IMG/VR virus record: IMGVR_UViG_3300031754_000002
Location: 1 to 64,000 of that record
Direction: 5' to 3' (one strand)
DNA length: 64,000 nucleotides
Origin: a virus
Shown here: piece by piece, positions 1 through 64,000 of the stretch
How the letters are laid out: each line of letters begins with the position of its first letter
Position numbering within the stretch: the first letter of the stretch is position 1
The notes under the pieces: model-generated
The model's database searches: none
Seen by the model: only the letters and a program-made list of their open reading frames with translations
Told to the model about the DNA's origin: nothing
Translations under genes and position numbers: made by a program

Positions 1-297
1 CGACCACGACCACGACCCCGACCCCGACCGCGACCACGACCGCGACCGCGACCACGACCCCGACCGCGACCACGACCGCGACCGCGACCACGACCACGAC
101 CGCGATCCCGACCACGACCACGACCCCGACCGCGACCACGACCGCGACCCCGACCGCGACCGCGACCCCGACCGCGACCGCGACCGCGACCGCGACCACG
201 ACCACGACCACGACCACGACCGCGACCGCGACCACGACCCCGACCCCGACCGCGACCACGACCGCGACCACGACCCGAGGACAGCCGTGCCGGTCAC
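1..297 (-). CDS. Low-complexity S-[R/W/G] dipeptide repeat protein (MTGTAVLGSWSRSWSR...), truncated by the window
   Basis: GTG at 297 overlaps the TGA of a 21-aa ORF (294-359, MRRSWSWSGSRS...), which overlaps the stop of 356-619 (GTGA coupling). Confidence 0.5.
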   Translation of the reverse strand, partial: MTGTAVLGSWSRSWSRSGSGSWSRSRSWSWSWSWSRSRSRSRSGSRSRSGSRSWSRSGSWSWSGSRSWSWSRSRSWSRSGSWSRSRSWSRSGSGSWSWS

Positions 298-355
298 GAC
301 GACCGCGACCACGACCACGACCGCGACCGCGACCCCGACCACGACCACGACCGCC
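1..355 (-). repeat. Imperfect 6-bp tandem repeat (minus strand TCG-NGG, N=T/C/G), running off the window edge
   Basis: cgacca/cgaccg/cgaccc units throughout, interrupted only at about 277-297. Confidence 0.95.
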
Positions 356-619
356 TCACTTCGATGCGGTGGGCAGCTCGTGGTGCCAGGGGATGATGTC
401 CACGACTGCGCCGAGATTGACGCGCACGCCGTCGCCAAGCATCTCCACTTCGTTTAGCTCACTAGGGCCATGCTTGATCGTTTCTCCGAGCCGACCCGTG
501 TCGGCGACCCACGAGGCGCCCTTCAGTTCAAGGAAACCATCCTCCACCGCCGCGACCTCGCCAAGCTGGAAATATGTGACGGTGCGCACTAGCACCCGCT
601 GCCCTATGAGCTTATTCAT
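356..619 (-). CDS. DUF6948-like small phage protein
   Basis: IGQRVLVRTVTY...GEV...LELKGASWVADTG pattern; AAAGGAG RBS upstream. Confidence 0.75.
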   Translation of the reverse strand: MNKLIGQRVLVRTVTYFQLGEVAAVEDGFLELKGASWVADTGRLGETIKHGPSELNEVEMLGDGVRVNLGAVVDIIPWHHELPTASK

Positions 620-692
620 TGATCTTCTCCTTTGAGGTTTGGCGCCACACGGGATCGTGTCTCGCCAGTTTCGATATGAGATTCTTGCGTCA

Positions 693-720
693 ATGCCTGA
701 TAAGGGCCCTTATGACAACC
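693..720 (+). promoter_or_regulatory. dif-like XerC/XerD site
   Basis: ATGCCTGATAA-GGGCCC-TTATGACAACC, 11-6-11 architecture. Confidence 0.6.
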
Positions 721-934
721 ACGAGACGGCGCGCGATTGGCTCAAGCGCGGGCGTCACGACTGCCCACCACGCGGCGCGTAGATCAACCAGCGCGTAGTC
801 CAGCTCGGCCTGGTCAGCCGCCCAGAGCCGCCGGTGGCCGACGCGCACGACTTCGCTGGAGATCCCCACGTCGCCGGCCTTGCAGCAGCCGTAGCGGCAG
901 TCGTCCTCGCGCGGTGCCGGGAAGACATCGATCC

Positions 935-1276
935 TCACCGGAGCACCTCGAACTCGACGCGCCACACGAGCTTGCGCAGCGGCAGGGAGCCATTGATCGC
1001 CTGGAACGCGATGGCGAACTGCTCCACGCTCGGGAAGCCCTCCTTGCGGGCCTCGGCCTTGCTCATGTCGAGCATCTGTTCCTGCGTGCAGGACACCACG
1101 CGCGCGCGTCCGATCGACGGCTTGCCGCGTCCCGGCTGCACGGCGAACTCCTTCCCCTCGACGTAGATGCACCGCTCGCGCCACCACGACGACCGCGCGT
1201 TGTCGCTGACGAGCCGCCGCGTGACCGTCTTCTCGCCAGCCATCACCTTTGCTGCGAGCTCGGGGCGGAAGATCAT
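935..1276 (-). CDS. ASCH domain protein
   Basis: MIFRPELAAKVMAGEKTVTRR ... EARKEGF ... VWRVEFEV. Confidence 0.85.
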   Translation of the reverse strand: MIFRPELAAKVMAGEKTVTRRLVSDNARSSWWRERCIYVEGKEFAVQPGRGKPSIGRARVVSCTQEQMLDMSKAEARKEGFPSVEQFAIAFQAINGSLPLRKLVWRVEFEVLR

Positions 1277-1427
1277 CGGCCCCTCGGACGGCCGTGGCGA
1301 CGCTTCTGTGGTCGATTGCGGCGAGCGCGGGCCTGTGCTCGTGCGCCTCGACGCAAGATAAGCCGAAGTCCGGGCGGCGTCCGATACTCCTGCGTCTTCG
1401 CCTCGTCATACACTAGCTCGCCCCGCT

Positions 1428-2255
1428 TCACGCTGGCTCCAGGGTGTCGAACAGCGAGGACTGGCCCGCATCCGCAAATTCGCGTCTGCGTGCGGCTGAC
1501 TCCGACCTCACCTCAATAGATAGATTCTCGGGGTGCTCGGCCCACCAGGCGATGCGAGCTCGCGCGAGCGCTAGGTAGCCCTGGTCTCGCTCGATGCCGA
1601 GGAACCGGCGGCCCTCGAGCACCGCGGCGCAGCCCGTCGACCCGGAGCCGGCGAATGGGTCGAGCACGAGGGCGCCCGGCGGCAGTCGCAATTCGAGGAT
1701 CCGCTTCGCGGCCACGCGCTCCTCCTCGGAGCCTCCAATCGCAAGCGATCTGACGGTCTCGTCGTCCAAGGCTGATATCTGGCGCTCCATCTCGGGTTGC
1801 GACCGCAGTGCTCCCTCCTCAGCCTCCCGCTCCGCGCGCCGCGCCTCCTCGCACGCGGCCCGGCGTTCCGCTTCGGCCCGCTCCTCGGCTACCCGGCGCT
1901 GCTCGTCAAGCCGAAACTGCTCCTCGGCGCGCAGGCGCTCCTGCTCTTGGTGGAAGGCGAGCAGCTTGCCGCGCACCAGCCCGTCCGCCTCGGTCAGCGG
2001 GAAGATGGCGCCTTTCATCCTCTCGTTGATCGCTTTAACGTGGGCATTCAACGGATCGACGAGAAAGCGACGGGCGCGCTCACTGCGGTCTCGCGCGGCC
2101 TTGATCTCAGCGAGGAACGCTGTTGCGTTCTGTGCTTGGTCGGATGTCTCGACCTCGATCTCCCTCGCCCGCGCCACCACTGCTGAGACCTTGGAGGAGA
2201 CCTCCGCTAGCTTCTCCTGCTCGTCGGTGACGATGGCGCTCACTGAGCTTGCCAT
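1428..2255 (-). CDS. Coiled-coil phage protein fused to a C-terminal fragment of an N4/N6 DNA methyltransferase
   Basis: N-terminal helical coil; C-terminal [31 protein letters not shown]-binding motif, with no DPPY/SPPY motif. Confidence 0.7.
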
Positions 2256-2440
2256 CCCTCTGACTCGTCGGCGACCGCGTTGAGGGCGGCGGCAATGTCA
2301 CGGGCTTCGGCGGCCGTGATGGTGTAGCCGTCGCCGCCGTCCGGCACGAAGTGGATGCCATCGATGGGGGCACCCACGTCCGTTAGGTCCAGTTCGACCG
2401 TGATGCAGCGCTTCACGGTCGTTACAGCGAAGTCGCTCAT
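2240..2440 (-). CDS. Hypothetical phage protein (MSDFAVTT...)
   Basis: ATGA overlap with the Bet stop. Confidence 0.55.
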
Positions 2441-3273
2441 GCTCGCGTCCCCGCCATATGCGCCGCCAATGCCTCTCTGAAAGCCGGCAGAGTGGCCTGG
2501 GTCAGTTCGTCGAGCCTGTCCACGCCGGCGGCTAGGCACAGCATCTGCATTGCGGTGTCGTCGAGGCCGTGGGTTGCGGCGGCGATGTCGGAGCGCTGCT
2601 CGTCGGTCAACGACATCGGTCCGCTGTAGATTACGCCGACGGCCGCACCTGCTCCGCCTCGGTTCGGGCCGGCGTCGGCGCGCGATTCGGCGTCCGCTTG
2701 CGCCATCTCGTCCACCGTGTATAGCCCGGAGAGGTCGTTGGGGAACGCGCGGCGCAGCGCCAGCGCCTCCGCGACCTTGGCGAGTTGGTTGGCCGGCATC
2801 TTCTGCCACATGAAATCTTCGGCGGGGACGTACTCGCGCCAGTGCGCGACCGCCGGCGAGTCCGAAACCTGACCGGCGAGAAGCTTGCGGACCGTGACCT
2901 TCGCCGCCGAGGGGTGGCCGTCGGTCAGCCAGACCTCTTTCCAGCGCCCGGATTTGCCGCACCACGCCGTGCTGACCGTCCCGAGGTAGCAGCCGGTGCG
3001 CTCCGCGATCAGGCGGAACCCGTCGATCGAGGTCTGCACCGTCATCACCTCGCGGCGCGCGCGGCGGTCGTAGCGGAAGATGGCGAATATTTGCTTCGAG
3101 AGTGGGTCCAGGCCCGTTCTCTTGGCTTGCCCGACGAATAGTGCCAACTCGTCGTTTGTCGCCTCCCGGTCCTTGGGGCGGCAGATGGTCCGCTTTATCA
3201 ACGCGAGCTGCTCGGGTGTGAAATCCACGAGTGCGGGCGCGCTGCCGTTCGTTGTCGTTGCTGACGCGCTCAT
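2437..3273 (-). CDS. bet: Phage single-strand annealing recombinase (Bet/RecT family)
   Basis: [61 protein letters not shown]. Confidence 0.92.
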
Positions 3274-3687
3274 CGGACCGCCCGGCTCTCTTTGGCGTCG
3301 GCGCCGACCGTGCAGTCTACGCCGGGGTGAGACTCGCCCGAGGATGCCCGCAGCCCCGCCGGACACGGGAGCGACCCATGCACGGCCTCGTTTGGGTGTC
3401 CCCCTCGGTTATCCACCCCGTCGTCGGCCGGCTCGGGCCAGCCGTAGAAGTCGGCGTCGCCCCAGCCGTCGCGGAGCGCGTCGTCGAGGCTCACCGGGCC
3501 GTCGTGGTCGGCTAGGCACGACATCAGAAGTCCTGCACCTTGCCCGGCCCAAGGCGGTCGGGCGGGGCTGGCGGCACATCGTTCAAGCGTGCCGCGGCTC
3601 GTTGCGCTTTCGGGAGGTCGAGATACGGGCCGCCGACCGCTACGCCACTGACAGGATTGACGACGTGGTCGAACTGGCTGCGGGCGC

Positions 3688-3891
3688 TCACCCCTCAGCC
3701 CCGCCGGTCACACCCAACGCCGCCCGTGCGGCGTGCGCGATCGAGACAGAGAGGTTGGTCGCCTCTTCGAGGTCGAGCACGACCGCGAAGTCCACTACGC
3801 CGCATTTGATCGTGAGGCGCACGAGCCCCGCCGTCTCCAGTGCCTCTGCGTATGCCACGAGGAGAGAGCTCCACGCGGACGCCCGGTCCAT
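3688..3891 (-). CDS. Hypothetical protein (MDRASAWSS...)
   Basis: Start overlaps the stop of the upstream HTH gene. Confidence 0.4.
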   Translation of the reverse strand: MDRASAWSSLLVAYAEALETAGLVRLTIKCGVVDFAVVLDLEEATNLSVSIAHAARAALGVTGGAEG

Positions 3892-4103
3892 CACGCGTCC
3901 TCCGGCGGCCACAGGCTCGTGACGCTCACACCCAACACCTTGGCGATCCTGCGCTGGGTGACGTACATGGGGATGCTGGCGCCTCGTCGCCAGCGTGAGA
4001 CCTGCGAGACGTTGACGCCGAGCTCCTTGGCGAGCCACTGGCCGGTGCGCTCTGCGGCCCATAGGGCCTCGTCGAGCGGCGTGCGGACGGCGCGGCGGGT
4101 CAC
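3891..4103 (-). CDS. Cro/XRE-like HTH regulator
   Basis: QWLAKELGVNVSQVSRWRRG...IAKVLGVSVTSLW; leaderless GTG after a promoter. Confidence 0.85.
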   Translation of the reverse strand: MTRRAVRTPLDEALWAAERTGQWLAKELGVNVSQVSRWRRGASIPMYVTQRRIAKVLGVSVTSLWPPEDA

Positions 4104-4110
4104 GCTGAGC

Positions 4111-4138
4111 ACGTTACACGCCAGCTGCGTCATGTCAA
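4111..4138 (-). promoter_or_regulatory. Sigma70-type promoter for the early leftward operon
   Basis: TTGACA-16 nt-TAACGT, 7 nt before the GTG. Confidence 0.65.
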
Positions 4139-4218
4139 GCGATTGACGCAAGTATTGGCCGGTGTTTGCGGGATTAGGCTTTCCCGAAGCCCCAACGGGG
4201 CGAGTAGCTTTAGACCAG

Positions 4219-4638
4219 ATGCAAGCCAAGCCTAAAGCGCCCGACTTTCGCGAGGCTATTCGCCAAGCGGCTCTGCCTCATTTGACAGCCGACGGTGCGG
4301 TGATCGTCCGTCTCGTTGGGCTGACCGGCGGGAAGCGCGGACCCTACTGCGTCAGCCGGCTCTACGCCCGCGCCGACTACGGCAGCGGCTATGACGGCTC
4401 GTGTAAGTTGCGGGCCGTCGTCTGGGGTCGTGTGACGCGGATGTACAACGAGGACACCGTTGGCGCGAACTTCTACGTCGTCTATCGCTACAGCAGCGGC
4501 GCGACGGTCGTCTACCACGACCCCGACAGCATCCTGCTGCATGTAGCCGCGGCTCAAGCTGCTGTGTATGGCTACGAGGAACGCACGCTCTCCGCGAGTC
4601 ACAGCTTGAAGCACTCCGCGCGGGGGAACTGCTCGTAG
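4219..4638 (+). CDS. Hypothetical protein
   Basis: Open frame with plausible composition, divergent from the HTH gene. Confidence 0.5.
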   Translation: MQAKPKAPDFREAIRQAALPHLTADGAVIVRLVGLTGGKRGPYCVSRLYARADYGSGYDGSCKLRAVVWGRVTRMYNEDTVGANFYVVYRYSSGATVVYHDPDSILLHVAAAQAAVYGYEERTLSASHSLKHSARGNCS

Positions 4639-4765
4639 AACGCTCGTCTACTCAGGCTTCGGTCATGTCCTGCCTCTCTTCCAGGCGCGCCAGGCGCCTC
4701 TCGTGGTAATCGGCCATCGGTGCTCAGACTACAGCGAGCAGCTATGTTCGGGCGGCGGCAAAACA

Positions 4766-4794
4766 TTGACAAGTTGCCGAACCCGGTGTAGTCT
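4766..4794 (+). promoter_or_regulatory. Sigma70-type promoter
   Basis: TTGACA-17 nt-TAGTCT, followed by a leader hairpin and AGGAG RBS. Confidence 0.7.
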
Positions 4795-4867
4795 CAAGAC
4801 CCAGAACAAGAAAGGCGCCCGCGCGAGTTGAGGTTCGCCGGGCGCCGGGCCACCACGAACAGGAGAC

Positions 4868-5603
4868 GTGATGACAGCCAGCAGCCTACCGAGCGTGACC
4901 GTCGTCTCCGTTAAGTTGAGCCCGGACACGCTCTCGCACTGGCGCGAGGTGATCCGGCGATACCACGAGACCTACCCTCCGGCCTCACCCCAAGACCCTG
5001 ACGACGACGCCAAGCTCGTGTTGCTGTGCGCCTTCCGTGGGGCAGCGGACTATGAGCTAGCAGCGACCGGCGGCCGGACATGAACGCCAGCGCAGCATCC
5101 GCCCGTCGGCGGGCGGTGATCCTCACCCGCAAGCTGGCGAGCGCCCTCGCCACGCTCACCGAGAACCTGCGCGCCCCGATCACGCTCGAACAGGTCAACC
5201 ACACGCGGAAAACGCTCACCTACGCCAAGGTCCACAACGGACCGGGCCGAGGGCGCTACACGATCTCGACCGGCGGCCGTGCGCGGCGAATGGGGTCCTC
5301 GTGATGTCCGCCGGAGACCGGGCGGTCCGGGCATACATCGAGTGTCTGCGCGCGTCCGCCGACGACGAACGCGTCATCGAGCGCTACCGGCAGCCAGGCG
5401 ATCAACTCGACCGCGTACGGGCGGCTAACCACTATGCCGCCATGCTAGACGAGGCCGAGCACGAGATCGAGGCAAGGGCAGACGCCTATGAACGGCACCT
5501 CGACGCCATCCAAGACGAGGAGATCATTCCACCGGAGAACGCGGCCATGCGCCGCGAGATTGACCGGGCGTTCGATGCTGTGCTCGGAGAGGGCCGACGC
5601 TAA
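4868..5603 (+). CDS. Three coupled small hypothetical genes (4868-5083, 5080-5304, 5301-5603)
   Basis: ATGA/GTGA overlaps; RBS before the first gene. Confidence 0.6.
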
Positions 5604-5621
5604 ATGCCGGTTTCACTCTTT

Positions 5622-5649
5622 CGTGGTCATAACATGGATTATCGAGCGC
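5622..5649 (-). promoter_or_regulatory. dif-like XerC/XerD site
   Basis: GCGCTCGATAA-TCCATG-TTATGACCACG. Confidence 0.65.
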
Positions 5650-5715
5650 CGCAACAAGCGCTCGTTTACGGGGCTTTTCGGTGCTTGATTGACATAACCG
5701 TTACGAGCGCTCGTC

Positions 5716-6171
5716 GTGTGGCGTGAGTGGCTAGCGTCGCTCGATCCCGGCATCGCACCCTTTGTCGATGTACTGCACGCCCACGGGATCGGGACAACAG
5801 AATCTTGCCAGGGTGGGAAGGGGCATGCGTTCCCTGAGCCAACGGTCTGCTTTGACGGGGATCTCAGTGAGGGCTACCGGGCTGCTGCGATAGCCCTCAC
5901 TCACAGCCTGCCGGTGTCCTCGATCCGCCGCTGCTGGCCGATCCACAGCTCCGGGGAGTTGACTGGGCCGGAATGGCAAATCGTGTTCTCACGGACAGCA
6001 CGCGAGGGCGATGTAAACCCAGACTCGCTGCCGGATGAGATGGAGATGATGGCCCGTGGCTACCTGGACCGGCGTGCTAAGAGGACTGTTGAGCCGTCGT
6101 ATCTAGATCATCGCAGCGTTTGCAGCGTATGCGTCCATTGCGGCCGGGCTCCCGATGACGCTGCTGAATGA
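5716..6171 (+). CDS. Hypothetical protein with LDPGI...G..T.ESC.G..GH motif; paralog of 9271-9753
   Basis: LDPGIAPFVDVLHAHGIGTTESCQGGKGHAFPEPTV vs LDPGVAPYVDALREAGVETFESCEGGRERGHCYPEPTV. Confidence 0.75.
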   Translation: MWREWLASLDPGIAPFVDVLHAHGIGTTESCQGGKGHAFPEPTVCFDGDLSEGYRAAAIALTHSLPVSSIRRCWPIHSSGELTGPEWQIVFSRTAREGDVNPDSLPDEMEMMARGYLDRRAKRTVEPSYLDHRSVCSVCVHCGRAPDDAAE

Positions 6172-6348
6172 GCTTCCCGTGGCCGCATTCGTCGCTGTCG
6201 TGGTAGCGACGCTTCTCGTCGGCCTCGTACTCGTCGGAGTTCGTGTGGAACGGCTGCACTTTGGTCATTGCGTGTCCTTCCGGTCGCGGATTCCTCGCAA
6301 CGCTAAAGGACGGGGGAAGGCTGCGTCAGCCCGCGTTTTTGACCTACT

Positions 6349-6376
6349 GCTTGTCATAATCTGCATCATCGGGCGT
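6349..6376 (-). promoter_or_regulatory. dif-like XerC/XerD site
   Basis: ACGCCCGATGA-TGCAGA-TTATGACAAGC. Confidence 0.6.
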
Positions 6377-6617
6377 AGGGGAGAAGCCCGCAAAGTTCCA
6401 TGTAATCGACGCTTTCCCCAGTCGTGCTGTATGCTGCCGGCAGTAGAGCGCCCCCCGGCACGAGTGCACCGAACCGAGGGGCTACACCAAGGAGGCCAGT
6501 CCTTGATGTACCAGCATCCTATAACGTCCCGCGCGTCAAGTCCAGATAGCGGACTTTCCACGGACGCGCTTACGACCCCTGTTGTCGTGTCCGAAGCCCT
6601 GTCTAGCGTCTCGCGGC

Positions 6618-6740
6618 GCAGGCGTGGCGGAATTGGTAGACGCACCGGACCTTTAATCCGGCGGCAACACGTCAGAACCCTGAGACCAAGAATCAAGGGC
6701 GTCCTGACCGGCCATGTGGGTTCGACTCCCACCGCCTGTA
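6618..6740 (+). tRNA. Atypical tRNA: Leu-type body, loop CCTTTAA (anticodon TTT), variable arm of about 53 nt
   Basis: Acceptor GCAGGCG/CGCCTGT+A; D arm GCGGAATTGGTAGACGC; anticodon stem CCGGA/TCCGG; T arm GTGGG-TTCGACT-CCCAC. Confidence 0.8.
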
Positions 6741-6963
6741 CGCAGGCTATTCGACTCTGCTCCTGCTTGTTCCTGCTTGTGCTCTCGCTGGTGCCCCAAA
6801 CCGTCAGGGGCAACAGGTGAGGCATCCGAAGCCATGTCTAGTTTACGGGGTGCTTCTCGTTCGCGCGGGGAACGATGACCTTCGTAGTTCAGCGGATCGA
6901 GCGCTTTTGTCGCATCCGAAGCATACTCTAGCCTGCGGGGGCTTCCTTGACGGGGAGCGGTCA

Positions 6964-7036
6964 GCCTCCGTAGCTCAGTGGATAGAGCAGTCTTCTAGCG
7001 ATGGACAGGTCCCGAGTTCGACTCTCGGCGGGGGCG
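6964..7036 (+). tRNA. Atypical tRNA: Arg-like body with anticodon AGC
   Basis: GCCTCCG/CGGGGGC+G; GCTC-AGTGGATA-GAGC; GTCTT-CTAGCGA-TGGAC; CCGAG-TTCGACT-CTCGG. Confidence 0.8.
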
Positions 7037-7277
7037 TCAGGCCGGTATTCGGCACGCCACACGCCGCTTCCTGCATAGCTCGATTCCGACCTCTCGCTGC
7101 GGTACGCTTCTCAGTGCTAGAGGACTGCCCACCGGAGCTAGACCACGATCCCTTGTGGTTCGCTTCCGCTAAGGGCTTGAGGGGTCTGCTTCGGCAGGCC
7201 CCTCACTATGCTCGCACGCTTCTACTCGCCGTCTCCCTCTCGCTGGTGCTACCAGCTACAGCCCAGGTCTGTAAAGG

Positions 7278-8093
7278 ATGAGGGGCTTCGGCAGTATCGA
7301 GCGCGCGCACGGAGTCGATGAGCCCGACTATGAGCCACCGGCACGCGCCGAGAGGATGGTTGAGACAGGCGACCGCTTGCAGTCGGCTGCCAGCCGGATG
7401 GCATCCTTCGGTGGCTCGCTCGTCCGTCTCGGCTGCTCGGGGTCTGTGCTACTCGCCATCGTTCTGATCGTCGCTGGAGCGTTCTCAAGCCACTCCGCGA
7501 ACAGCAGCCCACCGGAATCCATAACGACAAGCGCCGAAGAACAGACCACGACTGCTGCGAGTACGCCAGCACCAGCCAAGACGGTCGCTAGCAAACTACA
7601 GGCCACGACCTCGTGCGGCAATGAAGGGCAGACCGACTTTGGCGTGTCTGTCAACGCGAACACGAGCTGCCCGTTTGCGATGGCCGTCCTCAAAGCCTAC
7701 GTGCAGGCCGGGTGGGCACCTAGCACGCCGAAGGCCGCAACGGTCAGCGCGTGGAGTCCCACCACACACAAGTCCTACAGCATGTCGTGTGCCGCGCTCT
7801 CAAGCGAAGCCATCGGTTGCTCTGGCGCCAATCACGCGTATCTCACATTTCAGATAGCCGTCGGCAGCGCGATAGCCAGCCAGGAACTTGAAGCCCAACG
7901 CAGTTCCGAAGGCGGCGACCAAGTTGGTTCCCTGAGCCACGCCACGGATGAACAGTTCTGCGAAGAACATGAATGTATCGGTAGTTTCACCAGCGAGGAA
8001 GGCACCGTTGTTGAATGCGCTGACGGCACCTATAGCCATGCGGGCGGTATCTCGGGTGCTTGCTCGGACCATGGCGGGGAGCGAGAAGGGTGA
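7278..8093 (+). CDS. Membrane-anchored Cys-rich extracellular protein with C-terminal DUF3761-like motif
   Basis: TM segment VLLAIVLIVAGAF; S/T linker; ECADGTYSHAGGISGACSDHGG. Confidence 0.75.
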   Translation: MRGFGSIERAHGVDEPDYEPPARAERMVETGDRLQSAASRMASFGGSLVRLGCSGSVLLAIVLIVAGAFSSHSANSSPPESITTSAEEQTTTAASTPAPAKTVASKLQATTSCGNEGQTDFGVSVNANTSCPFAMAVLKAYVQAGWAPSTPKAATVSAWSPTTHKSYSMSCAALSSEAIGCSGANHAYLTFQIAVGSAIASQELEAQRSSEGGDQVGSLSHATDEQFCEEHECIGSFTSEEGTVVECADGTYSHAGGISGACSDHGGEREG

Positions 8094-9016
8094 AGCCACC
8101 GGTCGCCATCTGCGTCGCTGTCGTAGCACTCCTACTACCGGCTACATCTAGCGCTACGGTCCATGTAGCGGAAATGCGGTTTATCGCTCCGAGCGAACCA
8201 CCGTCCCTCGAAGCACCGCTGCCAGCATGCGAGCCGTCTCACGAGCCGACCATCCAAGAACGTATTGAAGAACACGGAGCCAGCTCGGGAAGCAACTGTC
8301 GGCTTCTCAGTGAGGGCGATCACGTCGTCACAGCTACCTACGATGATGAACAAGGCAGCGTCACAATCGGGCTCGAAGTCTACAACCCCGGTTATTGGGG
8401 TCCAACACACGCCCAGGTAATGTTCGGCCTCGGCGCATCATGTCCTAACCCCGAACTCACTGGCAACGTGGTCGGCCAGTACCTACCACGAGGTGCTTCA
8501 TACACCGAAAGCGAACAAGCCGATACGGTAGCCCTCCAAGGATATACAGGGTCCGTTGAAGGGCACGAAACTTTCTCGGGCACCACGTTTACATGGACGT
8601 TTCGGAGTTCGGCCTTCGCTAACCGTGACTGGCGCTGCTTTTCCTTTGACGGCGGTAGCCAGACTGCGGCGTTCAACGGCTACCCCGAACCGCTGCCACA
8701 GCTCGTGTGCTTCACGGGCCATTACTACGTGGGGCGCCTGCGTCCGCATAACTGCTTGATCGCTCGGCCGAACTCGAATAGCAACGAAGTCTTCGACCTG
8801 ACGCATCTCCACTGGACGAGCTGGAGCGCCACACAAGCCACTGCGACCGGCTATGAGCTCGGCTCGCATCCGGGCATGACCGGCGCGAAACCCTACCGGG
8901 TGCGGCTCCTAGCCTCACGGCCCGGCACCGACCCCACAACTGGCGGACCGATGTTCACACGCATCACTGAGTACTCCAGTGCGCATCCTCACGGCCGAAC
9001 GGTACGACCCTACTAA
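8090..9016 (+). CDS. Secreted hypothetical protein
   Basis: Signal peptide MKPPVAICVAVVALLLPATSSA; LTHLHWTSWSATQATATG motif. Confidence 0.75.
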   Translation: MKPPVAICVAVVALLLPATSSATVHVAEMRFIAPSEPPSLEAPLPACEPSHEPTIQERIEEHGASSGSNCRLLSEGDHVVTATYDDEQGSVTIGLEVYNPGYWGPTHAQVMFGLGASCPNPELTGNVVGQYLPRGASYTESEQADTVALQGYTGSVEGHETFSGTTFTWTFRSSAFANRDWRCFSFDGGSQTAAFNGYPEPLPQLVCFTGHYYVGRLRPHNCLIARPNSNSNEVFDLTHLHWTSWSATQATATGYELGSHPGMTGAKPYRVRLLASRPGTDPTTGGPMFTRITEYSSAHPHGRTVRPY

Positions 9017-9113
9017 TGCGACGCGCTCTCGGCATACTCGCAGTCAGCGCTTGTTGTCTAGCCCTGCTCCCGCTCCCCGCGCTAGCGTTCGGCGCCCACA
9101 ACAAGGAGCAGCC

Positions 9114-9293
9114 ATGTCCTATTACACGATCGAGGAGCATTTGCCGCACGTCTACCACACCTATGAGACGTGTCCCGCTGGTAAGGCAATCAAGTCAGCG
9201 AACCGGCGCGAGGGAGAGGGTAGCGGCCGACGCCTTTGCGACGACTGCGAATACATCACCAAGAAGCTCGCTAAGGAACAGCAGCAAGGGTAG
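9114..9293 (+). CDS. Small His/Cys (likely Zn-binding) protein
   Basis: AAGGAG RBS; VYHTYETCPAG...RRLCDDC. Confidence 0.7.
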   Translation: MSYYTIEEHLPHVYHTYETCPAGKAIKSANRREGEGSGRRLCDDCEYITKKLAKEQQQG

Positions 9294-9753
9294 GCGGCTC
9301 GACCCATCCTGGATCACGCGGCCCAAGGACCGTGCCGTCCTCGGCGCGCTGGAGCCTGCCGTCTCGGACCAGCCGATCAACGAAAGGCATCGACGGCTCA
9401 TCTACGGCCCACTCGGGATTGCGTTCTCGTGCCTGTGGGTCGTTCGCTGCCCACCAGAAGGCAATCTCCCAATCTGGCACTCCAGCCCCTCCTTCATGCA
9501 CCGGCCAGTAACGACGCAGCGCGCGCACCGGAAAGTGATGGTCGAGCGCCACGGCAAGAGCGCGAAACCCCTCTTCTTGGTCGCCACCGAAGCGCACGGT
9601 CGGCTCGGGATAACAGTGGCCCCGCTCCCTGCCACCTTCACACGACTCGAACGTCTCCACCCCAGCCTCACGCAACGCGTCCACATACGGAGCCACGCCA
9701 GGATCAAGCTCGGGGAGCATCCGCGCACGCCACGCCTCATGGTCAGGGTTCAT
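9271..9753 (-). CDS. Hypothetical protein, paralog of 5716-6171
   Basis: Shared motifs; AAGGAGG RBS. Confidence 0.75.
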   Translation of the reverse strand: MNPDHEAWRARMLPELDPGVAPYVDALREAGVETFESCEGGRERGHCYPEPTVRFGGDQEEGFRALAVALDHHFPVRALRRYWPVHEGGAGVPDWEIAFWWAANDPQARERNPEWAVDEPSMPFVDRLVRDGRLQRAEDGTVLGPRDPGWVEPPTLAAVP

Positions 9754-9874
9754 CCCACCCTCCTTCTTTCGGCTAAACACCGGCCCGCTACGGCTATTGC
9801 ACACCGGCACAAGCATCACTCACGTGCAGATAGTAAGGCTCTACTAATGCAACCGTCTAAACCGGAGGTCCGCC

Positions 9875-10351
9875 ATGCGGAATAATAGCTCGTGGGTTCT
9901 GTTCCTGCGCTTCCTTGCTAGCGGAGCGATCCTGTTCGGCATAGGCGGTTGTGCAAACAGTTCCGCCCAGGTGTCATCAACCACTGTGGCGTCTACAGCA
10001 CCCACGTATATCCAAGCCGAACATGCCGAGACCGCTTTCGAGACGCGCTTCCGCGCCGAATACATGGCGGGCAAGAACCAAGGCTATCTACGCTCTAGCA
10101 CTGTCCGCTTTAGGACACCTTGCCATAGTGAGGGGAGCGGTAGGTGGACCTGCGAAGGCTGGGGAATGGAAGCTATGGCTGGGAGCGAAAACTGTGTTCT
10201 CGTGACTGCCACTGCGACCGCCAGCGGCGTTGAAGGCGAACTCCATGCCGAAACCGAGTCGCCACAGCAAGAAGGATTCAACGTCTGCCGCGAAGGAACC
10301 AAGGAAGGACAGCCGCTCGGAAACCTAAACGCCGAAGGAGGCACTGAATGA
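9875..10351 (+). CDS. Putative lipoprotein
   Basis: Hydrophobic signal followed by IGGC lipobox; GGAGG RBS. Confidence 0.7.
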   Translation: MRNNSSWVLFLRFLASGAILFGIGGCANSSAQVSSTTVASTAPTYIQAEHAETAFETRFRAEYMAGKNQGYLRSSTVRFRTPCHSEGSGRWTCEGWGMEAMAGSENCVLVTATATASGVEGELHAETESPQQEGFNVCREGTKEGQPLGNLNAEGGTE

Positions 10352-10719
10352 TACGCCTACTACTAGCCCTAACCGCCGTCACCGTGCTCTGCATTTCGCC
10401 AGACGCGTACGCAGCTACCCATCACCACAAACACCATGCCGTGCATCGCGCCACAGTTCCAGTCGTCGCCCCAACCGAAACGCTCGATCTAGTCGAGGCG
10501 GCCTACGCCATCGAAACCCAGTCAGTCAAAAACTGGAATACGCCCGGTGTAGAAGCAGCCGTGAGCGAATGTCATTATCTCGCGCACCCCTGGGAAGTCC
10601 AGTGCGTCGTGGACTGGACAGACCCGTCCTGGGTATCGCCTATATGCGGACGCCTTGTGATATCCGGCCTCGATACCGCGATCCTCGAAGACGGTCACAT
10701 CGATGTCTATGCTGCCTAA
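10348..10719 (+). CDS. Secreted hypothetical protein
   Basis: Signal peptide ending AYA; His-rich mature N-terminus. Confidence 0.7.
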   Translation: MIRLLLALTAVTVLCISPDAYAATHHHKHHAVHRATVPVVAPTETLDLVEAAYAIETQSVKNWNTPGVEAAVSECHYLAHPWEVQCVVDWTDPSWVSPICGRLVISGLDTAILEDGHIDVYAA

Positions 10720-10721
10720 AA

Positions 10722-11417
10722 CTACAGCAATAGCGTCTGATATTCGACGCTGACATTTTCCACAAGCGCCGCCTGCCATGTCTGACCCGGATTGACATCG
10801 AAGGGACCATAAGGGAGGATGAGATCATTGAGCGACGGAGCCTGGACCTGGAACATTTCGGGTAGTTCGACACCCCCTACGAAGACCCCCAGCCAGCCCT
10901 TCTGGTTTTCTTCCACCCGTACACGCAGCATCACCCGTGCCGGGCGCGTTTTACTGGGTTCGATTTTTTCGGCCGATTTTTCGTACGGTTTTCGCACCGA
11001 CCATAGCTGTTCCCGCTTGGGTTCGCCGAACATGAGCCAGTTGACGCCATCGGGGTACAGGATCGCCCACTGATTCACCGCAAACTTGACTTCCGCTGCT
11101 TCGATTGGACCCCCCCGGATTTTTTCCCCGTGGGTAGCTTTCAAGCTCAACACACCCACCGTACAAAACACCGCCACCGGCAGGTTCGCCGTCGTCGCAG
11201 CAGGCAGATTCACAGTCGCCGTCGCTGTCGTCTCCACCAGTTCCCCGGCTTTCGCCGTCACTTCCACGGCAGTCGATTTGACCGTCAGGAAGCGTTGCCC
11301 GAAGATCACGTTCAAGCGTTCCGCGAGTTCTTTGAAATCCGCCGCGCCTAGTTTGACTTTGCCCGTCGGATCAGGATACGGAAGTGACCATGGAGTAGCG
11401 GTTTCGTGTTCCGGAAT
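10722..11417 (-). CDS. Virion/tail fibre-associated protein, probable ATT start
   Basis: Frame opens at ATT CCG GAA (IPEHETATPWSLPYPD...) after AAAGGAGG; in-frame stops lie just upstream. Confidence 0.65.
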   Translation of the reverse strand: MPEHETATPWSLPYPDPTGKVKLGAADFKELAERLNVIFGQRFLTVKSTAVEVTAKAGELVETTATATVNLPAATTANLPVAVFCTVGVLSLKATHGEKIRGGPIEAAEVKFAVNQWAILYPDGVNWLMFGEPKREQLWSVRKPYEKSAEKIEPSKTRPARVMLRVRVEENQKGWLGVFVGGVELPEMFQVQAPSLNDLILPYGPFDVNPGQTWQAALVENVSVEYQTLLL

Positions 11418-11440
11418 AGGTCATCACCTCCTTTTCGCAG

Positions 11441-11971
11441 CTAGTCGTGCATAGACCACGCTTCTCGTGTGATCTCGAAGAACTTCCCGCGCGCTGAGCC
11501 ATACCACCGGACCTCATAGTCACCCGCATAATGGCCGTCCGGCTCTCCCGTCCACTGCACGAAAACTTCACCATCTCCGCGGCTATGAATCTGTCCGTCT
11601 GGATACGTCCGCACACCAGACGGACCCTTCACCACACACTCCATGACTCCGTGAATAGACGATGGCTCATGCGTCGCATCTTCCCTGCGCCTAAGAGCGA
11701 ATTGAACGCCATTACCGGCGATATGTCCAGTAGCCCTCCAACGCTCATTCGACCGCGACCAGCGATAGCACCCCAGCTCGAATAGAAACAGACCACCTCG
11801 AACCACAACGAGCGCTCCAACACCCCCGACCACCGCCGCGAGCAGGATGTCTGACCACGAGGCAGACAGAAGCTCGTGGGTCCGCGTCTGCGCCTCATGC
11901 GTAGCCTGCCAGGTAGCTCCAACGAGTGCACCTAACAACGCAACAACGCCCTGCATAATGGAGCGGCCCAT
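11441..11971 (-). CDS. Membrane protein (moron) inserted in the tail operon
   Basis: Two hydrophobic segments; sits next to a dif-like site. Confidence 0.55.
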   Translation of the reverse strand: MGRSIMQGVVALLGALVGATWQATHEAQTRTHELLSASWSDILLAAVVGGVGALVVVRGGLFLFELGCYRWSRSNERWRATGHIAGNGVQFALRRREDATHEPSSIHGVMECVVKGPSGVRTYPDGQIHSRGDGEVFVQWTGEPDGHYAGDYEVRWYGSARGKFFEITREAWSMHD

Positions 11972-12121
11972 GCGCTCCTCGCTGGCCTGATATACCCGCC
12001 ACAACACTCGCCCGCTCGGAAAGCCATCGTGCACGCAGTCATCATCCCGCAATGGCTAGGCGCCTGGTTTTGTGTCTGGGTTTCTCGGCTTCTGCTAAGC
12101 TCGCCGCGAGAGGATAGACCT

Positions 12122-12149
12122 AGGTTCCATAGCATGAATTATCGAGCGT
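12122..12149 (-). promoter_or_regulatory. dif-like XerC/XerD site
   Basis: ACGCTCGATAA-TTCATG-CTATGGAACCT. Confidence 0.55.
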
Positions 12150-12219
12150 AGAATAGCATACGCCCAACGTTCACGGGCTTTCCGCTCGACGCTAGGTTGC
12201 CATAACATCGCTCTTTGCG

Positions 12220-13392
12220 TCAGAATTCGCCCGGCAGCACGTTTTCCCAGGTCACGCCAGCGCCGACTCCTTCCCACGTCAATGCGCCTTCAATCCAGGC
12301 TCCTTCAACTTCCACGACCTCATAGAACAGTCCGGCCGGCTTGACCGAGTTGATGGCTTCGTACAACGCGTTGCTTGCTTTCCCCAGCGGTACGAGCACC
12401 ACGAAGAAATAGGCGTCCGGTTCGCCGTTGGCGTTCGTCCGCTCCTCGATCGTGAACGGCTCCCCAACACCAAGCACCCGTTCAATCGCTGCTTCCATCA
12501 ACGCCAACGTACCCCGCGCGAACCCGGAGTGTGCTTCCAGGATCGCGCGCGCTTCTGCTTCTGACGCACCAACCGGGATGACGGTCCCTACGAACATCCC
12601 GAGATACGCGAGTGCGTCAGCAGGGCATGTTTCGACGTTGAACAAGGTGCCGAACCCCGGCACGTAGCCCGGTAGGACCGTGACGCTATCGCCTTTTACA
12701 CCGCTCCATTCATAGCCCGGCGAGTCACCATCTACGTATGGTTCGGATGTGGAAACGGCAGCAATCAGGATGTTGACTTTAGCCGCTTCGATAGTGCCTA
12801 CGGAGAATGCTACCATGCCCGAAGCACTCGGTGTCAACGTGACTGAGTGTCGTGTCCATGTGCTGCCACTCTGTGTGATATCGACGCTAGCCGTACCACA
12901 CGCTCCCGAGCCGAGCGATAGCCGCACTTTCACACCGGCCACCGCTTCATACAATGACACGTGAACCGTGATCGGTATGCCTTTCGTAACTGGCAGTATT
13001 TCTGCGGTGTGCGCGCCTTCCTGCGTAGTGCTACCGGCCGTACTGATATCAAGGTAGCTGTCTAGCCCGAAGATCGACGTGGCCTGCGAATACCCAGGGA
13101 TGATATAGACTTTGTTCGTCGCCCCTTCGCCTATCAGCCAGCTCGCGTTGTTAGACCATCCCGCAGCAGCACCAAGATACGTGTCATGCGCAAAGCTCGG
13201 GTTCGGGATCAGGTTCGCCGTCGTGCTCGGAGTGCCGTCGCTGCCCTGTTCTTCCGCTAGTCCCAAGGCCGGCTGAAACATCGCGCCCAGCGCGTTTGTG
13301 AGTCTCGCCAAATCAGTCTTCCCGGCGATCTTCGGGCCGGTATCCCACGGGGCCAGACGTTCTAGCAGGCGTTCACCGAAGGTGGTACTCAT
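12220..13392 (-). CDS. Baseplate wedge protein (P2 gpI-like) with inserted carbohydrate-binding-like domain
   Basis: ETCPADALAYLGMFVG...RGT...AIERVL...KPAGL; NLIPNPSF domain start; follows baseplate J. Confidence 0.75.
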   Translation of the reverse strand: MSTTFGERLLERLAPWDTGPKIAGKTDLARLTNALGAMFQPALGLAEEQGSDGTPSTTANLIPNPSFAHDTYLGAAAGWSNNASWLIGEGATNKVYIIPGYSQATSIFGLDSYLDISTAGSTTQEGAHTAEILPVTKGIPITVHVSLYEAVAGVKVRLSLGSGACGTASVDITQSGSTWTRHSVTLTPSASGMVAFSVGTIEAAKVNILIAAVSTSEPYVDGDSPGYEWSGVKGDSVTVLPGYVPGFGTLFNVETCPADALAYLGMFVGTVIPVGASEAEARAILEAHSGFARGTLALMEAAIERVLGVGEPFTIEERTNANGEPDAYFFVVLVPLGKASNALYEAINSVKPAGLFYEVVEVEGAWIEGALTWEGVGAGVTWENVLPGEF

Positions 13393-13468
13393 GGTATCCT
13401 CCCATGTAAGCGGGCCAGCGACGAGTCACCGTCCTGGCCCATGGCCACACCTAAGCGAGAGGTGCAGT

Positions 13469-14128
13469 ATGAGCAAGACTATCGAGATTCCTCTACTAGC
13501 CGACGGCTCGGTAGCGCTTATCGACGCGGCCGATGCCGTGCAGGCACGGTGGCGATGGACGCGACAAACTAACGGCTATGTTGTCCGCGCCACACCCACA
13601 CGCAAAGCCATTCTCCTCCACCGCGAGATCCTTGGTATCAGCGATGCTGGCTTCTATGTGCAGGCCGACCACATCAACCGGAACAAGCTTGACAACCGCC
13701 GCGTGAATCTTCGCATCGTCACGATCGCACAGAACCGACAGAATCAGCCGGCTCGTGGGGGCACCTCGTCTTATCGTGGCGTCTCGTGGGCTAAGGACCG
13801 TAAGCGCTGGGTCGCGTACGGTGCTATCGACGAACATTTTTACCGCTTTGGCTCCTTTACTGACGAGCTTGCTGCGGCTCGTGCGGCCGAGGCGTTTCGG
13901 CGCGTGCATATGACCCACGCGGTCCCGGACCTCTCTCTCGACCCTCTGCCGCCATGTCCCTGTCGAGACTGTTCACCGCAAATACCACAGTCACCAACTA
14001 CCTGCGATGTCGATGACTGTAAACGTCTGGCCGAGTCGCGCGGCTGGTGCGCGATGCACTATAAGCGCTGGCGGACACATGGTGATCCGCTCAAGATTGG
14101 TCGGTCGGGGCGCCCTAAACGGCAGTAA
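13469..14128 (+). CDS. HNH homing endonuclease with AP2 domain
   Basis: LHREIL...ADHINRNKLDNRRVNLR; SSYRGVSW...KRWVAY; C-terminal CDVDDC...GWCAMHYKRW. Confidence 0.9.
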   Translation: MSKTIEIPLLADGSVALIDAADAVQARWRWTRQTNGYVVRATPTRKAILLHREILGISDAGFYVQADHINRNKLDNRRVNLRIVTIAQNRQNQPARGGTSSYRGVSWAKDRKRWVAYGAIDEHFYRFGSFTDELAAARAAEAFRRVHMTHAVPDLSLDPLPPCPCRDCSPQIPQSPTTCDVDDCKRLAESRGWCAMHYKRWRTHGDPLKIGRSGRPKRQ

Positions 14129-15569
14129 TGATTATTTGCGCCGGTTCGACCAATGGGAGCGGTGCAGCACCCGGAAGGGTCAAATCAAGCGTTTCCGTTG
14201 GAGTGACAGAGAGCCCGATAGCCAATCCAGCACTGCCCGCAGGCACGTAGGCTACGCCCTGGACGGCGCCCATAACCTCGATAATCTGATTGTACCGTAC
14301 GAGATTGAAGCCTTGGGTAGCGTTTAGCCAGACGTTAGACCCGGTGGTTGCACCCGTCGGATTGCCATAGGTTGCGGGGGACAGGTAGGATTCTACCGAG
14401 CTTTTCACATTCGCGGCCACGGTCGCAGCAACATAGCCGGGAAGTGCGTGTATCTCCCCTGTAACATACACTTTTGAGTATTTCGCTGATTCCACGTAAA
14501 TCAAGAATCCCAGCTCGCGCAGCGTCTCCAGCCATTCCAGCAGCTTTTCGCGGGCTTCGGTCGTGAGCGCCAACCCTTGCGGGTTTGTGACGAACACTGT
14601 GACAGTGCGCTGGTTTTCATAAGATCCGGTAGCTGTGATTTCGGTTTCTTCGGTTTTCGTCGCGGCTTTGCTCAACACCAGCGTTTTCGCGCCTTCGTTC
14701 ACAGACACCACTGTCGTACCCGCAACGATCCCGACCCCGGAGAGTTCGGAGCCAGGGTGTATCTGCGGTAGCGCTTTCGATTCCGGCGAGACACCCGTGA
14801 ACGACGTAACAGCCGTGACGCTCGTTTTGCCGTTTTCGATTTTGGCTTTGAATTTGTGGGCTTCTGGGTTATATCCGTCAATCGCTGTGGCCCTGCCAAC
14901 CACTACACCCGACGGGAGAATGCTCGCGGGAGCACCCAGCGCCATTTGCGCGAAGTTTGCTGCGGTGATCGGCCTCGGCGCCTGGAGTTCAAGCTGCGAC
15001 GCGAGCCGGTTCATGTACGTCGCGTCGGTTTCCTGGTTCGCACCCCCAGTCGTTTCCCCCACCACAACGACTTCGCTGAGGAAGTTCAGGTTGTTGACTG
15101 GGGTTAGGCTCGTTACGCCGTTGCCTTCGGTGCCGCGTTCCGATGCGACCACAATGACCGTAGCTTCTTTTTCGCCTTTGGCTACTTTGACTTCTTTTTC
15201 GACGTAGAACGCCAAGCCGGAGCCTTCAAGCTGGAACCCGGCCGGGATCGTTCTTGCAGGGAATTCGCCGCCTTCTTCGAGAAGCTTGAATTTCGCCGTG
15301 ACGGTGGCTGCTGCGCCTTCGTTGTAGAGCAGTTTCAGTAGCTTTGTCCCGAATTGCCGGAACGCCGCTTCCAACAACACGGACTCGATCAATGCGGCAT
15401 TAGCGGCCATTGGTGCGATCACGTTGATAAGAATTACCTCGGGGTTCCCTTCGTTCGGCACCCAGCCAACGATCCCACGCGCTTCGAGTTCTTCCGCGTA
15501 CTTGTCCAGCGCTGTGTCTACAAGCTGGCTGGCTTCGGTTGAGATGGCCACCCGCTGGAATTCACCCAT
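14115..15569 (-). CDS. Baseplate J-like protein
   Basis: RTIPAG, GTEGNG, TTGGANQETDATYMNRL motifs; gene position. Confidence 0.88.
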   Translation of the reverse strand: MGEFQRVAISTEASQLVDTALDKYAEELEARGIVGWVPNEGNPEVILINVIAPMAANAALIESVLLEAAFRQFGTKLLKLLYNEGAAATVTAKFKLLEEGGEFPARTIPAGFQLEGSGLAFYVEKEVKVAKGEKEATVIVVASERGTEGNGVTSLTPVNNLNFLSEVVVVGETTGGANQETDATYMNRLASQLELQAPRPITAANFAQMALGAPASILPSGVVVGRATAIDGYNPEAHKFKAKIENGKTSVTAVTSFTGVSPESKALPQIHPGSELSGVGIVAGTTVVSVNEGAKTLVLSKAATKTEETEITATGSYENQRTVTVFVTNPQGLALTTEAREKLLEWLETLRELGFLIYVESAKYSKVYVTGEIHALPGYVAATVAANVKSSVESYLSPATYGNPTGATTGSNVWLNATQGFNLVRYNQIIEVMGAVQGVAYVPAGSAGLAIGLSVTPTETLDLTLPGAAPLPLVEPAQIIITAV

Positions 15570-15645
15570 AGTAATAGAGAATGCCGTCGAAGAACCAGCC
15601 TACTTCCGCCGCTAGACGCTTGATGCAATCCCAAGGGTCGCTCAT
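15562..15645 (-). CDS. 27-aa mini-ORF copying a segment of the hub protein
   Basis: MSDPWDCIKRLAAEVGWFFDGILYYYG vs hub ENSWDCIERLAGAVNWFAFTNGHTFYYM. Confidence 0.55.
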   Translation of the reverse strand: MSDPWDCIKRLAAEVGWFFDGILYYYG

Positions 15646-15647
15646 GG

Positions 15648-15950
15648 CTATACCTCGATTGTGATCTGGCGTATCGCCGTGTTCAACGCTTCTTCCTGTT
15701 CGGAAAGCGTTAGGTCCGCCCGTGGCTCCCAGCGGGTGATCTGTTCGTTGAGGGCTTCCAGGTCCAATGGGATGTTCTGGAATGTCTGGTCCGCGATGCC
15801 GAATTCGGGGGAGTCTTCACGAAAGCCCTGTATGCAACTTGCAACGTTGAAGACGCAGTTCGCTATCTCCGCTTCGGAATCCTGTATTGCGGTTGCTGCG
15901 ATGCCTTTAGCGTTGACTGCGTATGGGAAGGTCAGATGTGTAGGCTCCAT
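15648..15950 (-). CDS. Baseplate wedge gp25/GpW-like protein
   Basis: PEFGI...ITRWEPRA motif; lies upstream of J. Confidence 0.8.
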   Translation of the reverse strand: MEPTHLTFPYAVNAKGIAATAIQDSEAEIANCVFNVASCIQGFREDSPEFGIADQTFQNIPLDLEALNEQITRWEPRADLTLSEQEEALNTAIRQITIEV

Positions 15951-15959
15951 TATGGCCCC

Positions 15960-17264
15960 CTACCCGTTTGCCGTCTTTACGAGCTCCGTGATGTTACCTT
16001 CGTTGGCGATCTTTATGAGTGCTGACCCTATGAAGGTGTTGCCGCTTATCAGAACACCCACGATACCCGCAGCAAGCCCGTTGATAGCGTTAGATGCTTC
16101 GGCGTTTGAGCCGCCAAAGTGATTGCCGAGGATCGCGACCCCACGTGTTCCGCCCGCCAACTGGATAAAGTTAGTTGGCTGTTTGGCTCCCGAGTCGAAT
16201 AGGTTGCCCGTGACGGTCACGCCTGAGTATAGACCGCCTAGCGCGAAGCTCCCTGCTCCGGTGACATCGCCCCACCAGTTCCCGGAGATAACATTGGCTT
16301 CTTGTAGTACACCTGCCGCCACAGCACTCGCGTACGGCCCGGAAGCCACTTCGCCAGTGCGCGCAATCGGACATATAGCGCCAGACGCCAACGGCTCGAA
16401 GGTGTTGTTTTCGATCACGACCCCTTGCTGCATGTTCACAATCGCTGCGGTGCCCATTTCACTAAAGCCATTACCCCTAATGGCAATAACGTTAGTCGGT
16501 CCAATACCCGCGCTACCATCCCATCCAACGATACCATATTTCATGGTCTGAAACTGGTTGTTTTGGATCGACCCATTGATTAGCGAAGTGGCGTGAATTC
16601 CACAACTCGTCCCAACGCCCCCCGCAAACCAGTTGTTTTCAACGACCGCCAACGATGACACCCGCGCACTTTCGCCGGGGTTGAAGTCAATCATTGGTCC
16701 CGTGTATGTGGCCGATCCTGCTTCTATCTTTAGCCCCTTGAGTTCCAAGCCCTGGGTCAACTTGGCCGAAATGATTGGCCTACCGTCGGATGGGGTATAC
16801 CTGATCGTCGGCATTGATCCTACGGCCGCGCTACCCGCTAGCCCTTGCAGGCCGACGCTTTTCAGTTTGTCTATCACCAGTGGGTTGGAAGTAATATATG
16901 CGCCGCTTGAGGGCGGGAATACAACCTTCTGACCGGTGGCGATTGCGCCCTGAATTGCTTCAGTGTCGTCGGTCACGCCGTCGCCCTTCGCGCCCCATTC
17001 CTTGACGTTGTTACCTTTTCCTTCCCACCACAGCACGCGAGGTATGTCGCCTTCACCGAACCCCACCTGCACTGCCGCTCCCCGTGCTGGTAGCGCCGTG
17101 CCGTGTATCGCGCCCCACTGGCACGGCCCCAACGGCACATGCGGATCCATTTCCGGCACCACTACCCACAGTAGATCCGTAAACGCTTTCGGTGCGGGCT
17201 TCACAGTCGAGACGTGGCCGTCAACGATCGTCCGCTGGGGCACTGCGTCAACATGGTTCGCCAT
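15960..17264 (-). CDS. Baseplate spike: N-terminal OB-like domain plus pectate-lyase-like beta helix
   Basis: NVKEWGAKGDGVTDDTEAIQGAI; repeated I.GN.F beta-helix coils. Confidence 0.8.
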   Translation of the reverse strand: MANHVDAVPQRTIVDGHVSTVKPAPKAFTDLLWVVVPEMDPHVPLGPCQWGAIHGTALPARGAAVQVGFGEGDIPRVLWWEGKGNNVKEWGAKGDGVTDDTEAIQGAIATGQKVVFPPSSGAYITSNPLVIDKLKSVGLQGLAGSAAVGSMPTIRYTPSDGRPIISAKLTQGLELKGLKIEAGSATYTGPMIDFNPGESARVSSLAVVENNWFAGGVGTSCGIHATSLINGSIQNNQFQTMKYGIVGWDGSAGIGPTNVIAIRGNGFSEMGTAAIVNMQQGVVIENNTFEPLASGAICPIARTGEVASGPYASAVAAGVLQEANVISGNWWGDVTGAGSFALGGLYSGVTVTGNLFDSGAKQPTNFIQLAGGTRGVAILGNHFGGSNAEASNAINGLAAGIVGVLISGNTFIGSALIKIANEGNITELVKTANG

Positions 17265-17287
17265 GACAATCGCGGGATTAGGTATCT

Positions 17288-19432
17288 CTAGCCGCCTTCC
17301 ACATAGGCTTTGAACGCGAGAGCTTCGGGGTCCGGTGGATTACCGCCCTTCCCCTCCTGCGTATTCCCGTATGCTTGGCCGTCCTTGTTTTGCGCAAACC
17401 CTGTCTCGATCCCCGGCGCTCGACCGCTGCCAGTGGCTTCCCCGATCTGTCTCCCCTTTTCGAGCTTACTACCCACCCCGAGACCACCGGATGGCGCAAA
17501 ATCCTCGGCCGTATAGACGAACCGACCCTTCTGCTGTCCTGCCGTGAGTTCGTAGACCATCAGCGCACCTTCACCCGGCCAGCCCGAGTTCGTGCGCTGC
17601 AACCGAGTCACGACACCGCTGTCGAGCGCATACACGGGTGCTGGCCCACCAGTGAAGTCGAGGCCCTGGTCCGGCCCGGCATACGTGGCCTGCGGGCCGA
17701 TGAGCCGACTATAGCCACCCCCTCCTTCCGGTGCCGTCATGCTCGGCACGGACGCGTGTTCTGCCGGGGTACCTTCTTCGTTTTCCGGTATCGGTGCCGT
17801 GGGCGGCTCAAGGAGAAACTGTGTGAACTTGTCTTTGATATACAGCCGCGTCGTGTCCGTGATGATCTGCCGACCATTCAACGGCCCCGAGTTGATGAAG
17901 AAGAACACCTCGCCGGCACGGTACGCGGTTGGTTCGCAGATGAGGTTTAGGCGTATCTCTGACGGACTCTGCGGCTTCGATGTGCGAGAGCGGCGTTGGG
18001 TGCGACCTTTGACCTTGTGGTCCTGCAGGTATTCCAGCGTAGTCTGATCGTATGTGGCGTTTGCCGGAATCTGGATAACCCCGGTTTCGACCACTCTATG
18101 GCCCTGTTTGTCTTCGCGGTAGACCGTGTTCGCGGGCACGTCAATGTAGAGGCTCGGCTTCTGCTGCGCGAGTTCCAGTCCGTTCATGTAGTAGAAGGTG
18201 TGACCGTTTGTGAACGCAAACCAGTTCACCGCGCCGGCTAGACGCTCGATGCAATCCCAGGAGTTCTCATCCGGGTTCGTCGTTGTCCCGCGAGCGACTT
18301 CGCCCTGCTTGCTCTGCGTCGGCGAACCCCCAGCAGTCGCTTTCACGCCACCATACGCCGTGATGATGGCCTGAGCCTCTTTCACCCACGGCCCGTAATT
18401 TGACGCGCCTTCGGATGATGCCCCAGCGCCGCTGGCCTGCTCTTCCTGGGCGATTTTCCAGGCTGGGTAAGTCGGGTGGGCTTTAGCGAGCGAGATCATG
18501 CCACCCTTACCCGACGCCCCCGGATCGTTCAACACGGCATCGACCTGCTGCCCGACATTCCCAGCTTCGACGTTCAAGCCTTTCGCGGTCGCTCCTTCAA
18601 ACTGGAGCAGACCACCACCTTCGGCACCGGGCCGGAATTCGCTCTCCACGATACACGCCACGATCAATGCTTCCGTGGCGAGCTGCCCAGCCTTCAACCC
18701 GTTGGCGATCCCCATAACTTCGTTTATGGTGGCGAGCTGTTCGCTGTCGGCCTTCACGCCCTTGACCGTCACACCCGCACCAGCACTGATACCGCCAGTC
18801 TTGTTGGCGGTCGCCTTCGCTGCTGCTTCGCCTTCAGGCGTCAGGACCGTTGAGACGGCTTGGATTGCCGCCTGCGCCGCATCGAAGGCTTCTTCCCCCA
18901 CTTTCAGTGCAAGGTGTATCGCAGTGATCTCCGCATCGAGTTTCGCCGCGGCGCCTGTCGCGGAGGGGCAGATAAACCGTATGGGCGCTTCTCCGAACAA
19001 CGGGGGTTCCCCCACCAGTTCCTTAATGAAGTTGGCGCGAATGTTGAAGCCCGGCGCAGCGCGCTTACTGCCCCAGCGGTTCTTCAACTCCCTGACAATC
19101 TTGTCCTCAAACGTCAGCCGGAGATTCGGCTGCGCTAGATCATTAGTGACTTCGCAGGCACACAGTAGCCACAGCCACCCCGAATGTTCGGGAAATTCAA
19201 CTTCGATCTCGGGCAGCAATCCTTCGGGGTTCAAATCTACGATCCCGGAGGTTGCGATCTCCCATTGCGGGTCACCCAAATGCACGATAATGAACGATGC
19301 GCCCTTGATCTGCGTGCGGACTTCGACCTCGCAGATAGCTTCCGCAAGTTCCTCGCGCCCCTTTTCATTTACCATGTGCTTCGCTAGGAAATGCGCGACC
19401 GTCGTCGCGGACGGACTAATCACGTTACCCAT
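17288..19432 (-). CDS. Baseplate hub with lysozyme-like and M23-like peptidoglycan hydrolase domains
   Basis: IVACIVESEF; DQGLDF...VYALDSGVV...GRQIG; gene position. Confidence 0.7.
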   Translation of the reverse strand: MGNVISPSATTVAHFLAKHMVNEKGREELAEAICEVEVRTQIKGASFIIVHLGDPQWEIATSGIVDLNPEGLLPEIEVEFPEHSGWLWLLCACEVTNDLAQPNLRLTFEDKIVRELKNRWGSKRAAPGFNIRANFIKELVGEPPLFGEAPIRFICPSATGAAAKLDAEITAIHLALKVGEEAFDAAQAAIQAVSTVLTPEGEAAAKATANKTGGISAGAGVTVKGVKADSEQLATINEVMGIANGLKAGQLATEALIVACIVESEFRPGAEGGGLLQFEGATAKGLNVEAGNVGQQVDAVLNDPGASGKGGMISLAKAHPTYPAWKIAQEEQASGAGASSEGASNYGPWVKEAQAIITAYGGVKATAGGSPTQSKQGEVARGTTTNPDENSWDCIERLAGAVNWFAFTNGHTFYYMNGLELAQQKPSLYIDVPANTVYREDKQGHRVVETGVIQIPANATYDQTTLEYLQDHKVKGRTQRRSRTSKPQSPSEIRLNLICEPTAYRAGEVFFFINSGPLNGRQIITDTTRLYIKDKFTQFLLEPPTAPIPENEEGTPAEHASVPSMTAPEGGGGYSRLIGPQATYAGPDQGLDFTGGPAPVYALDSGVVTRLQRTNSGWPGEGALMVYELTAGQQKGRFVYTAEDFAPSGGLGVGSKLEKGRQIGEATGSGRAPGIETGFAQNKDGQAYGNTQEGKGGNPPDPEALAFKAYVEGG

Positions 19433-20255
19433 TGGTTAGATGATGCAACGCATTGTAGGGGATATAGACGCGTGTCCCGACCGGAAGTTCCTTTCTGGGG
19501 TCGCTACCGATCTTCTTGTTTCCTCGATTGTTTTGGAGGATTTCTTGGGCCGTTGCCGCCGTCTTTGTGTATCGAATCGCTATCCGGTTTATGGTATTCA
19601 ATGCGCTTGTGGTGCTGACGATCATTCCACCGCCCTGATTGCGTGCCCGGAATCGCACGCTCGGCGAATCAAAGCTCGTGCCGGGACTTTCCACATGCTG
19701 CCGAACAAATACCACCGCAAGTTGCCGAACCCGCGCCCCTCCCGTATCACGTTTGCAGCCCGTTTCCGTTTTGTCATACTGAATGTTAGTGATGACCCAT
19801 CGCAGGCTTTGGAACTGAATCGGCATCAATGCGACGTTCTTTGACCCATCCGTGGTGTGTATCTCAAGCAACGGCGAATCACCGAGAGCATCATGCCCCG
19901 GATGACCCGTAAACACGCCGCCCGCTACACCTCCTTTATGCCCTAGCGCGATGCGGCCCCTGCCCGCCATCCATTCAAGCTTCTGAATTTCGCGCTCCAC
20001 ATCCATACGCGGCGGTTTTTCCAACAGCGCCTCAAACCGGACCGGGATTTCCATTTCGATCGGTGGATACGTCTGTAGGGTCGTCAACCCCACGCGCTGC
20101 GCACGGGGGAGCGTCACCCATTCCGGCCAGCCCGCTATTGGTGTAGGAGCACCTTCACCCGCGAGGACCGTAACGGTTTGTTCTTCTGGCGGCTTTCCTT
20201 TCTTACCGTTTGTCAACGTGCCGACGAACACGATGAACTGCGCCTGGATCGTCAT
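19425..20255 (-). CDS. Tail tube initiator/LysM-like baseplate protein
   Basis: Follows tape measure; C-terminal TINRIAIRY...EILQNN...LPVGTRVYIP. Confidence 0.7.
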   Translation of the reverse strand: MTIQAQFIVFVGTLTNGKKGKPPEEQTVTVLAGEGAPTPIAGWPEWVTLPRAQRVGLTTLQTYPPIEMEIPVRFEALLEKPPRMDVEREIQKLEWMAGRGRIALGHKGGVAGGVFTGHPGHDALGDSPLLEIHTTDGSKNVALMPIQFQSLRWVITNIQYDKTETGCKRDTGGARVRQLAVVFVRQHVESPGTSFDSPSVRFRARNQGGGMIVSTTSALNTINRIAIRYTKTAATAQEILQNNRGNKKIGSDPRKELPVGTRVYIPYNALHHLTNG

Positions 20256-21847
20256 CGTCTTGCGGCCATCCGTGTTGTTTCGTGCGCGACCTCTTCCGAC
20301 AGGCGTCGTCTCGCGTGGGGGTCTTGGGCAACCGCCTCGGCTAGCTGACGGCCATTCATCTCCACATGCACATGGATCGGCGGCCCCGGCAATGTTTCTC
20401 CCGGATGAACGCGTACCATATGATGAAGGAGCCGGTCAAATACTTCTACCTCACCGCTCCCTACAACTGCTTTTCCCCCGAGATGCGTTCCTCCCATTGC
20501 ATTGATGCCCCATTCGCCCTTACGGCCCGGCTTGAGTTCACCATGTTCTACACGCATACCAGCCATGCTACCTCCACCAGCGATGGCCGCCGTAGATTCT
20601 GCTAGCGAATGCTGCTTCAGAAAGCCTGGGAAAACCGCTTCGATGGCTTCGTGAATGGCCTTGCCGAGCCCCAACACGAGTGCCGCCCCAAAGCCGACCG
20701 CGAGTGCCGCGCCAAGGTTCCCACCGGCGACCCCGAAGGCCGCCCTCTCGCCGCCAATCGCCGCCGCCGATCCCCCGACGACACCCGCTAGCCCACGAAT
20801 CGCATTAGCGAATGCTGTAATCTTGCCGACTGCCCAGAACGCCGCGAGACCGCCCAGCACCAATTCTAGGGCTTTTACTGCGCCAATGTTCTTTTCCACC
20901 CATTGCCATACGCTTTTGAGACCGTAAAAGATGCCTTCCAAGTCTTTTGCTAGATGCCCCCATGTGCCGTGACCCTTCTCCACTTCCAGGATCAGCTTTG
21001 AGAACCAACCCGTGACTGCTGTCACCACGGGGATCAGCTTCATGCCAAGCGTGAACTCCAGCCCTTCCCATGCCATTTTGCCTTCATCCTGCTTTTCCTT
21101 CAATTCCTCCAGCGCCTTGACGCCTTCGCCTTTCAATGTCGGAAAGAACTTTTTCGCCATCTGATCAAAGTGGTTCAGGCTCAACGCGCCTTTGTCCAGC
21201 ACTGGCAGCATTGCCGTCCCACCGCGCCCAAACAACTGCACCGCCAAACGCGTCTTCTGCGCCCCATCCGTCATCCCTTCAAACTTCTTGGTTATCAGTT
21301 CAAACTTGGCCTGTTCGTTTAGCTTCCCAAAGTCCTTGACGTTGATCCCGAGTTCCTTGAACGCATTCGCCTGCACGCCAAGCAACGAAGTGTAAACCTT
21401 GCCTTTTTCAGCCGCCTTCGCCTGACCCGTCGCAAACGTGTGTTCCTGCCGTTCCGCTAGCTGTATGTTCTTCGCTAGGAACTTGAACGCGTTCCCGCCA
21501 GCTTCCGCACCGATACCACGTGCCTTCAACGCCGCCGTATAATCGAGCGATGACTGAGCGCCTATCCCCGTGATCGCATGGAACTTCTCGGTTTCCGTGG
21601 CGACTTCCGAAGTCTTCGAGATGACGCTCTCAAGACCTAGCCCGATGCCGCTGATCCCGATAGCGCCCAGGCCCATCCCGATCATGCCTTTGAGACCGCC
21701 GAAGGATTTCCCCAAACCCTTAACACTGGAGTCGAGCTTCTTGAGCTTTCCTTCGGAGTGCTCCGACTCTTCCCCCGCACGGTGAAGGACTTTCACCGAT
21801 CCGTGATCATCGATGATTAGGCTCACGCGGACTTGTCTGTCGGGCAC
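20252..21847 (-). CDS. Tape measure protein
   Basis: Ala/Gly-rich helical sequence, AVQLFGRGGTAMLPVL; follows the tail chaperone region. Confidence 0.85.
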   Translation of the reverse strand: MPDRQVRVSLIIDDHGSVKVLHRAGEESEHSEGKLKKLDSSVKGLGKSFGGLKGMIGMGLGAIGISGIGLGLESVISKTSEVATETEKFHAITGIGAQSSLDYTAALKARGIGAEAGGNAFKFLAKNIQLAERQEHTFATGQAKAAEKGKVYTSLLGVQANAFKELGINVKDFGKLNEQAKFELITKKFEGMTDGAQKTRLAVQLFGRGGTAMLPVLDKGALSLNHFDQMAKKFFPTLKGEGVKALEELKEKQDEGKMAWEGLEFTLGMKLIPVVTAVTGWFSKLILEVEKGHGTWGHLAKDLEGIFYGLKSVWQWVEKNIGAVKALELVLGGLAAFWAVGKITAFANAIRGLAGVVGGSAAAIGGERAAFGVAGGNLGAALAVGFGAALVLGLGKAIHEAIEAVFPGFLKQHSLAESTAAIAGGGSMAGMRVEHGELKPGRKGEWGINAMGGTHLGGKAVVGSGEVEVFDRLLHHMVRVHPGETLPGPPIHVHVEMNGRQLAEAVAQDPHARRRLSEEVAHETTRMAARR

Positions 21848-21872
21848 CGTGACCTCCCTATGCTAAGCTATC

Positions 21873-22457
21873 TTGATGCCGGGGAAACCCGAATACAGCA
21901 GGGAGGGTCCATGTCGCGCACCGGCTTGCAAACGCTCGCGCCACGCCAAGGGTCTTTGCGTCGGGCATTACGAGCAAGCCAAGCGCGGTGTTCCGTTTGG
22001 TCCTATAGCCTCACGAGATGGCACGCGCCTGAATGTAATGAAGCCATGCCGCTTCCCACGCTGTGACCGTCTCCGTTTTGCCGGCGAACTATGCAACGGA
22101 CACTATGCGCAGCAGCAAAAGGGACAAGTTCTGAAACCACTCAAACCGAAGGGCCGTAAGAAGGGCACCGGGAGCATAAAAGACGGCTACCATTACATCT
22201 CGGTGGGCTCCGGTGGCCGCCACAAAGTCTTTACGCACCGACGCGTCATGGAAGAACACCTCGGACGGACCCTTTCGCCCGATGAGAAGGTCCATCACAT
22301 CAACGGCGTCAGGGACGATAACCGCATCGAGAATCTAGAGCTATGGCTCAGCAAGGGGGGACACAAACCTGGGGCGCGGGTCGAGGATCGTGTCCGGGAC
22401 GCACTGGATATCCTGCGCCGCTATGCCCCTGATCACTTGACTCGCAAGATGCGCTAG
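21873..22457 (+). CDS. HNH homing endonuclease with Zn-finger repeats
   Basis: HRRVMEEHLGRTL...VHHINGVRDDNRIENLEL. Confidence 0.9.
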   Translation: MMPGKPEYSREGPCRAPACKRSRHAKGLCVGHYEQAKRGVPFGPIASRDGTRLNVMKPCRFPRCDRLRFAGELCNGHYAQQQKGQVLKPLKPKGRKKGTGSIKDGYHYISVGSGGRHKVFTHRRVMEEHLGRTLSPDEKVHHINGVRDDNRIENLELWLSKGGHKPGARVEDRVRDALDILRRYAPDHLTRKMR

Positions 22458-22885
22458 CTCACCTCGAAGTCTCGTTCGCGGAACGCCTCCGCTACAGCCA
22501 CCCCCTCAAGCCGCTCGATATTCCGCGCGTTCTTGACCACCGAGCGCCAGAGAAACGGATGACGAGGCTGCTCAACCCACACATCTGAGTTGAACACCGG
22601 GTGCCGGAAGGAGTCGGGCTTGCTACGCCCCTTGTTGCCCTCCTCGTACAGGCCCGCTATAGGCGTTTCGGCGTCACCAGCCCGTACCGTCAACCGGGTT
22701 TTCGTCACCCGCAGCTTGATCGTAGGAGGGATGCTTTTGGAGTGCTCCGAAGCCATTAGCTTCGCGTCATCGACAATCAGCCCACCGGCCACGCGGAGAG
22801 CTTTGTGGAGTTGCTTGTCGGGCTTCCATGCCTTGAAATCGCGGGTGAGCTTGCGAAGCTGCGTCGTGTCGATGCCGTCAGCCAT
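22454..22885 (-). CDS. HK97 gp10-like neck/tail completion protein
   Basis: LRKLTRDFK...LYEEG...RHP...PRHPFLW. Confidence 0.7.
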   Translation of the reverse strand: MADGIDTTQLRKLTRDFKAWKPDKQLHKALRVAGGLIVDDAKLMASEHSKSIPPTIKLRVTKTRLTVRAGDAETPIAGLYEEGNKGRSKPDSFRHPVFNSDVWVEQPRHPFLWRSVVKNARNIERLEGVAVAEAFRERDFEVS

Positions 22886-23533
22886 GCGCACTCCGTTCCC
22901 GTTCGCGTAGCTCAATCCGGCGCCGTTGAACAGTGTCCGCGACCTCCTCAACGAACAACGCATAGGTCGGGTCAGGGTCATCGAACAGCCTGCCTAGGTC
23001 CATGCGAACGTCTTCCAAACAGCAAAAGGCGGCCAGCTCGACTAGCGAGTGGCCGCCCCTTAGTTTTCCGCTAGTTCACCGTCGATCTCGTCATCGGCCG
23101 CAAGCTGTAGGGCTGATAGCTGCTCCACATGCGCCATCAATGACAGTTGCGAAGGGAAGATCAGGAAGATAGCCTGCCGGTCTGTCTCGGCACCGTCCTG
23201 CCCGAGGTAGTCCGCTAGGGCCTTCCCGAGCTTCAACGGTGTCTCACCGTCCTTGACAGGCACCACCTGGCCGTCCACATGCGCGTCCACACCAACACAA
23301 GCCCGCACGAGCATGTCCGCTGCCGCGTCAAGTTCCCTCGCTGGGACGCTAGGCCCTTTGACGCCTAGCCCGATCTGCCGACGCTCCACATAATCCAGGT
23401 TGCGGTAGCGAGCAACAAGCTGACCGCCGTAGCCGGGGATTGGCAGTTCCTCGATGTGCTCGGCTTGTTTCGTTGCCCTCGCGGCACGCAGCCTATCGCG
23501 TAGCGAGCCCTCCAGCGGCATACCTTCGTCCAT
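22878..23533 (-). CDS. Tail assembly chaperone (23060-23533) with -1 frameshift extension to 22878
   Basis: GCG GAA AAC TAA slippery GGAAAAC; the -1 frame stays open (KLRGGHSLVELAAFCCL...RSAHG*). Confidence 0.75.
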
Positions 23534-23562
23534 CGCTCCTCCTCCGATTTGCTAGTGATTCT

Positions 23563-23982
23563 CTACGCAATTTCGCCGTTTAGTCCCAAAATCAGAGACC
23601 ATTTAGCCTCTTCTGATTTCCCAGCCTGATAGTTCGGCCGCGTCGAGGAAGTCACAATCCCCGTGTAAGAGATCACTGGCCCTATCGGTTCCTTGTTGGC
23701 GTTCGTGAGCTGGTAGGACACTTTGCCTTCAAGACTGCCGACTTTCGGGAAGACAGTCTTGTACGCCACGATCAGCAGGTCCGACCACGGCCGCGCCACT
23801 GTCAGAGGGCTTGGCTTCGCAAACCCCCCCAGCTCGGACACGGGCCTTGAGCCACCGGGAAACGCTTGCACTGATTCCGATACCGGGTCGCCGCCCTCTA
23901 GCATCGCCCACGGTTCGTGGTCGATCGGGACGCCCGTGAGTTCCACATAGATCAATGCTTGGTCGCTACGGAGAATAGGGAT
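23563..23982 (-). CDS. Tail tube protein, probable ATC start
   Basis: Between sheath and chaperone; frame opens ATC CCT ATT CTC CGT AGC GAC CAA after GAAGGTGA. Confidence 0.75.
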   Translation of the reverse strand: MPILRSDQALIYVELTGVPIDHEPWAMLEGGDPVSESVQAFPGGSRPVSELGGFAKPSPLTVARPWSDLLIVAYKTVFPKVGSLEGKVSYQLTNANKEPIGPVISYTGIVTSSTRPNYQAGKSEEAKWSLILGLNGEIA

Positions 23983-24003
23983 TGCTACTCACCTTCCCTT
24001 CGA

Positions 24004-25482
24004 CTAGACGGGTTCTGCGACCGAGCTGGACACGATCGTCAAATTGATTGCTTCGGCGTATGGAGAGAGCCGTACGCGAAGTTCGGCGTTCAACTGACCT
24101 TCGGACTGCGTTGTCAGCGTATTGACGGGTTCCGCGAGATTTACGAGAAACGCTTCCTGCGCGGTTTCGCCAAACAGGGCTTTCAGGTTGTACTGCCTGA
24201 GGAGCATTGCCTGCAGGGCGTTCTGGAATGCGCTGAATAGCTGCTTGCGTCCGTCGATCGGGAGGAACAGGAAGCCCTCAGCGACTTCTTCCGCCGCCCA
24301 CACTAGGTGCATTCGCTCACGTGATGCGGAGAACTGGCAGAAAATCTTGTCCGTCGTGCGCGGTAGCGCAGACACGAAGTCGTAGAGCACGAGTTTGGTC
24401 TGGCGTTCCGCGAACGGGTTGATCCCGTTTTCCGCCAACAGTTCCATGTTGGTCTTCGAGAAGGTGTTTGTAAAGCCCGTCACGACTCCCGCTAGCCCCT
24501 GTCCCGCACCTGTCCACTGCACGCCAGCGGGTGCCTGGTTGTCGTTTTCGGTCTTCGCTACCTGAGCGCACAATCCAGCGGCAATAACCGATGCCGGGAT
24601 CGTGCGTGTCGTGCCGAGCGTCACGCCTGCGATGACACAGGAGCTTGAGAAGAACGCCATGTAGCCCGCAATCCCCGCCGCATACGTTTTCTTGTTGCCG
24701 ATCAATGTTGCCGTGACTGCGGAGTCCGCGATATCGCAGAGCGCCACACGGTTCGTTTTCAGGCTGTGTTCACCCATGAGGATATGGACTTTTTCTTCCA
24801 CGGGTTCACCGGCAGTGGCAGGAATGAGCACCTGTCCAGGACCGAGCGTTTTCGGCAGCAGTTCCAGGGCTTCTTTGACAAGCGCTTCCGTAATCGTTGC
24901 TGACGGGTTCACGCCACCTTCGAGTTTTTTCGCGGCGAGTTTTTCGAGTTTTTCCGTTTTGCCTTCCGCGTATTTCGTGCCTTCTTCGTAGATCACGTAA
25001 GGTGAGGTAAGGCCGATAAGCTGCTTGGCTTCTTTGAGTAGCCCTGTCGTTTCGAGCACTTCCGAGGCAGCGTTCAGAATGACGACTTCATATTCCGCGC
25101 CAGATTCCTTGACTTCGACCTGGAGTTTATTGCCGAGCGTACCCACATACTTCGCCACGACTTTGATCGCTTCGGCATGAGCCGCCGCTTTCAACTGGGC
25201 AGCGGGTTCCGCACGTTTCCCCGACGCTTCTTTACCCACCCGCAGAAAGTAGCACCGCGCGCCGTTCAGGTTGAAGAATGTGCTCACCGCATCAAACGAC
25301 ACGCTAGAGGTCGCAGTCCGTTCCCCATACAGGCTGACGTAGGCAGCTTCGCTCCCAATCAACTGTGGCGTCGATGGCCCCGAGTCAGTCAAGCCCAGGA
25401 TGAACGCAGTGCCGGTCTGGATGGATACCCCAGCGGACCCGGCCGTCTCACTTGTCGCTACTGCTATGCCCAATTTGCCCAT
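24004..25482 (-). CDS. Tail sheath protein
   Basis: TGTAFILGLTDSGP, NRVALCD, PASVIAAGL, ENGINPF, RLSPYAEAI. Confidence 0.9.
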   Translation of the reverse strand: MGKLGIAVATSETAGSAGVSIQTGTAFILGLTDSGPSTPQLIGSEAAYVSLYGERTATSSVSFDAVSTFFNLNGARCYFLRVGKEASGKRAEPAAQLKAAAHAEAIKVVAKYVGTLGNKLQVEVKESGAEYEVVILNAASEVLETTGLLKEAKQLIGLTSPYVIYEEGTKYAEGKTEKLEKLAAKKLEGGVNPSATITEALVKEALELLPKTLGPGQVLIPATAGEPVEEKVHILMGEHSLKTNRVALCDIADSAVTATLIGNKKTYAAGIAGYMAFFSSSCVIAGVTLGTTRTIPASVIAAGLCAQVAKTENDNQAPAGVQWTGAGQGLAGVVTGFTNTFSKTNMELLAENGINPFAERQTKLVLYDFVSALPRTTDKIFCQFSASRERMHLVWAAEEVAEGFLFLPIDGRKQLFSAFQNALQAMLLRQYNLKALFGETAQEAFLVNLAEPVNTLTTQSEGQLNAELRVRLSPYAEAINLTIVSSSVAEPV

Positions 25483-25514
25483 GCGATCCTCCTGGGTATG
25501 ATGGTCCCGCTGGC

Positions 25515-26186
25515 TTAGAGCGGCGTGGTTACGGGTTCGCCCTTGACGGTCACAGTCTCAGTTTTCGCTTCGGGGTTATCCTTGAACGGTTCTTCCGGCC
25601 CGCCATAGCCGGGTGATTCCTTCGGCGTCGGTCCGCGCGGGCCACCGTTTTCGAGGACGATCCCAACAACCCACGCCTCAAAGCCCGTCACGACCTGTGC
25701 TATCGCGCGTCGGTCAGGGTCATAGAGGCTCGGGTCGGGTGCGGAGGTCATCCACAATCGCTCCGCTAGACCACCAAGCGTTGATTGATGCACAAGCAGC
25801 ATTGAGGCAGCACCAAGATAGGAGGCGATGATCCGCGCGTCATCCTCTTGACGTTCGGCGAACAAGCCACCTGGGCCTATGCAGAGACATCCAACCTCGA
25901 TGCTGTAGCCCTGTGTGTAACCCGTTGCTGGGTCAATCTCCGGTGAGCCAGTGGGTTTGACCACAACCATCACCTCGGGACTCTCCGAGCCTATCCATGA
26001 GTCAAAATCGAGCCCCCCGTGATAGCTCTCAGGCGTCGGGGGACGAGGGATTCTGCGGTGCTGAATGCCTGCTTTCCGCTCCTGCTCCGCCAAGTATTCT
26101 GGCATCCACAGGCGCAGAGTGCTGACCGTCGCCTGGGTAACGTCCTCCGGCGTGACGAGCGGCCCGAACTGGTTGAGACTCGGCAT
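25515..26186 (-). CDS. Tail terminator-like protein
   Basis: Position directly upstream of sheath; size. Confidence 0.6.
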   Translation of the reverse strand: MPSLNQFGPLVTPEDVTQATVSTLRLWMPEYLAEQERKAGIQHRRIPRPPTPESYHGGLDFDSWIGSESPEVMVVVKPTGSPEIDPATGYTQGYSIEVGCLCIGPGGLFAERQEDDARIIASYLGAASMLLVHQSTLGGLAERLWMTSAPDPSLYDPDRRAIAQVVTGFEAWVVGIVLENGGPRGPTPKESPGYGGPEEPFKDNPEAKTETVTVKGEPVTTPL

Positions 26187-26258
26187 CGTACCCTCCCCCC
26201 GTCACTGCTTCTTCGACGACATCCTCCACCCCAATGATCGAGCCGAACGGGTCTATGG

Positions 26259-27947
26259 TCATGGCCCGACGGTGCCTTCTTCATACCCAGCCCCGCCTTC
26301 AACGGTAACCCCTTCGGGAATGTAGTAGCCCGCTGGCGGGTCGGGGAAGTGTTTGCCTTCTTCATTGACTTCTTTGAAGACATTCCACGTGGTGTTTTTC
26401 CATTTGGGCGCCCATTCGACCTGGTTATCGACGCCTTCCCATTGCTGACTGCTTTTGTCGGTCGCAACGTTATGGTTCCAGTGGACGAACACGGTGGGTT
26501 TTTCGCCGGTTCCGAATGGAGATGACGCGATGAGGTTGTGTTCGGTTGTCATTTCCGTGCCGGCCCCACGGCAAGCATTTTCCGATTTCAGACCGAGCCC
26601 AATGCCGAATCCCGCGCTTCCCATGAGTGGCATCGTGTTACGGGCGACCGTGAGACCTTCCACTTTCCAAATGTGCGATCCACCGCCTGCATAGGGCCCA
26701 AAGAGGTTGTCTTCGACATGTATGTTCTTAAGGGTCGCCGTACAGCTAATGGACCCTCCGCCATTCTCAAACTCAAGCGCGTCGTCCGACGCATATTCCG
26801 AGCCGTTTTTATACGGCCCCACGCCCGTCCCTTCGCCTTTGCCAATAACCACGTTGTGCTTGAAGTAAATGTTTTCGCCGCCCGTCTCCTGCCACACGTT
26901 CAGGTGAGCGCAGGGGAGGGCCCCAATGCCCATGAACAAGTTGTGTTCGACGTAGGCGCCTTCTTCACCACCGCCGTACTGCAGGTAGTGCCACTCAACT
27001 TCGTTGACCGTGTTATGGCTGAACGTGGTCCCCGTTACCAGTTCGCCAGCAGTAAAGGCCTGTCCGCTCGCTCCGGCTTTACATTTGGTGCCTTCGGCTT
27101 CGATCCCCGATTCGGGAAGGTCGATATTGTGAAAGTAGTTGTGTTCGATCGTGACACGTCGCATCATTCCTTCTTTTGTGGGTCCCTTCGCCACAACCCC
27201 ATTAGTCCCTTCGAATTCATCGTAGTACACCTCATAGTCATGGCTCCCTTTGTACGGAATCGCGTCTATGAATTCGAGCCCTTCGCCTTTGAACTTTAGG
27301 TGCTCCCAACGCTCGAACGAGCTCTTGCGCGGCTCAACCCTGGTGAGCGTTACTTTCCCTTCCGCGCCCGCACAGGGCCGGAAGCTGACGTATTCGGTGC
27401 GGTTGCTTTCGCCTTCGCCGCCGCTCCACGTCAGAAACGGGTATTCGCCTTCCTTGAAACAGAGCGTCTGCCCGTTTTTGAGCGCCTTCGCGTCCGCCTC
27501 GATCGTGGCAGCAGGCGTGGCCGGTTCGACTTCAAACGTCGGGGTGAAGCCTCCACCGCCTTCCACGATCCCCGTCGCCGCGCTAGTTGCAGTCAACACG
27601 CCAAACCCATTCGTAGCGGTGACTGCCGAGCGTAGCCTATGGCCTTCATCAGCTATGACAACCATGTATTTCTTCATGGTCGCTTCCCCGATATTGACGC
27701 AGGCTTCGCCTGCCGTATTGCAGCGCTTCCATTGATATGTGAACGTAGGGTTGCCCGTCCAGCGGCCGTCGGTGGTCGTAAAGACCTCACCTATGGAGGG
27801 GGCTGCTACCGAGCCAAAGCGAATATTCTGATCGAAATGGCTGAACGCGAGGGGTCGCCCCCTCAGTGCTGGCCCTGAGCCACCGCATCCCGCGATAAGG
27901 GCGAGCAGCACAACCCACCATATAGCGCGCTCGTGATTATTCGACAC
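26259..27947 (-). CDS. Signal/lipobox-bearing protein with Ig-like domain and right-handed beta helix
   Basis: VVLLALIAGC; GRWTGNPTFTYQWKRCN; repeated EHN.F/HNT coils. Confidence 0.7.
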   Translation of the reverse strand: MSNNHERAIWWVVLLALIAGCGGSGPALRGRPLAFSHFDQNIRFGSVAAPSIGEVFTTTDGRWTGNPTFTYQWKRCNTAGEACVNIGEATMKKYMVVIADEGHRLRSAVTATNGFGVLTATSAATGIVEGGGGFTPTFEVEPATPAATIEADAKALKNGQTLCFKEGEYPFLTWSGGEGESNRTEYVSFRPCAGAEGKVTLTRVEPRKSSFERWEHLKFKGEGLEFIDAIPYKGSHDYEVYYDEFEGTNGVVAKGPTKEGMMRRVTIEHNYFHNIDLPESGIEAEGTKCKAGASGQAFTAGELVTGTTFSHNTVNEVEWHYLQYGGGEEGAYVEHNLFMGIGALPCAHLNVWQETGGENIYFKHNVVIGKGEGTGVGPYKNGSEYASDDALEFENGGGSISCTATLKNIHVEDNLFGPYAGGGSHIWKVEGLTVARNTMPLMGSAGFGIGLGLKSENACRGAGTEMTTEHNLIASSPFGTGEKPTVFVHWNHNVATDKSSQQWEGVDNQVEWAPKWKNTTWNVFKEVNEEGKHFPDPPAGYYIPEGVTVEGGAGYEEGTVGP

Positions 27948-30900
27948 GGCCGATGATGGTGTATACAGGTGATGTGCTCTGTTCAAGTTCGGCCTCGGTG
28001 AGTTTGGCGCCAGCGGCTCCGAATGAAGTCGCCCCATATTTGTGCTTGCCGATGATCTTTGGGAGACTTTCACCCGCGACGGGCAAAAAGTTCGGGGGCA
28101 ACTGTGTTCCGGCCACGTTGATGGCGACGGTAGCCTGCGATTGCCCATAGGTCTGCGTGGCACCGCTATTCATCACAGCTGCGAGCAGTTCCTGGCCCGC
28201 CGTTACCGCCAATTCCGGTTTCTGTATAAGCCATGCGCCTGTGCCAGCTTCGACTTCGGCACCTTCCCACAACACCGTATACTGTTTTGCGGTGGTAGCG
28301 CCACAGTCGAAAATCGCGAGCCGCGTCGTTCCGTTGTGCGTTGCGGACCATACCGCCAGTTCCTTCAACGTGCCCGCCTTATATATCGGGTTCATGCGCA
28401 TAAACACGGCAAGGTTACCTTCCCCGATTGCGCCGTTCAATATCGGCTCTGGTGACCCTTTAGCCGCTATGGGCATCCAGACCGGGAGTATGCCAGCGCG
28501 GCCTTCCCCAACTGCTTCGATCTTAGCCGTTTGGACGAAGGCTGTTGTAGCGAGTTGTTCGGTATTCGTTTTCGCAGTCGCCGTCGGGCCTTTTGGCGTG
28601 CCAGTCAATACAGGCGAAGCGCGTGGGGCCTTCAGCGCCTCCGCCGCTTCCGCGCGTTCTTTCTCCGTTTTGACTTCGGCTTTAGTTGCTTCTTCCGCTT
28701 CCGTCTTTGTGGTCTGCGCGAACGCCGTCGTAGCCAACTGTTCGGTATTCGTTTTCGCGGCAGCACTCGGGGCTTTCGGGGTTCCGGTCAGCATGGGGCT
28801 GGCCAACGGTGCCTTCAGCGCCTCCGCCGCTTCTGCGCGTTCTTTCTCCACATTGACGCCCGCCGCACTCGTCCCAGCCGGATCGGACGCTGCTTCTGCT
28901 TCCGTCTTGGTCGTCTGCGCGAACGCCGTCGTGGCGAGTTGTTCGGTATTCGTTTTTGCGGCAGCCGTGGGGGCTTTCGGCGTACCCGTTAGAACAGGAC
29001 TGGCAAGAGGCGCCCTCAGTGCCTCGGCGGTTTCCGCCCGTTCTTTCTCAGTTTTGGTCGAGGCCGTCGCGATAGCTTCAGCTTCAGCTTTGCTGACTCC
29101 ACCGGGGTTTTCGGCTACAGCGCCCGTTACGAACGCGGTGGTCGCCACCTGTTCCGTGTTGGTTTTAGCGGCGGCTGTTGGTGCCTTCGGAGTGCCTGTA
29201 AGCACCGGGCTCGCTAGGGGTAGAAGGGGTATGCTTGAAGCCTCCGGCCCCGACCCCGATCGGCTCGCTGCGAGCACTCCCCATGACGGGAAGGGTTCCG
29301 GGATGAGATCCCCGGACCAAAACAATGGCCGTGGTCCATTCGGCGGCTTCGCCAGCACCGCAACACCAGCAGTGAAGATTCCAGTGCCCCCTGTGCAGCC
29401 TTCGAGTTTTTTGCCCGTGATTTTCGCGTATTTGACCGACTGTGGTTTCGTACTGAACGGGTTGACGACGACTTCGCCTTCCGCGTTGAAGCCCGTCGCG
29501 CTTTCGATTTCCATCGTGGCCGCCGGCAGCGTCACTTCGGCGTTGAGTGCTGTCGCACCCCCTTGGAAGGTCGATGCGTTCGTCATCCCCCATGTGGCGA
29601 GCCCGGAACCAGTCAGTTCCGCTGCCTGCACCATCGCGGCTAGCGCTTCGCTTTGCTGCGCGAACGTACCGCCTTCTTTGATCTTAACGTCTAGCTCACT
29701 GATGCGCGTTTTGCAACCCAGCGCCTGAAATTCCCGCATATGCCGGGCGAGTTCCGCCGTGCTCGGATAGTTCACACCCGCCGCGCCCGTTTCGCGGTGG
29801 CACTCAAAGCCCACGTTTAGGACTGTGGTCGGGACACCGATTTCGGTGAACACTTCCTTGAGCACTTCAACGAATTGCAGCGCCGCGAGGCCCTTTTCTT
29901 TTCCCGCTTTCCCCGCTTCATACTGGCTGTCCAGTTCAAGGCTGGCATCGTTATAGTAAAGCGGTAGAGTGGGCGTGATTTCCCAGCACCACTTGAAGCA
30001 TTCGGCGTAGAACCTCACGGCCGGGTTTGTCTTGACAATTTCGAGCGAGCCGCCGAAGTGTTCAGTCCAGAACGTTTCCCGCAGTTTGTTCGTCGCCGAG
30101 GTCAGGACCTCGTTTATCACATCTATCGAGACGATACGCGCTTTCGTTAGCGCTTCGGTAAGCGTTGACTGGATGTACACCTTCGCCGCGGCGCGTAGTG
30201 TTTCTTCCGTCCACGCCACAAGCGGGTTCGTCAACCATTCAGGGTTGTTGACATGCCAGATGAAGGTATGAAGATGTAGGGGAGTTGTCGTGCCGATGGC
30301 GGTGAGCATTTCCGCCATCAAGTGAAGGTCCGGCCCCGATGGTTTAGTGCGCCGTTCAGATTCAAGCGGCTTTGAGTTGTTCGAGAACGTCTTTTCGATC
30401 TTGCACTCGTTCTCGCACACCAACAGCTTCCAGAACTGCTGAAACAACGGCACGTAGCTCGTCCCGTGCTTGCCTTCAACGGTGCCCTGGTAGTTCAAGG
30501 CCGCCCCGAGAGCAATACCCCCCGTTGCTTCGCTAGCCGCCTTACCCACAAAGGCAGTCGTAGCGATCTGCGTCGTTTTCGTCCCAGGCGTAGCCGTAGG
30601 CGCTACTGGAGTTCCAGTCAGAGTCGGCGAGGCCAAGGGTGCCTTTAGGGCCTCGGCAGCTTCCGCTCTTTCTTTCTCGGCTTTCGCTTCGCCCGCTTTA
30701 TCAGACGCAGTTTCCGCGTCTTCCCTTGCCTCATCCGCCGCGCGATCAGCGTACGCAGTCGTAGAGACCTTCATGGAATTATCGCCTTCCGCTGGTGTCG
30801 GAGCGGTAGGAGTCCCGGTTAGTGCTGGGGATGCTAGGGGTGCTCTTAGGGCCTCGGCAGCTTCGGCGCGTTCGCGCTCGCCGACCACGTTACCGGCCCC

Positions 30901-31137
30901 GGTGGCTTCCGCGTTAGCCTGCGCAGTATTGGCTTTCGCTGTGGCGGCAGTGATTGCTTTGCCTTCGGCTGTCGTTGCCGAACCGAGAGGATCAGACGCC
31001 GCTTCCGCCGCTATCCGCGCAGCCATAGCCTGTGCTTCGGCGTATTCCGCGATCTGCTGACGGTCCTTCTCCAGTTCAACCGGCGAGAGCCACGGTGCTT
31101 TGTTTTCTTTCCATCCAAAGGGGCTAATCGGGGACAA
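27937..31137 (-). CDS. Tail fibre with APLASP repeats and an internal GH10-like glycoside hydrolase domain
   Basis: Six PxASPxLTGTP repeats; CENECK, HTFIWH, IDVINE, YYND, GFECH, ISELDV, ATWG. Confidence 0.8.
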   Translation of the reverse strand: MSPISPFGWKENKAPWLSPVELEKDRQQIAEYAEAQAMAARIAAEAASDPLGSATTAEGKAITAATAKANTAQANAEATGAGNVVGERERAEAAEALRAPLASPALTGTPTAPTPAEGDNSMKVSTTAYADRAADEAREDAETASDKAGEAKAEKERAEAAEALKAPLASPTLTGTPVAPTATPGTKTTQIATTAFVGKAASEATGGIALGAALNYQGTVEGKHGTSYVPLFQQFWKLLVCENECKIEKTFSNNSKPLESERRTKPSGPDLHLMAEMLTAIGTTTPLHLHTFIWHVNNPEWLTNPLVAWTEETLRAAAKVYIQSTLTEALTKARIVSIDVINEVLTSATNKLRETFWTEHFGGSLEIVKTNPAVRFYAECFKWCWEITPTLPLYYNDASLELDSQYEAGKAGKEKGLAALQFVEVLKEVFTEIGVPTTVLNVGFECHRETGAAGVNYPSTAELARHMREFQALGCKTRISELDVKIKEGGTFAQQSEALAAMVQAAELTGSGLATWGMTNASTFQGGATALNAEVTLPAATMEIESATGFNAEGEVVVNPFSTKPQSVKYAKITGKKLEGCTGGTGIFTAGVAVLAKPPNGPRPLFWSGDLIPEPFPSWGVLAASRSGSGPEASSIPLLPLASPVLTGTPKAPTAAAKTNTEQVATTAFVTGAVAENPGGVSKAEAEAIATASTKTEKERAETAEALRAPLASPVLTGTPKAPTAAAKTNTEQLATTAFAQTTKTEAEAASDPAGTSAAGVNVEKERAEAAEALKAPLASPMLTGTPKAPSAAAKTNTEQLATTAFAQTTKTEAEEATKAEVKTEKERAEAAEALKAPRASPVLTGTPKGPTATAKTNTEQLATTAFVQTAKIEAVGEGRAGILPVWMPIAAKGSPEPILNGAIGEGNLAVFMRMNPIYKAGTLKELAVWSATHNGTTRLAIFDCGATTAKQYTVLWEGAEVEAGTGAWLIQKPELAVTAGQELLAAVMNSGATQTYGQSQATVAINVAGTQLPPNFLPVAGESLPKIIGKHKYGATSFGAAGAKLTEAELEQSTSPVYTIIGRVE

Positions 31138-32449
31138 CGACTTCCTCCTCATAATGCGCCGGCCGGGGGTTACTGCGCCCGGCCCCACCGCCCTTGACAC
31201 CCATACCCGACGGTGCTAGACCGATTTTCGGTGCTAGACCCACTTTTGGGGCGAGCCCCGCGCTTCTCCGGGCGCTCGTGGGGTTCGACCGACCCGGTAG
31301 TCCAAGCGCGCCACGGAAGCGATGGAAGCCCTCCCGTATCCTCGAAGCTACCGACAGCACCGCTTGGCCTGATGCGCCCTTCCTACCCACGTTCGTAGTG
31401 ATTAGCGCTGCCCGTATCTGCGCTTCACCCTGAGTGCTCCTGCCACCAGCAGCCCCGATGACCCTCGCTGTAGTCCGGATCACGGCGTTGCCTTTGAACA
31501 CCGGTTCTTCGCTCGTTGCTTCAAGTTCAGTCGCCGCACGCAGGATCGCGGTGCCCGCAGCCGCCTTGACACCCGAAGCAGTCGATGACGCCGCTGCACG
31601 TAGACGGCCTACCCCACTCGCAAGCTTGACCCCAAGCGCCGTAGAGCGAGCGCCAAGATCTAGCGCAATCGTCCCTGCTGCCATCTTGCTACCGGATGCC
31701 GTATTCTTGGATGCCGAGTGGATTGTAGCTGTGCCTGTGGCGACCTTGCCGCCCACTGGCCGCAACCCTGCACCCGCGCGTAGGACAGCCGTCCCGGAGG
31801 CTTCCTTGGTCCCCGTCGCGGTCATCCTCACCGCAGCACTGACCATAGGGGCTTCTTCTTCGATTTCGGGTGGTTCAAGGATGCCAGGCGGTGGGTTCAG
31901 CCCAGCAGCTACTCGTAGCACACCGGACCCGATCCCGGTCTTCGAGCCGGTCGTTATGATCCGCGTCCCGCCACGAAGCGTCGCCGTGCCACCGAGTCCT
32001 TCCGTCCCAAGGCCAGCAATAGCCATCGGCCCGAAGCTCACCGGGGCGTTCCATGTCGCTTCGCTGACTTTCGTTATCGCCGCGTTGCTCGATTCGGCGT
32101 CCTTAGTGCCGCCTGCGCCGTGATCTTTGACATGGCAATTGCCCGCGATCGGCAGCAACGTCAGCCAGTAGAAGGTTCCTTTCACCACTTCCTGTGGCGT
32201 GATACTCACTTCGACTTCGATGCCCGGCAGTGCTTTTTCGCCTTCCGCGAGCACCGTCCCCGGTTTTTCCGCGTTATCGGCGAGCAGCGCAAGGACCAGA
32301 TGCGTACCCAAGATCGAGACAAGTTTGACCTTGAGCGTTTCCACCGTCCCGGTCACAGCAGCTTCAAACCGGAACGCTACAGCCTTCCCGGCTTTGATTT
32401 CCGCAGAAGTGGACGGCCCTTCGGCTTCGCTGCCTACTAGCAGCGTCAT
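31124..32449 (-). CDS. Virion structural protein with Ala/Gly/Thr repeats
   Basis: Inside the structural operon; periodic G.A.LRA repeats. Confidence 0.6.
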   Translation of the reverse strand: MTLLVGSEAEGPSTSAEIKAGKAVAFRFEAAVTGTVETLKVKLVSILGTHLVLALLADNAEKPGTVLAEGEKALPGIEVEVSITPQEVVKGTFYWLTLLPIAGNCHVKDHGAGGTKDAESSNAAITKVSEATWNAPVSFGPMAIAGLGTEGLGGTATLRGGTRIITTGSKTGIGSGVLRVAAGLNPPPGILEPPEIEEEAPMVSAAVRMTATGTKEASGTAVLRAGAGLRPVGGKVATGTATIHSASKNTASGSKMAAGTIALDLGARSTALGVKLASGVGRLRAAASSTASGVKAAAGTAILRAATELEATSEEPVFKGNAVIRTTARVIGAAGGRSTQGEAQIRAALITTNVGRKGASGQAVLSVASRIREGFHRFRGALGLPGRSNPTSARRSAGLAPKVGLAPKIGLAPSGMGVKGGGAGRSNPRPAHYEEEVVVPD

Positions 32450-32451
32450 CT

Positions 32452-33057
32452 CTACGGTGCCGGTGTACCTTCGGCAAGGTTCATGTCAGCCTCAGACGAT
32501 TTCACTTCATAGGTGCCTTCCGCGCCGAACGCCTCTGGGGTCGTAAGCACACTGATCCCCAGCAGCTTTTTCCCGACACCCTGCCCGGTTTCCGTTTCCC
32601 AGTAACCCTCAGCGCTGATCGTTTTCCCGGCAGGGATTTTCAGCGAGTGCGCGGTTACGTCTTCTGTCTTGCCTTCCGCCGCCGCACCAAAGTTCGTTTC
32701 TTTACGCGCATACGCCCCACCGGACATCTCGGTCAGGACAATGTATTCGCTTGACGCTTTGAGTTCTGTGGTGAATTCGACGGCTGTGCCGCCTTCCGTT
32801 AGCGACACTTCAAAATGCGCGGCGTTTTCCCCAATCACATAGTAGGGCCGCAAAGCAACCAGACCCGCGCCCCCGGACAGAACGCTGAAATACACCACGT
32901 TCCCGTTTTTCAGCGACTGCGCCTTTTTGATCTGTTTCCCCGCCACGCTCGCTTCAACCGCAGTAGCAACCGAAGACGAGTACGCACCGATCCACCGGAC
33001 GCTATTGTGCCACATGGCGTTCAGCCCAACGTTCTTCGCCTCACCAGTACACGGCAT
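32452..33057 (-). CDS. Virion structural protein (MPCTGEAKN...)
   Basis: GGAGG RBS; EMSGGAYARK motif typical of tail-fibre-associated proteins. Confidence 0.65.
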   Translation of the reverse strand: MPCTGEAKNVGLNAMWHNSVRWIGAYSSSVATAVEASVAGKQIKKAQSLKNGNVVYFSVLSGGAGLVALRPYYVIGENAAHFEVSLTEGGTAVEFTTELKASSEYIVLTEMSGGAYARKETNFGAAAEGKTEDVTAHSLKIPAGKTISAEGYWETETGQGVGKKLLGISVLTTPEAFGAEGTYEVKSSEADMNLAEGTPAP

Positions 33058-33287
33058 TACGCCACCTCCCCGTCCACGGTCGCAACACCCGTGATCACAT
33101 GCGCCGCGAGCTGGCACCAGCCCAAATCAAGCACCACATCCCGTGCTTGCTCCACGCCACCCTCCCTGAACCGCACACTCATCACGCCCTCGACACGCGC
33201 CTGCTGCTGTTCACACGCAGTCTGACCCATCTCCGGAGACTCCAACGTAGGGTTTTCGCCTTCCTTTTGGATCACCAGCTTCGGCAT
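33057..33287 (-). CDS. Hypothetical protein (MPKLVIQKE...)
   Basis: AAGGAG RBS; overlaps the next start. Confidence 0.55.
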   Translation of the reverse strand: MPKLVIQKEGENPTLESPEMGQTACEQQQARVEGVMSVRFREGGVEQARDVVLDLGWCQLAAHVITGVATVDGEVA

Positions 33288-33300
33288 TAGCAGCTCCTTT

Positions 33301-34254
33301 TCAAGCAATTGCGGGGTGAACGCGCTGAGGCGCAAGCATTTTCATGGCATGAGGAGGAATCGCGGTCATCGGCAGCGCCACTTCCGCGTCAGCGGCCGTC
33401 ATAAGGCCTCGCCCGCTTGGCTGGGTGGTCTGCCACCACCAGCGCAACGTCTCGATAGCGGCCATTTGCACATTGCCGGGAATCACGGCCTGTGAGGATT
33501 CGTAGACCACATGCACAGCGTTCCGGCCGGGCATGAACGCGATCACGCCACCGCCCGCTGTCCTGCGTGTTAGCTCACCGAACTGCGGGTTGACTTCCAC
33601 GCTATAGATCGAGCCGAACACAGGGTTAGCCACCAGGGAGAGAGGGTACTCTATGGGGCCACGGAACTCTGATGCACCAAGGATGTTTAGGACCGGACTC
33701 GTGCCATACCCAAACGTGGGTGGGTGTAGCAGGCTAATGATGTTTGAGCCACCGTCGAACTTTTCGTTGTAGATGCGTGGTGTGATCGGCCCAACCACAT
33801 GTTCTATCAACGGACCGATAGCACTGATCCATTCCCGGAGTTTCGCGTCCTGCGTACGATCCTGCGCGGGTATCTGCAGACGATCCAAGACTTCTGGTAG
33901 ACCGACGATCATCCCCGTCGAAGCAGTCGTTAGGTTCGGCTGCACTTCAAGCCACAGGTAACCCTCAGTCGGGAAGGTCTGTTCTTCCCCACCAGCGAAC
34001 GTGACATGCCAGCTTGCCAGATAGTTCCCCGGCGCCGAGGTATCCGCTTTGCTTGGGGCGTAGTACAGCTTGCCTTCTGCCGCGTTGACCGTCACCACTT
34101 CGCCACTCAATGGCGCGGGTTCCCTTGCCGTGAGTGAGCGGAGGATGAACTTGACCGTCGCGCCTTCTAGGTTGACTACTTCCGAATTGGCGTATTCCAA
34201 CTGGTCGTATAGTAGGGGCTCAGTATCTCCAGCGACTACCTTCCAATCGGCCAT
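33301..34254 (-). CDS. BppU-like N-terminal domain fused to a head-tail adaptor
   Basis: GDT.P...NLEGATVKF...DTSAPGNY...QTFP; then VGLPEV..RL...IPGNVQMAAIE. Confidence 0.7.
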   Translation of the reverse strand: MADWKVVAGDTEPLLYDQLEYANSEVVNLEGATVKFILRSLTAREPAPLSGEVVTVNAAEGKLYYAPSKADTSAPGNYLASWHVTFAGGEEQTFPTEGYLWLEVQPNLTTASTGMIVGLPEVLDRLQIPAQDRTQDAKLREWISAIGPLIEHVVGPITPRIYNEKFDGGSNIISLLHPPTFGYGTSPVLNILGASEFRGPIEYPLSLVANPVFGSIYSVEVNPQFGELTRRTAGGGVIAFMPGRNAVHVVYESSQAVIPGNVQMAAIETLRWWWQTTQPSGRGLMTAADAEVALPMTAIPPHAMKMLAPQRVHPAIA

Positions 34255-34262
34255 AGCTCCCC

Positions 34263-34607
34263 CTACACGCTCCGCCAGACGCCGTGCTCAATGAAGCCGT
34301 GGTAGCCCCCACAGCCGTGGACACCGTTGCAAAGCACGCTTGGACTGATCGTGAGCGGTTCCCAGCTCGCGACGGTCCACGTCGGGCCTGCCTTCTCGCT
34401 GTCCGGGTCGAAGTTGACATAGCCGCCGCACGCGCGACCATCCTGCGCGCGGTGCCAGAAGATGATGCCGACGCGCTCGCCGCTCGCGCTCCCGCGACTC
34501 CATTGGAAACAGCAGTCGGTCCCGATCCTCGTCAGCTTGACCTCTCGGTCGCGCAACAGGTCCTCGTATGTGTATGGGTCGTCGGCTGAGCTGATTGGGT
34601 TGCCCAT
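34263..34607 (-). CDS. DUF6527-like Cys/His protein
   Basis: W...LTISPSVLC...C..YHGFIEHGVW. Confidence 0.7.
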   Translation of the reverse strand: MGNPISSADDPYTYEDLLRDREVKLTRIGTDCCFQWSRGSASGERVGIIFWHRAQDGRACGGYVNFDPDSEKAGPTWTVASWEPLTISPSVLCNGVHGCGGYHGFIEHGVWRSV

Positions 34608-34613
34608 CGCTCC

Positions 34614-34976
34614 TCAGATGAAGCGAATGGAGATAGGCGAGCTAGTCGGTGCCGACGAATGCACGATCAGCACCGTCGGCACCGTTTTCGCGAACGACAG
34701 CAACGTCGGGTTCGATTCGCCTATCAATAGACCCCCGTCCGCTTCGTTCACATTCGTACGCAGCTTCAATTCCGCCGACACGTTCACCGGAGGCATAATC
34801 AGGCACGCGGTCGCTTCCCCGTTCCCTGGCACCGTGAAACGGTTATCGCCCATCACAAGATTCGACACAAGGGTCTCGCCGATCACCACCTTGCCGATGA
34901 TGCTCAACGGGCCAGTGTTGGTTTCCCCCAGGGGCTCCGTCTCCGAATGCCCCGTAATGTTCAGGGAGCCCGGCAC
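34614..34976 (-). CDS. Small virion protein
   Basis: In operon; beta-rich. Confidence 0.55.
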   Translation of the reverse strand: MPGSLNITGHSETEPLGETNTGPLSIIGKVVIGETLVSNLVMGDNRFTVPGNGEATACLIMPPVNVSAELKLRTNVNEADGGLLIGESNPTLLSFAKTVPTVLIVHSSAPTSSPISIRFI

Positions 34977-34977
34977 G

Positions 34978-35763
34978 CTACACCAGGATCATCAACGGGG
35001 CTTTAGCGATAGCCGTCAGCGTCGTTTCGAGTTTAGCTTCGGGTTTAACGCCTTCTTCCGCCGCCGGTTTATTCGATGCGGCAATGAACAATGGAGTTTC
35101 CTTGCCCGCCACTTTCTCGCCTTCTTTAGCGATCACCGCGAGCTTTACTTCCGTCGGCGAAATCAGACAAGTACCAATCGTGCCCACAGCCACATAGTTG
35201 ACGTAGATAAAGCCGTTGGGTGCGTTGGTTTCTGTGACCGTCAACGCGGCTTTCAACGTCCAGAAGAAGATTTCGTTGGCTTTCAGTTCCGTTGCCACAC
35301 TCGTTGATTCCGCGAGCAACGCTGGTTTCGCACCTTTGCCTTCATACAACGCCGCCTGCGAAGCGGTCATTGTTGAGAACGCGGTTTCCCCGACAAACAA
35401 CCCGATTTTCGAGATGACATCACCGGCCTTGACCGGGATCGGCACCGACACCCCGAATTTCGTGGCTGCCCCGGTCGCTTCATCTTTGCATCCAGACAAG
35501 CCCAGGTAGTCAAGATTCGACCGTCCCGGCCGTGACGTGTTCCCGACCTGTCGCTGGTTGCCGTACAACGCTGCGGCCTCACCGCCGGGCGATGTTTCCG
35601 CACCAGCGATGGGGGATACCGCCGCGGAAGGACCAGCCGACAGGTTCGCCAGCACCGATTCAACCATTGCCTGGCTGATACCGAGAATATCAGCGATTGT
35701 CGCCGTACCGTACTTTGCACCATACGCTAGATCAAAGATACGTTCGTTCTGCGTGATCGCCAT
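34978..35763 (-). CDS. Virion protein, paralog of 36134-36757
   Basis: RSNL...VPIPVKAGDVISKI vs RSNL...VPIPVEYGDIISKV. Confidence 0.7.
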   Translation of the reverse strand: MAITQNERIFDLAYGAKYGTATIADILGISQAMVESVLANLSAGPSAAVSPIAGAETSPGGEAAALYGNQRQVGNTSRPGRSNLDYLGLSGCKDEATGAATKFGVSVPIPVKAGDVISKIGLFVGETAFSTMTASQAALYEGKGAKPALLAESTSVATELKANEIFFWTLKAALTVTETNAPNGFIYVNYVAVGTIGTCLISPTEVKLAVIAKEGEKVAGKETPLFIAASNKPAAEEGVKPEAKLETTLTAIAKAPLMILV

Positions 35764-35775
35764 TCGTGTCTCCTT

Positions 35776-36075
35776 TTATTCGGTCACAGCCTCGGGCGAC
35801 GTGACGGCCGTAAGGGTCTCCTCCCGATTGCAAATCTCGCAGCGGTCCGCGATGGCTCCATGCTCGCAGCGCGGCATCGGCCTGCGACCCCTCCGGGGAC
35901 GCTCAGCCATCGTGTTCTCCATCGGCTCCGGGGTCACGGTTTCCAACGGGCCAGCTGTCTCACCTACCCCTAGACGGCCAAGTTCGATCTTCATACACCG
36001 GACCATTGACGCATCGCCGCGCGAGCGGGCGCTAGCGAGAGCCTGTCGAAAACTGGCGATACGCGCTGCACTCAT
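35776..36075 (-). CDS. Hypothetical protein (C-x-H...C-x2-C)
   Basis: AAGGAG RBS; in operon. Confidence 0.55.
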   Translation of the reverse strand: MSAARIASFRQALASARSRGDASMVRCMKIELGRLGVGETAGPLETVTPEPMENTMAERPRRGRRPMPRCEHGAIADRCEICNREETLTAVTSPEAVTE

Positions 36076-36133
36076 TTACTGCTCCTTATCCGGTGGAGGG
36101 CCGGCATAAGCACCGGCCCTCACTATCGAGTGG

Positions 36134-36757
36134 TTAGGTCAGGAAGACAAGCGGCACTTTTTCAGTCGCTTTACCTTCGATCGTGATTTCAGTTGCCGCT
36201 TCCCCGGCGCCTTTCTGTTCCAATTCGACAGCGAATGCTTCCGGCGCCCCCGTGAACCATTCATACTGCACGCCGGTTTTGCAGGCGAAACCAACCAGTG
36301 TCTCGATCGTGGTCGCTTCGACCGTCAACCCAGCCCATATGTAGCCGAACGGCGCGTTGGTGGTCGTGACAAGCACCGATTTTTCGAGTTCGACCGTCAG
36401 CGCTTTCGAGGCTACGATTTCCACTTTCGCCACTTTGCTCTGAGCAAGCAGCAAACCTTTGCCTTTGGGTTTCGAGGCGCCCCCGTATAGCGACACGAAC
36501 GATTCGACACCCGTTTTGCCCGCCGTGGCACCAACGAGAACAGACACCTTCGAGATGATGTCGCCATATTCCACCGGGATCGGGACGAACACACCTTTTT
36601 TCGTCGCGGCTGTCGCCTGATCCGTCAACAGGTTCAGCGAGGTGTAGTAGAGGTTGCTCCGTGCCGGAATGTTGCTCTGCGTAGCGTTCGAGACACCCCC
36701 AAGGATGCGGTCCAGCGGGCTGTACTGTGGCCAGCGGCCACCCATAAGATCGGTCAT
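36134..36757 (-). CDS. Capsid-associated (decoration-like) protein
   Basis: Directly downstream of the major capsid gene; AAAGGAG RBS. Confidence 0.65.
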   Translation of the reverse strand: MTDLMGGRWPQYSPLDRILGGVSNATQSNIPARSNLYYTSLNLLTDQATAATKKGVFVPIPVEYGDIISKVSVLVGATAGKTGVESFVSLYGGASKPKGKGLLLAQSKVAKVEIVASKALTVELEKSVLVTTTNAPFGYIWAGLTVEATTIETLVGFACKTGVQYEWFTGAPEAFAVELEQKGAGEAATEITIEGKATEKVPLVFLT

Positions 36758-36890
36758 TCTGCAGCTCCTTTGAGAGGCGACCCCTTGGGATCGCTGTTTC
36801 ACCCTTGCGGTTGAGGGTCGCCTTACTAGTCGTAGGTTTGTTTTTCACGACGGGAGGGAGCCAGCCATTGCCGACCCCCTCCCTGCCTGA

Positions 36891-39433
36891 TTAGATCGTC
36901 GGCGCGTACACCGATGATGTGAATTTGATCGTCGTGCCGATGCCAGCGCCGACAGGCGGGGCGAAGCCCGTCCCCGACGCAATTGCTAGCGACTGGCCGT
37001 AGCGCATCAAAAACGCGTAGTACGAAAAGACCTGGAAGCGAATCTCCAGTGTCCCGGACAGTACCTCGCTGAGTGCCCGCGTACGCAGCAGACCCTCAAA
37101 CAGCCATGCGTCGTCGAACTTCGCGGCCAGCGCAATGTCGGCTGTACCGGCGCCTGGCACTCCTTCTTTGTCTTTCGTCGGGATGTTCGCGTCAACATAA
37201 ACGTTGTGCGGGCCGAACGGCAGTGAAGCGACAAGCCCCTCTGCGGGATCTTCGCCAGCGCCGTACAGCGCGTCGATGTTGAACGGACCGAAGTCCGAAC
37301 GGTTAGCCAGCACACGGCCAGCCTTCCCTTCCAGACCATCCAGCTGTGTCCCGAACCAGTACCAACGGCGCGGGTTCGTGACCACATGCACGTTCTGCAC
37401 GCTGAACCGGGTTGTGGCGATCTGCGACACCATCGCCGCCATCGCCATGTTGAACGCCTGACCAACTGGGGCTGCTTCTTCCCAGTTGACTTCGTTTGCC
37501 TTCCAGTTCGACGCCGGGTACAGACCCTTAATCAAACCAGCGTTCAACGCACCAGTGTTCGTGCCCGGTGCTGTAAGAACTTCCCTGTCGAGCTGACGGT
37601 TGAAGTCAGCGATTAGATCCTCCATGATCGCCTCGTCCAGGTGGTACGGCGACTGCTCCAAAAGCTGGATAGCGATGTCGCTCTGGCCCGCCAACGTCTT
37701 CACGTTCGCGGTCACAGCTTCATCCGTCCAGTCCTTTTCTTCCACGGGCGCCGAGTCCGCTGTCTGCGGGCGAACCGCAGTCAGTTCCTTCAGCTTCGGC
37801 AGGTTGATGCTATCCGTGCCCTCCGGGAGTGCCATCCTACGACACAGGTCCGCAGTGATTCTACCGGCACGGAGACCCTTGACGAACTCTTTCATCCAAA
37901 GCGGCGGAACAAAGACGATGTGTTACCGCGCGAACCTGCTAGACTATTAGGGTGGCTCACCAACCGACTCCACTACAAGCCGCCTGGTTCGCCGGACTCT
38001 TTGAGGGCGAGGGTTGCATCTCTATCGAGAAGAATGGGGCCGTCGGCCTAACGGTCAAAATGACCGACCGGGATGTCATCGAGCGTGTCAACGCTCTCTT
38101 CCCCTGCAACAAGATCGGCGTAATCGATCCGAAGCCAATGCGACCTCACTACAAGCAGCCGAAGCGCGCTTATACTTGGCGCATACGTAAGCCGGATACG
38201 GTTCGGGACATACTCGAACTGATCCTGCCCTATCTCGGGGAGCGGCGCAGCACTAAAGCTATAGCCCTGCTAACTCACCTCGATACTCGGCCTGGTACCG
38301 GCGGCACCCACCGCGCGAGGACCCATTGCGCCAAGGGGCATGAATACAGCCCCGAGAACACCTATGTGAATCCCGCCAATGGCTACCGTAGCTGCCGCAC
38401 TTGCCAACGAGCATCGGCAGCAGCCCACCATCGCGCGCACCGTGACGAGCTGAATGCCCGTCAGCGGATACCAGGTGGTCGCGGTCCCTACAAAAAACGC
38501 TCTGTTTCCTAGTCTGTGTTTTTCCTAGTCTGTGTTTCGCGTGGGCTAGGTCATTTCTGCCTAGCTCTTGCGGTTTACCATCCCGCAAGACCGGACTATA
38601 TCTTCACCCTCAGATGTAGGGTGCAACGGTATCTAGTCTCTACGGCGCCCGCAGTACTTCGCGGTTCCCTCGGTATTAGCCGGTACTTCCCTTTTGGTGG
38701 CCTTCACCGATATCCCGTTGAGTTTGCCTGGCGCTTACGCGGCCAGGAGGGCCCTTGACCCGCCTTGTCCCGGCAACCGGTTAGGGTTGACGCGCTGCTC
38801 TTCCACTGCCTGGCGGACGAACGGATCGCCTTCCAGACCATGCGCACGGATACCCAACGGTCCTGACAGGTCACGGGTGATACCCCGCTCTGCCCGGTCC
38901 ATCTCCTCAAGCGTGCGAACTTCCTGTCGCTTGACGATCTCGGGGATCTCCACCCGCATCTCCGTCGTGTGTTTGTCGATGCGCTCCTCGCACGACGGGT
39001 CATTCAGGGTCGCCCGAACTCCAGGGAGATCCCTTGCTGCGAGATCACGGAAGAACGAGTGCCCGTTACCGCGTTCGTACGTCAGTGGCTCTTTGACCAC
39101 TTCGATACGCTCGCGTGCCTCCGGCCGTGAAGCCTCCTGCGCGTCTGCTTCCCTGCGCGCAAGCAGCTCCTCCTCGTCGATCCGGCGGTCTAGCGTTTTG
39201 ATCTCCGCCATCCGCTGGTCGTGTGCTGCCTCGAACGCGCCTTCGTCAAGCGCGAACTGTGAACGCTCATCCTCCGTAACCTCGTCGGCCTTGCGGCCCT
39301 CGAAGGTCTCGCGCTCTTTACGACGAGCAGTCAACGCTACTGCTGCAGCATCGACTAGATCCTTGCGTTTGTCCTGCAACTGCTCAAGGATCGTACGCTC
39401 CTCGGTCACTACCTCCTCTGTATCAGCGTCCAT
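36891..39433 (-). CDS. HK97-fold major capsid protein, two exons (39433-38758 and 37915-36891), 566 aa spliced
   Basis: Joining gives ...PGQGG-FFVPPLW...; coiled-coil delta domain, INLPK, VKTLAG, EVLSGTLEIRFQ. Confidence 0.9.
37916..38757 (-). ncRNA. Group I self-splicing intron
   Basis: 5' exon ends in U in P1 GGGUC/GGCCC; core motifs ATATCGGTGAA, AATACCGAG, GTAGAGACTA, GAAGATATAGTCC; terminal G; removal restores the frame. Confidence 0.9.
37952..38512 (+). CDS. Intron-borne LAGLIDADG homing endonuclease with C-terminal Zn-finger, antisense to the intron
   Basis: AWFAGLFEGEGCI; RTHCAKGHEYSPENTY...CRTC. Confidence 0.88.
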   Translation: MAHQPTPLQAAWFAGLFEGEGCISIEKNGAVGLTVKMTDRDVIERVNALFPCNKIGVIDPKPMRPHYKQPKRAYTWRIRKPDTVRDILELILPYLGERRSTKAIALLTHLDTRPGTGGTHRARTHCAKGHEYSPENTYVNPANGYRSCRTCQRASAAAHHRAHRDELNARQRIPGGRGPYKKRSVS

Positions 39434-39573
39434 AAGACGCCTCCTTTGTGTGATGCCCACTGAGGGCTTTTACTGGCCCCCAGGCGATGCTCGACCAGCG
39501 CGAAGGCTCACACCCGGCGATCAACGGGGTGTGAGGCAACGCTCGGGCAGAACGTCAACGCGGGTTTACTGCA

Positions 39574-39645
39574 TGGCGGAGCTGTGACTCGAACACAGTC
39601 CCTCGGCTTATGAGGCCGAGATGGTAACCCTTCCACCACTCCGCT
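39574..39645 (-). tRNA. tRNA-Met(CAT), initiator-like
   Basis: AGCGGAG/CTCCGCC+A with A1xC72 mismatch; TCGGC-CTCATAA-GCCGA; CTGTG-TTCGAGT-CACAG. Confidence 0.85.
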
Positions 39646-39651
39646 ACGACA

Positions 39652-40365
39652 CTACTGTCCTCCGAAAACCTGCGACCATTCCTCCGTACCTTCCGGAGCC
39701 ACGGAGATGTATCCGTTCGGTGCAAGCTCAAACGGTTCGGTGACGCTCGACCGCCAAGACATCTGCGTCGGGTTCACCAACTGTGGGTACCCGAACCATG
39801 CGGGGAGCGCAAAGTCTGCAACCCACACATCACCGATCTGATACCCGCAGCCCTGCACGGGGTCGCCGACCTCCACGATGACCTTCTGTTTCTTCGCCGG
39901 GTTGATGACCGTACGCACCGATCTGGTCACATTGGGATCTACACACATCTCGCATGCCTCGTGGCTCAGCACTTCCCCTGGATGCTCATTGGCTTCCATC
40001 GTGGTCTTCACAAACACCTTCGCCAACGGTGTTTCGGGTGCGTCAGCCCTCAACCCACGCGAGGAGTGCATGGACGCTTTCTTCGGTCCAGCGGACTGCG
40101 CGTCGAATGCCCGGTCTTCGTGATAGCCCAAGGCTCCCTGCTGGTCACTCGTGTCCAGCAGTTCGATATGCCATGTGCCTGCCGGTAGCGGCTCACCCTT
40201 CGGGATGAACTCTGCACTCGCGGGGGCCGATAGGCCCTGCGTCACCCAGCATGACGCACCATATTCCGTGGTCAACTGTGTGTTCAACGCTGCTACCACT
40301 ATGGCTGCGCGCTCATCGGTCATCACGGTTGAGAGGTTCTGCACGGTGATCTTTACGGGTTCCAT
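39652..40365 (-). CDS. Putative zinc metallopeptidase-like protein
   Basis: ALGYH, VLSHEACEMCVDP, EVGDPV. Confidence 0.65.
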   Translation of the reverse strand: MEPVKITVQNLSTVMTDERAAIVVAALNTQLTTEYGASCWVTQGLSAPASAEFIPKGEPLPAGTWHIELLDTSDQQGALGYHEDRAFDAQSAGPKKASMHSSRGLRADAPETPLAKVFVKTTMEANEHPGEVLSHEACEMCVDPNVTRSVRTVINPAKKQKVIVEVGDPVQGCGYQIGDVWVADFALPAWFGYPQLVNPTQMSWRSSVTEPFELAPNGYISVAPEGTEEWSQVFGGQ

Positions 40366-40377
40366 TGAGTCCTCCAG

Positions 40378-41649
40378 TTATGAGACGCGTGGCGCCAGAA
40401 GTTCGAGTGTACGCCATGGCTGTTCCCACAGCACACCCATCGTGCCATTGAGTTCCCCGGTGAACACTGTGAGCGTCGGGTCAGTCCACGCTTCCCGGAG
40501 CACCGTAGCGAGCGCTTTTTCGCCGGGTTCTTCACCGAACACGTACTTTTTGAAGTAGCTGCTGCCATTCAGCGGGTTGATGCCGCCACCCTGACCGCCA
40601 GTAATATCGTAGGGAGTGAACAGTGTGCGGGGGTCGGCCATGTTGAAGTTCACGCCGCCGCCCTGATCGGTCACGACATAGCCGTATTCGCGGCCCGCTT
40701 CATAGATCGCTGCTGCCAACCGGCCAGTGATACCCTGTTCGGACGCAGTTGATGTTTTGGGCCACGCGAACCACGAACCCTCCGGCACACCGTCAAACGA
40801 GCCTTTCCCTTCTGGCCCTTCAGTCGTGTACGCCGGGTTTGGCGTCACTTCATCTTCAAGGGTTTCGTGCGTGTTCTTTTTCGGGCTACTGTCGTTATGT
40901 GTGGCGGGTGCAACATGTTCGTTTAGCGTAACCTCGATGCTGAGGTTCAGCGCGTGTTCGATTTTCCCGCCGCGCGCCACCTTCACAAGGTCCAGCATCG
41001 TGATCGCACCTGAGACGTAAGAGAGATGCGACGCCGACACCTGACCCGTTTCCGCAGGACAGATGCCATTCCATTTCGAGGCTTCGGGGATGTGAACGCC
41101 GTAGCCGAACTTCCATTCGCCTTTGTGGGCACCAGCTAGGAACGTGCCGAGCCGGTGCATTTCCCAAAGCTCATCCGTCGCCGGACACCAGATGACCGCC
41201 ACACCATCGCTGCCGAGCGCCTGTATGCGCCCCTTTGGGACCGCCGACAACGTTGGCAGCGGGACCGCATTGAAGCCTTCCTGGATGTGTTCGTTGAATT
41301 CGCCCGTCCTGAGCGTTTCTTCCGCCCCGCCTTCTTCGACGAGCCATATCTTCACGCGCGGCTGCTGGTAGGGGACGACCCATATCGGGACCGAGAAGTT
41401 CTTCCCGTTGATGAACGGGTAGGCGCCTTCGGCCGCGCCGCCGTAGCCGAGCCCCGCGTAGCCGTAGAACGTGCCAGCCTTGGCCGCGCGGTTGTAATAC
41501 ATCTGGTTGGCGAGCTTCCCCACGCGTTCTTCGGAGACTGCTTTTTCGGCGCGGGCGAGGACTGTCGCGTTCGCCCGGAAGATACTGGACGCACTGACCA
41601 AGCTCTGCCGCCTCGGCAACACAAGGCCGGATGCGGCAATGCCCAGCAT
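40378..41649 (-). CDS. Virion-associated or secreted protein of unknown function
   Basis: IEHAL, PEG, YGYVVTDQGG motifs; in operon. Confidence 0.6.
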   Translation of the reverse strand: MLGIAASGLVLPRRQSLVSASSIFRANATVLARAEKAVSEERVGKLANQMYYNRAAKAGTFYGYAGLGYGGAAEGAYPFINGKNFSVPIWVVPYQQPRVKIWLVEEGGAEETLRTGEFNEHIQEGFNAVPLPTLSAVPKGRIQALGSDGVAVIWCPATDELWEMHRLGTFLAGAHKGEWKFGYGVHIPEASKWNGICPAETGQVSASHLSYVSGAITMLDLVKVARGGKIEHALNLSIEVTLNEHVAPATHNDSSPKKNTHETLEDEVTPNPAYTTEGPEGKGSFDGVPEGSWFAWPKTSTASEQGITGRLAAAIYEAGREYGYVVTDQGGGVNFNMADPRTLFTPYDITGGQGGGINPLNGSSYFKKYVFGEEPGEKALATVLREAWTDPTLTVFTGELNGTMGVLWEQPWRTLELLAPRVS

Positions 41650-42642
41650 CTATGTCCACCCAACCGACATCGGAAGTACGATTGTCGTGGTACCTAGAAC
41701 GCCAGCTTCCGCTAGTTCTTTTGGACCCCCCGCTTCTTTGAACGCCGCTTCACTGAACGTTTTCGCGCCATTGAGCGCCAGTTTCGTTAGGCCCGACGCC
41801 CCGTTATAGAGAGCACTCGGCACAGCGCCATATGTTGCTTTCTGGAGCGCGGTCGAGTTGCAGAATTTGATCGTCGCATTATCCGCCCCGATACCAACGA
41901 GGATTAGTTCACCGGGTTCCCATTCTTTGGCATCTTTGCGTTCCAGAGTAGCGACCAGCTCGGGGAATTCTTTTTCTTTTGGTTCATACAATTCGGTGCC
42001 ACTTGACACCGCGAGACATGTGTAAACGGCGGCTTTGGCGACCCCGCAGTCATACGCCCAGGTCCGCACATGGCCGCTCACTGATTCAAAGACCATGTAG
42101 ACCCGCAGTTTTTTCGCTTTCACCGGCACGACAAACAGCTCGTAATACACCTGCCACTGGGTGGGAGCGAACGCGCCTATGACCTTTGCGTTACCCGTGA
42201 TCTCTGGATAACAATGGCGGGTCATCGCCTCGATGCTCGACGGGCCGACTTCTCCCGTGGTCCCTTTCGGCCCTTCCGGGCCAGTAGCGCCCGTTTCGCC
42301 CTTCCCGACAACCGCGAGGAATTTGCCTGCTTCCTTGGCGATGATCGTAACGATATATTCCTTTTCGCTGCCCGTCGCAAACGTCGGTTCCGTGCCGATC
42401 CAGGACAACCCTTCAAACGTCAGCGCATAGCCAGCAGCCCCCGTGTTGACGACCACCTGTGCGATATATGGATAGCCTGGCGCATTTTCCGGGGCTGTGA
42501 ACGTCAGCGCGCCAGTAGCTTTCGCCGTAAAGAAGTTGCCTTCGGCCAGGTTCAACGCGTGCGAACCCGAGACATTCCCCAATGCCTTGAGACTCCGTTT
42601 TTCCACCGACACCGGCAGTTCGATCGGATTGCGGACAGCCAC
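41650..42642 (-). CDS. Fibre-like protein with short collagen-like G-x-y tract
   Basis: GKGETGATGPEGPKGTTGEVGP; N-terminus MAVRNPIELP. Confidence 0.65.
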   Translation of the reverse strand: MAVRNPIELPVSVEKRSLKALGNVSGSHALNLAEGNFFTAKATGALTFTAPENAPGYPYIAQVVVNTGAAGYALTFEGLSWIGTEPTFATGSEKEYIVTIIAKEAGKFLAVVGKGETGATGPEGPKGTTGEVGPSSIEAMTRHCYPEITGNAKVIGAFAPTQWQVYYELFVVPVKAKKLRVYMVFESVSGHVRTWAYDCGVAKAAVYTCLAVSSGTELYEPKEKEFPELVATLERKDAKEWEPGELILVGIGADNATIKFCNSTALQKATYGAVPSALYNGASGLTKLALNGAKTFSEAAFKEAGGPKELAEAGVLGTTTIVLPMSVGWT

Positions 42643-42643
42643 C

Positions 42644-42817
42644 CTAGCCTCCCGCACGCGCTTCGGCGCACGCCTCATCAACGAGCTGCGCCACCCGGCC
42701 AAAGTTCGCTCGGTAAATCGCCACGTCCCCCATAGGCTCCTCGCTGACTATCTCACCCTCCGGGTTACGGCGCACGCCGATGAGCTGGCCCACGATCTTG
42801 AACGGCTCAAGCGGCAT
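42644..42817 (-). CDS. Small hypothetical protein
   Basis: GGAG RBS; fills the operon gap. Confidence 0.5.
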   Translation of the reverse strand: MPLEPFKIVGQLIGVRRNPEGEIVSEEPMGDVAIYRANFGRVAQLVDEACAEARAGG

Positions 42818-42882
42818 CTCCGCGACCGGGCTCTTAGCCTTGCGGGGCGACCGGGCGTTCGGCCTGCCCGTATGCGGCTGGC

Positions 42883-44451
42883 TCATTCTGTTATTCCGAT
42901 CCCTCTACTGTCGTTTATCAACGAATTGATGAGCTTTTTCAGCTCGTTGACCGCTTTGTTCGTCTTGTTCAGTTCAGTGTCGAGTTCTGTCACGAGGGCG
43001 ACTGTGATCGTCGTCGAAAGTTCCGGTTCGGCATGGGTGCGGGCGGCCGTGGCGTACGTCTGTGTGTATTTCGCCGCACGTTCGACAGGTGCCACGCCAA
43101 ACAGGCCGATGGCTTTTTCGCTAATCCTGAAAATGCTCGTCTTAGTCTGCGCTCCGATGTGGAAGGTCTGGCCGGGCGTGAAGTTGAAGCCCGTGTCGCC
43201 TTTGACGGTGCCTGTGAGGAAGCCGCCCGTGGAGTTCGAGACGAACCACTTGGCGTTACCGGTCACGTTGTGGATCTGCGCACTGAAGGCGCTGCTTTCC
43301 GCTGACCCGACCAGGAGGATCGGGTCGAGGTTGCGGACGCCGCCGAACAGTTCGAGCAGCGGCGTGACGGAGACCGGTGTTGCAGCCCCGATCACGACCT
43401 GTTGTTCCGTAGCTGGCGCTAGCCCCACGGCCTTTTCTGAGAGCCGCACGAGGGAGGTCTTAGTTTGCGCGCCGAAGTGGAACGTCTTCCCGGGCGTGAA
43501 GTTGATGCCCGTATCGCCCTGGACGGTCCCAACCAGGTATTGGTTGGCCGCGTTGCACACAAACAGCTTGAACTGGCCGCTCGCGTTACGCCAACGCGAA
43601 GAGTGCGAGGTCGAGGTGCCCGAGCCAACATCAAGGATCGGATCGATCGTCGAGGTCCCCGAGTAGACGACGAATAGCGGGCCCGCTTCTGGCGCTTCGA
43701 GCGCGCCGATCACGACCTGTCCCGCCCCCTGCGCGACGGCGAGCGACGCCGTCGAGTGCGTCCCGTTGACCTGTATCGAGGTCAGCGCTTCGGAGTCGTC
43801 ACGAAAGCTCTGGCCGGTCACCGCTTCCTTATTGACGCCGATCCCGACCGCCCAGTGCGCAGCGGCGGTAGTATGGCCGATCTGTAGCCCGCAGCCAGAA
43901 TCAGCTGTCCCGACCGGGTGCAGCCAGATACCACGGGTGCTAGACGCACCTTCTTTGTTGTAGATGCCGGCTGTTTCCGTCTCGTTGTCGCAGACCGTCT
44001 CGTTACCCACCGCGACACCTTCCGCAGATTCACGACGGCCGCTTGCGAAGATGCCCTGCCCCGACCGCGTGGATACCGCCGAGGATCGGCCGATGAAATA
44101 GCCACCAATCCCGTCAGCGTGTGACGCCGCCCCAACATACGTGCCATCCGTGGACGCGCCTCCAAACACGCCGATCGCCTGTGCTTGCGAGCCAGCTACC
44201 GCATGAGTGACCCCCGCGAGGGCCGCCAAACCATCGGCACCGTCCCCCGTAAACGCAGATTCTAGGATTTTGGTGGTACGCGACGCCTTTGCCGCCGTCC
44301 CGAAAGCTTCATCAGGAGCCGCCGCTTTACCCAAGCTGATCGACAGATTGCGCTTAGGCGAAGCCTGGAAGATATGCACTTCTTCGCCCGTTTCAAGCTG
44401 ACCACTAGTTATCACCGATGATGGCAGTTCAGCCGGGTTGCGCACCGCCAC
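42883..44451 (-). CDS. Fibre/spike-like protein with internal duplication and C-terminal coiled coil
   Basis: Two copies of GTV.GDTG.NFTPG.TFH.GAQTKTS; N-terminus MAVRNPAELP. Confidence 0.7.
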   Translation of the reverse strand: MAVRNPAELPSSVITSGQLETGEEVHIFQASPKRNLSISLGKAAAPDEAFGTAAKASRTTKILESAFTGDGADGLAALAGVTHAVAGSQAQAIGVFGGASTDGTYVGAASHADGIGGYFIGRSSAVSTRSGQGIFASGRRESAEGVAVGNETVCDNETETAGIYNKEGASSTRGIWLHPVGTADSGCGLQIGHTTAAAHWAVGIGVNKEAVTGQSFRDDSEALTSIQVNGTHSTASLAVAQGAGQVVIGALEAPEAGPLFVVYSGTSTIDPILDVGSGTSTSHSSRWRNASGQFKLFVCNAANQYLVGTVQGDTGINFTPGKTFHFGAQTKTSLVRLSEKAVGLAPATEQQVVIGAATPVSVTPLLELFGGVRNLDPILLVGSAESSAFSAQIHNVTGNAKWFVSNSTGGFLTGTVKGDTGFNFTPGQTFHIGAQTKTSIFRISEKAIGLFGVAPVERAAKYTQTYATAARTHAEPELSTTITVALVTELDTELNKTNKAVNELKKLINSLINDSRGIGITE

Positions 44452-44452
44452 C

Positions 44453-44752
44453 CTAAACCTCCCTGACCGTCAACACGCTATTCGCCGCCGTAGCAATCGC
44501 GTTTACTGAGCCCGTCCACACCATCGGCCCCACCATCCCATTCCACGAGCCACCACCCGACGCCAAGAAAATCCCCTGTTTCAACACAGCCGCCCCACCA
44601 AGTTCCAGGTAGATCGACGCTGTAGACGCGTTCACGAGTTCCAGACCCTCACGAGCCAGGTTTTCAGCCACGACCGCCGTCGATGCTCCTTCCACTTCGA
44701 CTTTCGGCCCCGCACTCGTCAGAATGTTGGCTTTGTTACCCGTGTCAGGCAT
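44453..44752 (-). CDS. Small beta-sandwich virion (decoration-like) protein
   Basis: Follows the capsid paralog; REGLELVNAS..IYL. Confidence 0.6.
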   Translation of the reverse strand: MPDTGNKANILTSAGPKVEVEGASTAVVAENLAREGLELVNASTASIYLELGGAAVLKQGIFLASGGGSWNGMVGPMVWTGSVNAIATAANSVLTVREV

Positions 44753-44754
44753 GA

Positions 44755-46059
44755 CTAGTATTCCGCACTCACTTCTAGTCCACTGCCTTCCATATAGGCA
44801 AGGCCCGTCGGATAACGATGCAACGCTGCCGCATAGCCATGAAGCTGGAACCGTGCCTGCAACGTCCCGGACAGAACCTCCTTGAACACGCTCGTATGCT
44901 TCGGCGACTCGAACAACACACTGTCGGTCGGACGTGCGCACACAATCACGTCGCGGTTTTTCCCTGCCCCAAGAGTCGCAGGAATCGCATCTGACAAAAA
45001 TGTCGGCCAGCCAAGGATCGGGGGAGCGACAGCAGGCCGCGAGTCATCGAACGTGTACGCCACGGGAGGGAGCGCTTGATGCCCAGGAACCGCGAGAGGG
45101 AGGTTCTGCAAATCCTCAGCACCCCCGAGATAGCACCAGCGAGCGGTCCGCATCAACCACACCTCCGGCGGACAGTTCCGTGCATCCCCCAGCTTTGCCG
45201 CGACCTGCGACAGCGCAGCGAACATTTCATAGCCCTGTTTACCCGTGTACTGCACTACCGACACGCCACCCGCACCGGTAGTGAGATTCAGCACACCCGC
45301 GATTCGCTGGTTCGCTTTCCCCGTGCCAGTAAACAGCGACTCCTCAAGCCTGCGGTCATAGGACTCCAACAGGTCCTTCAACACCACTACATCCAAGGCG
45401 GCAGTAGCCGGTGATTGTTCAAGCTGCTGCATCGAACAATCCGCCTGCCCCGCGAACGTCTCACACCACGATTCAACCGCCGCATCCGTGAAGTCCCGTT
45501 CCGGCGCAGGCGTGACATCAGATACTCCCGGCGCGTGAGTGCCTTCCACGATACGCGGCAGGTTCACTTCAACCACGCCCGTCGGCAAATCGAAAGTAGG
45601 GATCATGCTCGCGTAAACCCGCTTGGCCCTCGCGGCAGTGGCAAAATACTCATTGGCCCACCACGGCACCCCAAAAAACTCGCCACCAGTGACACGGCTA
45701 GGGTTCACACGAAACTCCGCGCCCTCAAGCCTCCGCTGCTGCAACCTTTCACTCTCAACAGCAATCTCTTTGGCGTGACGCTCCAACCGTGCTCTCGCCC
45801 GCTGATCATTGCTGATCTGCGCACGCGCCACGTCCGCGAAGTAGCTTGCCTGCTCCTCGCGTGGAAGATGACCCTGAAAGCGTTCATACACCATCGGCTC
45901 ACGACGTATCTCAACGCGCGGTGAAAGCCGCTGTAGCTCAGCATGGTACGCACGAGCGCTAACAACCGCTTCCGCCTCGATACGTGCCCGGACTTCGGCC
46001 GGGATCGCAGCGCCACGGTCCTCCTCGACAGTCTCGTCAAGCTCTAGCGTGTCGCTCAT
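44755..46059 (-). CDS. Second HK97-fold major capsid protein paralog
   Basis: RVNP...GG.F..P.W, VNLPR, ETFAGQAD.S.Q.LEQSP, EVLSGTLQARFQ shared with 36891-39433. Confidence 0.85.
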   Translation of the reverse strand: MSDTLELDETVEEDRGAAIPAEVRARIEAEAVVSARAYHAELQRLSPRVEIRREPMVYERFQGHLPREEQASYFADVARAQISNDQRARARLERHAKEIAVESERLQQRRLEGAEFRVNPSRVTGGEFFGVPWWANEYFATAARAKRVYASMIPTFDLPTGVVEVNLPRIVEGTHAPGVSDVTPAPERDFTDAAVESWCETFAGQADCSMQQLEQSPATAALDVVVLKDLLESYDRRLEESLFTGTGKANQRIAGVLNLTTGAGGVSVVQYTGKQGYEMFAALSQVAAKLGDARNCPPEVWLMRTARWCYLGGAEDLQNLPLAVPGHQALPPVAYTFDDSRPAVAPPILGWPTFLSDAIPATLGAGKNRDVIVCARPTDSVLFESPKHTSVFKEVLSGTLQARFQLHGYAAALHRYPTGLAYMEGSGLEVSAEY

Positions 46060-47837
46060 CGCGCCAACCTCAACATGTCCAGTTCCTGCTCAGCACGACG
46101 CGTCAGATCAACCACAACAGCCGAGCGACCGTTCGTCTCCTCACTGTCATCAGCACCCTGAGCCTCATCAGCCTTACCGAGCGCGGTAGCAGCCGCTTCC
46201 AAAGCCTTCGTGACCTTCTCGTCGGACGGACTGTCCATATCACCGGTCTGTTCGGCTAGCGCCTTAGCAACAGCCTCTTTCGCCTCGTCGATCGAGTCAG
46301 ACACACCCTCGTCAGCATCGTCTCTGGCCTCAGCCTCATACTCGGCGCGTAGCTCACGCACGCGCTCCGTGTACTCCTCGCCCTTCGCCGCTGCCTTCGC
46401 TTCCAGGCCCTCCCAGAACGATGCAGGCTCAGACTCCGACGGCAGTAGACCCGAAAGCTCGTCTCCGGCCTCCGCGAGCTTATCCACCAAGCCCTGAATC
46501 AACTGTTCCTTCGCAGACGACAACGCTTTACCCGCACGGAACTCATACTCGCCATCCGTTGAGCGAATACTTGTCGTGCTACCCGTTGACGGTGATGCGC
46601 CGAATGTGACGGCACTCACATCTCCGCCGTGCAAGGTCACACCCTTCACTTTGCGGTCAGTTAGCTCATCATTCCAGTCATCATCGGTGCAGCGAAACGC
46701 GAAACTCATCTGATCCACGAGCCCGCGCTCCATCTTCAGCTTTAGCCTCTGTGCATCCACGTCCCGCGGGTCAAAGGTCGCGTTCACGAGCAGCCCCTTG
46801 GATGTTTCCTCCAGCCTCAACGTGCCCGGAATGTCCGAGTCCTTACGTTCCGTTCGTGCAAGCGGCAAGCCTTCGTGTTCCACTCGAAACACGCAATCCG
46901 GTTCCTCTTTCAATGTGCGGCGAAAACTGCCACGGGAAATAGTCTCCGTGAAGCCACCAACCGAATATGGCACATCAAAAAGTGACGCATATCCTTCAAA
47001 ATGGAACATGCCATCATCGTCTTCGCTGCCGTCCCGGAACTCACATTCACGCACCGAGAACTGCCGGTGCTCCAAGCCCTTCGCGTTACGCAGATTTTCG
47101 ACCCGCCGCTTACGCAGCTCAAACTGTGCGGCGCTACGCGAATCCTTCTCGATTTCGCCCGTGCCATCACAATCCGGGCACTCCTTACCCTTCACCTTGC
47201 CACTACCATCACACGTCGGGCACGTTTCCATGTCCTCAGTGTCGTTTTCCACCGCACGCCGACCATTCGCCTCCGGCGCATATGTGGTGACACGCCGCAC
47301 CTTCTTAGGCGTCCCCAACGTCACATTATCATCGGCGTCCACCATGTACGTCACCTGCCACAACACGTCTTCGCGTTCATACACCGCCCACTCGTCAGTC
47401 ATGTCCGAGATGTAGACGTAGGAATATTCGCCCTTTTTAGGCTTCGGGAGCGATTCGACTATCGCCTGCTGCACCATCTGGCGACGGTCATTGTAGGTTT
47501 CGCGCTCCTCAAGCGTTGACCACACCGACTTTTCTTCTTTCAGCGATCCATCACTAGACCAATTGTCGGGTATGAGCGAACTGAGTTTCAGCGCCTTGGC
47601 ACGCTTAATGATGTGCGCACGGATTGAGTCATGGCTCGCATCTCCACGTCCGACCGCTTTGATCGCTTTTTTTAGGTCGTCTTCGTCCCCGATCGGGTAC
47701 GAGCCATCGGCCATTGCTTCGCCTTTTTTTGCCATTTCGTCACGGTCGGCCTTCTTGTACTTCGCGCGCCACTCCCGCTCAAGTGACCGTTCGACCGTCA
47801 CGATGTCAGTCTCGACCGGCTCAGTCTCAACACCCAT
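46056..47837 (-). CDS. HK97 prohead protease with extra N-terminal domains
   Basis: FEGYASLF, FTETISRGSF, EH...PLART, QMSFAF, DVSAVTFGA; N-terminal DGSYPI domain and CxxCxGxG Zn finger. Confidence 0.9.
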   Translation of the reverse strand: MGVETEPVETDIVTVERSLEREWRAKYKKADRDEMAKKGEAMADGSYPIGDEDDLKKAIKAVGRGDASHDSIRAHIIKRAKALKLSSLIPDNWSSDGSLKEEKSVWSTLEERETYNDRRQMVQQAIVESLPKPKKGEYSYVYISDMTDEWAVYEREDVLWQVTYMVDADDNVTLGTPKKVRRVTTYAPEANGRRAVENDTEDMETCPTCDGSGKVKGKECPDCDGTGEIEKDSRSAAQFELRKRRVENLRNAKGLEHRQFSVRECEFRDGSEDDDGMFHFEGYASLFDVPYSVGGFTETISRGSFRRTLKEEPDCVFRVEHEGLPLARTERKDSDIPGTLRLEETSKGLLVNATFDPRDVDAQRLKLKMERGLVDQMSFAFRCTDDDWNDELTDRKVKGVTLHGGDVSAVTFGASPSTGSTTSIRSTDGEYEFRAGKALSSAKEQLIQGLVDKLAEAGDELSGLLPSESEPASFWEGLEAKAAAKGEEYTERVRELRAEYEAEARDDADEGVSDSIDEAKEAVAKALAEQTGDMDSPSDEKVTKALEAAATALGKADEAQGADDSEETNGRSAVVVDLTRRAEQELDMLRLAR

Positions 47838-47896
47838 GCGGACCTCCTTCGGAAACGAAAAGCCCGCAATTTGCGGGAAGTGAGCACAACGCACCT

Positions 47897-47914
47897 GTTA
47901 GCGTGTGCTAACGT
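47897..47914 (+). promoter_or_regulatory. Inverted repeat operator overlapping a -10 box
   Basis: GTTAGC-GTGT-GCTAAC overlapping TAACGT, just upstream of the RHH gene. Confidence 0.5.
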
Positions 47915-47924
47915 CTGCGCGAAT

Positions 47925-48086
47925 GTGAAACAAACTGGGCTTCGACTAGAAGATGATCTACTTGCGCGGGTAGAAGCTGCTCGTGGTGACGTGCCACGTG
48001 AAGTGTTCCTTCGTCGCGCAATCGAACTTATGCTCAACACTAAACGAGAGGACTCCGATGGCAGCACGACCCGCACTGGTTCCTGA
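47925..48086 (+). CDS. Ribbon-helix-helix regulator
   Basis: MKQTGLRLEDDLLARVEAARGDVPREVFLRRAIE. Confidence 0.75.
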   Translation: MKQTGLRLEDDLLARVEAARGDVPREVFLRRAIELMLNTKREDSDGSTTRTGS

Positions 48087-48588
48087 ATCCGGCCCGTATG
48101 AGATTCTGCAAGGACTCATAGCCGAGGTGCTAGCCAACGGTGACTTTGTACCTGCGGAGGAAGCCCTGCGTATCGACAGGCTCATGCGCGAGAAGCATCC
48201 AAGACAACATGCTGCGTTTTTGGAGGCCCAGTCCTATCGCCTTTACTACGAGATACTGCAAGGTGCCTACCAAAGCCAGCGGCAGCGTTCGCGTCACCAC
48301 GCTCCCGCTAGTGAATTCGGCCGACGTGCTACCGGCAAGCACGATGATGTCTCAGTGTTTATAACGTGGCGCTGCAAGGTAGACGATGCCAACACTCAGC
48401 GAACGATCGGCGACATGACCGGAGCCGATCATCTCTATGTCGCCGACAGCTATCGCGGCGATAAGCAACGCGCAGCGATGCTAGAGGCATTTCACCGTGC
48501 AGTCGCAAAGAAGGCTGGTAGGCGCAAAACAAGCGAGGTCTTTTCAGAGGACCAGTTCCTCGCACTCTACGAAAGCATCGCTAAATAG
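48058..48588 (+). CDS. Unknown alpha-helical protein in the Cas7-like cassette
   Basis: GAGGA RBS; overlaps the RHH gene. Confidence 0.7.
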   Translation: MAARPALVPESGPYEILQGLIAEVLANGDFVPAEEALRIDRLMREKHPRQHAAFLEAQSYRLYYEILQGAYQSQRQRSRHHAPASEFGRRATGKHDDVSVFITWRCKVDDANTQRTIGDMTGADHLYVADSYRGDKQRAAMLEAFHRAVAKKAGRRKTSEVFSEDQFLALYESIAK

Positions 48589-48590
48589 CA

Positions 48591-48733
48591 CGACGGCCCT
48601 TGTTGACTGGCCCAGCCGTTGCACCTCCCCGCTGCCTTTCCGACTCCGCTGCCCACACTGCTCCTGCCCCGCCCCACGCTCCCGACTCGTCATCACAGCT
48701 CCCAGCCGAACAGGCCTGCCCAATCCTCCCGAC
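48591..48733 (+). repeat. Array 1: CGAC-punctuated units of NNNNC pentamers
   Basis: YGAC at 48604, 48641, 48683, 48730 (spacing 37/42/47 = 5n+7). Confidence 0.8.
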
Positions 48734-48771
48734 CTCCTGAACTATTACTAACCAAAACACGAAAGGCCAAC

Positions 48772-49485
48772 ATGACCAGCATATTCGAGCCATACCGGCG
48801 CAAGAATTATCCGTATGTATTCGTCGCCTCGATCCACCTGCACACGATCGCGGGCGGCGTGCCCCTAAACGAGACAATTCTTGAGGGACACCTCAAGCGC
48901 AAGACCGCCGCACCCGATGACCTAATTCGCTCCGAGGTCGCCTCAATCATGGTCGAGGAGGGACTAAGTGCCGATGAGGCCATTGAGCGTGCCGCGAAAC
49001 GCAAGGGCCTTGTGGGCTTTGCGAAGGACAGCAACGGCCTTTATGTGCGCGGCTTTCAAGTCAAGGCGATGCTTGTAGAATCGGCGTGCATCGCTGCCGC
49101 CGAGGGACGCATCCCGAAGAAATGGGGCCAAATGTCCGAGCAAGGAAAGGCACTCAAGAGTTGGTTTCCCGAGCATGTGTTTGTTCTCGATGACCGGATT
49201 CACCTCGGCGTGGACGAGCCCACCGAAATTCCACAGTCGTTTATACACAAGGTAGGCCCGAAGGGGCCGATGAGCGCTATCCAGTACACGGAGCTCGTCC
49301 GCGATGCCGACGTATCCTTCGCGGTCGAGACAGACCACGACTTTCCCGAGGATGTTTGGGCCGCGATTTGGCTCACAGCCGAGCGTAACGGCCTTGGCGC
49401 ATCACGCAAGCTCGGCTATGGCACTTTTGAGAGCCGCAAATGGCAGAAAATGTCATCCCGTACCCGTAAACTTAAGGCCGCATAA
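48772..49485 (+). CDS. Stand-alone Cas7/RAMP-like protein
   Basis: N-terminal strand IHLHTIAGG, LYVRGFQVKAML helix, C-terminal G-rich loop GLGASRKLGYGTF. Confidence 0.75.
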   Translation: MTSIFEPYRRKNYPYVFVASIHLHTIAGGVPLNETILEGHLKRKTAAPDDLIRSEVASIMVEEGLSADEAIERAAKRKGLVGFAKDSNGLYVRGFQVKAMLVESACIAAAEGRIPKKWGQMSEQGKALKSWFPEHVFVLDDRIHLGVDEPTEIPQSFIHKVGPKGPMSAIQYTELVRDADVSFAVETDHDFPEDVWAAIWLTAERNGLGASRKLGYGTFESRKWQKMSSRTRKLKAA

Positions 49486-49487
49486 TC

Positions 49488-49724
49488 TCTCGACACCGCC
49501 CGCTCGAAACACCGCACGAACCTGTCAGCCCATCCGACCAGTCAAACCAATCCGTCGCGCCTCGATACTATGCGCCGCACCCGACATTCCTCCTCGTCGA
49601 TACCCCTCGGCCCCGCCTATCTCCCCATCCCTTCCGACAGCCCCCCGTCGCCCTCGCCCTCACAGTACGCCCCCTCTCTCTCGACACCCCTGCCGCGACA
49701 CTCCGCACCCCTCCGCTTCCGACT
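49488..49724 (+). repeat. Array 2: CGAC-punctuated units of NNNNC pentamers
   Basis: CGAY at 49491, 49535, 49582, 49598, 49635, 49682, 49720. Confidence 0.8.
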
Positions 49725-49741
49725 AACCGAAAGGACCACCG

Positions 49742-50779
49742 ATGACCGATGAGCCGAGTCGAAGCGACGAGATCAAGCACGTAGAAGGAGAGCTAAAGTC
49801 CCTTGCGAACCAAGTGGGCGTTGCGATAGGGCGTCTCCGTGCATTGCTCGGGGACGAGTTCGTCAAGAAGGTCCATGCCGCCGTGACTGGACGAGTTGCC
49901 TTTGACGAGGCGCAGCCGCTCACAGATGCGGATGCACGGGCATGGAGCGAGGCGAACCCCGGCAAGCAGGTACGTTTTACGGTGGAGTCCGAGGTCAAGC
50001 CCACAGGCGCCCGAAAGTTGGATGACTGGCTGGACGTGAAGGCACCCAAGGGCACCGTCGAGATCCGCAGCAATGAGATCAAGGAACTGGAGAAACAGCT
50101 AAAGGCGATCCCCGGTAAACTCACCGTTGCGGAGCTAGGCTGGATTCACAATCGTCTTGGCGAACTCTATAGGATGCCGGTGAAGGGCAACGCGGCACAG
50201 CAATCCTTTGCGCAAGCCTTCGGTATGGCACCATCGGAAATACATACGATCGAGGACGCGATTGTTGAGCTAGCCGACAAGCTCGGCGAGATGCGCACGG
50301 ACATTACATCGCTCCGTCAGACCGTGGGCGAGCTGCAAACCCCGTTTGAGCCATACGAGCCGCCAGTGCTCGCCAAGATACTTCGTCCGCATCTGCTCGC
50401 GCTAGACGATCACGGTGAGGACGAGTGGGCTGAGGGATCGTTCGGCTGGGGTGAGTGTTTGTGGGTGCCCGGCAAGGTGGGCATTGATGTGACGGAGATC
50501 AAGGTTGAGGCGCTGGCCGCCGGGACGGACAATATACACGGCGCGCAAGTGAAAACCTACGCCACCTATCGTGAAGACCACCACGATACCACACAGCGCG
50601 AACTTGTTGAGTGCATCGCGCGGGAGGCAGCTAAGCGGAACGCAACTGTTGTGTATCTCAGTAAGCCGGCGCATCGCCATATCCACGGCGACTATCCTGG
50701 CGACACGCCGCGTTTCCTACAGCACTGGTGTTATGCGGCGTTTTTGAGTGCGGCCCGCGCCGCCGGAGACGAGCAGTGA
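49742..50779 (+). CDS. Hypothetical protein
   Basis: AAAGGA RBS directly after array 2; 345-aa ORF. Confidence 0.65.
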   Translation: MTDEPSRSDEIKHVEGELKSLANQVGVAIGRLRALLGDEFVKKVHAAVTGRVAFDEAQPLTDADARAWSEANPGKQVRFTVESEVKPTGARKLDDWLDVKAPKGTVEIRSNEIKELEKQLKAIPGKLTVAELGWIHNRLGELYRMPVKGNAAQQSFAQAFGMAPSEIHTIEDAIVELADKLGEMRTDITSLRQTVGELQTPFEPYEPPVLAKILRPHLLALDDHGEDEWAEGSFGWGECLWVPGKVGIDVTEIKVEALAAGTDNIHGAQVKTYATYREDHHDTTQRELVECIAREAAKRNATVVYLSKPAHRHIHGDYPGDTPRFLQHWCYAAFLSAARAAGDEQ

Positions 50780-51063
50780 GTGACGACTTCGGCAAACTGC
50801 ACCAAGCCGACAACTCCGCCAGCCTCAACGGTGTGACACTCCGCGACCTTACCGAGGCTTTCGACGCCGAGTTTGAGAATCGCCTCATCGCAGGCATCTA
50901 TCATCTACGCGAAGGAGACACCATGACCACAACCCCGAACCCCTTGAAGCTGAAAGGTATGCGCCAAATCGGTCCGCGACGCGGACTATGCCTTATCCCT
51001 CGCCACAACGGCGTAGGCGCCCTGCTCGGCGCAGACATAGAAATCACTACTACCGAACCATGA
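50776..51063 (+). CDS. Hypothetical protein
   Basis: GTGA overlap with the previous gene. Confidence 0.45.
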   Translation: MSDDFGKLHQADNSASLNGVTLRDLTEAFDAEFENRLIAGIYHLREGDTMTTTPNPLKLKGMRQIGPRRGLCLIPRHNGVGALLGADIEITTTEP

Positions 51064-51225
51064 ACCTGAGCATGTTAGCCGTGCCGTCTATGAACTCGTG
51101 TGCGATTCGCTACTCGACAGACGGATAGATAATCCACACGACCCCGCTCAGCGCAAGGTATGGGTGCGCTGCATGACCGAGGAGCACGAGCAGGAAAGCA
51201 ATCGTCTCGCCGGGTTCTGAGGGGC

Positions 51226-53704
51226 CTACTTAGCTGGCGTCAACACCTTCCCGTCACCGTTCGATGACGGCACAGCCGGCTCCGGTGCATACTTCGCTTC
51301 GATGGCCTGTTCCGCTTCCGCCATCACTTTTTCAAGTAGCGTCGTGTTAATCGGCGAGTTCAGTTTATCGCCGTCCGGCAACGCCGGCAGGTCGAACAGT
51401 GCTCGTGCGTCGTTCGGCGTGAAGTAGCCTCCGAGCGTCCCGAGCGAGCCAGCGTTCGCGCGCTCAAGGGTATCCCCGCGCAGACGGTGGCTCATGTCGA
51501 TCGCCACGAACTGCCCTGGCGGGTGGATCGCGGTCATCGCGGCTTCGTAACGGCCCGTATAGTCCTGCAACGTGTTTTTCGTAAAGCCTAGCTCCTGCTG
51601 CTCGATCCCCCGATAATCGACCCCACGAGTTGTGAACAACCACGCCTTCGGCTAGGAAGGAGTGATTACCCGCAACCGCGAGGTCATAGACTGGCACCTC
51701 AACTTTCGAGCGGTCGATTTTGATTACACGCTGCAAGATAACGTCGTCGTACTCCCAACCGTAGCTCGGGCTCTGCCGGCGACCATCCCAGCCGCCAACG
51801 TTGCCGCCCGTCCATCCCTCGTCATAGCGCCCTAGTCGTATTGCTGGTCGAGTGACGAGTCGCGCCCGCTTACGCGCGCTATTGGCACCGATACGACTAT
51901 TGAAGAACACAGTCGAGAGAGCAAGTTGATACTTCTGGCCCGACCGCACACGACGGCCAGCAATCACCGCGTCACACGGCGGTCGTCCCAGGTGGACTCG
52001 TCCAGCCGGAACACCCACTTGGATGCACAAGTGGCGGATATCCTCTAGCAGGAGTCGGTTACACGATGCGAAGCTAATCGCCCCTGCCTTGTTGACACTC
52101 CCGTCTGCGTCGAGATATCCGCGCAGGAATGCTAGCTGTAGCTCCGGCTTGAGTTCGTACACCCAACCCGGCACTCGCTTTGTATGCGCGTCGCCCGTGA
52201 ACCCGCAGTCGTCAAGCAGTTCGCGTGCGTCGGCCGACGAGAAGCGCGTCCTCGTGCCTGTGCGTATCCCCCGATTGGGTGCGTTGTCTGTGTAGGGTTC
52301 TACGCCGAACTCATCGCGTACGACCTGGCAGTAGTGCTCCATGTGATCGGGCTTGCTCTCGTGGGCGAGCTCGAAACGGTTTTTGTCCTGTGAGCCATCG
52401 CCCGTGTAGAGTCCACAAAGCTCCATCGCGCCGACCGTAAGCTGGCGCCCATTGGGCGCATACTCATCACCCTGGTCCCCGAAGCCATGAGGCACGAGCA
52501 GGTAATCCTTGATCGTAACCTCATCGGCGCGAACCCAAACCGTTTCCCAGGCGCAGTCGCCACTCGCACGGCCCTCTGGCCGTCCAAAGTATCGGCGCAC
52601 TGGCAAAACATGGTTTGCCGTCAACTTGACAGTGCGAGCCGATGTCTGGATGCTCAGGAGAGGCTTGTGGCCGGTTAGTTGCCGCGAGACGACCGTTGCA
52701 GGCTCGATCCCGCGCTCACCGAGCGACCAAACCTCCTCGCCAGCCTGAATCTCGCAGATTGGCCGTGGTCCCTGCGTCGTGAACACCTGCGCTTCGGCGG
52801 GCAGACACGAAACTCGTTCAGTCAGTCCGATCATGTGCGGGGGGCACCGAAAGATCGTGGATGCGATCTCTGATGCCGACCATTGAAGCGATTCTAGGAA
52901 TTGGGAGTCCTGCGGGGATATCGTGATCGGCTTGATTTCCGTGTCACCCGTCACGACGGCTGGAAGATGCGAGCTATTCAAGCCCTGGTGCGCCGCCATA
53001 AACGAGCGAACCATTTTCTTTGTCTGGTCCGGCGACAGGTCACCCTTGACCTGGATCACGATCGACGGGTTCGCGCTATTGCGGAAGTACTGTAGCCCAT
53101 AGGTGGACTGCGAAAGCGACTTGCTAAACGCCAAGCGCTGCGCCTCAATTGGGTTAATGCCTTCCAACATTCCCGGAAGCCAGAGGAGCTTGACGTGAAA
53201 TACATCTTGCCTTGGCACAACTTTATTGAAGAACCGATACTGGAGTTCTCCTTTACGCAGCCGTTCGACATGCGCACTGTCGGCCGGTATGGGCTTGATC
53301 TGCGTCGGGTAGAGCTGCTTGTCGCGGCTGATGATCTGGCCGAAGAAGTTGCCACGAATGGCGAGGGACGCGACGAACTGGACGATCCAGTCGAAAAGCC
53401 CAATCTCGCAGTATGGTTCGGTGAGGAGGGGAGAGGGTTTTAGCTCTTTCGCCTTTCGTAGTACCCTGTTGTTGAGCAGCAGAACGGGGGAGTTCGCTAC
53501 CGAGCTAGAAAGAAGGTTAGCGCATGAGTAGACGGTCGCTATCGAGAGCGCCGCCTCTTGGCTTACACCCATGCCTCCAGACCCACCGAATCCCCCGATT
53601 TCTGAGTTCGTAGGCTACGGGGGAACGCTGTTGCCCCATTCGGTGCCCGGCCGCGCCGCGCGTGCGTCCATTGTCTGTGACAGCGCGCGAAGGATCAACG
53701 ACAT
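51226..53704 (-). pseudogene. HK97-type portal protein with intein; in-frame TAG (53615-53617) and a 7-nt frameshift near 51611
   Basis: AALSIATVYSCANLLS, YFRNSANP, SPQDSQFLE, FRCPPHMIG, then SWG/RGIEQQ and FTPNDARA in another frame. Confidence 0.85.
51629..52807 (-). mobile_element. Intein (393 aa) with LAGLIDADG endonuclease
   Basis: S|CLPAEAQV ... VYDLAVAGNHSFLAEGVVVHN|S; LCGLYTGDG and FLRGYLDADG. Confidence 0.92.
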
Positions 53705-53744
53705 TCCCCTAAACCACCTCCCCCACTAATGCTATAATGGGTTT

Positions 53745-54389
53745 ATGACCAAACCAAAGGATGACCAACGCTGTCCGCGATGCCTTATCCGCCCCAAGAT
53801 ACCTGGGGTCGGCCGCCGTGTTACGGCACTTGCCGCACATGTGGCAAGCCGGCGCCAAAAGAGGGTAAGTACTACCGAACCTACTGCCGTAGCTGCGAGC
53901 CTAAGCGCGAAAACTGCTCGCAATGTGGCAAGCCACGCGATGGCTCACATGCTTCATATTGCGTCGCGTGCTTCAAAGAATATGAGCGAGACTGGGCGAA
54001 GGCGAATCCCGAGAAAGTCCGCCTCAAGGAAAGGGGATGGCGCAGCCGTAACGTAGAAGCACTTCAGCGCAAGGAACGCCGTCGGACTCTAGCCAAACAT
54101 GATCTCACAACCGATGAGTTCGCCACGATGCTCGCCGCTCAAGACAGCCGATGTGCCATCTGTCACCGAACGGCCGCAGAAGCTGGGCGGCCGTGGGACC
54201 CGTCTCCACGTCGATCATTGCCATGCGACGGGCGCGATTCGCGCATTGCTCTGCAATCATTGCAATATCGGGCTCGGGTGTGCTGGCGATAGTCCCGAGC
54301 GTCTGCGTGCCATGGCTGACTACCTCGAACGGCACTCTAAGAAGCCTGTCGAGTCCGTCGCGCCTGACGTTCTACCCGTTTCAGCTTGA
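53745..54389 (+). pseudogene. Endonuclease VII-type homing endonuclease with two apparent single-base frameshifts
   Basis: MLAAQDSRCAIC in one frame, LHVDHCHATGAIRALLCNHCNIGLG in another; TATAAT leaderless start. Confidence 0.8.
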
Positions 54390-54573
54390 TCTTCGCACGC
54401 AGGTCATGCTGCGCGGTCATAGCCAGCTTGATTGGATTCAGTCCCTCAACCGCTATGCCCACGATCACAAGCAGGAAGGCGGCGGCGATAAGCGCCCAGC
54501 CTCGGCCCGCAAGTTCGTAGATGCCGAGCGTAAAGGCGGCGATGGCTATGGCGTCGATGAGATTTGAGAGCAT
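54337..54573 (-). CDS. Small two-TM membrane protein upstream of portal
   Basis: Hydrophobic hairpin followed by a basic tail. Confidence 0.6.
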   Translation of the reverse strand: MLSNLIDAIAIAAFTLGIYELAGRGWALIAAAFLLVIVGIAVEGLNPIKLAMTAQHDLRAKIKLKRVERQARRTRQAS

Positions 54574-54685
54574 CAGCACGCGCCTGTGTACTCGTGGCGT
54601 GTTCTTCCCGCGAAGCGGCACTCGATGCTGGGGCCGTCCTTCAAGTGCATACGGACCTTCTTGTGCTGCTTGTTTAGGCCCAACA

Positions 54686-54878
54686 TCATGCACTGACAAC
54701 CTTGAACGGGCCATGCACATAAGGCGTTAGCTCCTCTACCGCACCGAGAGCAGTAAGGAGCTTTGCTTCCGGCGTCTGTTTGGTATCCCGCAACGCATAG
54801 AGCGCGTCCGTTGCTTCCTGCCGAGTCGCCGCCAACGTAGACCTTGCCATCGTGCTCGATGCCCGCAATACAGGTCAT
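54686..54878 (-). pseudogene. Internally deleted Ntn-hydrolase (HslV/proteasome-like) gene
   Basis: MTCIAGIEHDGKVYVGGDSAGS joined out of frame to LLTALGAVEELTPYVHGPF. Confidence 0.65.
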
Positions 54879-55064
54879 CGCTGCACCGTCTCTCGAGGCG
54901 CGAAGTCCCATACCGACTTGCCGATGACCGGCCCCATTACCTCATGGTGCCCTGTCTCCTGCGTCTCCGTCAAATACAACATGACGGTTTTCCAGCCCCG
55001 ATCATCGTTCCATGTACGGTAGATGACGTTGCCTGCATCGTCGGTGACTTGTTGCCGAGGTCGC

Positions 55065-55520
55065 TCATCCGCGCACTTCTTTGGCTTTCGCCGGAGCGAA
55101 TGGCTGATCGGGGGATTGCGCAAGCCGATGTTTGTCAGCCTTCGGCAGACGAGCGAACCATGCTCGCATCACCTTCACTTCGTCGTTGCTCATAGTCCCA
55201 CCAACCAACACGCCAGTCGGCGCCGCGTCAGGACCAAAGAAGCTCGTAGGGTACAACTCCGTGAGTACCTGGAGCTTGTCCACCGCAACGCCGAGGGCGA
55301 CGGCTATGTCCTTGACTTCGCCGCTCTTGTATGGTCGCCCGGTCGATTCGTGGACGACCGCTAGTTGCAGCGAGTGAACCACGGCCTCCTGTGCTGCGAC
55401 TAGTTGCTCACGCCAGTCCTCGTCCCAGCCATAGTCCTTAGCCGCAGTCTTCCGCACGTGCGTTGTTTTACTGCCGCCTTCCAGTGTCACCTTTACAGCG
55501 CTTGTTTCGTGGCTTGCCAT
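55065..55520 (-). CDS. Hypothetical, possibly terminase-small-like, with a portal-like C-terminal fragment
   Basis: KDIAVALGVAVDKLQVL; SFFGPDAAPTGVL. Confidence 0.4.
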   Translation of the reverse strand: MASHETSAVKVTLEGGSKTTHVRKTAAKDYGWDEDWREQLVAAQEAVVHSLQLAVVHESTGRPYKSGEVKDIAVALGVAVDKLQVLTELYPTSFFGPDAAPTGVLVGGTMSNDEVKVMRAWFARLPKADKHRLAQSPDQPFAPAKAKEVRG

Positions 55521-55681
55521 CTCGTCCTTTCCTGCCCAAACGGGCGATTGTGTAACACCGTCTCGCTATCTAGCGCGTTCACAAGACTGCAACTGAAGTT
55601 TTACCCTATCGGTCATTGTCCGCTAGTCCTCCTCCACTCGCTGTTATTTCTCGGTCAGCGAGAACCGTACTAATGAGTAAA

Positions 55682-55773
55682 TGCGCCAGATGGGACTCGA
55701 ACCCACATCCGCCTCCTTGAAAGAGAGGTGCTGGGGACCGGGTTACGGTCTCTACCAATTCAGCTACTGACGC
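55682..55773 (-). tRNA. tRNA-Glu(TTC) with an extra hairpin in the D loop
   Basis: GCGTCAG/CTGGCGC+A; GCTG...CAGC D stem enclosing GACCG-TAACC-CGGTC; CCTCT-CTTTCAA-GGAGG; GTGGG-TTCGAGT-CCCAT. Confidence 0.8.
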
Positions 55774-56134
55774 AAGATGAGTAGGGCGGCTAAGAGCGAG
55801 TGGCCCTCACCGCGCCCGAAGAGAAGCGTTACTGCGAAGGGATGGCCGGGACTCCCGATTCGCATGCTTACCTATTGATCGTTCGTTGCACCACACCCCC
55901 AATGCTACACCAGTGGCGTATGCTTTACCTTATAGCAGCGACCAAGCCACATCCACCACCTGGAGAACATCGGCGTCCACTCAGTCTCAGGCTCCTCGCG
56001 GGTCTCATAGCCCGTGGCGAACTTAATGGGAATGAGCTGGCGAATACGACGAATGCATTGCATGGTTTCTCCTCCGGTCTAGAATAGTCCGGCTCGACCA
56101 GCCATTATCGAGGTACGCTCTAAGCTGGCCCATT

Positions 56135-56434
56135 TTACAAGCCTGATGCGATCAAGTCACGCTCGATCGCCGCCCGGCGAGTGTTCGCCCGATTCTTCGG
56201 ATAATAATACTTGTCCCAATGACACAGCATGCAACGTGCGTTGCCACAGCTATGAGGGGTGCGCTTGCGCATGAACCCCATACCGAGATAACAGTGACAG
56301 GAATCCTCATCCGCTGTTGGTGGTACTGGCGCGAGTGCGCAGTAAGAGTAGGCGCCGTCGAATGCCTCGTGCTTGGCGATCTCTTCCCGCCATCTACGGA
56401 GCATCAAGTCCCGCTCTGCGTGCCAGCGCTGCAT
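56135..56434 (-). CDS. Cys-rich hypothetical protein
   Basis: GAGGA RBS; CHC, C..C..C. Confidence 0.55.
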   Translation of the reverse strand: MQRWHAERDLMLRRWREEIAKHEAFDGAYSYCALAPVPPTADEDSCHCYLGMGFMRKRTPHSCGNARCMLCHWDKYYYPKNRANTRRAAIERDLIASGL

Positions 56435-56585
56435 ACCATCCTCACCTTAGAAACGCGCCCCGCTGCTTGCCTACCGGCTGCGATCCGGCTTCAGCGACTA
56501 CCGGCTCGTAGGCTGGTCCTCTTTTTGCTCACCGCCTCACGACGGATCAATGCTTGGCGTCTGAGGTAGGGCCGCAACCCCCATG

Positions 56586-56915
56586 CTACCAGACCTGTTC
56601 GTACAGCGCAATCTCGCTTGACCGAACCGTGAACGTCTTCTCATCCAGCCCCGTCAGCTCGACGGCTTCGTCCTTCTCGAAGGCCACAACGACTGGCCTG
56701 ATGTCCCGGACTTCACGGGCGAGCCCGCAGTGGAGCATGATGCGACCCGAGACGGGCTCCAGGGGTTCCGGTGCTGGTTCGGGAGCCGGGCTTGGCGTCG
56801 GTTCGCCTACGGGTTCCGGCGTCGGAGTCGATTCTGGGATAGGAGCAGGGCTCGGTTCCAGGGCTGGTTCCGTGGCCTCAGCGACCGGCTCCGCGAGTGC
56901 GGTTGATGCCTCCAT
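56586..56915 (-). CDS. Protein with Pro/Glu-rich linker
   Basis: EPSPAPIPESTPTPEP repeats. Confidence 0.55.
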   Translation of the reverse strand: MEASTALAEPVAEATEPALEPSPAPIPESTPTPEPVGEPTPSPAPEPAPEPLEPVSGRIMLHCGLAREVRDIRPVVVAFEKDEAVELTGLDEKTFTVRSSEIALYEQVW

Positions 56916-57145
56916 TGACAGCCTTCCTTTCATCGAGTAACGTATGTAAGTACATGGTCGAGCCGACCGTAGGACAACTCATGGGTATTGGTAGACGTGA
57001 CCGGGAAGCCCGAATGGTAGTGTCTCAGTTTGGGATTCGTCCCCACGGGACAGGTTGCGGGGTCTAGTGTCGCTGGCAACCAATCCAGCGGCCCCGGCGC
57101 GGACGGTAATCCAACGCCGGGGCCTTGACACCGGGAGGTCCCCCG

Positions 57146-57412
57146 ATGCCCGACGAGAACCCTACCCCCGACGAGCCTGCGCGCGACTTCGGCAACCTCG
57201 AACGCGACGCGCTGTATCTGTTGACCGATCCCGGCCGTCTGCCGCCGCTCTGGGCGGTCCCGGACATGGGACGGGAGCTGAACTACTTCGACCCGGACTG
57301 CGTGATCGAACCCCTGCTCCGCGCCGGGTTGATCTACCGGACCTCGGATGGGTTCGTGTTCGCCACACCCGCCGCGTACCATCTGGTCGCGTTGACCGGC
57401 CACGTGATCTGA
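57146..57412 (+). CDS. IS cargo, small winged-helix-like protein
   Basis: GGGAGG RBS; LLRAGLIYR. Confidence 0.6.
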   Translation: MPDENPTPDEPARDFGNLERDALYLLTDPGRLPPLWAVPDMGRELNYFDPDCVIEPLLRAGLIYRTSDGFVFATPAAYHLVALTGHVI

Positions 57413-57415
57413 CGG

Positions 57416-57646
57416 ATGCCTGCCAAGAAATCGGCGGCGATCCAGGCCGTCGGCGAGGCGATCCGGTCGGCTCGGCGAGAGCGCGGGTACGCACAAGAGG
57501 CGTTCGCGGCTCGCGTGGGGTTGGATCGCAGCTATCTCGGGGCGGTCGAGCGTGGCGAGTTCAACATCACCATCGACACGCTCTTGAAGATCACGGACGG
57601 CCTCGGCGTGTCCGCGAGCATGCTGCTTCGCCGAGCACGGCTCTGA
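57416..57646 (+). CDS. IS cargo, XRE HTH regulator
   Basis: GYAQEAFAARVGLDRSYLGAVERGEFN. Confidence 0.9.
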   Translation: MPAKKSAAIQAVGEAIRSARRERGYAQEAFAARVGLDRSYLGAVERGEFNITIDTLLKITDGLGVSASMLLRRARL

Positions 57647-57773
57647 GCATCCCAGGGGCGCCATGCCGCAGGGCCGGGCGTGGCGCCGTACCGCTGGACA
57701 TCACAGTACCTCGGAGTTCTAACAGATGGGCGTAGGCTGTGCCGCTTGCGATCAGCGAGCAAGGAGAAGCCAA

Positions 57774-58472
57774 ATGGCGCTGCTGTTTGACGAGTTTGGG
57801 ACGAGGCGGATCGAGCTGGATGTCTTGATGTGGCCTGGATTCGACCATGGATTCAAGGAAGGCGAGCTGTCCGGTCTGTACGGAGCGCTCAACACCGATG
57901 ATCTCTTCGAGTCCTGTGAGCTGCGCGCCAACATCGGAGCGGAGTTCGAGAGCGAGCATTGGCGGTACGACATCTCCACGACTCGCATCCACGTGTCGAG
58001 TAAAGCCTTCCAGGACTTCAACCAGCTCGACAAGCGCGTTTTGGTCCTTCTTGAGGAAACGAAGCGCTTTCTAACGCCAGCTCGGCTCCCATTCTTGACG
58101 GCGAATCGCGCTCTTGTGGCGGGTGTCATCCCCGAGGGAGACCCGGAGAAGGACGTGGCGGAGCGTGTCCGGGCGAAGCTCCTTTCACGACGTATCACGC
58201 AGGGAGCCGACGGGGAGCGCGCCATAGATGCCCTTCCTGGCGAGCTGGCCGGAGTTGGCCTAACGCTTGTCGGAGATACTGAGACCTATCACTGGCACGC
58301 CAACATCGGTCCAGTTCATTCTCCGACCTCAGACCTTACGATCAGCGCGGATCTGTATTTTCCACCGCCAGATGAGCGTCCAGAGGAGGCCATGATCTCC
58401 GACAGGCTACGAACTGCCTACGACTTCCTCAGAACAAACCTATTGGAATTTGCCGAGAAGAGCCTAAGCTAG
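57774..58472 (+). CDS. IS cargo, hypothetical protein
   Basis: AAGGAG RBS; 232-aa ORF. Confidence 0.65.
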   Translation: MALLFDEFGTRRIELDVLMWPGFDHGFKEGELSGLYGALNTDDLFESCELRANIGAEFESEHWRYDISTTRIHVSSKAFQDFNQLDKRVLVLLEETKRFLTPARLPFLTANRALVAGVIPEGDPEKDVAERVRAKLLSRRITQGADGERAIDALPGELAGVGLTLVGDTETYHWHANIGPVHSPTSDLTISADLYFPPPDERPEEAMISDRLRTAYDFLRTNLLEFAEKSLS

Positions 58473-58696
58473 TCATCAGGAGCCGAACAATGCCCGAACA
58501 TCTCCGCAACGACGACCATCCCAGTGGCGAAAGCTCCCGCGTTGCTCGTGCCCGCCGACGTGACGCTCGCAGGCATCATTGCGACGTTGCAGAGCCCGAC
58601 CGAGCGACCGAGTTCGAGCGCTTCAAGACGCTCGCCGGACGCCGCACCGAAGCCCTGGAATCAGAGGAAGACGAGCCAAGCACAGACAGCTAGGGA

Positions 58697-58942
58697 TCAG
58701 CGATGAGCTGCCTTGCTCCACCGCGCCTTCGCGGCGCGTTTGGCGGACTCGCTTCGCTCCTCGGCTGTCAAGGTTGCCGCGCGGGCCTTCCCGCCCTTCT
58801 GACCGCCCTTGCGCCCGCGTGCGATGGCTTTGGGGTCCTTCCCGGCATTCGGGTCGGGGTCCTCGACCTGCCCCGTGGCGATGTCCACGATGAGCTTTCC
58901 GAGCTGGTTCGGGTCGCGCGGCCGTCGTGGATGCGTGGTCAT
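58697..58942 (-). CDS. Small basic protein divergent from the IS1 transposase
   Basis: RPRDPNQL...GRKGGQKGGKARA...AAKARW. Confidence 0.8.
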   Translation of the reverse strand: MTTHPRRPRDPNQLGKLIVDIATGQVEDPDPNAGKDPKAIARGRKGGQKGGKARAATLTAEERSESAKRAAKARWSKAAHR

Positions 58943-59009
58943 ACCGAGCATCGTAGCGCTGCTGTTGGAGGGAGTTTTTCCGTCCGACGTATCACGCATA
59001 ATGTTCAGT

Positions 59010-59849
59010 ATGAACAGGTTGTCCACCGAGAAGCGCGCCGCGATCCTCGGAATGATGGTTGAGGGCAACAGCCTTCGCGCGACGACCCGCATGGCAGGCT
59101 GCTCGATCAACACCGTCTCGAAGCTGCTGCTGGACATTGGTGAGGCATGCGCCTCCTACCAGGACGAGCATCTACGGGACCTGCCATGCAAGACGATCGA
59201 GGCAGACGAGATTTGGTCGTTCGTCGCCTACAAGGAGCGAAACAAGCCAGCCGAGATGAAGGGCACGTTCGGCACCGGCGATGTCTGGACATGGACGGCG
59301 CTCGACGCCGACTCCAAGCTCATCGTGTGCTGGTACGTGGGCGACCGGAAATACGAGGACGCCGCCGCGTTCATGCTGGACCTCAAGGACCGTCTACGCG
59401 ACCGCATCCAGCTCACGACGGACGGGCACGCCGCCTACCCGAATGCGGTCGGCCTGGCGTTCCGCCACAACATCGACTTTGCGCAGCTCATCAAGCAGTA
59501 CGCAGCGGACCCACGCACCGGACAGGCTCGCTACAGCCCGCCAGTCTGCACAGGAGCGCGCGTCCGTGTCGATCGCGGCAACCCGGACCCCGCGAAGATC
59601 AGCACGTCCTACGTCGAGCGCCAGAACCTCACGATGCGGATGGGTATGCGCCGCTTCACACGGCTGACCAACGGCTTCTCGAAGAAGCTCGACAACCACA
59701 TGGCCTCCATCGCCCTGCACTTCATGCACTACAACTTCGGCCGTCCGCACACCAGCCTCAAGAACCCCTACCCGCGCACGCCAGCGATGGCCGCAGGCGT
59801 CGCCGACCACATCTGGACCCTGCAAGAGATCGCGGGGCTACTCGATTGA
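59010..59849 (+). CDS. IS1-family DDE transposase
   Basis: ADEIWSFV, WTWTALDADSKL, TTDG, TSYVERQNLTMR. Confidence 0.92.
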   Translation: MNRLSTEKRAAILGMMVEGNSLRATTRMAGCSINTVSKLLLDIGEACASYQDEHLRDLPCKTIEADEIWSFVAYKERNKPAEMKGTFGTGDVWTWTALDADSKLIVCWYVGDRKYEDAAAFMLDLKDRLRDRIQLTTDGHAAYPNAVGLAFRHNIDFAQLIKQYAADPRTGQARYSPPVCTGARVRVDRGNPDPAKISTSYVERQNLTMRMGMRRFTRLTNGFSKKLDNHMASIALHFMHYNFGRPHTSLKNPYPRTPAMAAGVADHIWTLQEIAGLLD

Positions 59850-60056
59850 AACTGAGGCACTACCGCCCGAATACGCGGTGATCTTCTGCGCCGGCATGAT
59901 GAGGAGGCCAAAGAGCTTCGGATCGTTGAAGGCTAAGGATCTAAACGAGCGCAAGCTAATCTTCGGATGCGATTGTGGTTGTCGTGGCGACTGGTCACTC
60001 GATGATGCGGGGCTATATGAGCGTCCGGCCCTCGACTCGCTGCTGGGGAAAGCGAC

Positions 60057-60383
60057 GTGAGACGCAACCTAAGCATCAGCTTCGAGGAAGCCTTTATCGA
60101 ACGCCTAGACTTGGAACGTGGCACTATCTCGCGGGGCCGCTGGATCGAAGGCGAGCGAGCAATCGCGCCAAATACTACCGCTGCCGAGATTGGCTCAATG
60201 GCCGCCAATGCCTTCGGTGCCATGGTTGCCGCCGAGAACGATAACCTCCGGGCAGCACGCGCTCAACCATCACCGCTCGCCCATCCCGTCGAGACCCTTG
60301 GCGAGATCGATGAGCACGTCACCGTGGAAACCCGCAAGCCCTCCTCGGTATCCCCTAAGCTGAGCGCAGACATCAAACCCTAA
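60057..60383 (+). CDS. RHH-like hypothetical protein
   Basis: NLSISFEEAFIERLD..RG.ISR..W. Confidence 0.45.
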   Translation: MRRNLSISFEEAFIERLDLERGTISRGRWIEGERAIAPNTTAAEIGSMAANAFGAMVAAENDNLRAARAQPSPLAHPVETLGEIDEHVTVETRKPSSVSPKLSADIKP

Positions 60384-60421
60384 CCGAAGCAAACCAAACC
60401 CAAAACACGGAGACAAACACC

Positions 60422-60883
60422 ATGAGGCAGCTACAACGACAGGGCGACGTACTTCTAATCCCTATCGACAGCATCCCCGCGAACGCAACAGCCGTCGCCC
60501 GGGACGCCCGCGGGCGAATTGTGCTCGCTGAGGGTGAGCGCACTGGGCACGCGCACTGTGTTCTCGACGATGCCGCGACACTATTTCGCCAGGATGATCT
60601 CGACGAGATGGCCGACCGTTTCCTACATGTGCAGGCCGAGTGCGGACTTATCGACGCTTGGCGGTGCCGTGACCGGCGGCGAGACATCGTATGCTGGATG
60701 CCCGCATACCAAAACACGGACCGCATCGAAGCGGCCGACTATGCAATTCTCGCCCGCGAAGACATACCTGGCGTCATTGTCGAGCACGAGGAGCACCTAC
60801 ATTTCGTCGTGCTGCCCGGGGACCACATCATCCGGCCGAAGCGTGAATACCAGCCAGAGGCCCCACGTCAGGTGATGGACTGA
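60422..60883 (+). CDS. RQGDV-motif partner of the DUF6745-like protein
   Basis: RQGDVLL, LAEGERTGHAH, HEEH, KREY. Confidence 0.8.
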   Translation: MRQLQRQGDVLLIPIDSIPANATAVARDARGRIVLAEGERTGHAHCVLDDAATLFRQDDLDEMADRFLHVQAECGLIDAWRCRDRRRDIVCWMPAYQNTDRIEAADYAILAREDIPGVIVEHEEHLHFVVLPGDHIIRPKREYQPEAPRQVMD

Positions 60884-60917
60884 TGGCGGCTCTAATTGGT
60901 GACAGGATGCTTCGCTG

Positions 60918-62270
60918 ATGGGCAAGCTCACGAAACTAACCCCAAGCCAAACCAAGCATCTCGCGGCGAGTTATGAGGAATGGCTATCCGTCGGCCGCTG
61001 CACCGAACCAGCCGATCGGCCAGCAATGGAGACAGCGGTCCGCGCGATGTACGCCGAGATTGGCCAGCCTCCACCAGCAGTCGTCTGGCTGGACTCTCCG
61101 TTGGCTGGCGTGTGTGGCTCCTGGTTCCTATCAAACCTGTTGAAGACGTTGCGCAACGACGCAAACCAGCTCGGGGACCAGCTCAGGGACCAGCTCAGGG
61201 ACCAGCTCGGGGGCCAGCTCAGGGGCCAGCTTGGGGACCAGCTCAGGGGCCAGCTCGGGGACCAGCTCTGGGACCAGCTCTGGGGCCAGCTTGGGGGCCA
61301 GCTTGGGGACCAGCTCAGGGACCAGCTCAGGGGCCAGCTCAGGGACCAGCTCAGGGACCAGCTCTGGGGCCAGCTCGGGGGCCAGCTCAGGGGCCAGCTT
61401 GGGGACCAGCTCAGGGACCAGCTCTGGGGCCAGCTTGGGGACCAGCTCAGGGGCCAGCTCGGGGGCCAGCTCAGGGGCCAGCTCGGGGGCCAGCTCAGGG
61501 GCCAGCTCGGGGGCCAGCTCAGGGACCAGCTCAGGGGCCAGCTCGGGGACCAGCTCTGGGACCAGCTCTGGGGCCAGCTTGGGGGCCAGCTTGGGGACCA
61601 GCTCAGGGACCAGCTCGCACAATGCTGGTGGGCACAGCATGAAGCCGCGTGGATCGCATTTTACTTGTGGCCCGAGACGAACCTAGCCGTCAACTACAAG
61701 GAACAGGTAAGTCGGCGTCTCGCCCTTTGGGAGACAACCGCGCGGTCTAGCTCATGGTGGTGGCCGATGATCGGCTTGGTTGTCCTTACGGAGCGACCAT
61801 CCAACGTGTCCGTAGATGGTGAGGGCCGGCTACATGACGAGCGAGGTCCAGCGCTCGGCTACCGGGATGGGTGGGGCGTATGGTCGATCCACGGTGTACG
61901 AGTGACACCAAAGATTGTCGAGCACCCAGAGAGCCTAACGGTGCAAGAGATCCGGGACGAGCCGAACGTGGAGGTTCGACGGGTGATGCTCGAACGGTTC
62001 GGTGCGGACCGCTTCATGGCGGAAAGCAACGCTGAGCTTATCGGCGAGGATGATTGGGGGAAGCTGTGGCGGATACCCGACGCGCCAGATGAGCCAGACG
62101 GTAAGCCGCTGGTGCTCGTTGAGATGCTGAACTCAACCCCGGAGCCAGACGGCTCGGTACGCACATACTATGAGCGTGCTCACCCTGACGTGCAGACACC
62201 TTTGGCGGCGTTGGCTTGGCAGGCGAACATGAGCGAGAGCGAGTACATGCAGATGGGGGCGCAAACGTGA
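60918..62270 (+). CDS. DUF6745-like protein with internal QL[R/G/W][D/G] repeats
   Basis: TEPADR, WLDSP, WWWP, ERP, RLHDERGPAL.Y.DG..VW..HGV, EPNVEVRR, NSTPEPDG. Confidence 0.85.
   Translation: MGKLTKLTPSQTKHLAASYEEWLSVGRCTEPADRPAMETAVRAMYAEIGQPPPAVVWLDSPLAGVCGSWFLSNLLKTLRNDANQLGDQLRDQLRDQLGGQLRGQLGDQLRGQLGDQLWDQLWGQLGGQLGDQLRDQLRGQLRDQLRDQLWGQLGGQLRGQLGDQLRDQLWGQLGDQLRGQLGGQLRGQLGGQLRGQLGGQLRDQLRGQLGDQLWDQLWGQLGGQLGDQLRDQLAQCWWAQHEAAWIAFYLWPETNLAVNYKEQVSRRLALWETTARSSSWWWPMIGLVVLTERPSNVSVDGEGRLHDERGPALGYRDGWGVWSIHGVRVTPKIVEHPESLTVQEIRDEPNVEVRRVMLERFGADRFMAESNAELIGEDDWGKLWRIPDAPDEPDGKPLVLVEMLNSTPEPDGSVRTYYERAHPDVQTPLAALAWQANMSESEYMQMGAQT
61167..61616 (+). repeat. 37 copies of a 12-bp unit CAGCTY-NGG-GRC
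   Basis: Direct count from sequence and translation. Confidence 0.95.
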
Positions 62271-62426
62271 ACCGCATCCTGAATGCGCCGGATGACTCGT
62301 TCGCTGGTGTAAGTGCGATGATACCCGCAGAGCTTGGCCGTGTCGGCTACTCTTTCAACTCCGATATCCCCGTGCCGGCCGGCAGCACAGTCATCGGGGA
62401 TTATCCCCTTGACACAGGGTCGGATA

Positions 62427-62579
62427 TCAGCTAGAGTCCTTCTTAGTGGACTCTTTTGCCTTTGGTTTCCGGGCTTTTTGGGCCTCTGCGCGCACCGCTT
62501 CCCGTGCTTGCTTGGGGAACATTCGCTGCGCGACCTGCTCGTTTGTGAGGTCGTGGGCCTTGGGCTTCGCTCGTGGCAT
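62427..62579 (-). CDS. Small basic protein divergent from the IS1595 transposase
   Basis: MPRAKPKAHDLTNEQVAQRMFP... Confidence 0.6.
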   Translation of the reverse strand: MPRAKPKAHDLTNEQVAQRMFPKQAREAVRAEAQKARKPKAKESTKKDSS

Positions 62580-62591
62580 GGTGGCTCTCTG

Positions 62592-63563
62592 ATGGAGTCT
62601 ACGACGCTTGTGGGCCTGATCGAGGAGTTCGGCAGCGAGGAGAAGTGCCGCGCCTATCTTGAGGATCTGCGTTGGCCCGCTGGCCCCGAGTGCCCGCGCT
62701 GCGACGAGCCGACCACCGTTTCGCGGATCGCCTCGCGCAACCAGTTCGAGTGCGACAAGTGCCGCTACCAGTTCTCGGTCACGGCTGGGACGCTGTTCCA
62801 CGACTCGCACCTGCCGTTGTGGAAGTGGTTCCTCGCGGTCTACCTGATGTGCGAGAGCAAGAAGGGCATCAGCGCCAAGCAGCTACACCGGATGCTCGGC
62901 GGCTCGTATAAGACGAGTTGGTATCTCTGCCACCGCGTCAGAGCGGCAATGGGCGAGGACGAACAGCCGCTACTGACCGGCACGGTGGAGGTTGACGAGA
63001 CCTACGTCGGCGGCAAACGCAAAGGCTACGGCGCCGGATATCGCGGGAACAAGGTCATCGTGGCCGGTGCGATCGAGCGCGGCGGCGACATACGCCTACG
63101 GCTCGTCCCGAACACCCGCCGCCACAACCTGGAGCAGTTCATCGACTCCACCGTCTCAGACGACACGGAGGCGGTCTACACGGACGAGTTGAAGTCCTAT
63201 GACGGCATCGCGGGCGAGAACCACCAGACCGTCGAGCACAAAGCCGAAGAATGGGTGCGGGGCGAGGTTCACACGAACAGCGTCGAGTCTGCCTGGAGCC
63301 TGCTCAAGCGCTCGATCGTGGGGACCTACCACCATATGAGCGTCAAGCACCTGCCCGCGTATCTGGCGGAGATGGAATGGCGCTTCAACCGCCGCGAGAA
63401 CCCCTACCTATTCAGAGACACGCTGCTGGTGCTCCTCCACGGAGACGCGCTGCCCTACAGCGTTCTGATCGAACGCGACGACCCCGGCGAGCGCCAGCGC
63501 GAGAACGACGCACTCATGCGGCGAGAGGCGAAGCGTCAGGCACGCCAGCAGCGCCCGTGCTAG
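62592..63563 (+). CDS. IS1595-family (ISXO2-like) transposase
   Basis: Zn ribbon CPRC...CDKC; VEVDETYVGG, YTDE, HTNSVESAWSLLKR. Confidence 0.93.
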   Translation: MESTTLVGLIEEFGSEEKCRAYLEDLRWPAGPECPRCDEPTTVSRIASRNQFECDKCRYQFSVTAGTLFHDSHLPLWKWFLAVYLMCESKKGISAKQLHRMLGGSYKTSWYLCHRVRAAMGEDEQPLLTGTVEVDETYVGGKRKGYGAGYRGNKVIVAGAIERGGDIRLRLVPNTRRHNLEQFIDSTVSDDTEAVYTDELKSYDGIAGENHQTVEHKAEEWVRGEVHTNSVESAWSLLKRSIVGTYHHMSVKHLPAYLAEMEWRFNRRENPYLFRDTLLVLLHGDALPYSVLIERDDPGERQRENDALMRREAKRQARQQRPC

Positions 63564-63796
63564 CGGCCTTCGCCGCGCTCGATCTCGGCCGCAAGGTCTG
63601 CGAGGGTCGCTCCGTAGCACCGTAGAAGGGCCATCATGGTCGGGTAGGCGATGCCTGCGCCATGCTCAACCGTGGATATGTGCCGTCCGCTGACGCTCAC
63701 GGCTTCGGCCGCCTGCTCCTGCGTCTTGCCAGCCTTGCGTCTGATCGCCGCGAGCGCCCCGCCGAGAGCGAGGTAATCATCAGCGGCGCCCGTCAT
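63560..63796 (-). CDS. XRE HTH regulator
   Basis: KTQEQAAEAVSVSGRHISTVEHG. Confidence 0.8.
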   Translation of the reverse strand: MTGAADDYLALGGALAAIRRKAGKTQEQAAEAVSVSGRHISTVEHGAGIAYPTMMALLRCYGATLADLAAEIERGEGR

Positions 63797-64000
63797 GCGC
63801 AGCGCAGCGTATCTAGCCGCGTTCGACCTCGGCGGCCAGCTCCGCGAGACTCGCCCGGTAGAACCTCAGCAGCGCCATCATCGTCGGGAAGGCGATCCCG
63901 GTCCGGCCCTTCTCGACCGTCGAGATATGACGGGCGCCAACATTGACGGCCGCGCCCGCTTCGGCCTGGGTGCGGCCTGCTCGGCGACGTAGCGCCGCGA

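Follow-up and report, generated by a model that had tools for sequence, protein, structure and literature searches.

In Acinetobacter plasmids, several Xer-like sites (pdif sites, or dif modules) bound small gene modules, and temperate phages carry multi-copy operator/promoter boxes, such as repressor operators overlapping -10 elements. Regarding chromosomes, predictions of the actinobacterial dif, which is the XerC/XerD site, come from Kono et al. 2011 (PMC3025954), an example being CACGCCGATAATGCACATTATGTCAAGT of Frankia alni. The IMEX phages integrate via the host Xer and include CTX-phi, VGJ-phi and TLC-phi of Vibrio (PMC5357621; for TLC-phi, PMC6744903 and PMC9226527). The locus described here shares features with each of these systems. 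It lies in the window, the whole stretch of DNA that was analysed, which covers the first 64 kb of the 105.9-kb record (G000) of an uncultured myovirus whose host is probably an actinobacterium.

A reading of the window from sequence alone (the sequence-only reading) had proposed at least four dif-like sites of 11-6-11 layout. All four 28-mers are present with the coordinates and strands listed in Table 1. The proposal holds for the sites at 5622, 6349 and 12122 (s2, s3 and s4), which lie beyond all shuffles, and fails for the site at 693 (s1), which is at chance level.

Table 1. Sites, modules and neighbouring genes of the dif-like family in G000.
Feature	Position	Strand	Description
Site s1	693-720	+	ATGCCTGATAA GGGCCC TTATGACAACC; perfect 14-bp palindrome ATAAGGGCCCTTAT
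HTH protein	3891-4229	-	112 aa; homologues in both G001 and G002
Gene X	5301-5603	+	100 aa; final gene of the + strand early-type operon that precedes s2
Site s2	5622-5649	-	GCGCTCGATAA TCCATG TTATGACCACG; includes the GATAAT hexamer
Hairpin of s2 module	5643-5664		CGAGCGC-CGCAACAA-GCGCTCG; 7-bp stem, 8-nt loop
Lone XerD-like arm of s2 module	5687-5697	-	TTATGTCAATC; 65 nt upstream of the s2 TTATG
Gene Y1	5716-6171	+	151 aa; SCQGGxGH motif; bracketed cargo
Gene Z	6077-6268	-	63 aa; small Cys protein, PFHT...YHD...C..GK.I...C..C
Conserved signals adjoining s3	6287-6331		Hairpin GGCTG-CGT-CAGCC then TTTTT; CTGACG-18 nt-TAGCGT
Site s3	6349-6376	-	ACGCCCGATGA TGCAGA TTATGACAAGC; most dif-like copy
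Gene Y2	9271-9819	-	Paralogue of Y1
Moron ORF	11441-12052	-	Up to 203 aa; hydrophobic stretch like a membrane helix; downstream of s4
Site s4	12122-12149	-	ACGCTCGATAA TTCATG CTATGGAACCT
Hairpin of s4 module	12144-12165		- strand GGGCGTA-TGCTATTC-TACGCTC
Lone XerD-like arm of s4 module	12195-12205	-	TTATGGCAACC; 73 nt upstream of the s4 CTATG
HTH protein	57416-57646	+	Homologue in G001

The sites were compared with a relaxed pattern, YCGATAAKNNABRTTATGWHA, taken from published actinobacterial dif sites, with degeneracies picked from the published list after the phage sites had already been seen. Against this pattern s2 and s3 have one mismatch each and s4 has two, and matches with two or fewer mismatches occurred in none of 60 Markov-2 shuffles of the genome. 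At s3, 18 of the 22 specified positions of the actinobacterial dif consensus agree, the host being only inferred to be actinobacterial; matches of at least 17 positions are expected 0.03 times per genome by chance. The two 11-bp arms surround a 6-bp centre, as in a Xer/dif-type site, and the inner dyad ATAA...TTAT is exact (ATAA-N6-TTAT) in s2, with one substitution each in s3 and s4. With a profile of the family, of which s2 is itself a training member, nhmmer finds s2 at E = 1.6e-7. The three sites are one genuine, non-random family, and no further copies were found in the whole 105.9-kb record. For the alignment with the host dif that had been suggested, published actinobacterial dif sites stood in for that of the host; s2, s3 and s4 match these with one or two mismatches to the relaxed pattern, s1 only at the chance level.

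It is very improbable that the sites as a group are chance A+T-rich palindromes in the intergenic DNA of a G+C-rich phage. For 5622, 6349 and 12122 this is refuted by the shuffles and by the conservation of the family at syntenic places in three other phages, and it is the likely answer for s1 only. The latter has three mismatches to the dif pattern, for which 0.23 such matches are expected per genome, is undetected by a profile made from ten family cores, and is placed outside the family as borderline or chance. Another ATAA-N6-TTAT palindrome is found at 18714, inside a gene.

The three other phages are high-GC viral contigs (G001, G002 and L094); the family has only 2-3 copies per genome, all at syntenic junctions. 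In six of their copies the conserved part is CAACGC[GT]CGATAATGCATGTT, which comprises the XerC-like arm, the centre and the GATAAT hexamer, and the sequence after it varies (ATGG, ATTG, CTGG, TCGT). The XerD-like arm decays in these copies, and the L094 A-type copy is without any TTATG. The left arm is CGATAA (CGATGA in s3), the right arm is YCATAA in five of ten cores, and the centre TGCATG is common to the copies within G001, G002 and L094. Site s4 and three C-type copies lie 7-75 nt past the stop codon of a tail-fibre-like gene and approximately 50-150 nt upstream of a co-oriented gene; s2 and the A-type copies point against their neighbouring genes and face the end of the early operon. 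An accessory segment of 3.0-6.5 kb between the tail and early operons is flanked by two direct copies in each of the four phages. The region between tail-fibre and early genes is well known as variable.

Regarding the neighbouring genes, homologues of gene X precede the A-type module in both G001 and G002. Sites s2 and s3 do bracket Y1, as the sequence-only reading described, and also enclose gene Z, which is convergent with Y1 and overlaps its end; the G002 homologue is arranged alike. The moron ORF is placed between two tail-fibre-like genes. It was said to be bordered by a site, and s4 does lie upstream of it, by 70 nt for its longest reading (TTG at 12052) and by about 150 nt for the start given earlier (11971). 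The site lies between this ORF and the stop codon (12220) of a 390-aa tail-like gene, all three being co-oriented.

Sites s2 and s4 are each part of an 85-95-nt module, which runs from a lone XerD-like arm through a GAAAGCCC motif and a hairpin to the site. Both lone arms noticed earlier, near 5685 and 12195, are real, as is the GAAA(A)GCCC(C)GT.AAC motif common to the neighbourhoods of 5622 and 12122. The lone arm of the s2 module is preceded by GCGCTCGTAA-CGG and resembles a degenerate second site, and by hand count its spacing of 65 nt is also found in G001, G002 and L094. One stem strand of the s2-module hairpin overlaps the outer XerC-like arm, and TTTAC follows this hairpin on the + strand, terminator-like for gene X. 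The stem of the s4-module hairpin is unlike that of s2 in sequence but retains the pairing; this stem is a hand reading, and the MFE fold of the 79-nt stretch favours other pairings. Hairpins with differing stems are found at the equivalent position in s4, G001, G002 and L094.

A main function at the RNA level was considered, in which the hairpin and the A/U-rich sequence on either side of it would form an intrinsic terminator working in both directions and, in G001, G002 and L094, GATAAT would start a long-hairpin small RNA of about 95 nt antisense to the early operon end. The covarying stems, the TTT run that follows the hairpin on the gene-sense strand and the position at operon ends would fit such a function, as would the long and very stable hairpin directly after the A-type site in G002 (-63.9 kcal/mol, z = -5.9) and G001 (z = -3.6). 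We regard it as quite unlikely, as the C-type copies have no hairpin and yet retain the 22-nt core, and no long hairpin is found downstream of s2 or s4 in G000 (z of about +0.4 to +0.7). In addition, the T runs are short and are not called by the terminator scan, and an Rfam F6 match is below threshold and is not reproduced in G001 or L094.

Site s3 is located between divergent promoter-like regions. The signals that adjoin it are conserved in G002, by sequence reading. The hairpin followed by TTTTT may be a + strand terminator for Y1, the terminator scan giving a terminator-like match at 6319-6331, and CTGACG-18 nt-TAGCGT, on the - strand, is a putative promoter for Z. The positional counterpart of s3 in G002 (G002_B) has the opposite polarity within the same conserved flanks, each of the two being placed between the conserved leftward promoter-like CTGACG-18-TAGCGT and a rightward one. 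Such an inversion in shared flanks is beyond what a crossover in the central region can generate.

This bears on the possibility that the elements are functional host XerC/XerD sites, that is, dif mimics which would let the accessory segment be excised, inserted or swapped, or the phage be integrated, without an integrase of its own. The elements are like actinobacterial dif in their 11-6-11 layout, CGATAA(T) left arm, TGCAnn-type centre and TTATG on the right, and in lone arms close to TTATGTCAAGT and TTATGTCAACT; in a hand comparison the G002 A-type copy agrees with the published dif of Clavibacter michiganensis subsp. sepedonicus at 18 of 21 core positions. Unlike dif, they have several copies per genome instead of one, a degenerate right arm in the full sites that is not conserved in the relatives, a left arm one base longer (ACGCnCGATAA versus ACGCCGATAA), and a position at operon junctions rather than the replication terminus. 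Further points for Xer sites, beyond the significant dif match, are that the lone arms are good XerD-type arms, that the arm asymmetry is of the C-type/D-type kind, that direct copies flank the accessory segment in every phage of the set, and that the centre is shared within each relative. The homology between L094 and G002 begins, to within one base, at the conserved core's left edge, which is suggestive only. No integrase, resolvase or ParB was found in the window, and no integrase and no tyrosine or serine recombinase in the G000 record, so that the earlier remark of no integrase in view extends to its full length.

Even so, we consider functional Xer sites unlikely. The XerD arm is normally the best-conserved part of dif; in the full sites here, conservation is lowest in the XerD-like arm, from which one copy is free altogether, and only the separate lone arms are well conserved. 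In every full site with an intact TTATG the next base is A or G, while the listed actinobacterial dif sites have T there, all but two (TTATGAC). Besides the inversion of s3 against G002_B, an indel of the Y-Z block between G001 and G002 is bounded by oppositely oriented sites, and simple excision is therefore not an explanation for it. Its ends are at the lone arm and just beyond site B, not in a centre; gene-content breakpoints, which had been proposed as a check, occur near the elements, and there is none that can be assigned to a central region. The element was absent from 11 other viral loci with gene Y homologues, and the same cargo was not seen in different backbones with breakpoints in the site, as pdif modules would show. 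A scan of 185,579 species genomes with the module pattern gave just two unrelated low-GC matches and no prophage, a metagenome scan gave no prophage junctions or further modules, and neither revealed an integrated copy with dif or hybrid sites at its ends. G002 also carries its own integrase 31 kb away. Overall, the Xer-mediated cargo exchange or integration proposed by the sequence-only reading keeps the real dif resemblance and the lack of an integrase, and is opposed by the decayed arm, the inversion, the absence of sites elsewhere and the absence of a prophage.

The comparison with the other Xer systems is similarly divided. As in the Acinetobacter plasmids, several Xer-like sites bound small gene modules, no dedicated recombinase is found in G000, and the Y-Z block of G002 has a copy on either side, the two in opposite orientation; in contrast, G000 has only three copies, those that bracket Y1 and Z are direct and not inverted, the same cargo was not found bounded by sites elsewhere, and the XerD arm is not conserved. 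The likeness to an IMEX attP consists of dif-like DNA in an integrase-free phage, TLC-phi also having a poor XerD arm. The known cases, however, are filamentous or small non-tailed elements with one attP region, whereas G000 is a 106-kb myovirus with three dispersed copies, and no integrated form was found in the genome and metagenome scans. A fuller version is somewhat more doubtful still: an uncultured tailed actinophage group would carry dif mimics that recruit host XerC/XerD, the direct copies would make the 3-6.5-kb segment an excisable and exchangeable cassette, with the lone XerD arms and the third copy as accessory or alternative partners, in a pdif-like manner with no need for a phage recombinase. 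If XerC/XerD did act on the elements, tailed phages, like filamentous phages and Acinetobacter plasmids, would move cargo by the chromosome-resolution machinery, and the variability between tail-fibre and early genes would have a simple mechanism.

The change of polarity between s3 and G002_B is tolerable for a bound site and not for a crossover site, which favours a regulatory reading. As the best explanation, though one to which we give somewhat less than an even chance, s2, s3 and s4 would all be copies of a single element bound by a sequence-specific protein, and would control genes at operon junctions, where the sites of one regulator overlap promoters and terminators. At the sequence level the dif resemblance is genuine, but the elements are probably not working Xer crossover sites. 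Repressor operators, the fallback of the sequence-only reading, fit better than the Xer reading. The element core of approximately 22-28 bp may be written ACGCnCGATAAT-nCATG-yTATG, the left half with a -10-like GATAAT, and its likely reader would be a phage-encoded HTH regulator, perhaps together with the host RNA polymerase; we infer the HTH protein at 3891-4229 as one candidate. Placed directly behind the last tail-fibre gene, s4 and the C-type copies would serve as promoter/operator for the small downstream gene. At s2, the covarying hairpin and the short T run may terminate the early operon, an upstream half-site being placed at the fixed 65-nt spacing, and s3, between two divergent promoters, would be an upstream operator.

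This regulatory assignment is consistent with the hairpins, which have differing stems, maintained pairing and a terminator-like TTT after them in the gene sense, and with the HTH proteins common to the element-bearing phages. A -10 hexamer whose second base is A and whose sixth is T is present in s2, s4 and all A- and C-type copies (GATAAT) and in s3 (GATGAT), the hexamer of G002_B being GATAAC. No -35 element is recognisable at 16-18 bp and the consensus promoter scan calls none of these sites; actinobacterial promoters are often without a clear -35. Co-orientation with a downstream gene is found for s4 and the three C-type copies, is trivial for s3 and G002_B, which are in a divergent region, and does not hold for s2 and the A-type copies. 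As in the operator boxes of temperate phages, there are few copies per genome at promoter-bearing junctions, with a partial dyad, overlap with a -10-like hexamer and syntenic conservation, and HTH proteins are common to the phages that carry them. Unlike those boxes, the family has consistently dissimilar half-sites, which would be unexpected for a simple homodimer operator, its repressor is only a candidate, and it mimics host-type dif far beyond chance. The dif match also extends to CCGAT, the centre and TTATG, which a promoter does not need, and the lone arms are close to the published TTATGTCAACT/TTATGTCAAGT arms. In addition, the general intergenic -10 flavour of G000 is different (TAGACT/TAGGAT-like). 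If regulatory, the elements would be an ordinary conserved promoter/operator/terminator block, notable only for mimicking host-type dif. On either reading the family delimits the accessory segment of these phages and offers a small target for binding and recombination assays.

Alternatively, the elements could be conserved boundary (linker) sequences, retained as short patches of homology at which co-infecting phages undergo ordinary homologous recombination and which no dedicated protein reads. This is an improbable explanation, since a core of 22 nt is short for exchange of the RecT type, neither the dyad symmetry nor the fixed arm spacing nor the dif resemblance would be accounted for, and G000 is elsewhere too distant from G001 and G002 for neutral retention. 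On its side, mosaicism is high among G001, G002 and L094, the blast comparison of G001 with G002 being broken into 54 segments, unrelated flanks surround the 22 nt of identity that make up the C-type core, and G000 encodes a RecT-family protein at 2437-3366.

Three of the four dif-like sites described in this phage, 5622, 6349 and 12122, are non-random and truly dif-like (dif is the host chromosome site of the XerC and XerD recombinases, with 11-bp arms around a 6-bp centre). The fourth, 693, is likely a chance-level palindrome. The sequence-only reading had correctly placed all four 28-mers, both lone arms and the common motif GAAAGCCC..GT.AAC; its claim of dif architecture held for the first three sites and failed for 693, which a family profile search did not recover. 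The dif site of Frankia alni is CACGCCGATAATGCACATTATGTCAAGT, and predicted sites of other actinobacteria are listed in the supplement of the same study (Kono et al. 2011, PMC3025954). Scoring used IUPAC consensus patterns, not a weighted matrix of all 66 published actinobacterial dif sites. Against the consensus CCGATAATNNACATTATGTMAAGT, which is actinobacterial and may not be the host's, site 6349 matches at 18 of 22 positions (0.03 hits per genome expected at ≥17), and 5622, 12122 and 693 match at 15 of 22 each, a level at which about two hits per genome are expected and seven were seen. The relaxed pattern YCGATAAKNNABRTTATGWHA, which permits the variation seen in the published list, leaves one mismatch in 5622 and in 6349, two in 12122 and three in 693. 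In Markov-2 shuffles of the genome, hits with at most two mismatches appeared in 0 of 60 trials and hits with at most three numbered 0.23 per genome, figures that are somewhat generous because the degeneracies were picked once the sites had been seen. The strict pattern still picks out 6349 (three mismatches, null 0.017). The base after TTATG is A or G in the full phage sites, and T in the published list in all but Jonesia denitrificans and Corynebacterium jeikeium (PMC3025954 supplement). A resemblance so much above chance, with good separate XerD-type arms and two arms that consistently differ, argues for functional Xer sites, a reading that we consider unlikely on the whole. Elsewhere in the window, the exact ATAA-N6-TTAT palindrome CATAACTTCGTTTATG, within a 714-aa ORF, is probably due to chance, because its arms do not fit the element family.

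Positions of the elements and neighbouring features (window coordinates unless another record is named)
Feature	Record	Positions	Strand
Tandem hexamer units	window	1-360	
Site 693	window	693	+
Duplicated gene block, first copy	window	834-1361	
Duplicated gene block, second copy	G000 (whole record)	77005-77565	
Gene X	window	5301-5603	
Site 5622	window	5622	-
Gene Y1	window	5716-6171	
Gene Z	window	6268-6077	
Hairpin then TTTTT	window	6319-6331	
Site 6349	window	6349	-
29-nt repeat, copy 1	window	6587-6615	
tRNA(-like) gene	window	6618	
29-nt repeat, copy 2	window	6822-6850	
29-nt repeat, copy 3	window	6912-6940	
tRNA(-like) gene	window	6964	
Y paralogue	window	9271-9819	-
Site 12122	window	12122	-
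PtaRNA1-like match	window	13408-13476	-
714-aa ORF	window	17288-19432	
ATAA-N6-TTAT palindrome	window	18713-18728	
Portal ORF	window	51464-53572	-
Long hairpin	L052 (G002)	7430-7514	
Long hairpin	L053 (G001)	6915-6995	
Long hairpin	L094		
Site with XerD-type arm	L036		
Site with XerD-type arm	L054 (G004)	5365-5380	
Site with XerD-type arm	L055 (G005)	262-277	

As 28-mers, the sites resemble one another only in the pair 5622 and 12122 (20 of 28), and each of these lies inside an 85-95-nt module, present in two copies in this phage. On the minus strand the module opens with a lone arm, TTATGTCAATC or TTATGGCAACC; next come the GAAAGCCC motif and a hairpin (stem of about 7 bp, loop of 8 nt), and last the site proper, GCTCGATAATyCATGyTATG. 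The hairpin stems (CGAGCGC/GCGCTCG in one copy, GGGCGTA/TACGCTC in the other) differ in sequence and keep their pairing; the outer part of the left arm is one strand of the stem, and a terminator-like TTT(A/G)C comes after the hairpin on the gene-sense strand.

An exact-pattern scan of IMG/VR recovered the same module in the high-GC viral contigs G001 (53 kb) and G002 (62 kb), G003 being a near-duplicate fragment of G002, and a second scan added L094; scans of 185,579 species genomes and of JGI metagenomes gave no further relatives. The idea that the module is a small mobile element that makes target duplications, or an attC-like site, was not supported, with no extra copies in those genomes or metagenomes. 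Relatives carry early-side (A-type) and tail-side (C-type) copies, the latter without hairpin or lone arm. In an alignment of ten cores, the invariant part in all three relatives is CAACGC[GT]CGATAATGCATGTT, comprising the XerC-like arm, extended by extra bases upstream, together with the centre and a GATAAT hexamer. Downstream of it the XerD-like arm varies (ATGG, ATTG, CTGG or TCGT), and the A-type copy of L094 lacks TTATG. In A-type modules the lone arm fits the XerD type well (TTATGTCAAC in G002 and L094); counted on the sequences, its distance upstream of the TTATG position is exactly 65 nt in 5622, G001, G002 and L094, as against 73 nt in 12122. The first pattern scan also returned other viral contigs, L036, L054 and L055, whose sites have good XerD-type arms (TTATGTTAAAT, TTATGTTAGGT and TTATGTAAAGT). 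The one in G005 is 262 nt away from the end of a provirus-classed record and so may represent a host dif or an att junction.

Only a handful of genes are common to this phage and its relatives, and their local order is the same. Here the order is X, the 5622 module, Y1, convergent Z, 6349, a rightward promoter-like region and tRNAs, which bears out the earlier description of Y1 as bracketed by two sites. In G002, X is followed by a winged-helix gene, a very long hairpin and the A-type module, after which come Y, Z, site B (the positional counterpart of 6349) and a zinc-ribbon gene; G001 lacks Y, Z and site B. In every relative the C-type copy stands right after a tail-fibre-like gene, 50-90 nt upstream of a small gene in the same orientation. 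Site 12122 occupies the equivalent position, between a 390-aa tail-like gene and the moron, and was thus rightly said to border the latter. Tail-side and early-side copies are direct repeats in 4/4 phages, enclosing an accessory segment of 3.0-6.5 kb that runs from the end of the tail operon to the end of the convergent early operon. This arrangement speaks for Xer sites, as does the direction of the early-side copies against their neighbouring genes, which counts against regulation; on the other side, gene Y homologues at 11 other viral loci have no such sites. A Y paralogue (LDPGVAPYVD...ESCEGG motif) also occurs in the window, where a naive call would favour the surrounding plus-strand ORFs.

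We tentatively favour reading the elements as regulatory junction elements. The left arm, centre and -10-like hexamer are conserved while the XerD-like arm decays, which also tells against Xer sites; the tail-side copies are oriented like the downstream gene, copies are few per genome, the hairpin resembles a terminator, and the element-bearing phages have HTH proteins in common. Site 6349, moreover, lies between promoter-like sequences, and its polarity is flipped in a relative. It is adjoined by a conserved hairpin followed by TTTTT, whose opposite strand can be read as a -35/-10 pair serving gene Z (CTGACG, 18 nt, TAGCGT); this pair, the rightward promoter-like sequence, a leader and a ribosome-binding site are shared with G002. 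Site B has the same conserved flanks with the two arm types swapped. Xer recombination could not produce this swap, because a crossover inside the centre keeps each arm joined to its own flank; either polarity is tolerable for a bound site flanked by divergent promoters. Two specific candidates were rejected: a leaderless start codon in TTATG (ATG frames in this phage run for only 5 and 11 codons, and C-type copies lack the ATG) and an ECF-type -35/-10 reading of GCAAAC...CGAT (inconsistent spacing at 12122, motif missing at C-type copies). A search for sigma factors (region 2) in G000, G001 and G002 found none. Homology linkers and an RNA-level role share the remaining weight.

The gene-content breakpoints expected at the sites were sought in G001, G002 and L094, all of which are mosaics. 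The Y-Z indel between G001 and G002 extends from the lone arm to just beyond site B, and simple excision does not explain it, because the two bounding sites are oppositely oriented. The start of L094/G002 homology is no more than one base from where the C-type core has its left edge, and the C-type cores of G001 and G002 are 22-nt islands in unrelated flanks. Exchange at the cores would account for these facts, as would strong selection on them: edges do fall near cores, but no crossover was placed in a centre. The proposed Xer-mediated cargo exchange or integration retains the dif resemblance and the direct copies around the accessory segment, and is weakened by the decaying arm and the polarity swap.

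Regarding RNA features, an Rfam search of window 1-20,000 returned only two tRNAs and one weak match to the antitoxin RNA PtaRNA1 (sub-threshold, 28 bits vs 47), which is flanked by the tail-like gene and a gene for an HNH endonuclease. A hairpin of about 90 nt comes directly after the A-type element, at the end of a winged-helix gene, in G002, G001 and L094. It has a 23-bp perfect stem in G002 (-63.9 kcal/mol, z = -5.9) and may act as a strong terminator in both directions or be a small RNA; a hit there to the Rfam F6 sRNA model was taken to be spurious (below threshold, matched on both strands, and not reproduced in G001 or L094). The three copies of a 29-nt repeat (GCATCCGAAGCC.TGTCTAG...) may be tRNA promoters or leader elements, because copies 1 and 3 end just 5' of tRNA(-like) genes.

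The 105,858-bp IMG/VR record, whose bases 1-64,000 make up the window, is rated complete by CheckV; it has a G+C content of about 60% and encodes a myovirus, with sheath, baseplate, portal, protease and major head protein. Its host is likely an actinobacterium, judging from the top protein matches, all distant, to phages of Arthrobacter, Brevibacterium, Gordonia and Mycobacterium. Megablast and blastn searches with the region and with the modules turned up no close relative in deposited phages or plasmids, and a search for RecT relatives gave distant loci only. The earlier remark that no integrase was in view extends to the whole record, which has no tyrosine integrase, serine recombinase/resolvase or ParB; the lack of an integrase of its own is a further point for Xer sites. 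A small gene block (a 113-aa protein and neighbours) is duplicated in the phage, both copies having 63-65% protein identity to a gene adjoining the G002 integrase. At the start of the contig are about 60 hexamer units in tandem (CGACCR, 12/18-nt super-periods, about 68% G+C); they could be low-complexity sequence that is coding, or an artefact of the contig end. In the portal ORF, portal-family matches are confined to residues 1-257 and the other 450 residues match unrelated families, which suggests an insertion or fusion.

Follow-up and report, generated by a model that had tools for sequence, protein, structure and literature searches.

A soil phage carries a 123-nt tRNA-shaped gene, t1 (6618–6740, plus strand), in which a leucine-type frame, an anticodon arm displaying UUU and a 54-nt variable region are joined in one unbroken cloverleaf. 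The window, the whole stretch of DNA that was analysed, is taken from a soil-metagenome IMG/VR virus record of 105,858 bp, rated as complete, and comprises its first 64 kb; higher positions given below lie in the rest of the same record. We confirm that t1 is a real, well-formed tRNA-shaped feature. It is a tRNA variant and can be counted, in a loose sense, among a scattered set of oversized tRNA-like genes in phages. Regarding its role, we tentatively prefer one possibility, namely that t1 is a maintained tRNA-shaped RNA serving as a spare or decoy in phage-host conflict over tRNAs. Behind it we rank, in this order, an ordinary decoding tRNA, debris, a missense tRNA and, in joint last place, an intron-bearing tRNA and a partner of Ro60.

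The t1 gene folds into a complete cloverleaf

A whole-window search with the Rfam tRNA model (RF00005) matched t1 with 50.9 bits (E 5.5e-8; curated cut-off 29). Every one of the 71 model positions is aligned, and about 50 nt of the variable region are treated as an insertion. Unconstrained minimum free energy (MFE) folding of the 123 nt yields a cloverleaf identical to the Rfam one, and both results bear out the 123-nt tRNA that an earlier note had proposed for 6618–6740. The acceptor stem consists of 7/7 pairs with G1·U72 included, the D stem is GCG/CGC with the loop GAAUUGGUAGA, the anticodon stem is CCGGA/UCCGG and the T arm reads GUGGG-UUCGACU-CCCAC; neither the alignment nor the folds contain a mispair in any stem. 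A73, which the note had read as well, is found at 6740 and CCA is not encoded.

Natural tRNA variable regions measure 4–5 nt, or about 10–24 nt in class II. The variable region of t1 lies outside this range with its 54 nt (6662–6715), and position 33 is C (6651) in place of U. Screening with ARAGORN, which the earlier note had suggested as a check, missed the gene with default settings and mis-called it as an intron-bearing tRNA-Gln(ttg) when introns were allowed.

A leucine-type frame with an enlarged variable arm

For comparison of the frame, the complete set of 47 tRNAs from Paraconexibacter antarcticus, which belongs to the likely host order, was used; the best full-length matches of t1 among them are tRNA-Leu genes. 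Nucleotides 1–26 are identical to those of tRNA-Leu(UAG) and tRNA-Leu(GAG) at 24 of 26 positions, and the 3' end CCGCCUGUA matches CCGCCCGCA of tRNA-Leu(UAG), with agreement in the acceptor 3' strand and A73. Where the stems of t1 differ from those of the host-lineage tRNA-Leu, pairing is kept (3:70, G-C to A-U; 50:64, G·U to U-A). The base of the variable arm, GGC...GCC-AUG, is the counterpart of GGU-GCAA-GCC-GUG in the host-lineage tRNA-Leu(UAG). What the earlier note called a giant arm is therefore the variable arm of a leucine tRNA, in whose loop about 45 added nt take the place of the host tetraloop. By these comparisons the frame is leucine-type, and the "Leu-type body" of the note holds. 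The likeness to bacterial class II tRNA-Leu includes the acceptor stem, A73, the D arm GGCGGAAUUGGUAGACGC with its 3-bp stem, the paired variable arm and its base, and the T arm. The differences lie in the anticodon, which is UUU preceded by C33 instead of a leucine anticodon (NAG or YAA), and in the length of the variable region, which is about 14–18 nt in host-lineage tRNA-Leu.

The variable region of t1 folds into the GGC/GCC leucine base (6663–6665/6711–6713) topped by an irregular hairpin of about 45 nt, which is built from GTCAG 6671–6675/CTGAC 6704–6708 and CCCT 6678–6681/AGGG 6696–6699 and closed by a 14-nt end loop. These are the nested stems read in the earlier note, which had put the region at about 53 nt. 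The folding energy of the arm alone is within chance (z = -1.6; 11/200 shuffles fold equally well). We propose that the loop of the variable arm is a place where added RNA leaves the tRNA core undisturbed. A repeated mobile hairpin was excluded as the origin of the insert, which is unique in the phage genome. Pairing of the arm end loop CCAAGAA with the t1 anticodon was also considered and dropped, as it would involve 3 pairs only and nothing comparable exists in L040, the oversized gene of another phage with the closest architecture.

The anticodon arm is probably a replacement and carries C33

The anticodon arm of t1, CCGGA-CCTTTAA-TCCGG (6645–6661), is of the Lys/Asn type according to the Rfam alignment. 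Its loop (6650–6656) with C at 6651 and TTT at 6652–6654 is as the earlier note described it. Compared with the leucine anticodon stem of the host lineage, the stem differs at every position, yet it is fully paired, which points to replacement of the anticodon arm and not to drift. Host-lineage tRNA-Lys loops are CUUUUAA and CUCUUAA, so that CCUUUAA of t1 equals the UUU loop except for C in place of U33. The same stem is present in the tRNA-Asn of Caulobacter phage CcrColossus (loop CUGUUAA) and in Certrevirus tRNA-Ser, where the loop is C(U/C)GCUAA.

U33 is found in 45/46 tRNAs of the host-lineage genome and in 144/150 ordinary phage tRNAs at the loci we fetched, and C33 weakens the tRNA U-turn. 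C33 also occurs in the Paraconexibacter tRNA-Val(GAC), and in Certrevirus tRNA-Ser it is confined to one near-identical group whose relatives have U33. These cases suggest that C33 need be neither disabling nor a designed feature, and in t1 it can be a simple recent mutation. C33 was considered as a hallmark of oversized genes, since it is common to t1, L040 and a further one, L037; given that it can be a recent point change, as Certrevirus shows, and is present in tRNA-Val, this idea was dropped.

Ordinary decoding and missense decoding as possible roles of t1

The identity set of LysRS consists of the anticodon UUU or CUU together with A73, and t1 displays UUU and A73. It differs from host-lineage tRNA-Lys in lacking the class I frame, in which the D arm is AGCUCAGUUGGUAGAGC and the variable loop measures 5 nt. 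An ordinary helper, charged with lysine by the host LysRS and decoding AAA/AAG with the big arm and C33 as tolerated oddities, is a reading that we consider rather doubtful but weigh seriously. Codon use in 111 phage ORFs creates a real demand for such decoding, with AAA at 36% of Lys, GAA at 45% of Glu and GCU plus GCA at 33% of Ala codons. The phage has a G+C content of about 59%, whereas Solirubrobacterales, the likely host order, are very G+C-rich. The anticodons of the phage tRNA genes (UUU, UUC, AGC, UGC and a partial UAA) all read A/U-ending codons, which suits plain codon supply as well as it suits a spare or decoy.

Cultured phages show that these frames can be combined with other anticodons. 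The D arm of t1 is reused in tRNA-Gln(UUG) of Pseudomonas phage Kremar, in tRNA-Asn(GUU) of CcrColossus and CcrPW and in Certrevirus tRNA-Ser(GCU). The 89-nt tRNA-Asn(GUU) has a class-II-like frame and G73, which suits Asn; that of CcrColossus shares in addition the stem CCGGA/UCCGG, a loop of the Lys/Asn type and a paired variable arm. The CcrColossus/CcrPW and Kremar tRNAs differ from t1 in having U33 and a normal size (77–89 nt). Since Gln and Asn anticodons go together with this D arm in cultured phages, the frame of t1 is a weak guide to its charging.

Several points argue against the lysine-charged helper. A leucine-type frame with A73 should attract LeuRS. Class II synthetases approach the tRNA from the side of the variable loop, where the 54-nt arm would be expected to block them. 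C33 weakens the U-turn, no homolog of t1 was found in the collections searched, and two further odd tRNA genes of the phage, t2 and t3, lack identity sets that match their anticodons. To our knowledge, no tRNA with a variable region as long as that of t1 works on ribosomes.

Bacterial LeuRS is indifferent to the anticodon and the variable arm. With the leucine-type frame, A73 and leucine D arm confirmed, t1 could in principle be charged by LeuRS regardless of its anticodon and insert leucine at AAA/AAG, as the Lys-to-Leu missense tRNA among the suggestions of the earlier note would. We consider this improbable. The phage code is standard, and in the capsid alignment AAA/AAG fall at K/R/A columns that are never dominated by L, while GAA falls at invariant E. 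A purposeful Lys-to-Leu tRNA would damage the phage proteins, whose 1,052 Lys codons would be at risk; a lysine-charged helper is compatible with the standard code and the capsid data, which leave that reading open. Managed mistranslation of the tRNA-ProA/ProRSx type involves a synthetase encoded with the tRNA. A search for class Ia and class IIb synthetase domains in the phage found none, nor was there any other sign of managed mistranslation, and C33 should reduce decoding.

Other tRNA genes of the phage pair frames and anticodons of different tRNAs

The phage genome contains six Rfam tRNA matches. Two of these are ordinary, namely tRNA-Met(CAU) and tRNA-Ala(UGC), the latter with G3:U70. The 92-nt t2 (55682–55773, minus strand; 56.9 bits) is an odd tRNA and a paralog of t1, with which it shares the D loop AAUUGGUAGA, the variable-loop ends CGG..AU and the T arm. 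Its loop CUUUCAA displays UUC, and its best host-lineage matches are tRNA-Leu. In the Rfam alignment, t2 is of class I and carries a 20-nt hairpin, GACCG-UAACC-CGGUC, inside the D loop while the D stem GCUG/CAGC is preserved.

The third odd gene, t3 (6964–7036, plus strand; 54.3 bits), combines an arginine-type frame with the anticodon AGC in the loop CUAGCGA and has C3:G70 and G73. Its best host-lineage match is tRNA-Arg(ACG) with 59/73 identical positions. A copy that is about 94% alike occurs in a lake-water contig, with A73 and different DNA upstream. ArgRS requires C35 and AlaRS requires G3:U70. With neither present, t3 has the identity set of neither synthetase, which fits a non-decoding role. 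Overall, the comparisons of t1, t2 and t3 indicate that in three phage tRNA genes frame and anticodon are those of different tRNAs. A tRNA fragment at 105258–105317 has a UAA loop and is missing the acceptor stem.

The t1 locus resembles a transcription unit amid duplicated modules

Eight nucleotides upstream of t1 ends a promoter-like element (6582–6609, plus strand) consisting of TTGTCG (6582–6587), a 16-nt spacer and TAGCGT (6604–6609). TANNNT is the actinobacterial form of the -10 element, and another such hexamer, TACGCT, lies 8 nt before the start of the YrlA-like RNA of the phage. A generic sigma-70 scan did not call the element of t1. The element belongs to the first copy of a 35-nt repeat, which is present in three copies between 6573 and 6932–6934 and absent elsewhere in the genome. 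The third copy (6907–6934) has the same TTGTCG-N16-TAGCGT form and precedes t3; the second (6808–6842) precedes a truncated tRNA 5' piece (6878–6904, plus strand; repeat family D1) that, by sequence reading, comprises an acceptor strand and a D arm and resembles the 5' half of t3. Downstream of t1, MFE folding of 6570–6830 reveals a stable hairpin (6779–6825, plus strand) that overlaps the second repeat copy and is possibly a terminator lacking a U-tract. A terminator-like site at 6319–6340 closes the gene upstream. This arrangement suggests that t1 may be transcribed as a separate unit.

ORFs overlapping the locus (6155–6820, plus; 6265–6825, minus; 6817–7281, plus) have the lowest third-position G+C in the region, and family searches with them gave no match. 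A Y-RNA-like helix around t1 (6579–6585 with 6811–6817) did not appear in the MFE folds, and CCGAAG of the repeat was rejected as a Ro motif as it sits in the promoter spacer.

The surroundings also bear on whether t1 is debris, that is, a harmless copy of an acquired tRNA-Leu which recombination and insertion have scrambled and which is being lost. The adjoining truncated tRNA piece and duplicated promoter modules, the different DNA on the t1 side of the lake-water t3 relative and the acceptor-less remnant at 105258–105317 all fit such a history. C33, an arm folding energy within chance and the orphan status of t1 in all collections searched fit as well. Against it stand four perfect stems, changes relative to host-lineage tRNA-Leu that preserve pairing, and a new anticodon stem that is fully paired around a loop of exactly 7 nt. 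Moreover, the insert is self-paired and placed precisely within a loop, the insertion in t2 is equally tidy, and t1 has a promoter-like element. We regard debris as unlikely, though by no means far-fetched.

A distant RNA-repair cassette provides the context

The phage is a myovirus with sheath, baseplate, portal, protease, capsid and tail-fibre genes. Its capsid protein is 59–61% identical to prophage proteins of one Solirubrobacteraceae genome and 45% to one in Paraconexibacter antarcticus, suggesting that the host probably belongs to the Solirubrobacterales (Actinomycetota). No close relative among phages came up in a search with the baseplate protein.

Outside the window, the phage encodes Ro60/Rsr (94617–96290, minus strand; TROVE and Ro60 vWA domains) followed directly by the RNA ligase RtcB (93326–94612, minus strand; Pfam 3.9e-61). 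Just upstream of Ro60 lies a YrlA-like Y RNA (96480–96358), which matches RF02553 over all 114 positions with 32.2 bits (E 3e-4), below the Rfam cut-off; a weak tRNA-like element is located nearby (96630–96560). The distance between t1 and the RtcB/Ro60 genes is about 87–88 kb. The rsr-Y RNA-rtcB arrangement is known from bacteria and phages (PMC4201824, PMC7790460, PMC7824862). RtcB rejoins RNA with the 2',3'-cyclic-phosphate/5'-OH ends that anticodon nucleases generate (Tanaka and Shuman 2011, cited in PMC7824862).

RtcB is a ligase of the tRNA-splicing type, and it could in principle join the halves of t1 and t2 after excision of 45–50 nt from the former and 20 nt from the latter, giving a 75-nt tRNA in the case of t1. 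Without 6665–6712, the variable loop of t1 would be CGGAU, as it is in t2, and tRNA genes of other phages encoding Ro60 contain anticodon-loop inserts of 28–77 nt that need removal for decoding. Archaeal non-canonical tRNA introns offer a parallel, in that self-paired RNA sits at the variable loop (as in t1) or the D loop (as in t2) and an RtcB-type ligase is present. [quoted passage not shown] Fold inspection found no BHB at either insert. Searches of the phage proteins for the splicing endonuclease EndA, a CCA-adding enzyme and archease gave no hit, and a permissive Rfam scan of 6000–7600 (E up to 10) detected no ribozyme or intron family; a group I core is likewise missing from t1. Both inserts occupy sites at which a tRNA can retain them, and the base of the t1 arm is that of a normal leucine variable arm. 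An intervening sequence is thus very improbable in our estimate.

We assign a similarly slight chance to t1 being a partner of Ro60, whose arm would act as a protein handle like the Y RNA stem, attached here to a whole tRNA. The phage has both Ro60 and a YrlA-like RNA. The heptamer GCAACAC is common to the t1 arm and the 3' stem strand of the YrlA-like RNA, at an internal loop with CCGG opposite; the shared heptamer sits on the strand leaving the tRNA part. A 7-mer match is weak evidence, and t1 is far from rsr. Conserved Y RNA features were derived from 13 Y RNAs that are encoded next to related Ro60 genes in phages. GCCGRAAG of the 5' strand and CACAUGCC or CCACGCC of the 3' strand are not kept in t1. 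The Ro-binding motif of Y RNAs, to which GCCGRAAG corresponds, is GNCGAAN0-1G (PMC4201824), and the best match to it in t1 is ACCGGC. YrlA-type Y RNAs (Chen et al. 2014, PMC4201824) resemble t1 in joining a tRNA-like body to an extra helix. Their tRNA-like domain is permuted and closed by a 5'/3' stem. By contrast, t1 is not permuted: it has the topology of a normal tRNA, its 5' and 3' ends are free and its anticodon arm is complete, and it is not located beside rsr.

A possible spare or decoy in conflicts over tRNAs

The usual targets of anticodon nucleases are the Lys-UUU and Glu-UUC tRNAs, and these are the anticodons of t1 and t2. In the reading that we tentatively prefer, t1 would be derived from a tRNA-Leu of the host type, whose anticodon arm would have given way to one of the Lys/Asn type that displays UUU and has C in place of U33, and the loop of its variable arm would have gained about 45 nt. 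It would be separately transcribed. Its structure, leucine-type frame, insert site and genomic surroundings are observed; its expression, as well as any binding, charging or protection, we infer. Together with t2 and t3, t1 would form a set in which frame and anticodon do not belong together. Within this set, t1 and t2 would present nuclease-targeted anticodon arms on altered bodies, serving as insensitive spares or as decoys, and the three RNAs may act alongside the RtcB ligase, Ro60 and Y RNA of the phage.

The intact cloverleaf, the changes that preserve pairing and the position of the insert in the loop of a natural variable arm are consistent with such a maintained RNA, as are the promoter-like element and the hairpin downstream. 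In the paralog t2, a second tolerant site accommodates a self-paired insert while the D stem is kept, and t3 fits a non-decoding role. The RtcB-Ro60-YrlA cassette and the two additional odd tRNAs make for a context that favours a decoy or spare. The earlier note had likewise listed an anticodon-nuclease decoy, next to a tRNA-scaffolded ncRNA.

Phage T5 supplies a tRNA-Lys as a spare that is insensitive to PARIS, and T4 repairs tRNA-Lys cut by PrrC. By analogy, the phage studied here may be comparable to these systems in having a phage-borne tRNA with the Lys anticodon UUU and an RNA-repair ligase. Unlike t1, the tRNAs of the T5 and T4 systems are normal in size and frame.

Other observations weaken the spare or decoy reading. 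We know of no anticodon nuclease or target for this host. The RtcB and Ro60 genes are about 87 kb away from t1, t1 is an orphan in every collection searched, and its arm does not fold better than chance. The truncated tRNA piece and duplicated modules nearby indicate DNA in flux, and C33 can be explained without any role.

If t1 is functional, it would mean that phages rebuild tRNAs in modules, using the frame of one, the anticodon arm of another and an added arm. This would bear on the rewiring of tRNA identity, on phage answers to tRNA-cutting defences and on the failure of gene finders to detect an entire group of phage RNA genes. t1 is also a test object for the length of variable arm that the ribosome and synthetases tolerate and for whether C33 shields the anticodon loop from nucleases. 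As a relic, t1 would only be a curiosity of tRNA gene decay.

Oversized leucine-framed genes occur in other phages

The homolog search recommended by the earlier note for the t1 arm came back empty in phage, plasmid, viral and metagenome collections. Using blastn with 6300–7300 against phages and plasmids we found no homolog of t1, and exact or degenerate patterns for its anticodon arm plus long arm, or for the arm itself, matched nothing in viral contigs and metagenome contigs. The anticodon stem-loop pattern CGCACCGGACCNNNAATCCGG had one match, which is coding sequence and not a tRNA, and further contig matches were only generic tRNA-Leu D arms of other organisms. Among RNA runs, none contained the t1 region; the only full match is a soil metagenome, possibly the one from which the record stems.

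To find the wider group, IMG/VR contigs were scanned for a leucine-type D arm separated from a T loop by a long gap. This pattern retrieved about 60 distinct phage sequences, oversized and leucine-framed, with 6–7 of 7 acceptor pairs, intact D and T arms and 50–80 nt in between. A few of the matches to this pattern are two adjacent genes. The occurrence of these roughly 60 genes in unrelated phage contigs indicates that phages do keep such designs, as the spare or decoy reading would expect. On the other hand, TROVE or RtcB was found in 0/26 of the other phage records with oversized leucine-framed genes. The group shares with t1 the full leucine-type acceptor, D and T frame and the long centre, whereas the central sequences are unrelated to that of t1 and nearly all of its members are without a regular anticodon arm. 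The exceptions are L040, with the loop UCUAAAC and a 35-nt variable region, and L037, with the loop ACCAUAA. L040 was rejected as an ortholog of t1, as its phage shares no portal match.

Our literature searches returned no description of such oversized phage tRNAs. A speculative and rather unlikely extension is that t1 and t2 represent an undescribed kind of phage RNA, in which a full tRNA frame is equipped with an added arm that recruits or blocks proteins and is used with Ro60-RtcB or against anticodon nucleases, and that the approximately 60 others are built likewise with other cargo. The frame of such RNAs would often be leucine-type and so chargeable whatever the anticodon. The inserts in the anticodon loops of tRNA genes belong to several phages that encode relatives of Ro60 and pose a separate puzzle.

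Leucine-framed tRNA genes with replaced arms in other phages

Oversized phage genes resembling the 123-nt tRNA-shaped gene t1 (window 6618-6740, plus strand) in their leucine-type frame occur in IMG/VR contigs, with about 60 distinct examples (loci L007-L056 and L139-L189). They display the full leucine-type tRNA frame, with 6-7 of 7 acceptor pairs and both D and T arms, but structured RNA of 50-80 nt, unrelated in sequence, replaces the anticodon and variable arms. The acceptor AGUCAGG/CCUGACU is common to one large group, and in several records the oversized gene is the sole tRNA match. Neither Ro60 nor RtcB was found in any of the 26 tested records with such genes.

Single features of t1 also occur in other tRNAs. 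The chromosomal tRNA-Val(GAC) of Paraconexibacter antarcticus (2633358-2633430, L131), our host-lineage reference, has the loop UCGACAA and thus C33, and it is apparently an ordinary elongator tRNA. Caulobacter phage CcrColossus encodes an 89-nt gene annotated as tRNA-Asn(GUU) (69054-69142; L191 395-483) with a leucine-type D arm, G73 and a paired variable arm (GUCUC-GCAA-GAGAC). A cultured phage thus has a tRNA of class II shape for an amino acid of class I.

t1 surroundings and further tRNA-like genes of the phage

A promoter-like repeat (..TCCGAAGC..TCTAG..) is present in three plus-strand copies within window 6573-6932 and is absent elsewhere in the genome. After its second copy come a small hairpin and a truncated tRNA 5' piece (6878-6904).

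The odd tRNA t2 (window 55682-55773, minus strand) scores 56.9 bits with Rfam and is not called by ARAGORN. Its loop is CUUUCAA (anticodon UUC) and its D loop holds an inserted 20-nt hairpin. The D loop, the ends of the variable loop and the T arm mark t2 as a paralog of t1. The third, t3 (window 6964-7036, plus strand), combines an arginine-type frame, matching the host-lineage tRNA-Arg ACG at 59 of 73 positions, with anticodon AGC, and carries C3:G70 and G73. A copy of t3 in a lake-water metagenome contig is about 94% alike; it has A73 and is preceded by different DNA. Finally, a plus-strand tRNA fragment with the loop CUUAAGA (UAA) lies within a small ORF near the contig end (G000:C1:105258-105317; L059 10259-10318), covering model positions 7-64 only and without acceptor stem.

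RNA-repair cassette and tRNA-related RNAs of Ro60-encoding phages

Outside the window, the minus strand carries an RNA-repair cassette (G000:C1:93326-96630; L058 9326-12630). It encodes Ro60/Rsr (96290..94617) and RtcB (94612..93326), together with a YrlA-like Y RNA (96480..96358) that RF02553 matches at 32.2 bits, under the cut-off, and a weak tRNA-like element at 96630..96560.

In two phage records with Ro60 relatives (G039 and G040; L078-L082), the anticodon loop of tRNA genes is interrupted by hairpin inserts of 28-77 nt that start directly 3' of the anticodon, e.g. CU-UUU-[insert]-AAA. Two adjacent genes of this set share an insert with a T-arm-like hairpin, and L014 and L051 hold similar inserts with the loop GUUGAA(A)CAA. 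These inserts look like small introns. A 97-nt RNA directly upstream of another phage Ro60 gene (L084; G027:C1:42387-42483) is a possible unpermuted Y RNA. Its tRNA topology is the normal one, without permutation, and ACCGAAUG and CACUUG lie in its 'anticodon' arm, which is long and extended.

Genome ends and mobile elements

CGACCN hexamer repeats make up both record ends (window 1-200 and G000:C1:105659-105858). The assembly probably broke inside a single repeat array, so the phage genome may be circularly permuted. IS-type transposase genes (IS1/rve-like and IS1595-like) lie inside the phage; these genes and the large terminase occupy window 58809-59849 and 62334-63563 and G000:C1:65545-68298. 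The terminase, of 917 aa, includes a LAGLIDADG-like segment that suggests an intein or inserted endonuclease.

What the first reader, a model, noticed from the sequence alone, without database searches (positions are those of the whole stretch)
47897..49741. Phage-encoded stand-alone Cas7/RAMP-like gene flanked by two CGAC-punctuated pentamer-phased arrays: candidate RNA-guided system
Seen: a 237-aa ORF (48772-49485) ends in the G-rich loop GLGASRKLGYGTF and has RAMP-like N-terminal elements. No other cas gene is present. The non-coding DNA on both sides parses into units of a 7-nt spacer-repeat (e.g. TTCCGAC/TCCCGAC) plus n x 5 nt. Unit 48683 reads tcgtc atcac agctc ccagc cgaac aggcc tgccc aatcc; unit 49535 reads cagtc aaacc aatcc gtcgc gcctc gatac tatgc gccgc. 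In the six in-register units (48604, 48641, 48683, 49535, 49598, 49635), 40 of 43 pentamers end in C and 3 in T. Positions 1-2 vary freely and positions 3-4 are C-biased. Known: Cas7 polymerises along RNA with a fixed nucleotide step. From memory, phage Cas7-like systems with periodic GGY-NN RNAs have been reported as VIPR; this grammar (C-anchored on the coding strand, with CGAC unit boundaries) differs from that. Inference: each unit is a guide RNA bound by 6-8 subunits, with the variable positions specifying a possibly gapped target such as rival phage or host promoters.
Basis: partly seen in the sequence, partly recalled or inferred. Interest (0 to 1): 0.95.

Follow-up and report, generated by a model that had tools for sequence, protein, structure and literature searches.

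The report
Phage VIPR-type RNA-guided system
A small Cas7-like gene in a 106-kb phage, with its partner gene and two flanking 5-base-periodic arrays, belongs to the recently described VIPR family of phage RNA-guided DNA-silencing systems; its arrays are cytosine-anchored on the gene's own strand.

Summary
ORF 48772-49485 folds as a Cas7/Csm3-type RAMP (pLDDT 87.7; VIA Z 11.4). It is a remote homologue of the characterised Vipr protein of phage SUSP1 (hhalign 93.9%, E 1.6e-7).

Within the window alone the periodicity is only modestly significant (P about 0.01-0.02 per spacer). However, 75 of 79 non-identical homologous loci carry the same arrays beside the gene, 71 of them on the coding strand. 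A 176-aa partner gene (48058-48588) is present in 55 of 85 loci.

This is a VIPR system (bioRxiv 2026), not a new class. The grammar is VIPR's: three constrained plus two variable bases. Read on the opposite strand it is a degenerate GGY/NN.

Gene packing argues that the C-rich sense strand is the RNA. So does replacement of the two guanine-reading residues of SUSP1 Vipr (R138 to E/D/Q, D177 to A). This is unproven.

No natural target of the window's guides was found, and support for the 1-nt-skip code is only anecdotal. The scan's other notes on this genome cover this same stretch.

The parts
47871..48086 (+). Small ORF (71 aa from TTG) with a weak ribbon-helix-helix match. It is a possible operon regulator. 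The palindrome GTTAGC-GTGT-GCTAAC at 47896-47911 lies within its first codons as drawn (a later start would put it just upstream).
   Evidence: Pfam RHH_1 E 0.015, below the curated cut-off. The translation is and the palindrome is read directly. A similar ORF was found in only one other locus, so membership in the system is uncertain.
48058..48588 (+). Conserved 176-aa accessory gene (vap-like). It is mostly helical, with no known family or fold.
   Evidence: A homologue is present on the same strand as the RAMP gene in 55 of 85 loci: upstream in 52 and downstream in 3. hhalign of family alignment A4 against the downstream ORF of L019 gives 98.3%, E 1.5e-14. There is no Pfam, PHROG, NCBIfam or PADLOC match. 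The AF2 model has pLDDT 88.0. Fold searches give nothing usable: Foldseek E > 3 and VIA best Z 4.0.
48589..48733 (+). Array 1. It starts 1 nt after the vap-like stop codon. After a short head come three units of 6, 7 and 8 NNsCC pentamers, each closed by TYCCGAC. Anchor spacing is 37, 42 and 47 nt.
   Evidence: Parse; 46% C; lag-5 z = +3.7. The same vap-array-vipr layout recurs in relatives.
48734..48771 (+). 38-nt leader between the last CCGAC and the ATG. It carries the ribosome-binding site AAAGG and leaves no room for a promoter.
   Evidence: Sequence. No promoter-like site was found on either strand. A CCGAC just 5' of the ribosome-binding site is seen in relatives, including those with inverted arrays.
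48772..49485 (+). vipr-like gene: a 237-aa single-RRM RAMP protein with a beta-hairpin thumb (about residues 155-187) and G-loop 207-219.
   Evidence: AF2 pLDDT 87.7, pTM 0.80. Every listed Foldseek PDB hit (150 at E<=0.001) is a CRISPR effector complex, aligned mainly to Cas7-class subunits (Csm3, Cmr4, gRAMP, type VII Cas7), best E 2.2e-7. VIA gives Z 11.4 to type VII Cas7 and Z 10.0 to Csm3. The top BFVD hit is a phage 'RAMP superfamily protein', E 1.3e-11. hhalign to the SUSP1 Vipr family gives 93.9%, E 1.6e-7.
49486..49723 (+). Array 2. It starts right after the stop codon. Anchors are spaced 44, 47, 53, 47, 14 and 24 nt. Three units (49539, 49602, 49639) are cleanly phased and the others are slipped or short.
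   Evidence: Parse; 50% C; chain coverage P = 0.012. As RNA the + strand is nearly unstructured (-31.4 kcal/mol, z +1.36).
49742..50779 (+). 345-aa ORF that follows array 2 after 18 nt. It is not conserved with the system, so it is probably a neighbour rather than a component.
   Evidence: No homologue in the other 75 loci searched. Only weak coiled-coil-type Pfam hits.

Best explanation
This is a phage-borne VIPR-type system. It comprises a vipr-like RAMP gene, a conserved vap-like partner gene and two arrays of short guide units.

Most likely the cassette (RHH?)-vap-array1-vipr-array2 is transcribed as one + strand RNA. The arrays are then C-rich, unstructured RNA.

By analogy with SUSP1 VIPR, one protomer would bind each pentamer. 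It would hold the constrained s-c-C bases and present the two variable bases. Each run of 6-9 pentamers would specify a gapped DNA target (NNxNNx...) in a competing phage or prophage and silence it.

The GAC insertion at each anchor shifts the pentamer frame by 3 nt family-wide (by 2 nt in array 1 here). This would break the filament and delimit the units.

Shown:
- the fold, and homology to Vipr;
- conservation of arrays and partner gene;
- the position-specific logo;
- the tight gene packing.

Inferred:
- which strand is the RNA;
- C-base reading by E174;
- filament formation;
- the skip rule, the targets and any RNA processing.
For: Fold and homology.

Arrays go with the gene family: 75 of 79 loci, 71 on the coding strand.

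Logo over 6,385 pentamers: positions 1-2 are near uniform, position 3 is C .38 / G .31, position 4 is C .49, position 5 is C by construction of the search.

The partner gene is conserved in 55 of 85 loci in two gene orders.

Arrays diverge much faster than the gene. In L080 vs L084 the gene is 96% identical, the other flank 94% and the array flank 76%.

Evidence that the sense strand is the RNA:
- Arrays abut the vap stop codon and end 16-50 nt from the vipr ATG, so vipr must be transcribed through them.
- The three loci with inverted upstream arrays (L017, L019, L025) have 78-122-nt gaps, room for a divergent promoter, and there vap lies downstream followed by a sense C array.
- SUSP1 arrays are also on the vipr strand.
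- The G-reading residues of SUSP1 Vipr named in 10.64898/2026.04.26.720927 are replaced here by conserved residues: R138 aligns with E174 (E/D/Q in 65 of 65) and D177 with A210 (64 of 65). R179 is kept as R212.
- The C strand is unstructured as RNA.

Code: the last unit of L018 matches 8 of 8 NN pairs under a 1-nt skip to the VAEGWL codons of vipr genes in 28 of the 79 distinct vipr genes at >=85% NN (8/8 exact in about ten loci). The skipped base falls on the wobble position. It matches its own vipr at 7 of 8.
Against: There are no RNA data.

Read on the - strand the arrays are G-g-s-N-N, close to the published GGY/NN. The conserved anchor would then sit at the 3' end of each unit, like the type II tail.

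In L019 and L025 the inverted array abuts (L019) or overlaps (L025) an upstream + strand ORF, so the G strand could be co-transcribed there.

The residue argument rests on a remote alignment.

The skip-rule test is not significant once repeated hits are collapsed: 7 distinct words against 4.8 +/- 2.1 in shuffles, and for 8-NN words 1 against 0.27. One skip-3 case of similar look exists (L025).

No target was found for the window's own units.

Several units in array 2 are slipped or very short.
Confidence: 0.55

Rival explanations
1. The same VIPR system, but the guide RNAs are transcribed from the - strand, antisense to vipr. They would be degenerate GGY/NN (G-g-s-N-N) vrRNAs of the NNNGG/NNNNG kind already listed for some VIPR types. 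The locus would then be an ordinary member with no change in the anchored base.
For: All characterised vrRNAs are G-anchored. The - strand logo has G1 fixed by the search frame (87% and 84% at the next two frame positions when aligned on the CGAC anchor) and G2 at 49%. On that strand the conserved anchor (GGGTA-GTCGG in relatives) lies at the 3' end of each unit, like the type II tail. Three to four loci carry arrays with G on the vipr strand. In L019 such an array abuts an upstream + strand gene.
Against: In about 68 loci an antisense promoter would have to lie inside the vipr coding sequence, because only 16-50 nt separate the array from the ATG and the arrays abut the vap stop codon. The SUSP1 residues that read G1 and G2 are not kept. 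The G strand folds far more stably as RNA (-81.6 against -31.4 kcal/mol). No promoter-like site was found on the - strand here.
Confidence: 0.3
2. The periodic C-rich tracts are not guides. They would be DNA- or mRNA-level elements, such as binding sites for the RAMP or vap protein, translational or autoregulatory leaders, or spacers prone to unusual structures. The RAMP protein would have another RNA-binding role.
For: No target was found for this phage's units. The skip-rule enrichment is not significant. A CCGAC sits in the vipr leader even where the array is inverted, which hints at a regulatory site.
Against: Homology to a protein shown to use exactly such arrays as guides. Two hypervariable positions per pentamer and fast array turnover beside a conserved gene fit guides, not fixed binding sites. 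Arrays reach about 880 nt.
Confidence: 0.1
3. Chance periodicity in C-rich spacers, next to an unrelated small protein.
For: Within the window alone, P is only about 0.01-0.02 per spacer.
Against: 75 of 79 independent homologous loci, down to 25% protein identity, show the same arrays.
Confidence: 0.02

Closest known systems
VIPR type II (Escherichia phage SUSP1 and a Pseudomonas fulva prophage; bioRxiv 10.64898/2026.04.26.720920 and .720927)
   Same: A phage-borne, minimal two-gene locus. It has a small single-RRM RAMP with a G-loop and thumb, related at profile level. Arrays of 5-nt repeats (3 constrained + 2 variable bases) lie in the spacers on both sides of vipr. There is no CRISPR array and there are no cas genes.
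   Different: The protein is longer here (237 against 195 aa). The motif on the vipr strand is s-c-C/NN, not GGY/NN. R138, D177 and W178 are replaced by E, A and S. Units are 6-9 pentamers that abut, with 3-7-nt frame shifts, rather than 9-16 repeats followed by a structured 3' tail with a pseudoknot. The partner gene lies upstream and shows no similarity to SUSP1 vap1 (one search tested vap1 only against the Vipr-family profile; no direct vap-to-vap test was made).
Other VIPR types and non-canonical period-5 clusters: 'staggered arrays' and NNNGG/YNNNG/NNNNG repeats in 10.64898/2026.04.26.720920; GAC/NN, CAC/NN, WGT/NN and TGH/NN clusters in 10.64898/2026.10.21.760802
   Same: A degenerate or non-GGY fixed trinucleotide next to Vipr-like folds. 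Units abut so that the end of one marks the start of the next. This family is probably among them.
   Different: The figures and tables of those papers are not held as text. I could therefore not tell whether this family, its CCGAC anchor, its strand or its actinomycete hosts are described there.
CRISPR Cas7-class RAMPs (Csm3, Cmr4, type VII Cas7, gRAMP)
   Same: These are the best structural matches (Z 9.5-11.4). The expected mode is the same: one protomer per fixed step along a guide RNA.
   Different: The step is 5 nt, not 6. There is no CRISPR array, Cas6, Cas10, Cas1 or Cas2. Sequence similarity is only marginal: PADLOC Csm4/Cmr6 E 0.003-0.025 and no Pfam RAMP hit.

Membership tests
VIPR system | Vipr protein: a single-RRM RAMP fold with a glycine-rich loop and a thumb | tested here: met
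   AF2 pLDDT 87.7. Every listed Foldseek PDB hit (150 at E<=0.001) is a CRISPR effector complex, aligned mainly to Cas7-class subunits. VIA gives Z 11.4 and 10.0. The G-loop is residues 207-219 and the beta-hairpin about 155-187.
VIPR system | Sequence homology to an experimentally characterised Vipr | tested here: met
   hhalign of family alignment A1 against the SUSP1 Vipr family alignment A2: probability 93.9%, E 1.6e-7, 133 columns including the G-loop. Against the single SUSP1 sequence the result is only E 0.044.
VIPR system | Intergenic arrays of tandem 5-nt units with three constrained and two hypervariable positions, beside vipr | tested here: met
   Window parse; logo over 71 loci; 75 of 79 loci carry arrays; arrays diverge faster than the gene.
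VIPR system | Canonical GGY/NN motif on the vipr strand | tested here: not met
   The sense strand reads N-N-s-c-C. The antisense strand reads G-g-s-N-N, with only 49% G at position 2 and G commoner than C at position 3. The published systems also include degenerate motifs.
VIPR system | Guanine-reading residues of type II Vipr (H17, R138, D177, W178) | tested here: not met
   The aligned positions are E174 (E/D/Q in 65 of 65), A210 (64 of 65) and S211 (variable). R179 is kept as R212. H17 lies outside the aligned region.
VIPR system | Minimal, mostly viral locus with a vap accessory gene and without CRISPR array or cas genes | tested here: met
   The record is a complete 105,858-bp virus record. 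There is no Cas1, Pfam RAMP match or CRISPR repeat. The 176-aa partner is conserved in 55 of 85 loci. Its relation to published vap1-6 could not be tested.
VIPR system | vrRNAs expressed and bound by Vipr | not testable with these tools
The genome is a metagenomic virus record.
VIPR system | Targets obey the 1-nt-skip (NNx) code | tested here: inconclusive
   Raw exact hits are 55 at skip 1, against 4, 5 and 15 at other skips, but they are driven by one guide. Distinct words number 7, against 4.8 +/- 2.1 in shuffles. The L018 guide matches vipr genes at 8 of 8 in wobble register. The window's own units have no target.
VIPR type II architecture | Repeat tract of 9-16 units followed by a conserved, structured 3' tail | tested here: not met
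   Units have 6-9 pentamers and are separated only by a GAC/TYCCGAC frame shift. No Rfam match. The + strand RNA is unstructured.
CRISPR-Cas class 1 effector (Cas7/Csm3) | CRISPR array and partner cas genes (Cas5, Cas6, large subunit, Cas1-Cas2) | tested here: not met
   None found in the phage genome. Only the fold is shared.

The most novel reading that the evidence does not exclude
This large, mainly actinomycete-phage Vipr family reads cytosine-anchored guides (SCC/NN) made from the sense strand. An Arg-to-Glu swap on the thumb (E174) and Asp-to-Ala in the G-loop (A210) would have switched the anchored base from G to C. Short guides would be delimited by 3-nt GAC frame shifts, without tails or ribozymes. 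That would be a second anchoring chemistry for the non-contiguous VIPR code, not yet described as such.
Probability: 0.3. Interest if true: 0.7.

Novelty: new member of a known kind. Interest (0 to 1): 0.45.

Why it matters
VIPR is a months-old class of minimal RNA-guided DNA binders that need no PAM (the short target-adjacent motif CRISPR requires). This locus extends it to a 106-kb high-GC phage and to a large family found in prophages of Nocardiopsis, Streptomyces and Streptacidiphilus. The family has at least 1,852 cluster representatives at E <= 1e-3.

If the sense-strand, C-anchored reading and the R-to-E swap hold, the scaffold bases of the code would be evolvable. That bears on how RAMPs came to read guide RNA, and on designing orthogonal VIPR tools.

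If the arrays are simply antisense G-anchored vrRNAs, the locus is a routine new member of the class.

Tried and rejected
Family searches
- Pfam, PHROGs, NCBIfam and a PDB sequence search gave nothing for the 237-aa protein. PADLOC gave only marginal Csm4/Cmr6 hits.
- Tandem Repeats Finder and Rfam do not see the arrays. A global period-5 spectrum shows nothing, because the phase resets at each anchor.

Target searches for the window's units
- The local 1.2-Mb set gave no excess at any skip value.
- Exact NNx patterns for the units starting at 48687 and 49539, scanned in IMG/VR, gave 5 and 16 scattered hits. These show no convergence or shared gene. I treat them as chance.
- The family-wide skip-rule test loses significance once repeated hits are collapsed.

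Accessory gene
- Neither the fold searches nor the protein atlas gave a usable match for the vap-like protein.

False leads
- C-chains at 1.7-1.9 kb lie in a coding region.
- The CCGAC-rich genome ends are a coding hexamer repeat.

Searches and tools that failed
- The metagenome scan for close relatives found none.
- A first genome-collection scan failed on the broad alignment and was repeated with a narrower one.
As a result there are no close-relative arrays, no RNA evidence and no oligomer test.
Full report
**What is there**

The window is the first 64 kb of a complete 105,858-bp IMG/VR virus record. Around the finding, head genes (major capsid protein 44755-46059; prohead-protease fusion 46056-47837) run on the - strand. 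A tightly packed + strand block follows:
- a small ORF with a weak ribbon-helix-helix match (47871-48086);
- a 176-aa ORF (48058-48588);
- a 183-nt spacer with 46% C;
- the 237-aa ORF (48772-49485);
- a 256-nt spacer with 50% C;
- a 345-aa ORF (49742-50779).

**Check of the observation**

The six in-register units hold 43 pentamers, of which 40 end in C and 3 in T. The remaining units of array 2 are slipped by 1 nt or are very short.

Against dinucleotide-preserving shuffles of these C-rich spacers the signal is real but modest:
- lag-5 C autocorrelation has z = +3.7 and +2.1;
- chain coverage has P = 0.023 and 0.012.

The window alone would therefore not carry the claim.

**The protein**

No family library names the 237-aa protein. 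With a 65-sequence alignment, AlphaFold2 gives pLDDT 87.7.
- Every listed Foldseek PDB hit (150 at E<=0.001) is a CRISPR effector complex, aligned mainly to Cas7-class subunits (type VII Cas7, Csm3, Cmr4, gRAMP), best E 2.2e-7.
- An exhaustive structural alignment gives Z 11.4 to type VII Cas7 and Z 10.0 to Csm3.
- In the viral structure library the top hit is a phage 'RAMP superfamily protein' (E 1.3e-11).

**Relation to VIPR**

VIPR is described in three 2026 preprints. It consists of:
- a phage-encoded ancestral RAMP (Vipr);
- an accessory gene (vap);
- vrRNAs made of GGY/NN pentamers, whose NN bases pair with DNA while every third target base is skipped.

I located the SUSP1 locus in KT454805.2. 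YNNGG runs lie on both sides of two - strand genes, on the same strand as those genes.

A profile of the SUSP1 Vipr family aligns with the profile of the present family at 93.9% probability, E 1.6e-7, over 133 columns including the G-loop. The present protein is thus a remote Vipr homologue.

**Comparative evidence**

The family is large: 95 clusters at 90% identity and 1,852 representatives at E <= 1e-3 in the profile search. I fetched 75 loci from IMG/VR and 9 from genomes. The genomic loci come mostly from Actinomycetes: Nocardiopsis, Streptomyces, Streptacidiphilus and Nanopelagicales.
- Of 79 non-identical loci, 75 have a perfect run of at least 8 C or G at 5-nt spacing within 600 nt of the gene, 71 on the coding strand. 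The background in this phage is 11 runs per about 211 kb of strand.
- Arrays reach about 880 nt.
- Over 6,385 pentamers, positions 1-2 are near uniform, position 3 is C/G-biased, position 4 is 49% C and position 5 is C by construction of the search.
- Arrays change much faster than the gene. In L080 vs L084 the gene is 96% identical, the non-array flank 94% and the array flank 76%.

**The anchor**

Across the family the C of CGAC is in phase with the preceding pentamers, and GAC is a 3-nt insertion that starts a new phase. Anchor spacings peak at 33, 38, 43 and 48 nt, i.e. 5n+3. In array 1 of the window the spacing is 37, 42 and 47 nt, i.e. 5n+2.

[quoted passage not shown] There is no tail, ribozyme or Rfam family here.

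**The partner gene**

The 176-aa ORF has homologues on the vipr strand in 55 of 85 loci. It lies upstream in 52 and downstream in 3. A profile comparison confirms the downstream form (98.3%).

It is helical and matches no known fold. It is the vap-equivalent of this family. I could not test its relation to vap1-6. The 345-aa ORF is not conserved with the system.

**Which strand is the RNA?**

This is the one point where the locus may differ from published VIPR. On the - strand the arrays read G-g-s-N-N, a degenerate GGY/NN.

Four observations favour the + (C) strand.

1. Array 1 begins 1 nt after the vap stop codon and ends 38 nt before the vipr ATG. Family-wide, the gap to the ATG is 16-50 nt when C is on the coding strand. 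So vipr must be transcribed through the array, and an antisense promoter would have to lie inside vipr.

2. The three loci with inverted upstream arrays (L017, L019, L025) have gaps of 78-122 nt. L017 shows a plausible -35/-10 pair read by eye. Those same loci carry vap downstream, followed by a sense C array.

3. In SUSP1 the arrays are on the vipr strand.

4. The residues that read G1 and G2 in the cryo-EM structure are replaced here by residues conserved within this family. In the SUSP1 family those residues are R138 (47 of 47), D177 (41 of 47) and W178 (always aromatic).
   - R138 aligns with E174 (E/D/Q in 65 of 65), in a confidently aligned block.
   - D177 aligns with A210 (64 of 65).
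   - R179 is kept as R212.
   - From general knowledge of protein-nucleic acid recognition, Arg favours G and acidic side chains favour the amino group of C. The swap therefore fits a G-to-C change of anchor. This is inference.

In addition, the C strand is almost unstructured as RNA (-31.4 kcal/mol for 256 nt, z +1.36), while the G strand folds at -81.6 kcal/mol.

Against the + strand reading:
- all proven vrRNAs are G-anchored;
- the conserved anchor would be a 3' feature on the G strand;
- in L019 and L025 an inverted array abuts (L019) or overlaps (L025) an upstream + strand ORF.

I put the C strand at roughly 2:1.

**Targets**

I took 521 guides of at least 7 pentamers from all loci and searched 1.2 Mb of local sequence with the arrays masked.
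- Exact 7-NN words gave 55 hits at skip 1, against 4, 5 and 15 at skips 0, 2 and 3, and 10-20 for shuffled unit order.
- The excess comes mainly from one guide. The last unit of L018 (TT AG CA CC TC GC AC TT) matches vipr genes in 28 of the 79 distinct vipr genes at >=85% NN (8/8 exact in about ten loci), over the conserved VAEGWL codons. The skipped base falls on the wobble position. It matches its own vipr at 7 of 8.
- That echoes the published vrRNAs that target rival VIPR systems.
- After collapsing to distinct words the enrichment is not significant. One skip-3 case looks similar.
- The window's own units have no convincing target locally or in IMG/VR.

**Verdict**

The finding is real and well read. 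It is a member of the VIPR class described in 2026, not a new class. A later preprint already reports 21 period-5 clusters with non-canonical fixed trinucleotides beside Vipr-like folds, and this family may be among them.

What would be new, if shown, is C-anchoring on the sense strand, with the matching residue swap and guide delimitation by GAC frame shifts.

Noticed in passing
window 1-350, and G000:C1:105500-105858 (outside the window): Both ends of the phage record consist of a long (CNCGAC)n hexamer repeat. It continues an ORF that starts near 105445 and would encode an Asp-His/Arg/Pro dipeptide repeat. The assembly probably broke inside this repeat, which would explain the 'linear' ends. 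Its many CGAC copies are unrelated to the VIPR anchors (period 6, coding).
   Followed up: partly
window 61130-61680: About 36 or more tandem copies of a 12-nt unit (consensus close to CCAGCTCRGGGR), probably a coding 4-residue repeat.
   Followed up: no
G000:C1:105270-105345 (outside the window): The sequence contains GGTTCGAGTCC, which looks like a tRNA T-arm, just upstream of the repeat ORF. No tRNA scan was run (seen).
   Followed up: no
window 47896-47911: The perfect palindrome GTTAGC-GTGT-GCTAAC lies in the divergent region between the prohead-protease gene and the VIPR block. It is a plausible operator for the ribbon-helix-helix-like ORF.
   Followed up: no
L018:2922-2966 and L018:3096-3116: The last guide unit before vipr in this IMG/VR phage matches the conserved VAEGWL codons of rival vipr genes perfectly under the NNx code. 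It matches its own vipr with one NN pair mismatched. This is a possible anti-VIPR guide that spares self.
   Followed up: partly
L025:4283-4325: One unit matches the conserved YLAEHVFV codons of 7 vipr genes at 7-8 of 8 NN pairs under a 3-nt skip, i.e. equal spacing in guide and target. This could be chance or a second pairing geometry.
   Followed up: no
window 46056-47837 (- strand): The prohead protease (Peptidase_S78) is fused to an N-terminal part of about 250 aa carrying a CxxCxGxG zinc-ribbon-like motif (DnaJ central domain / anti-TRAP hits).
   Followed up: no
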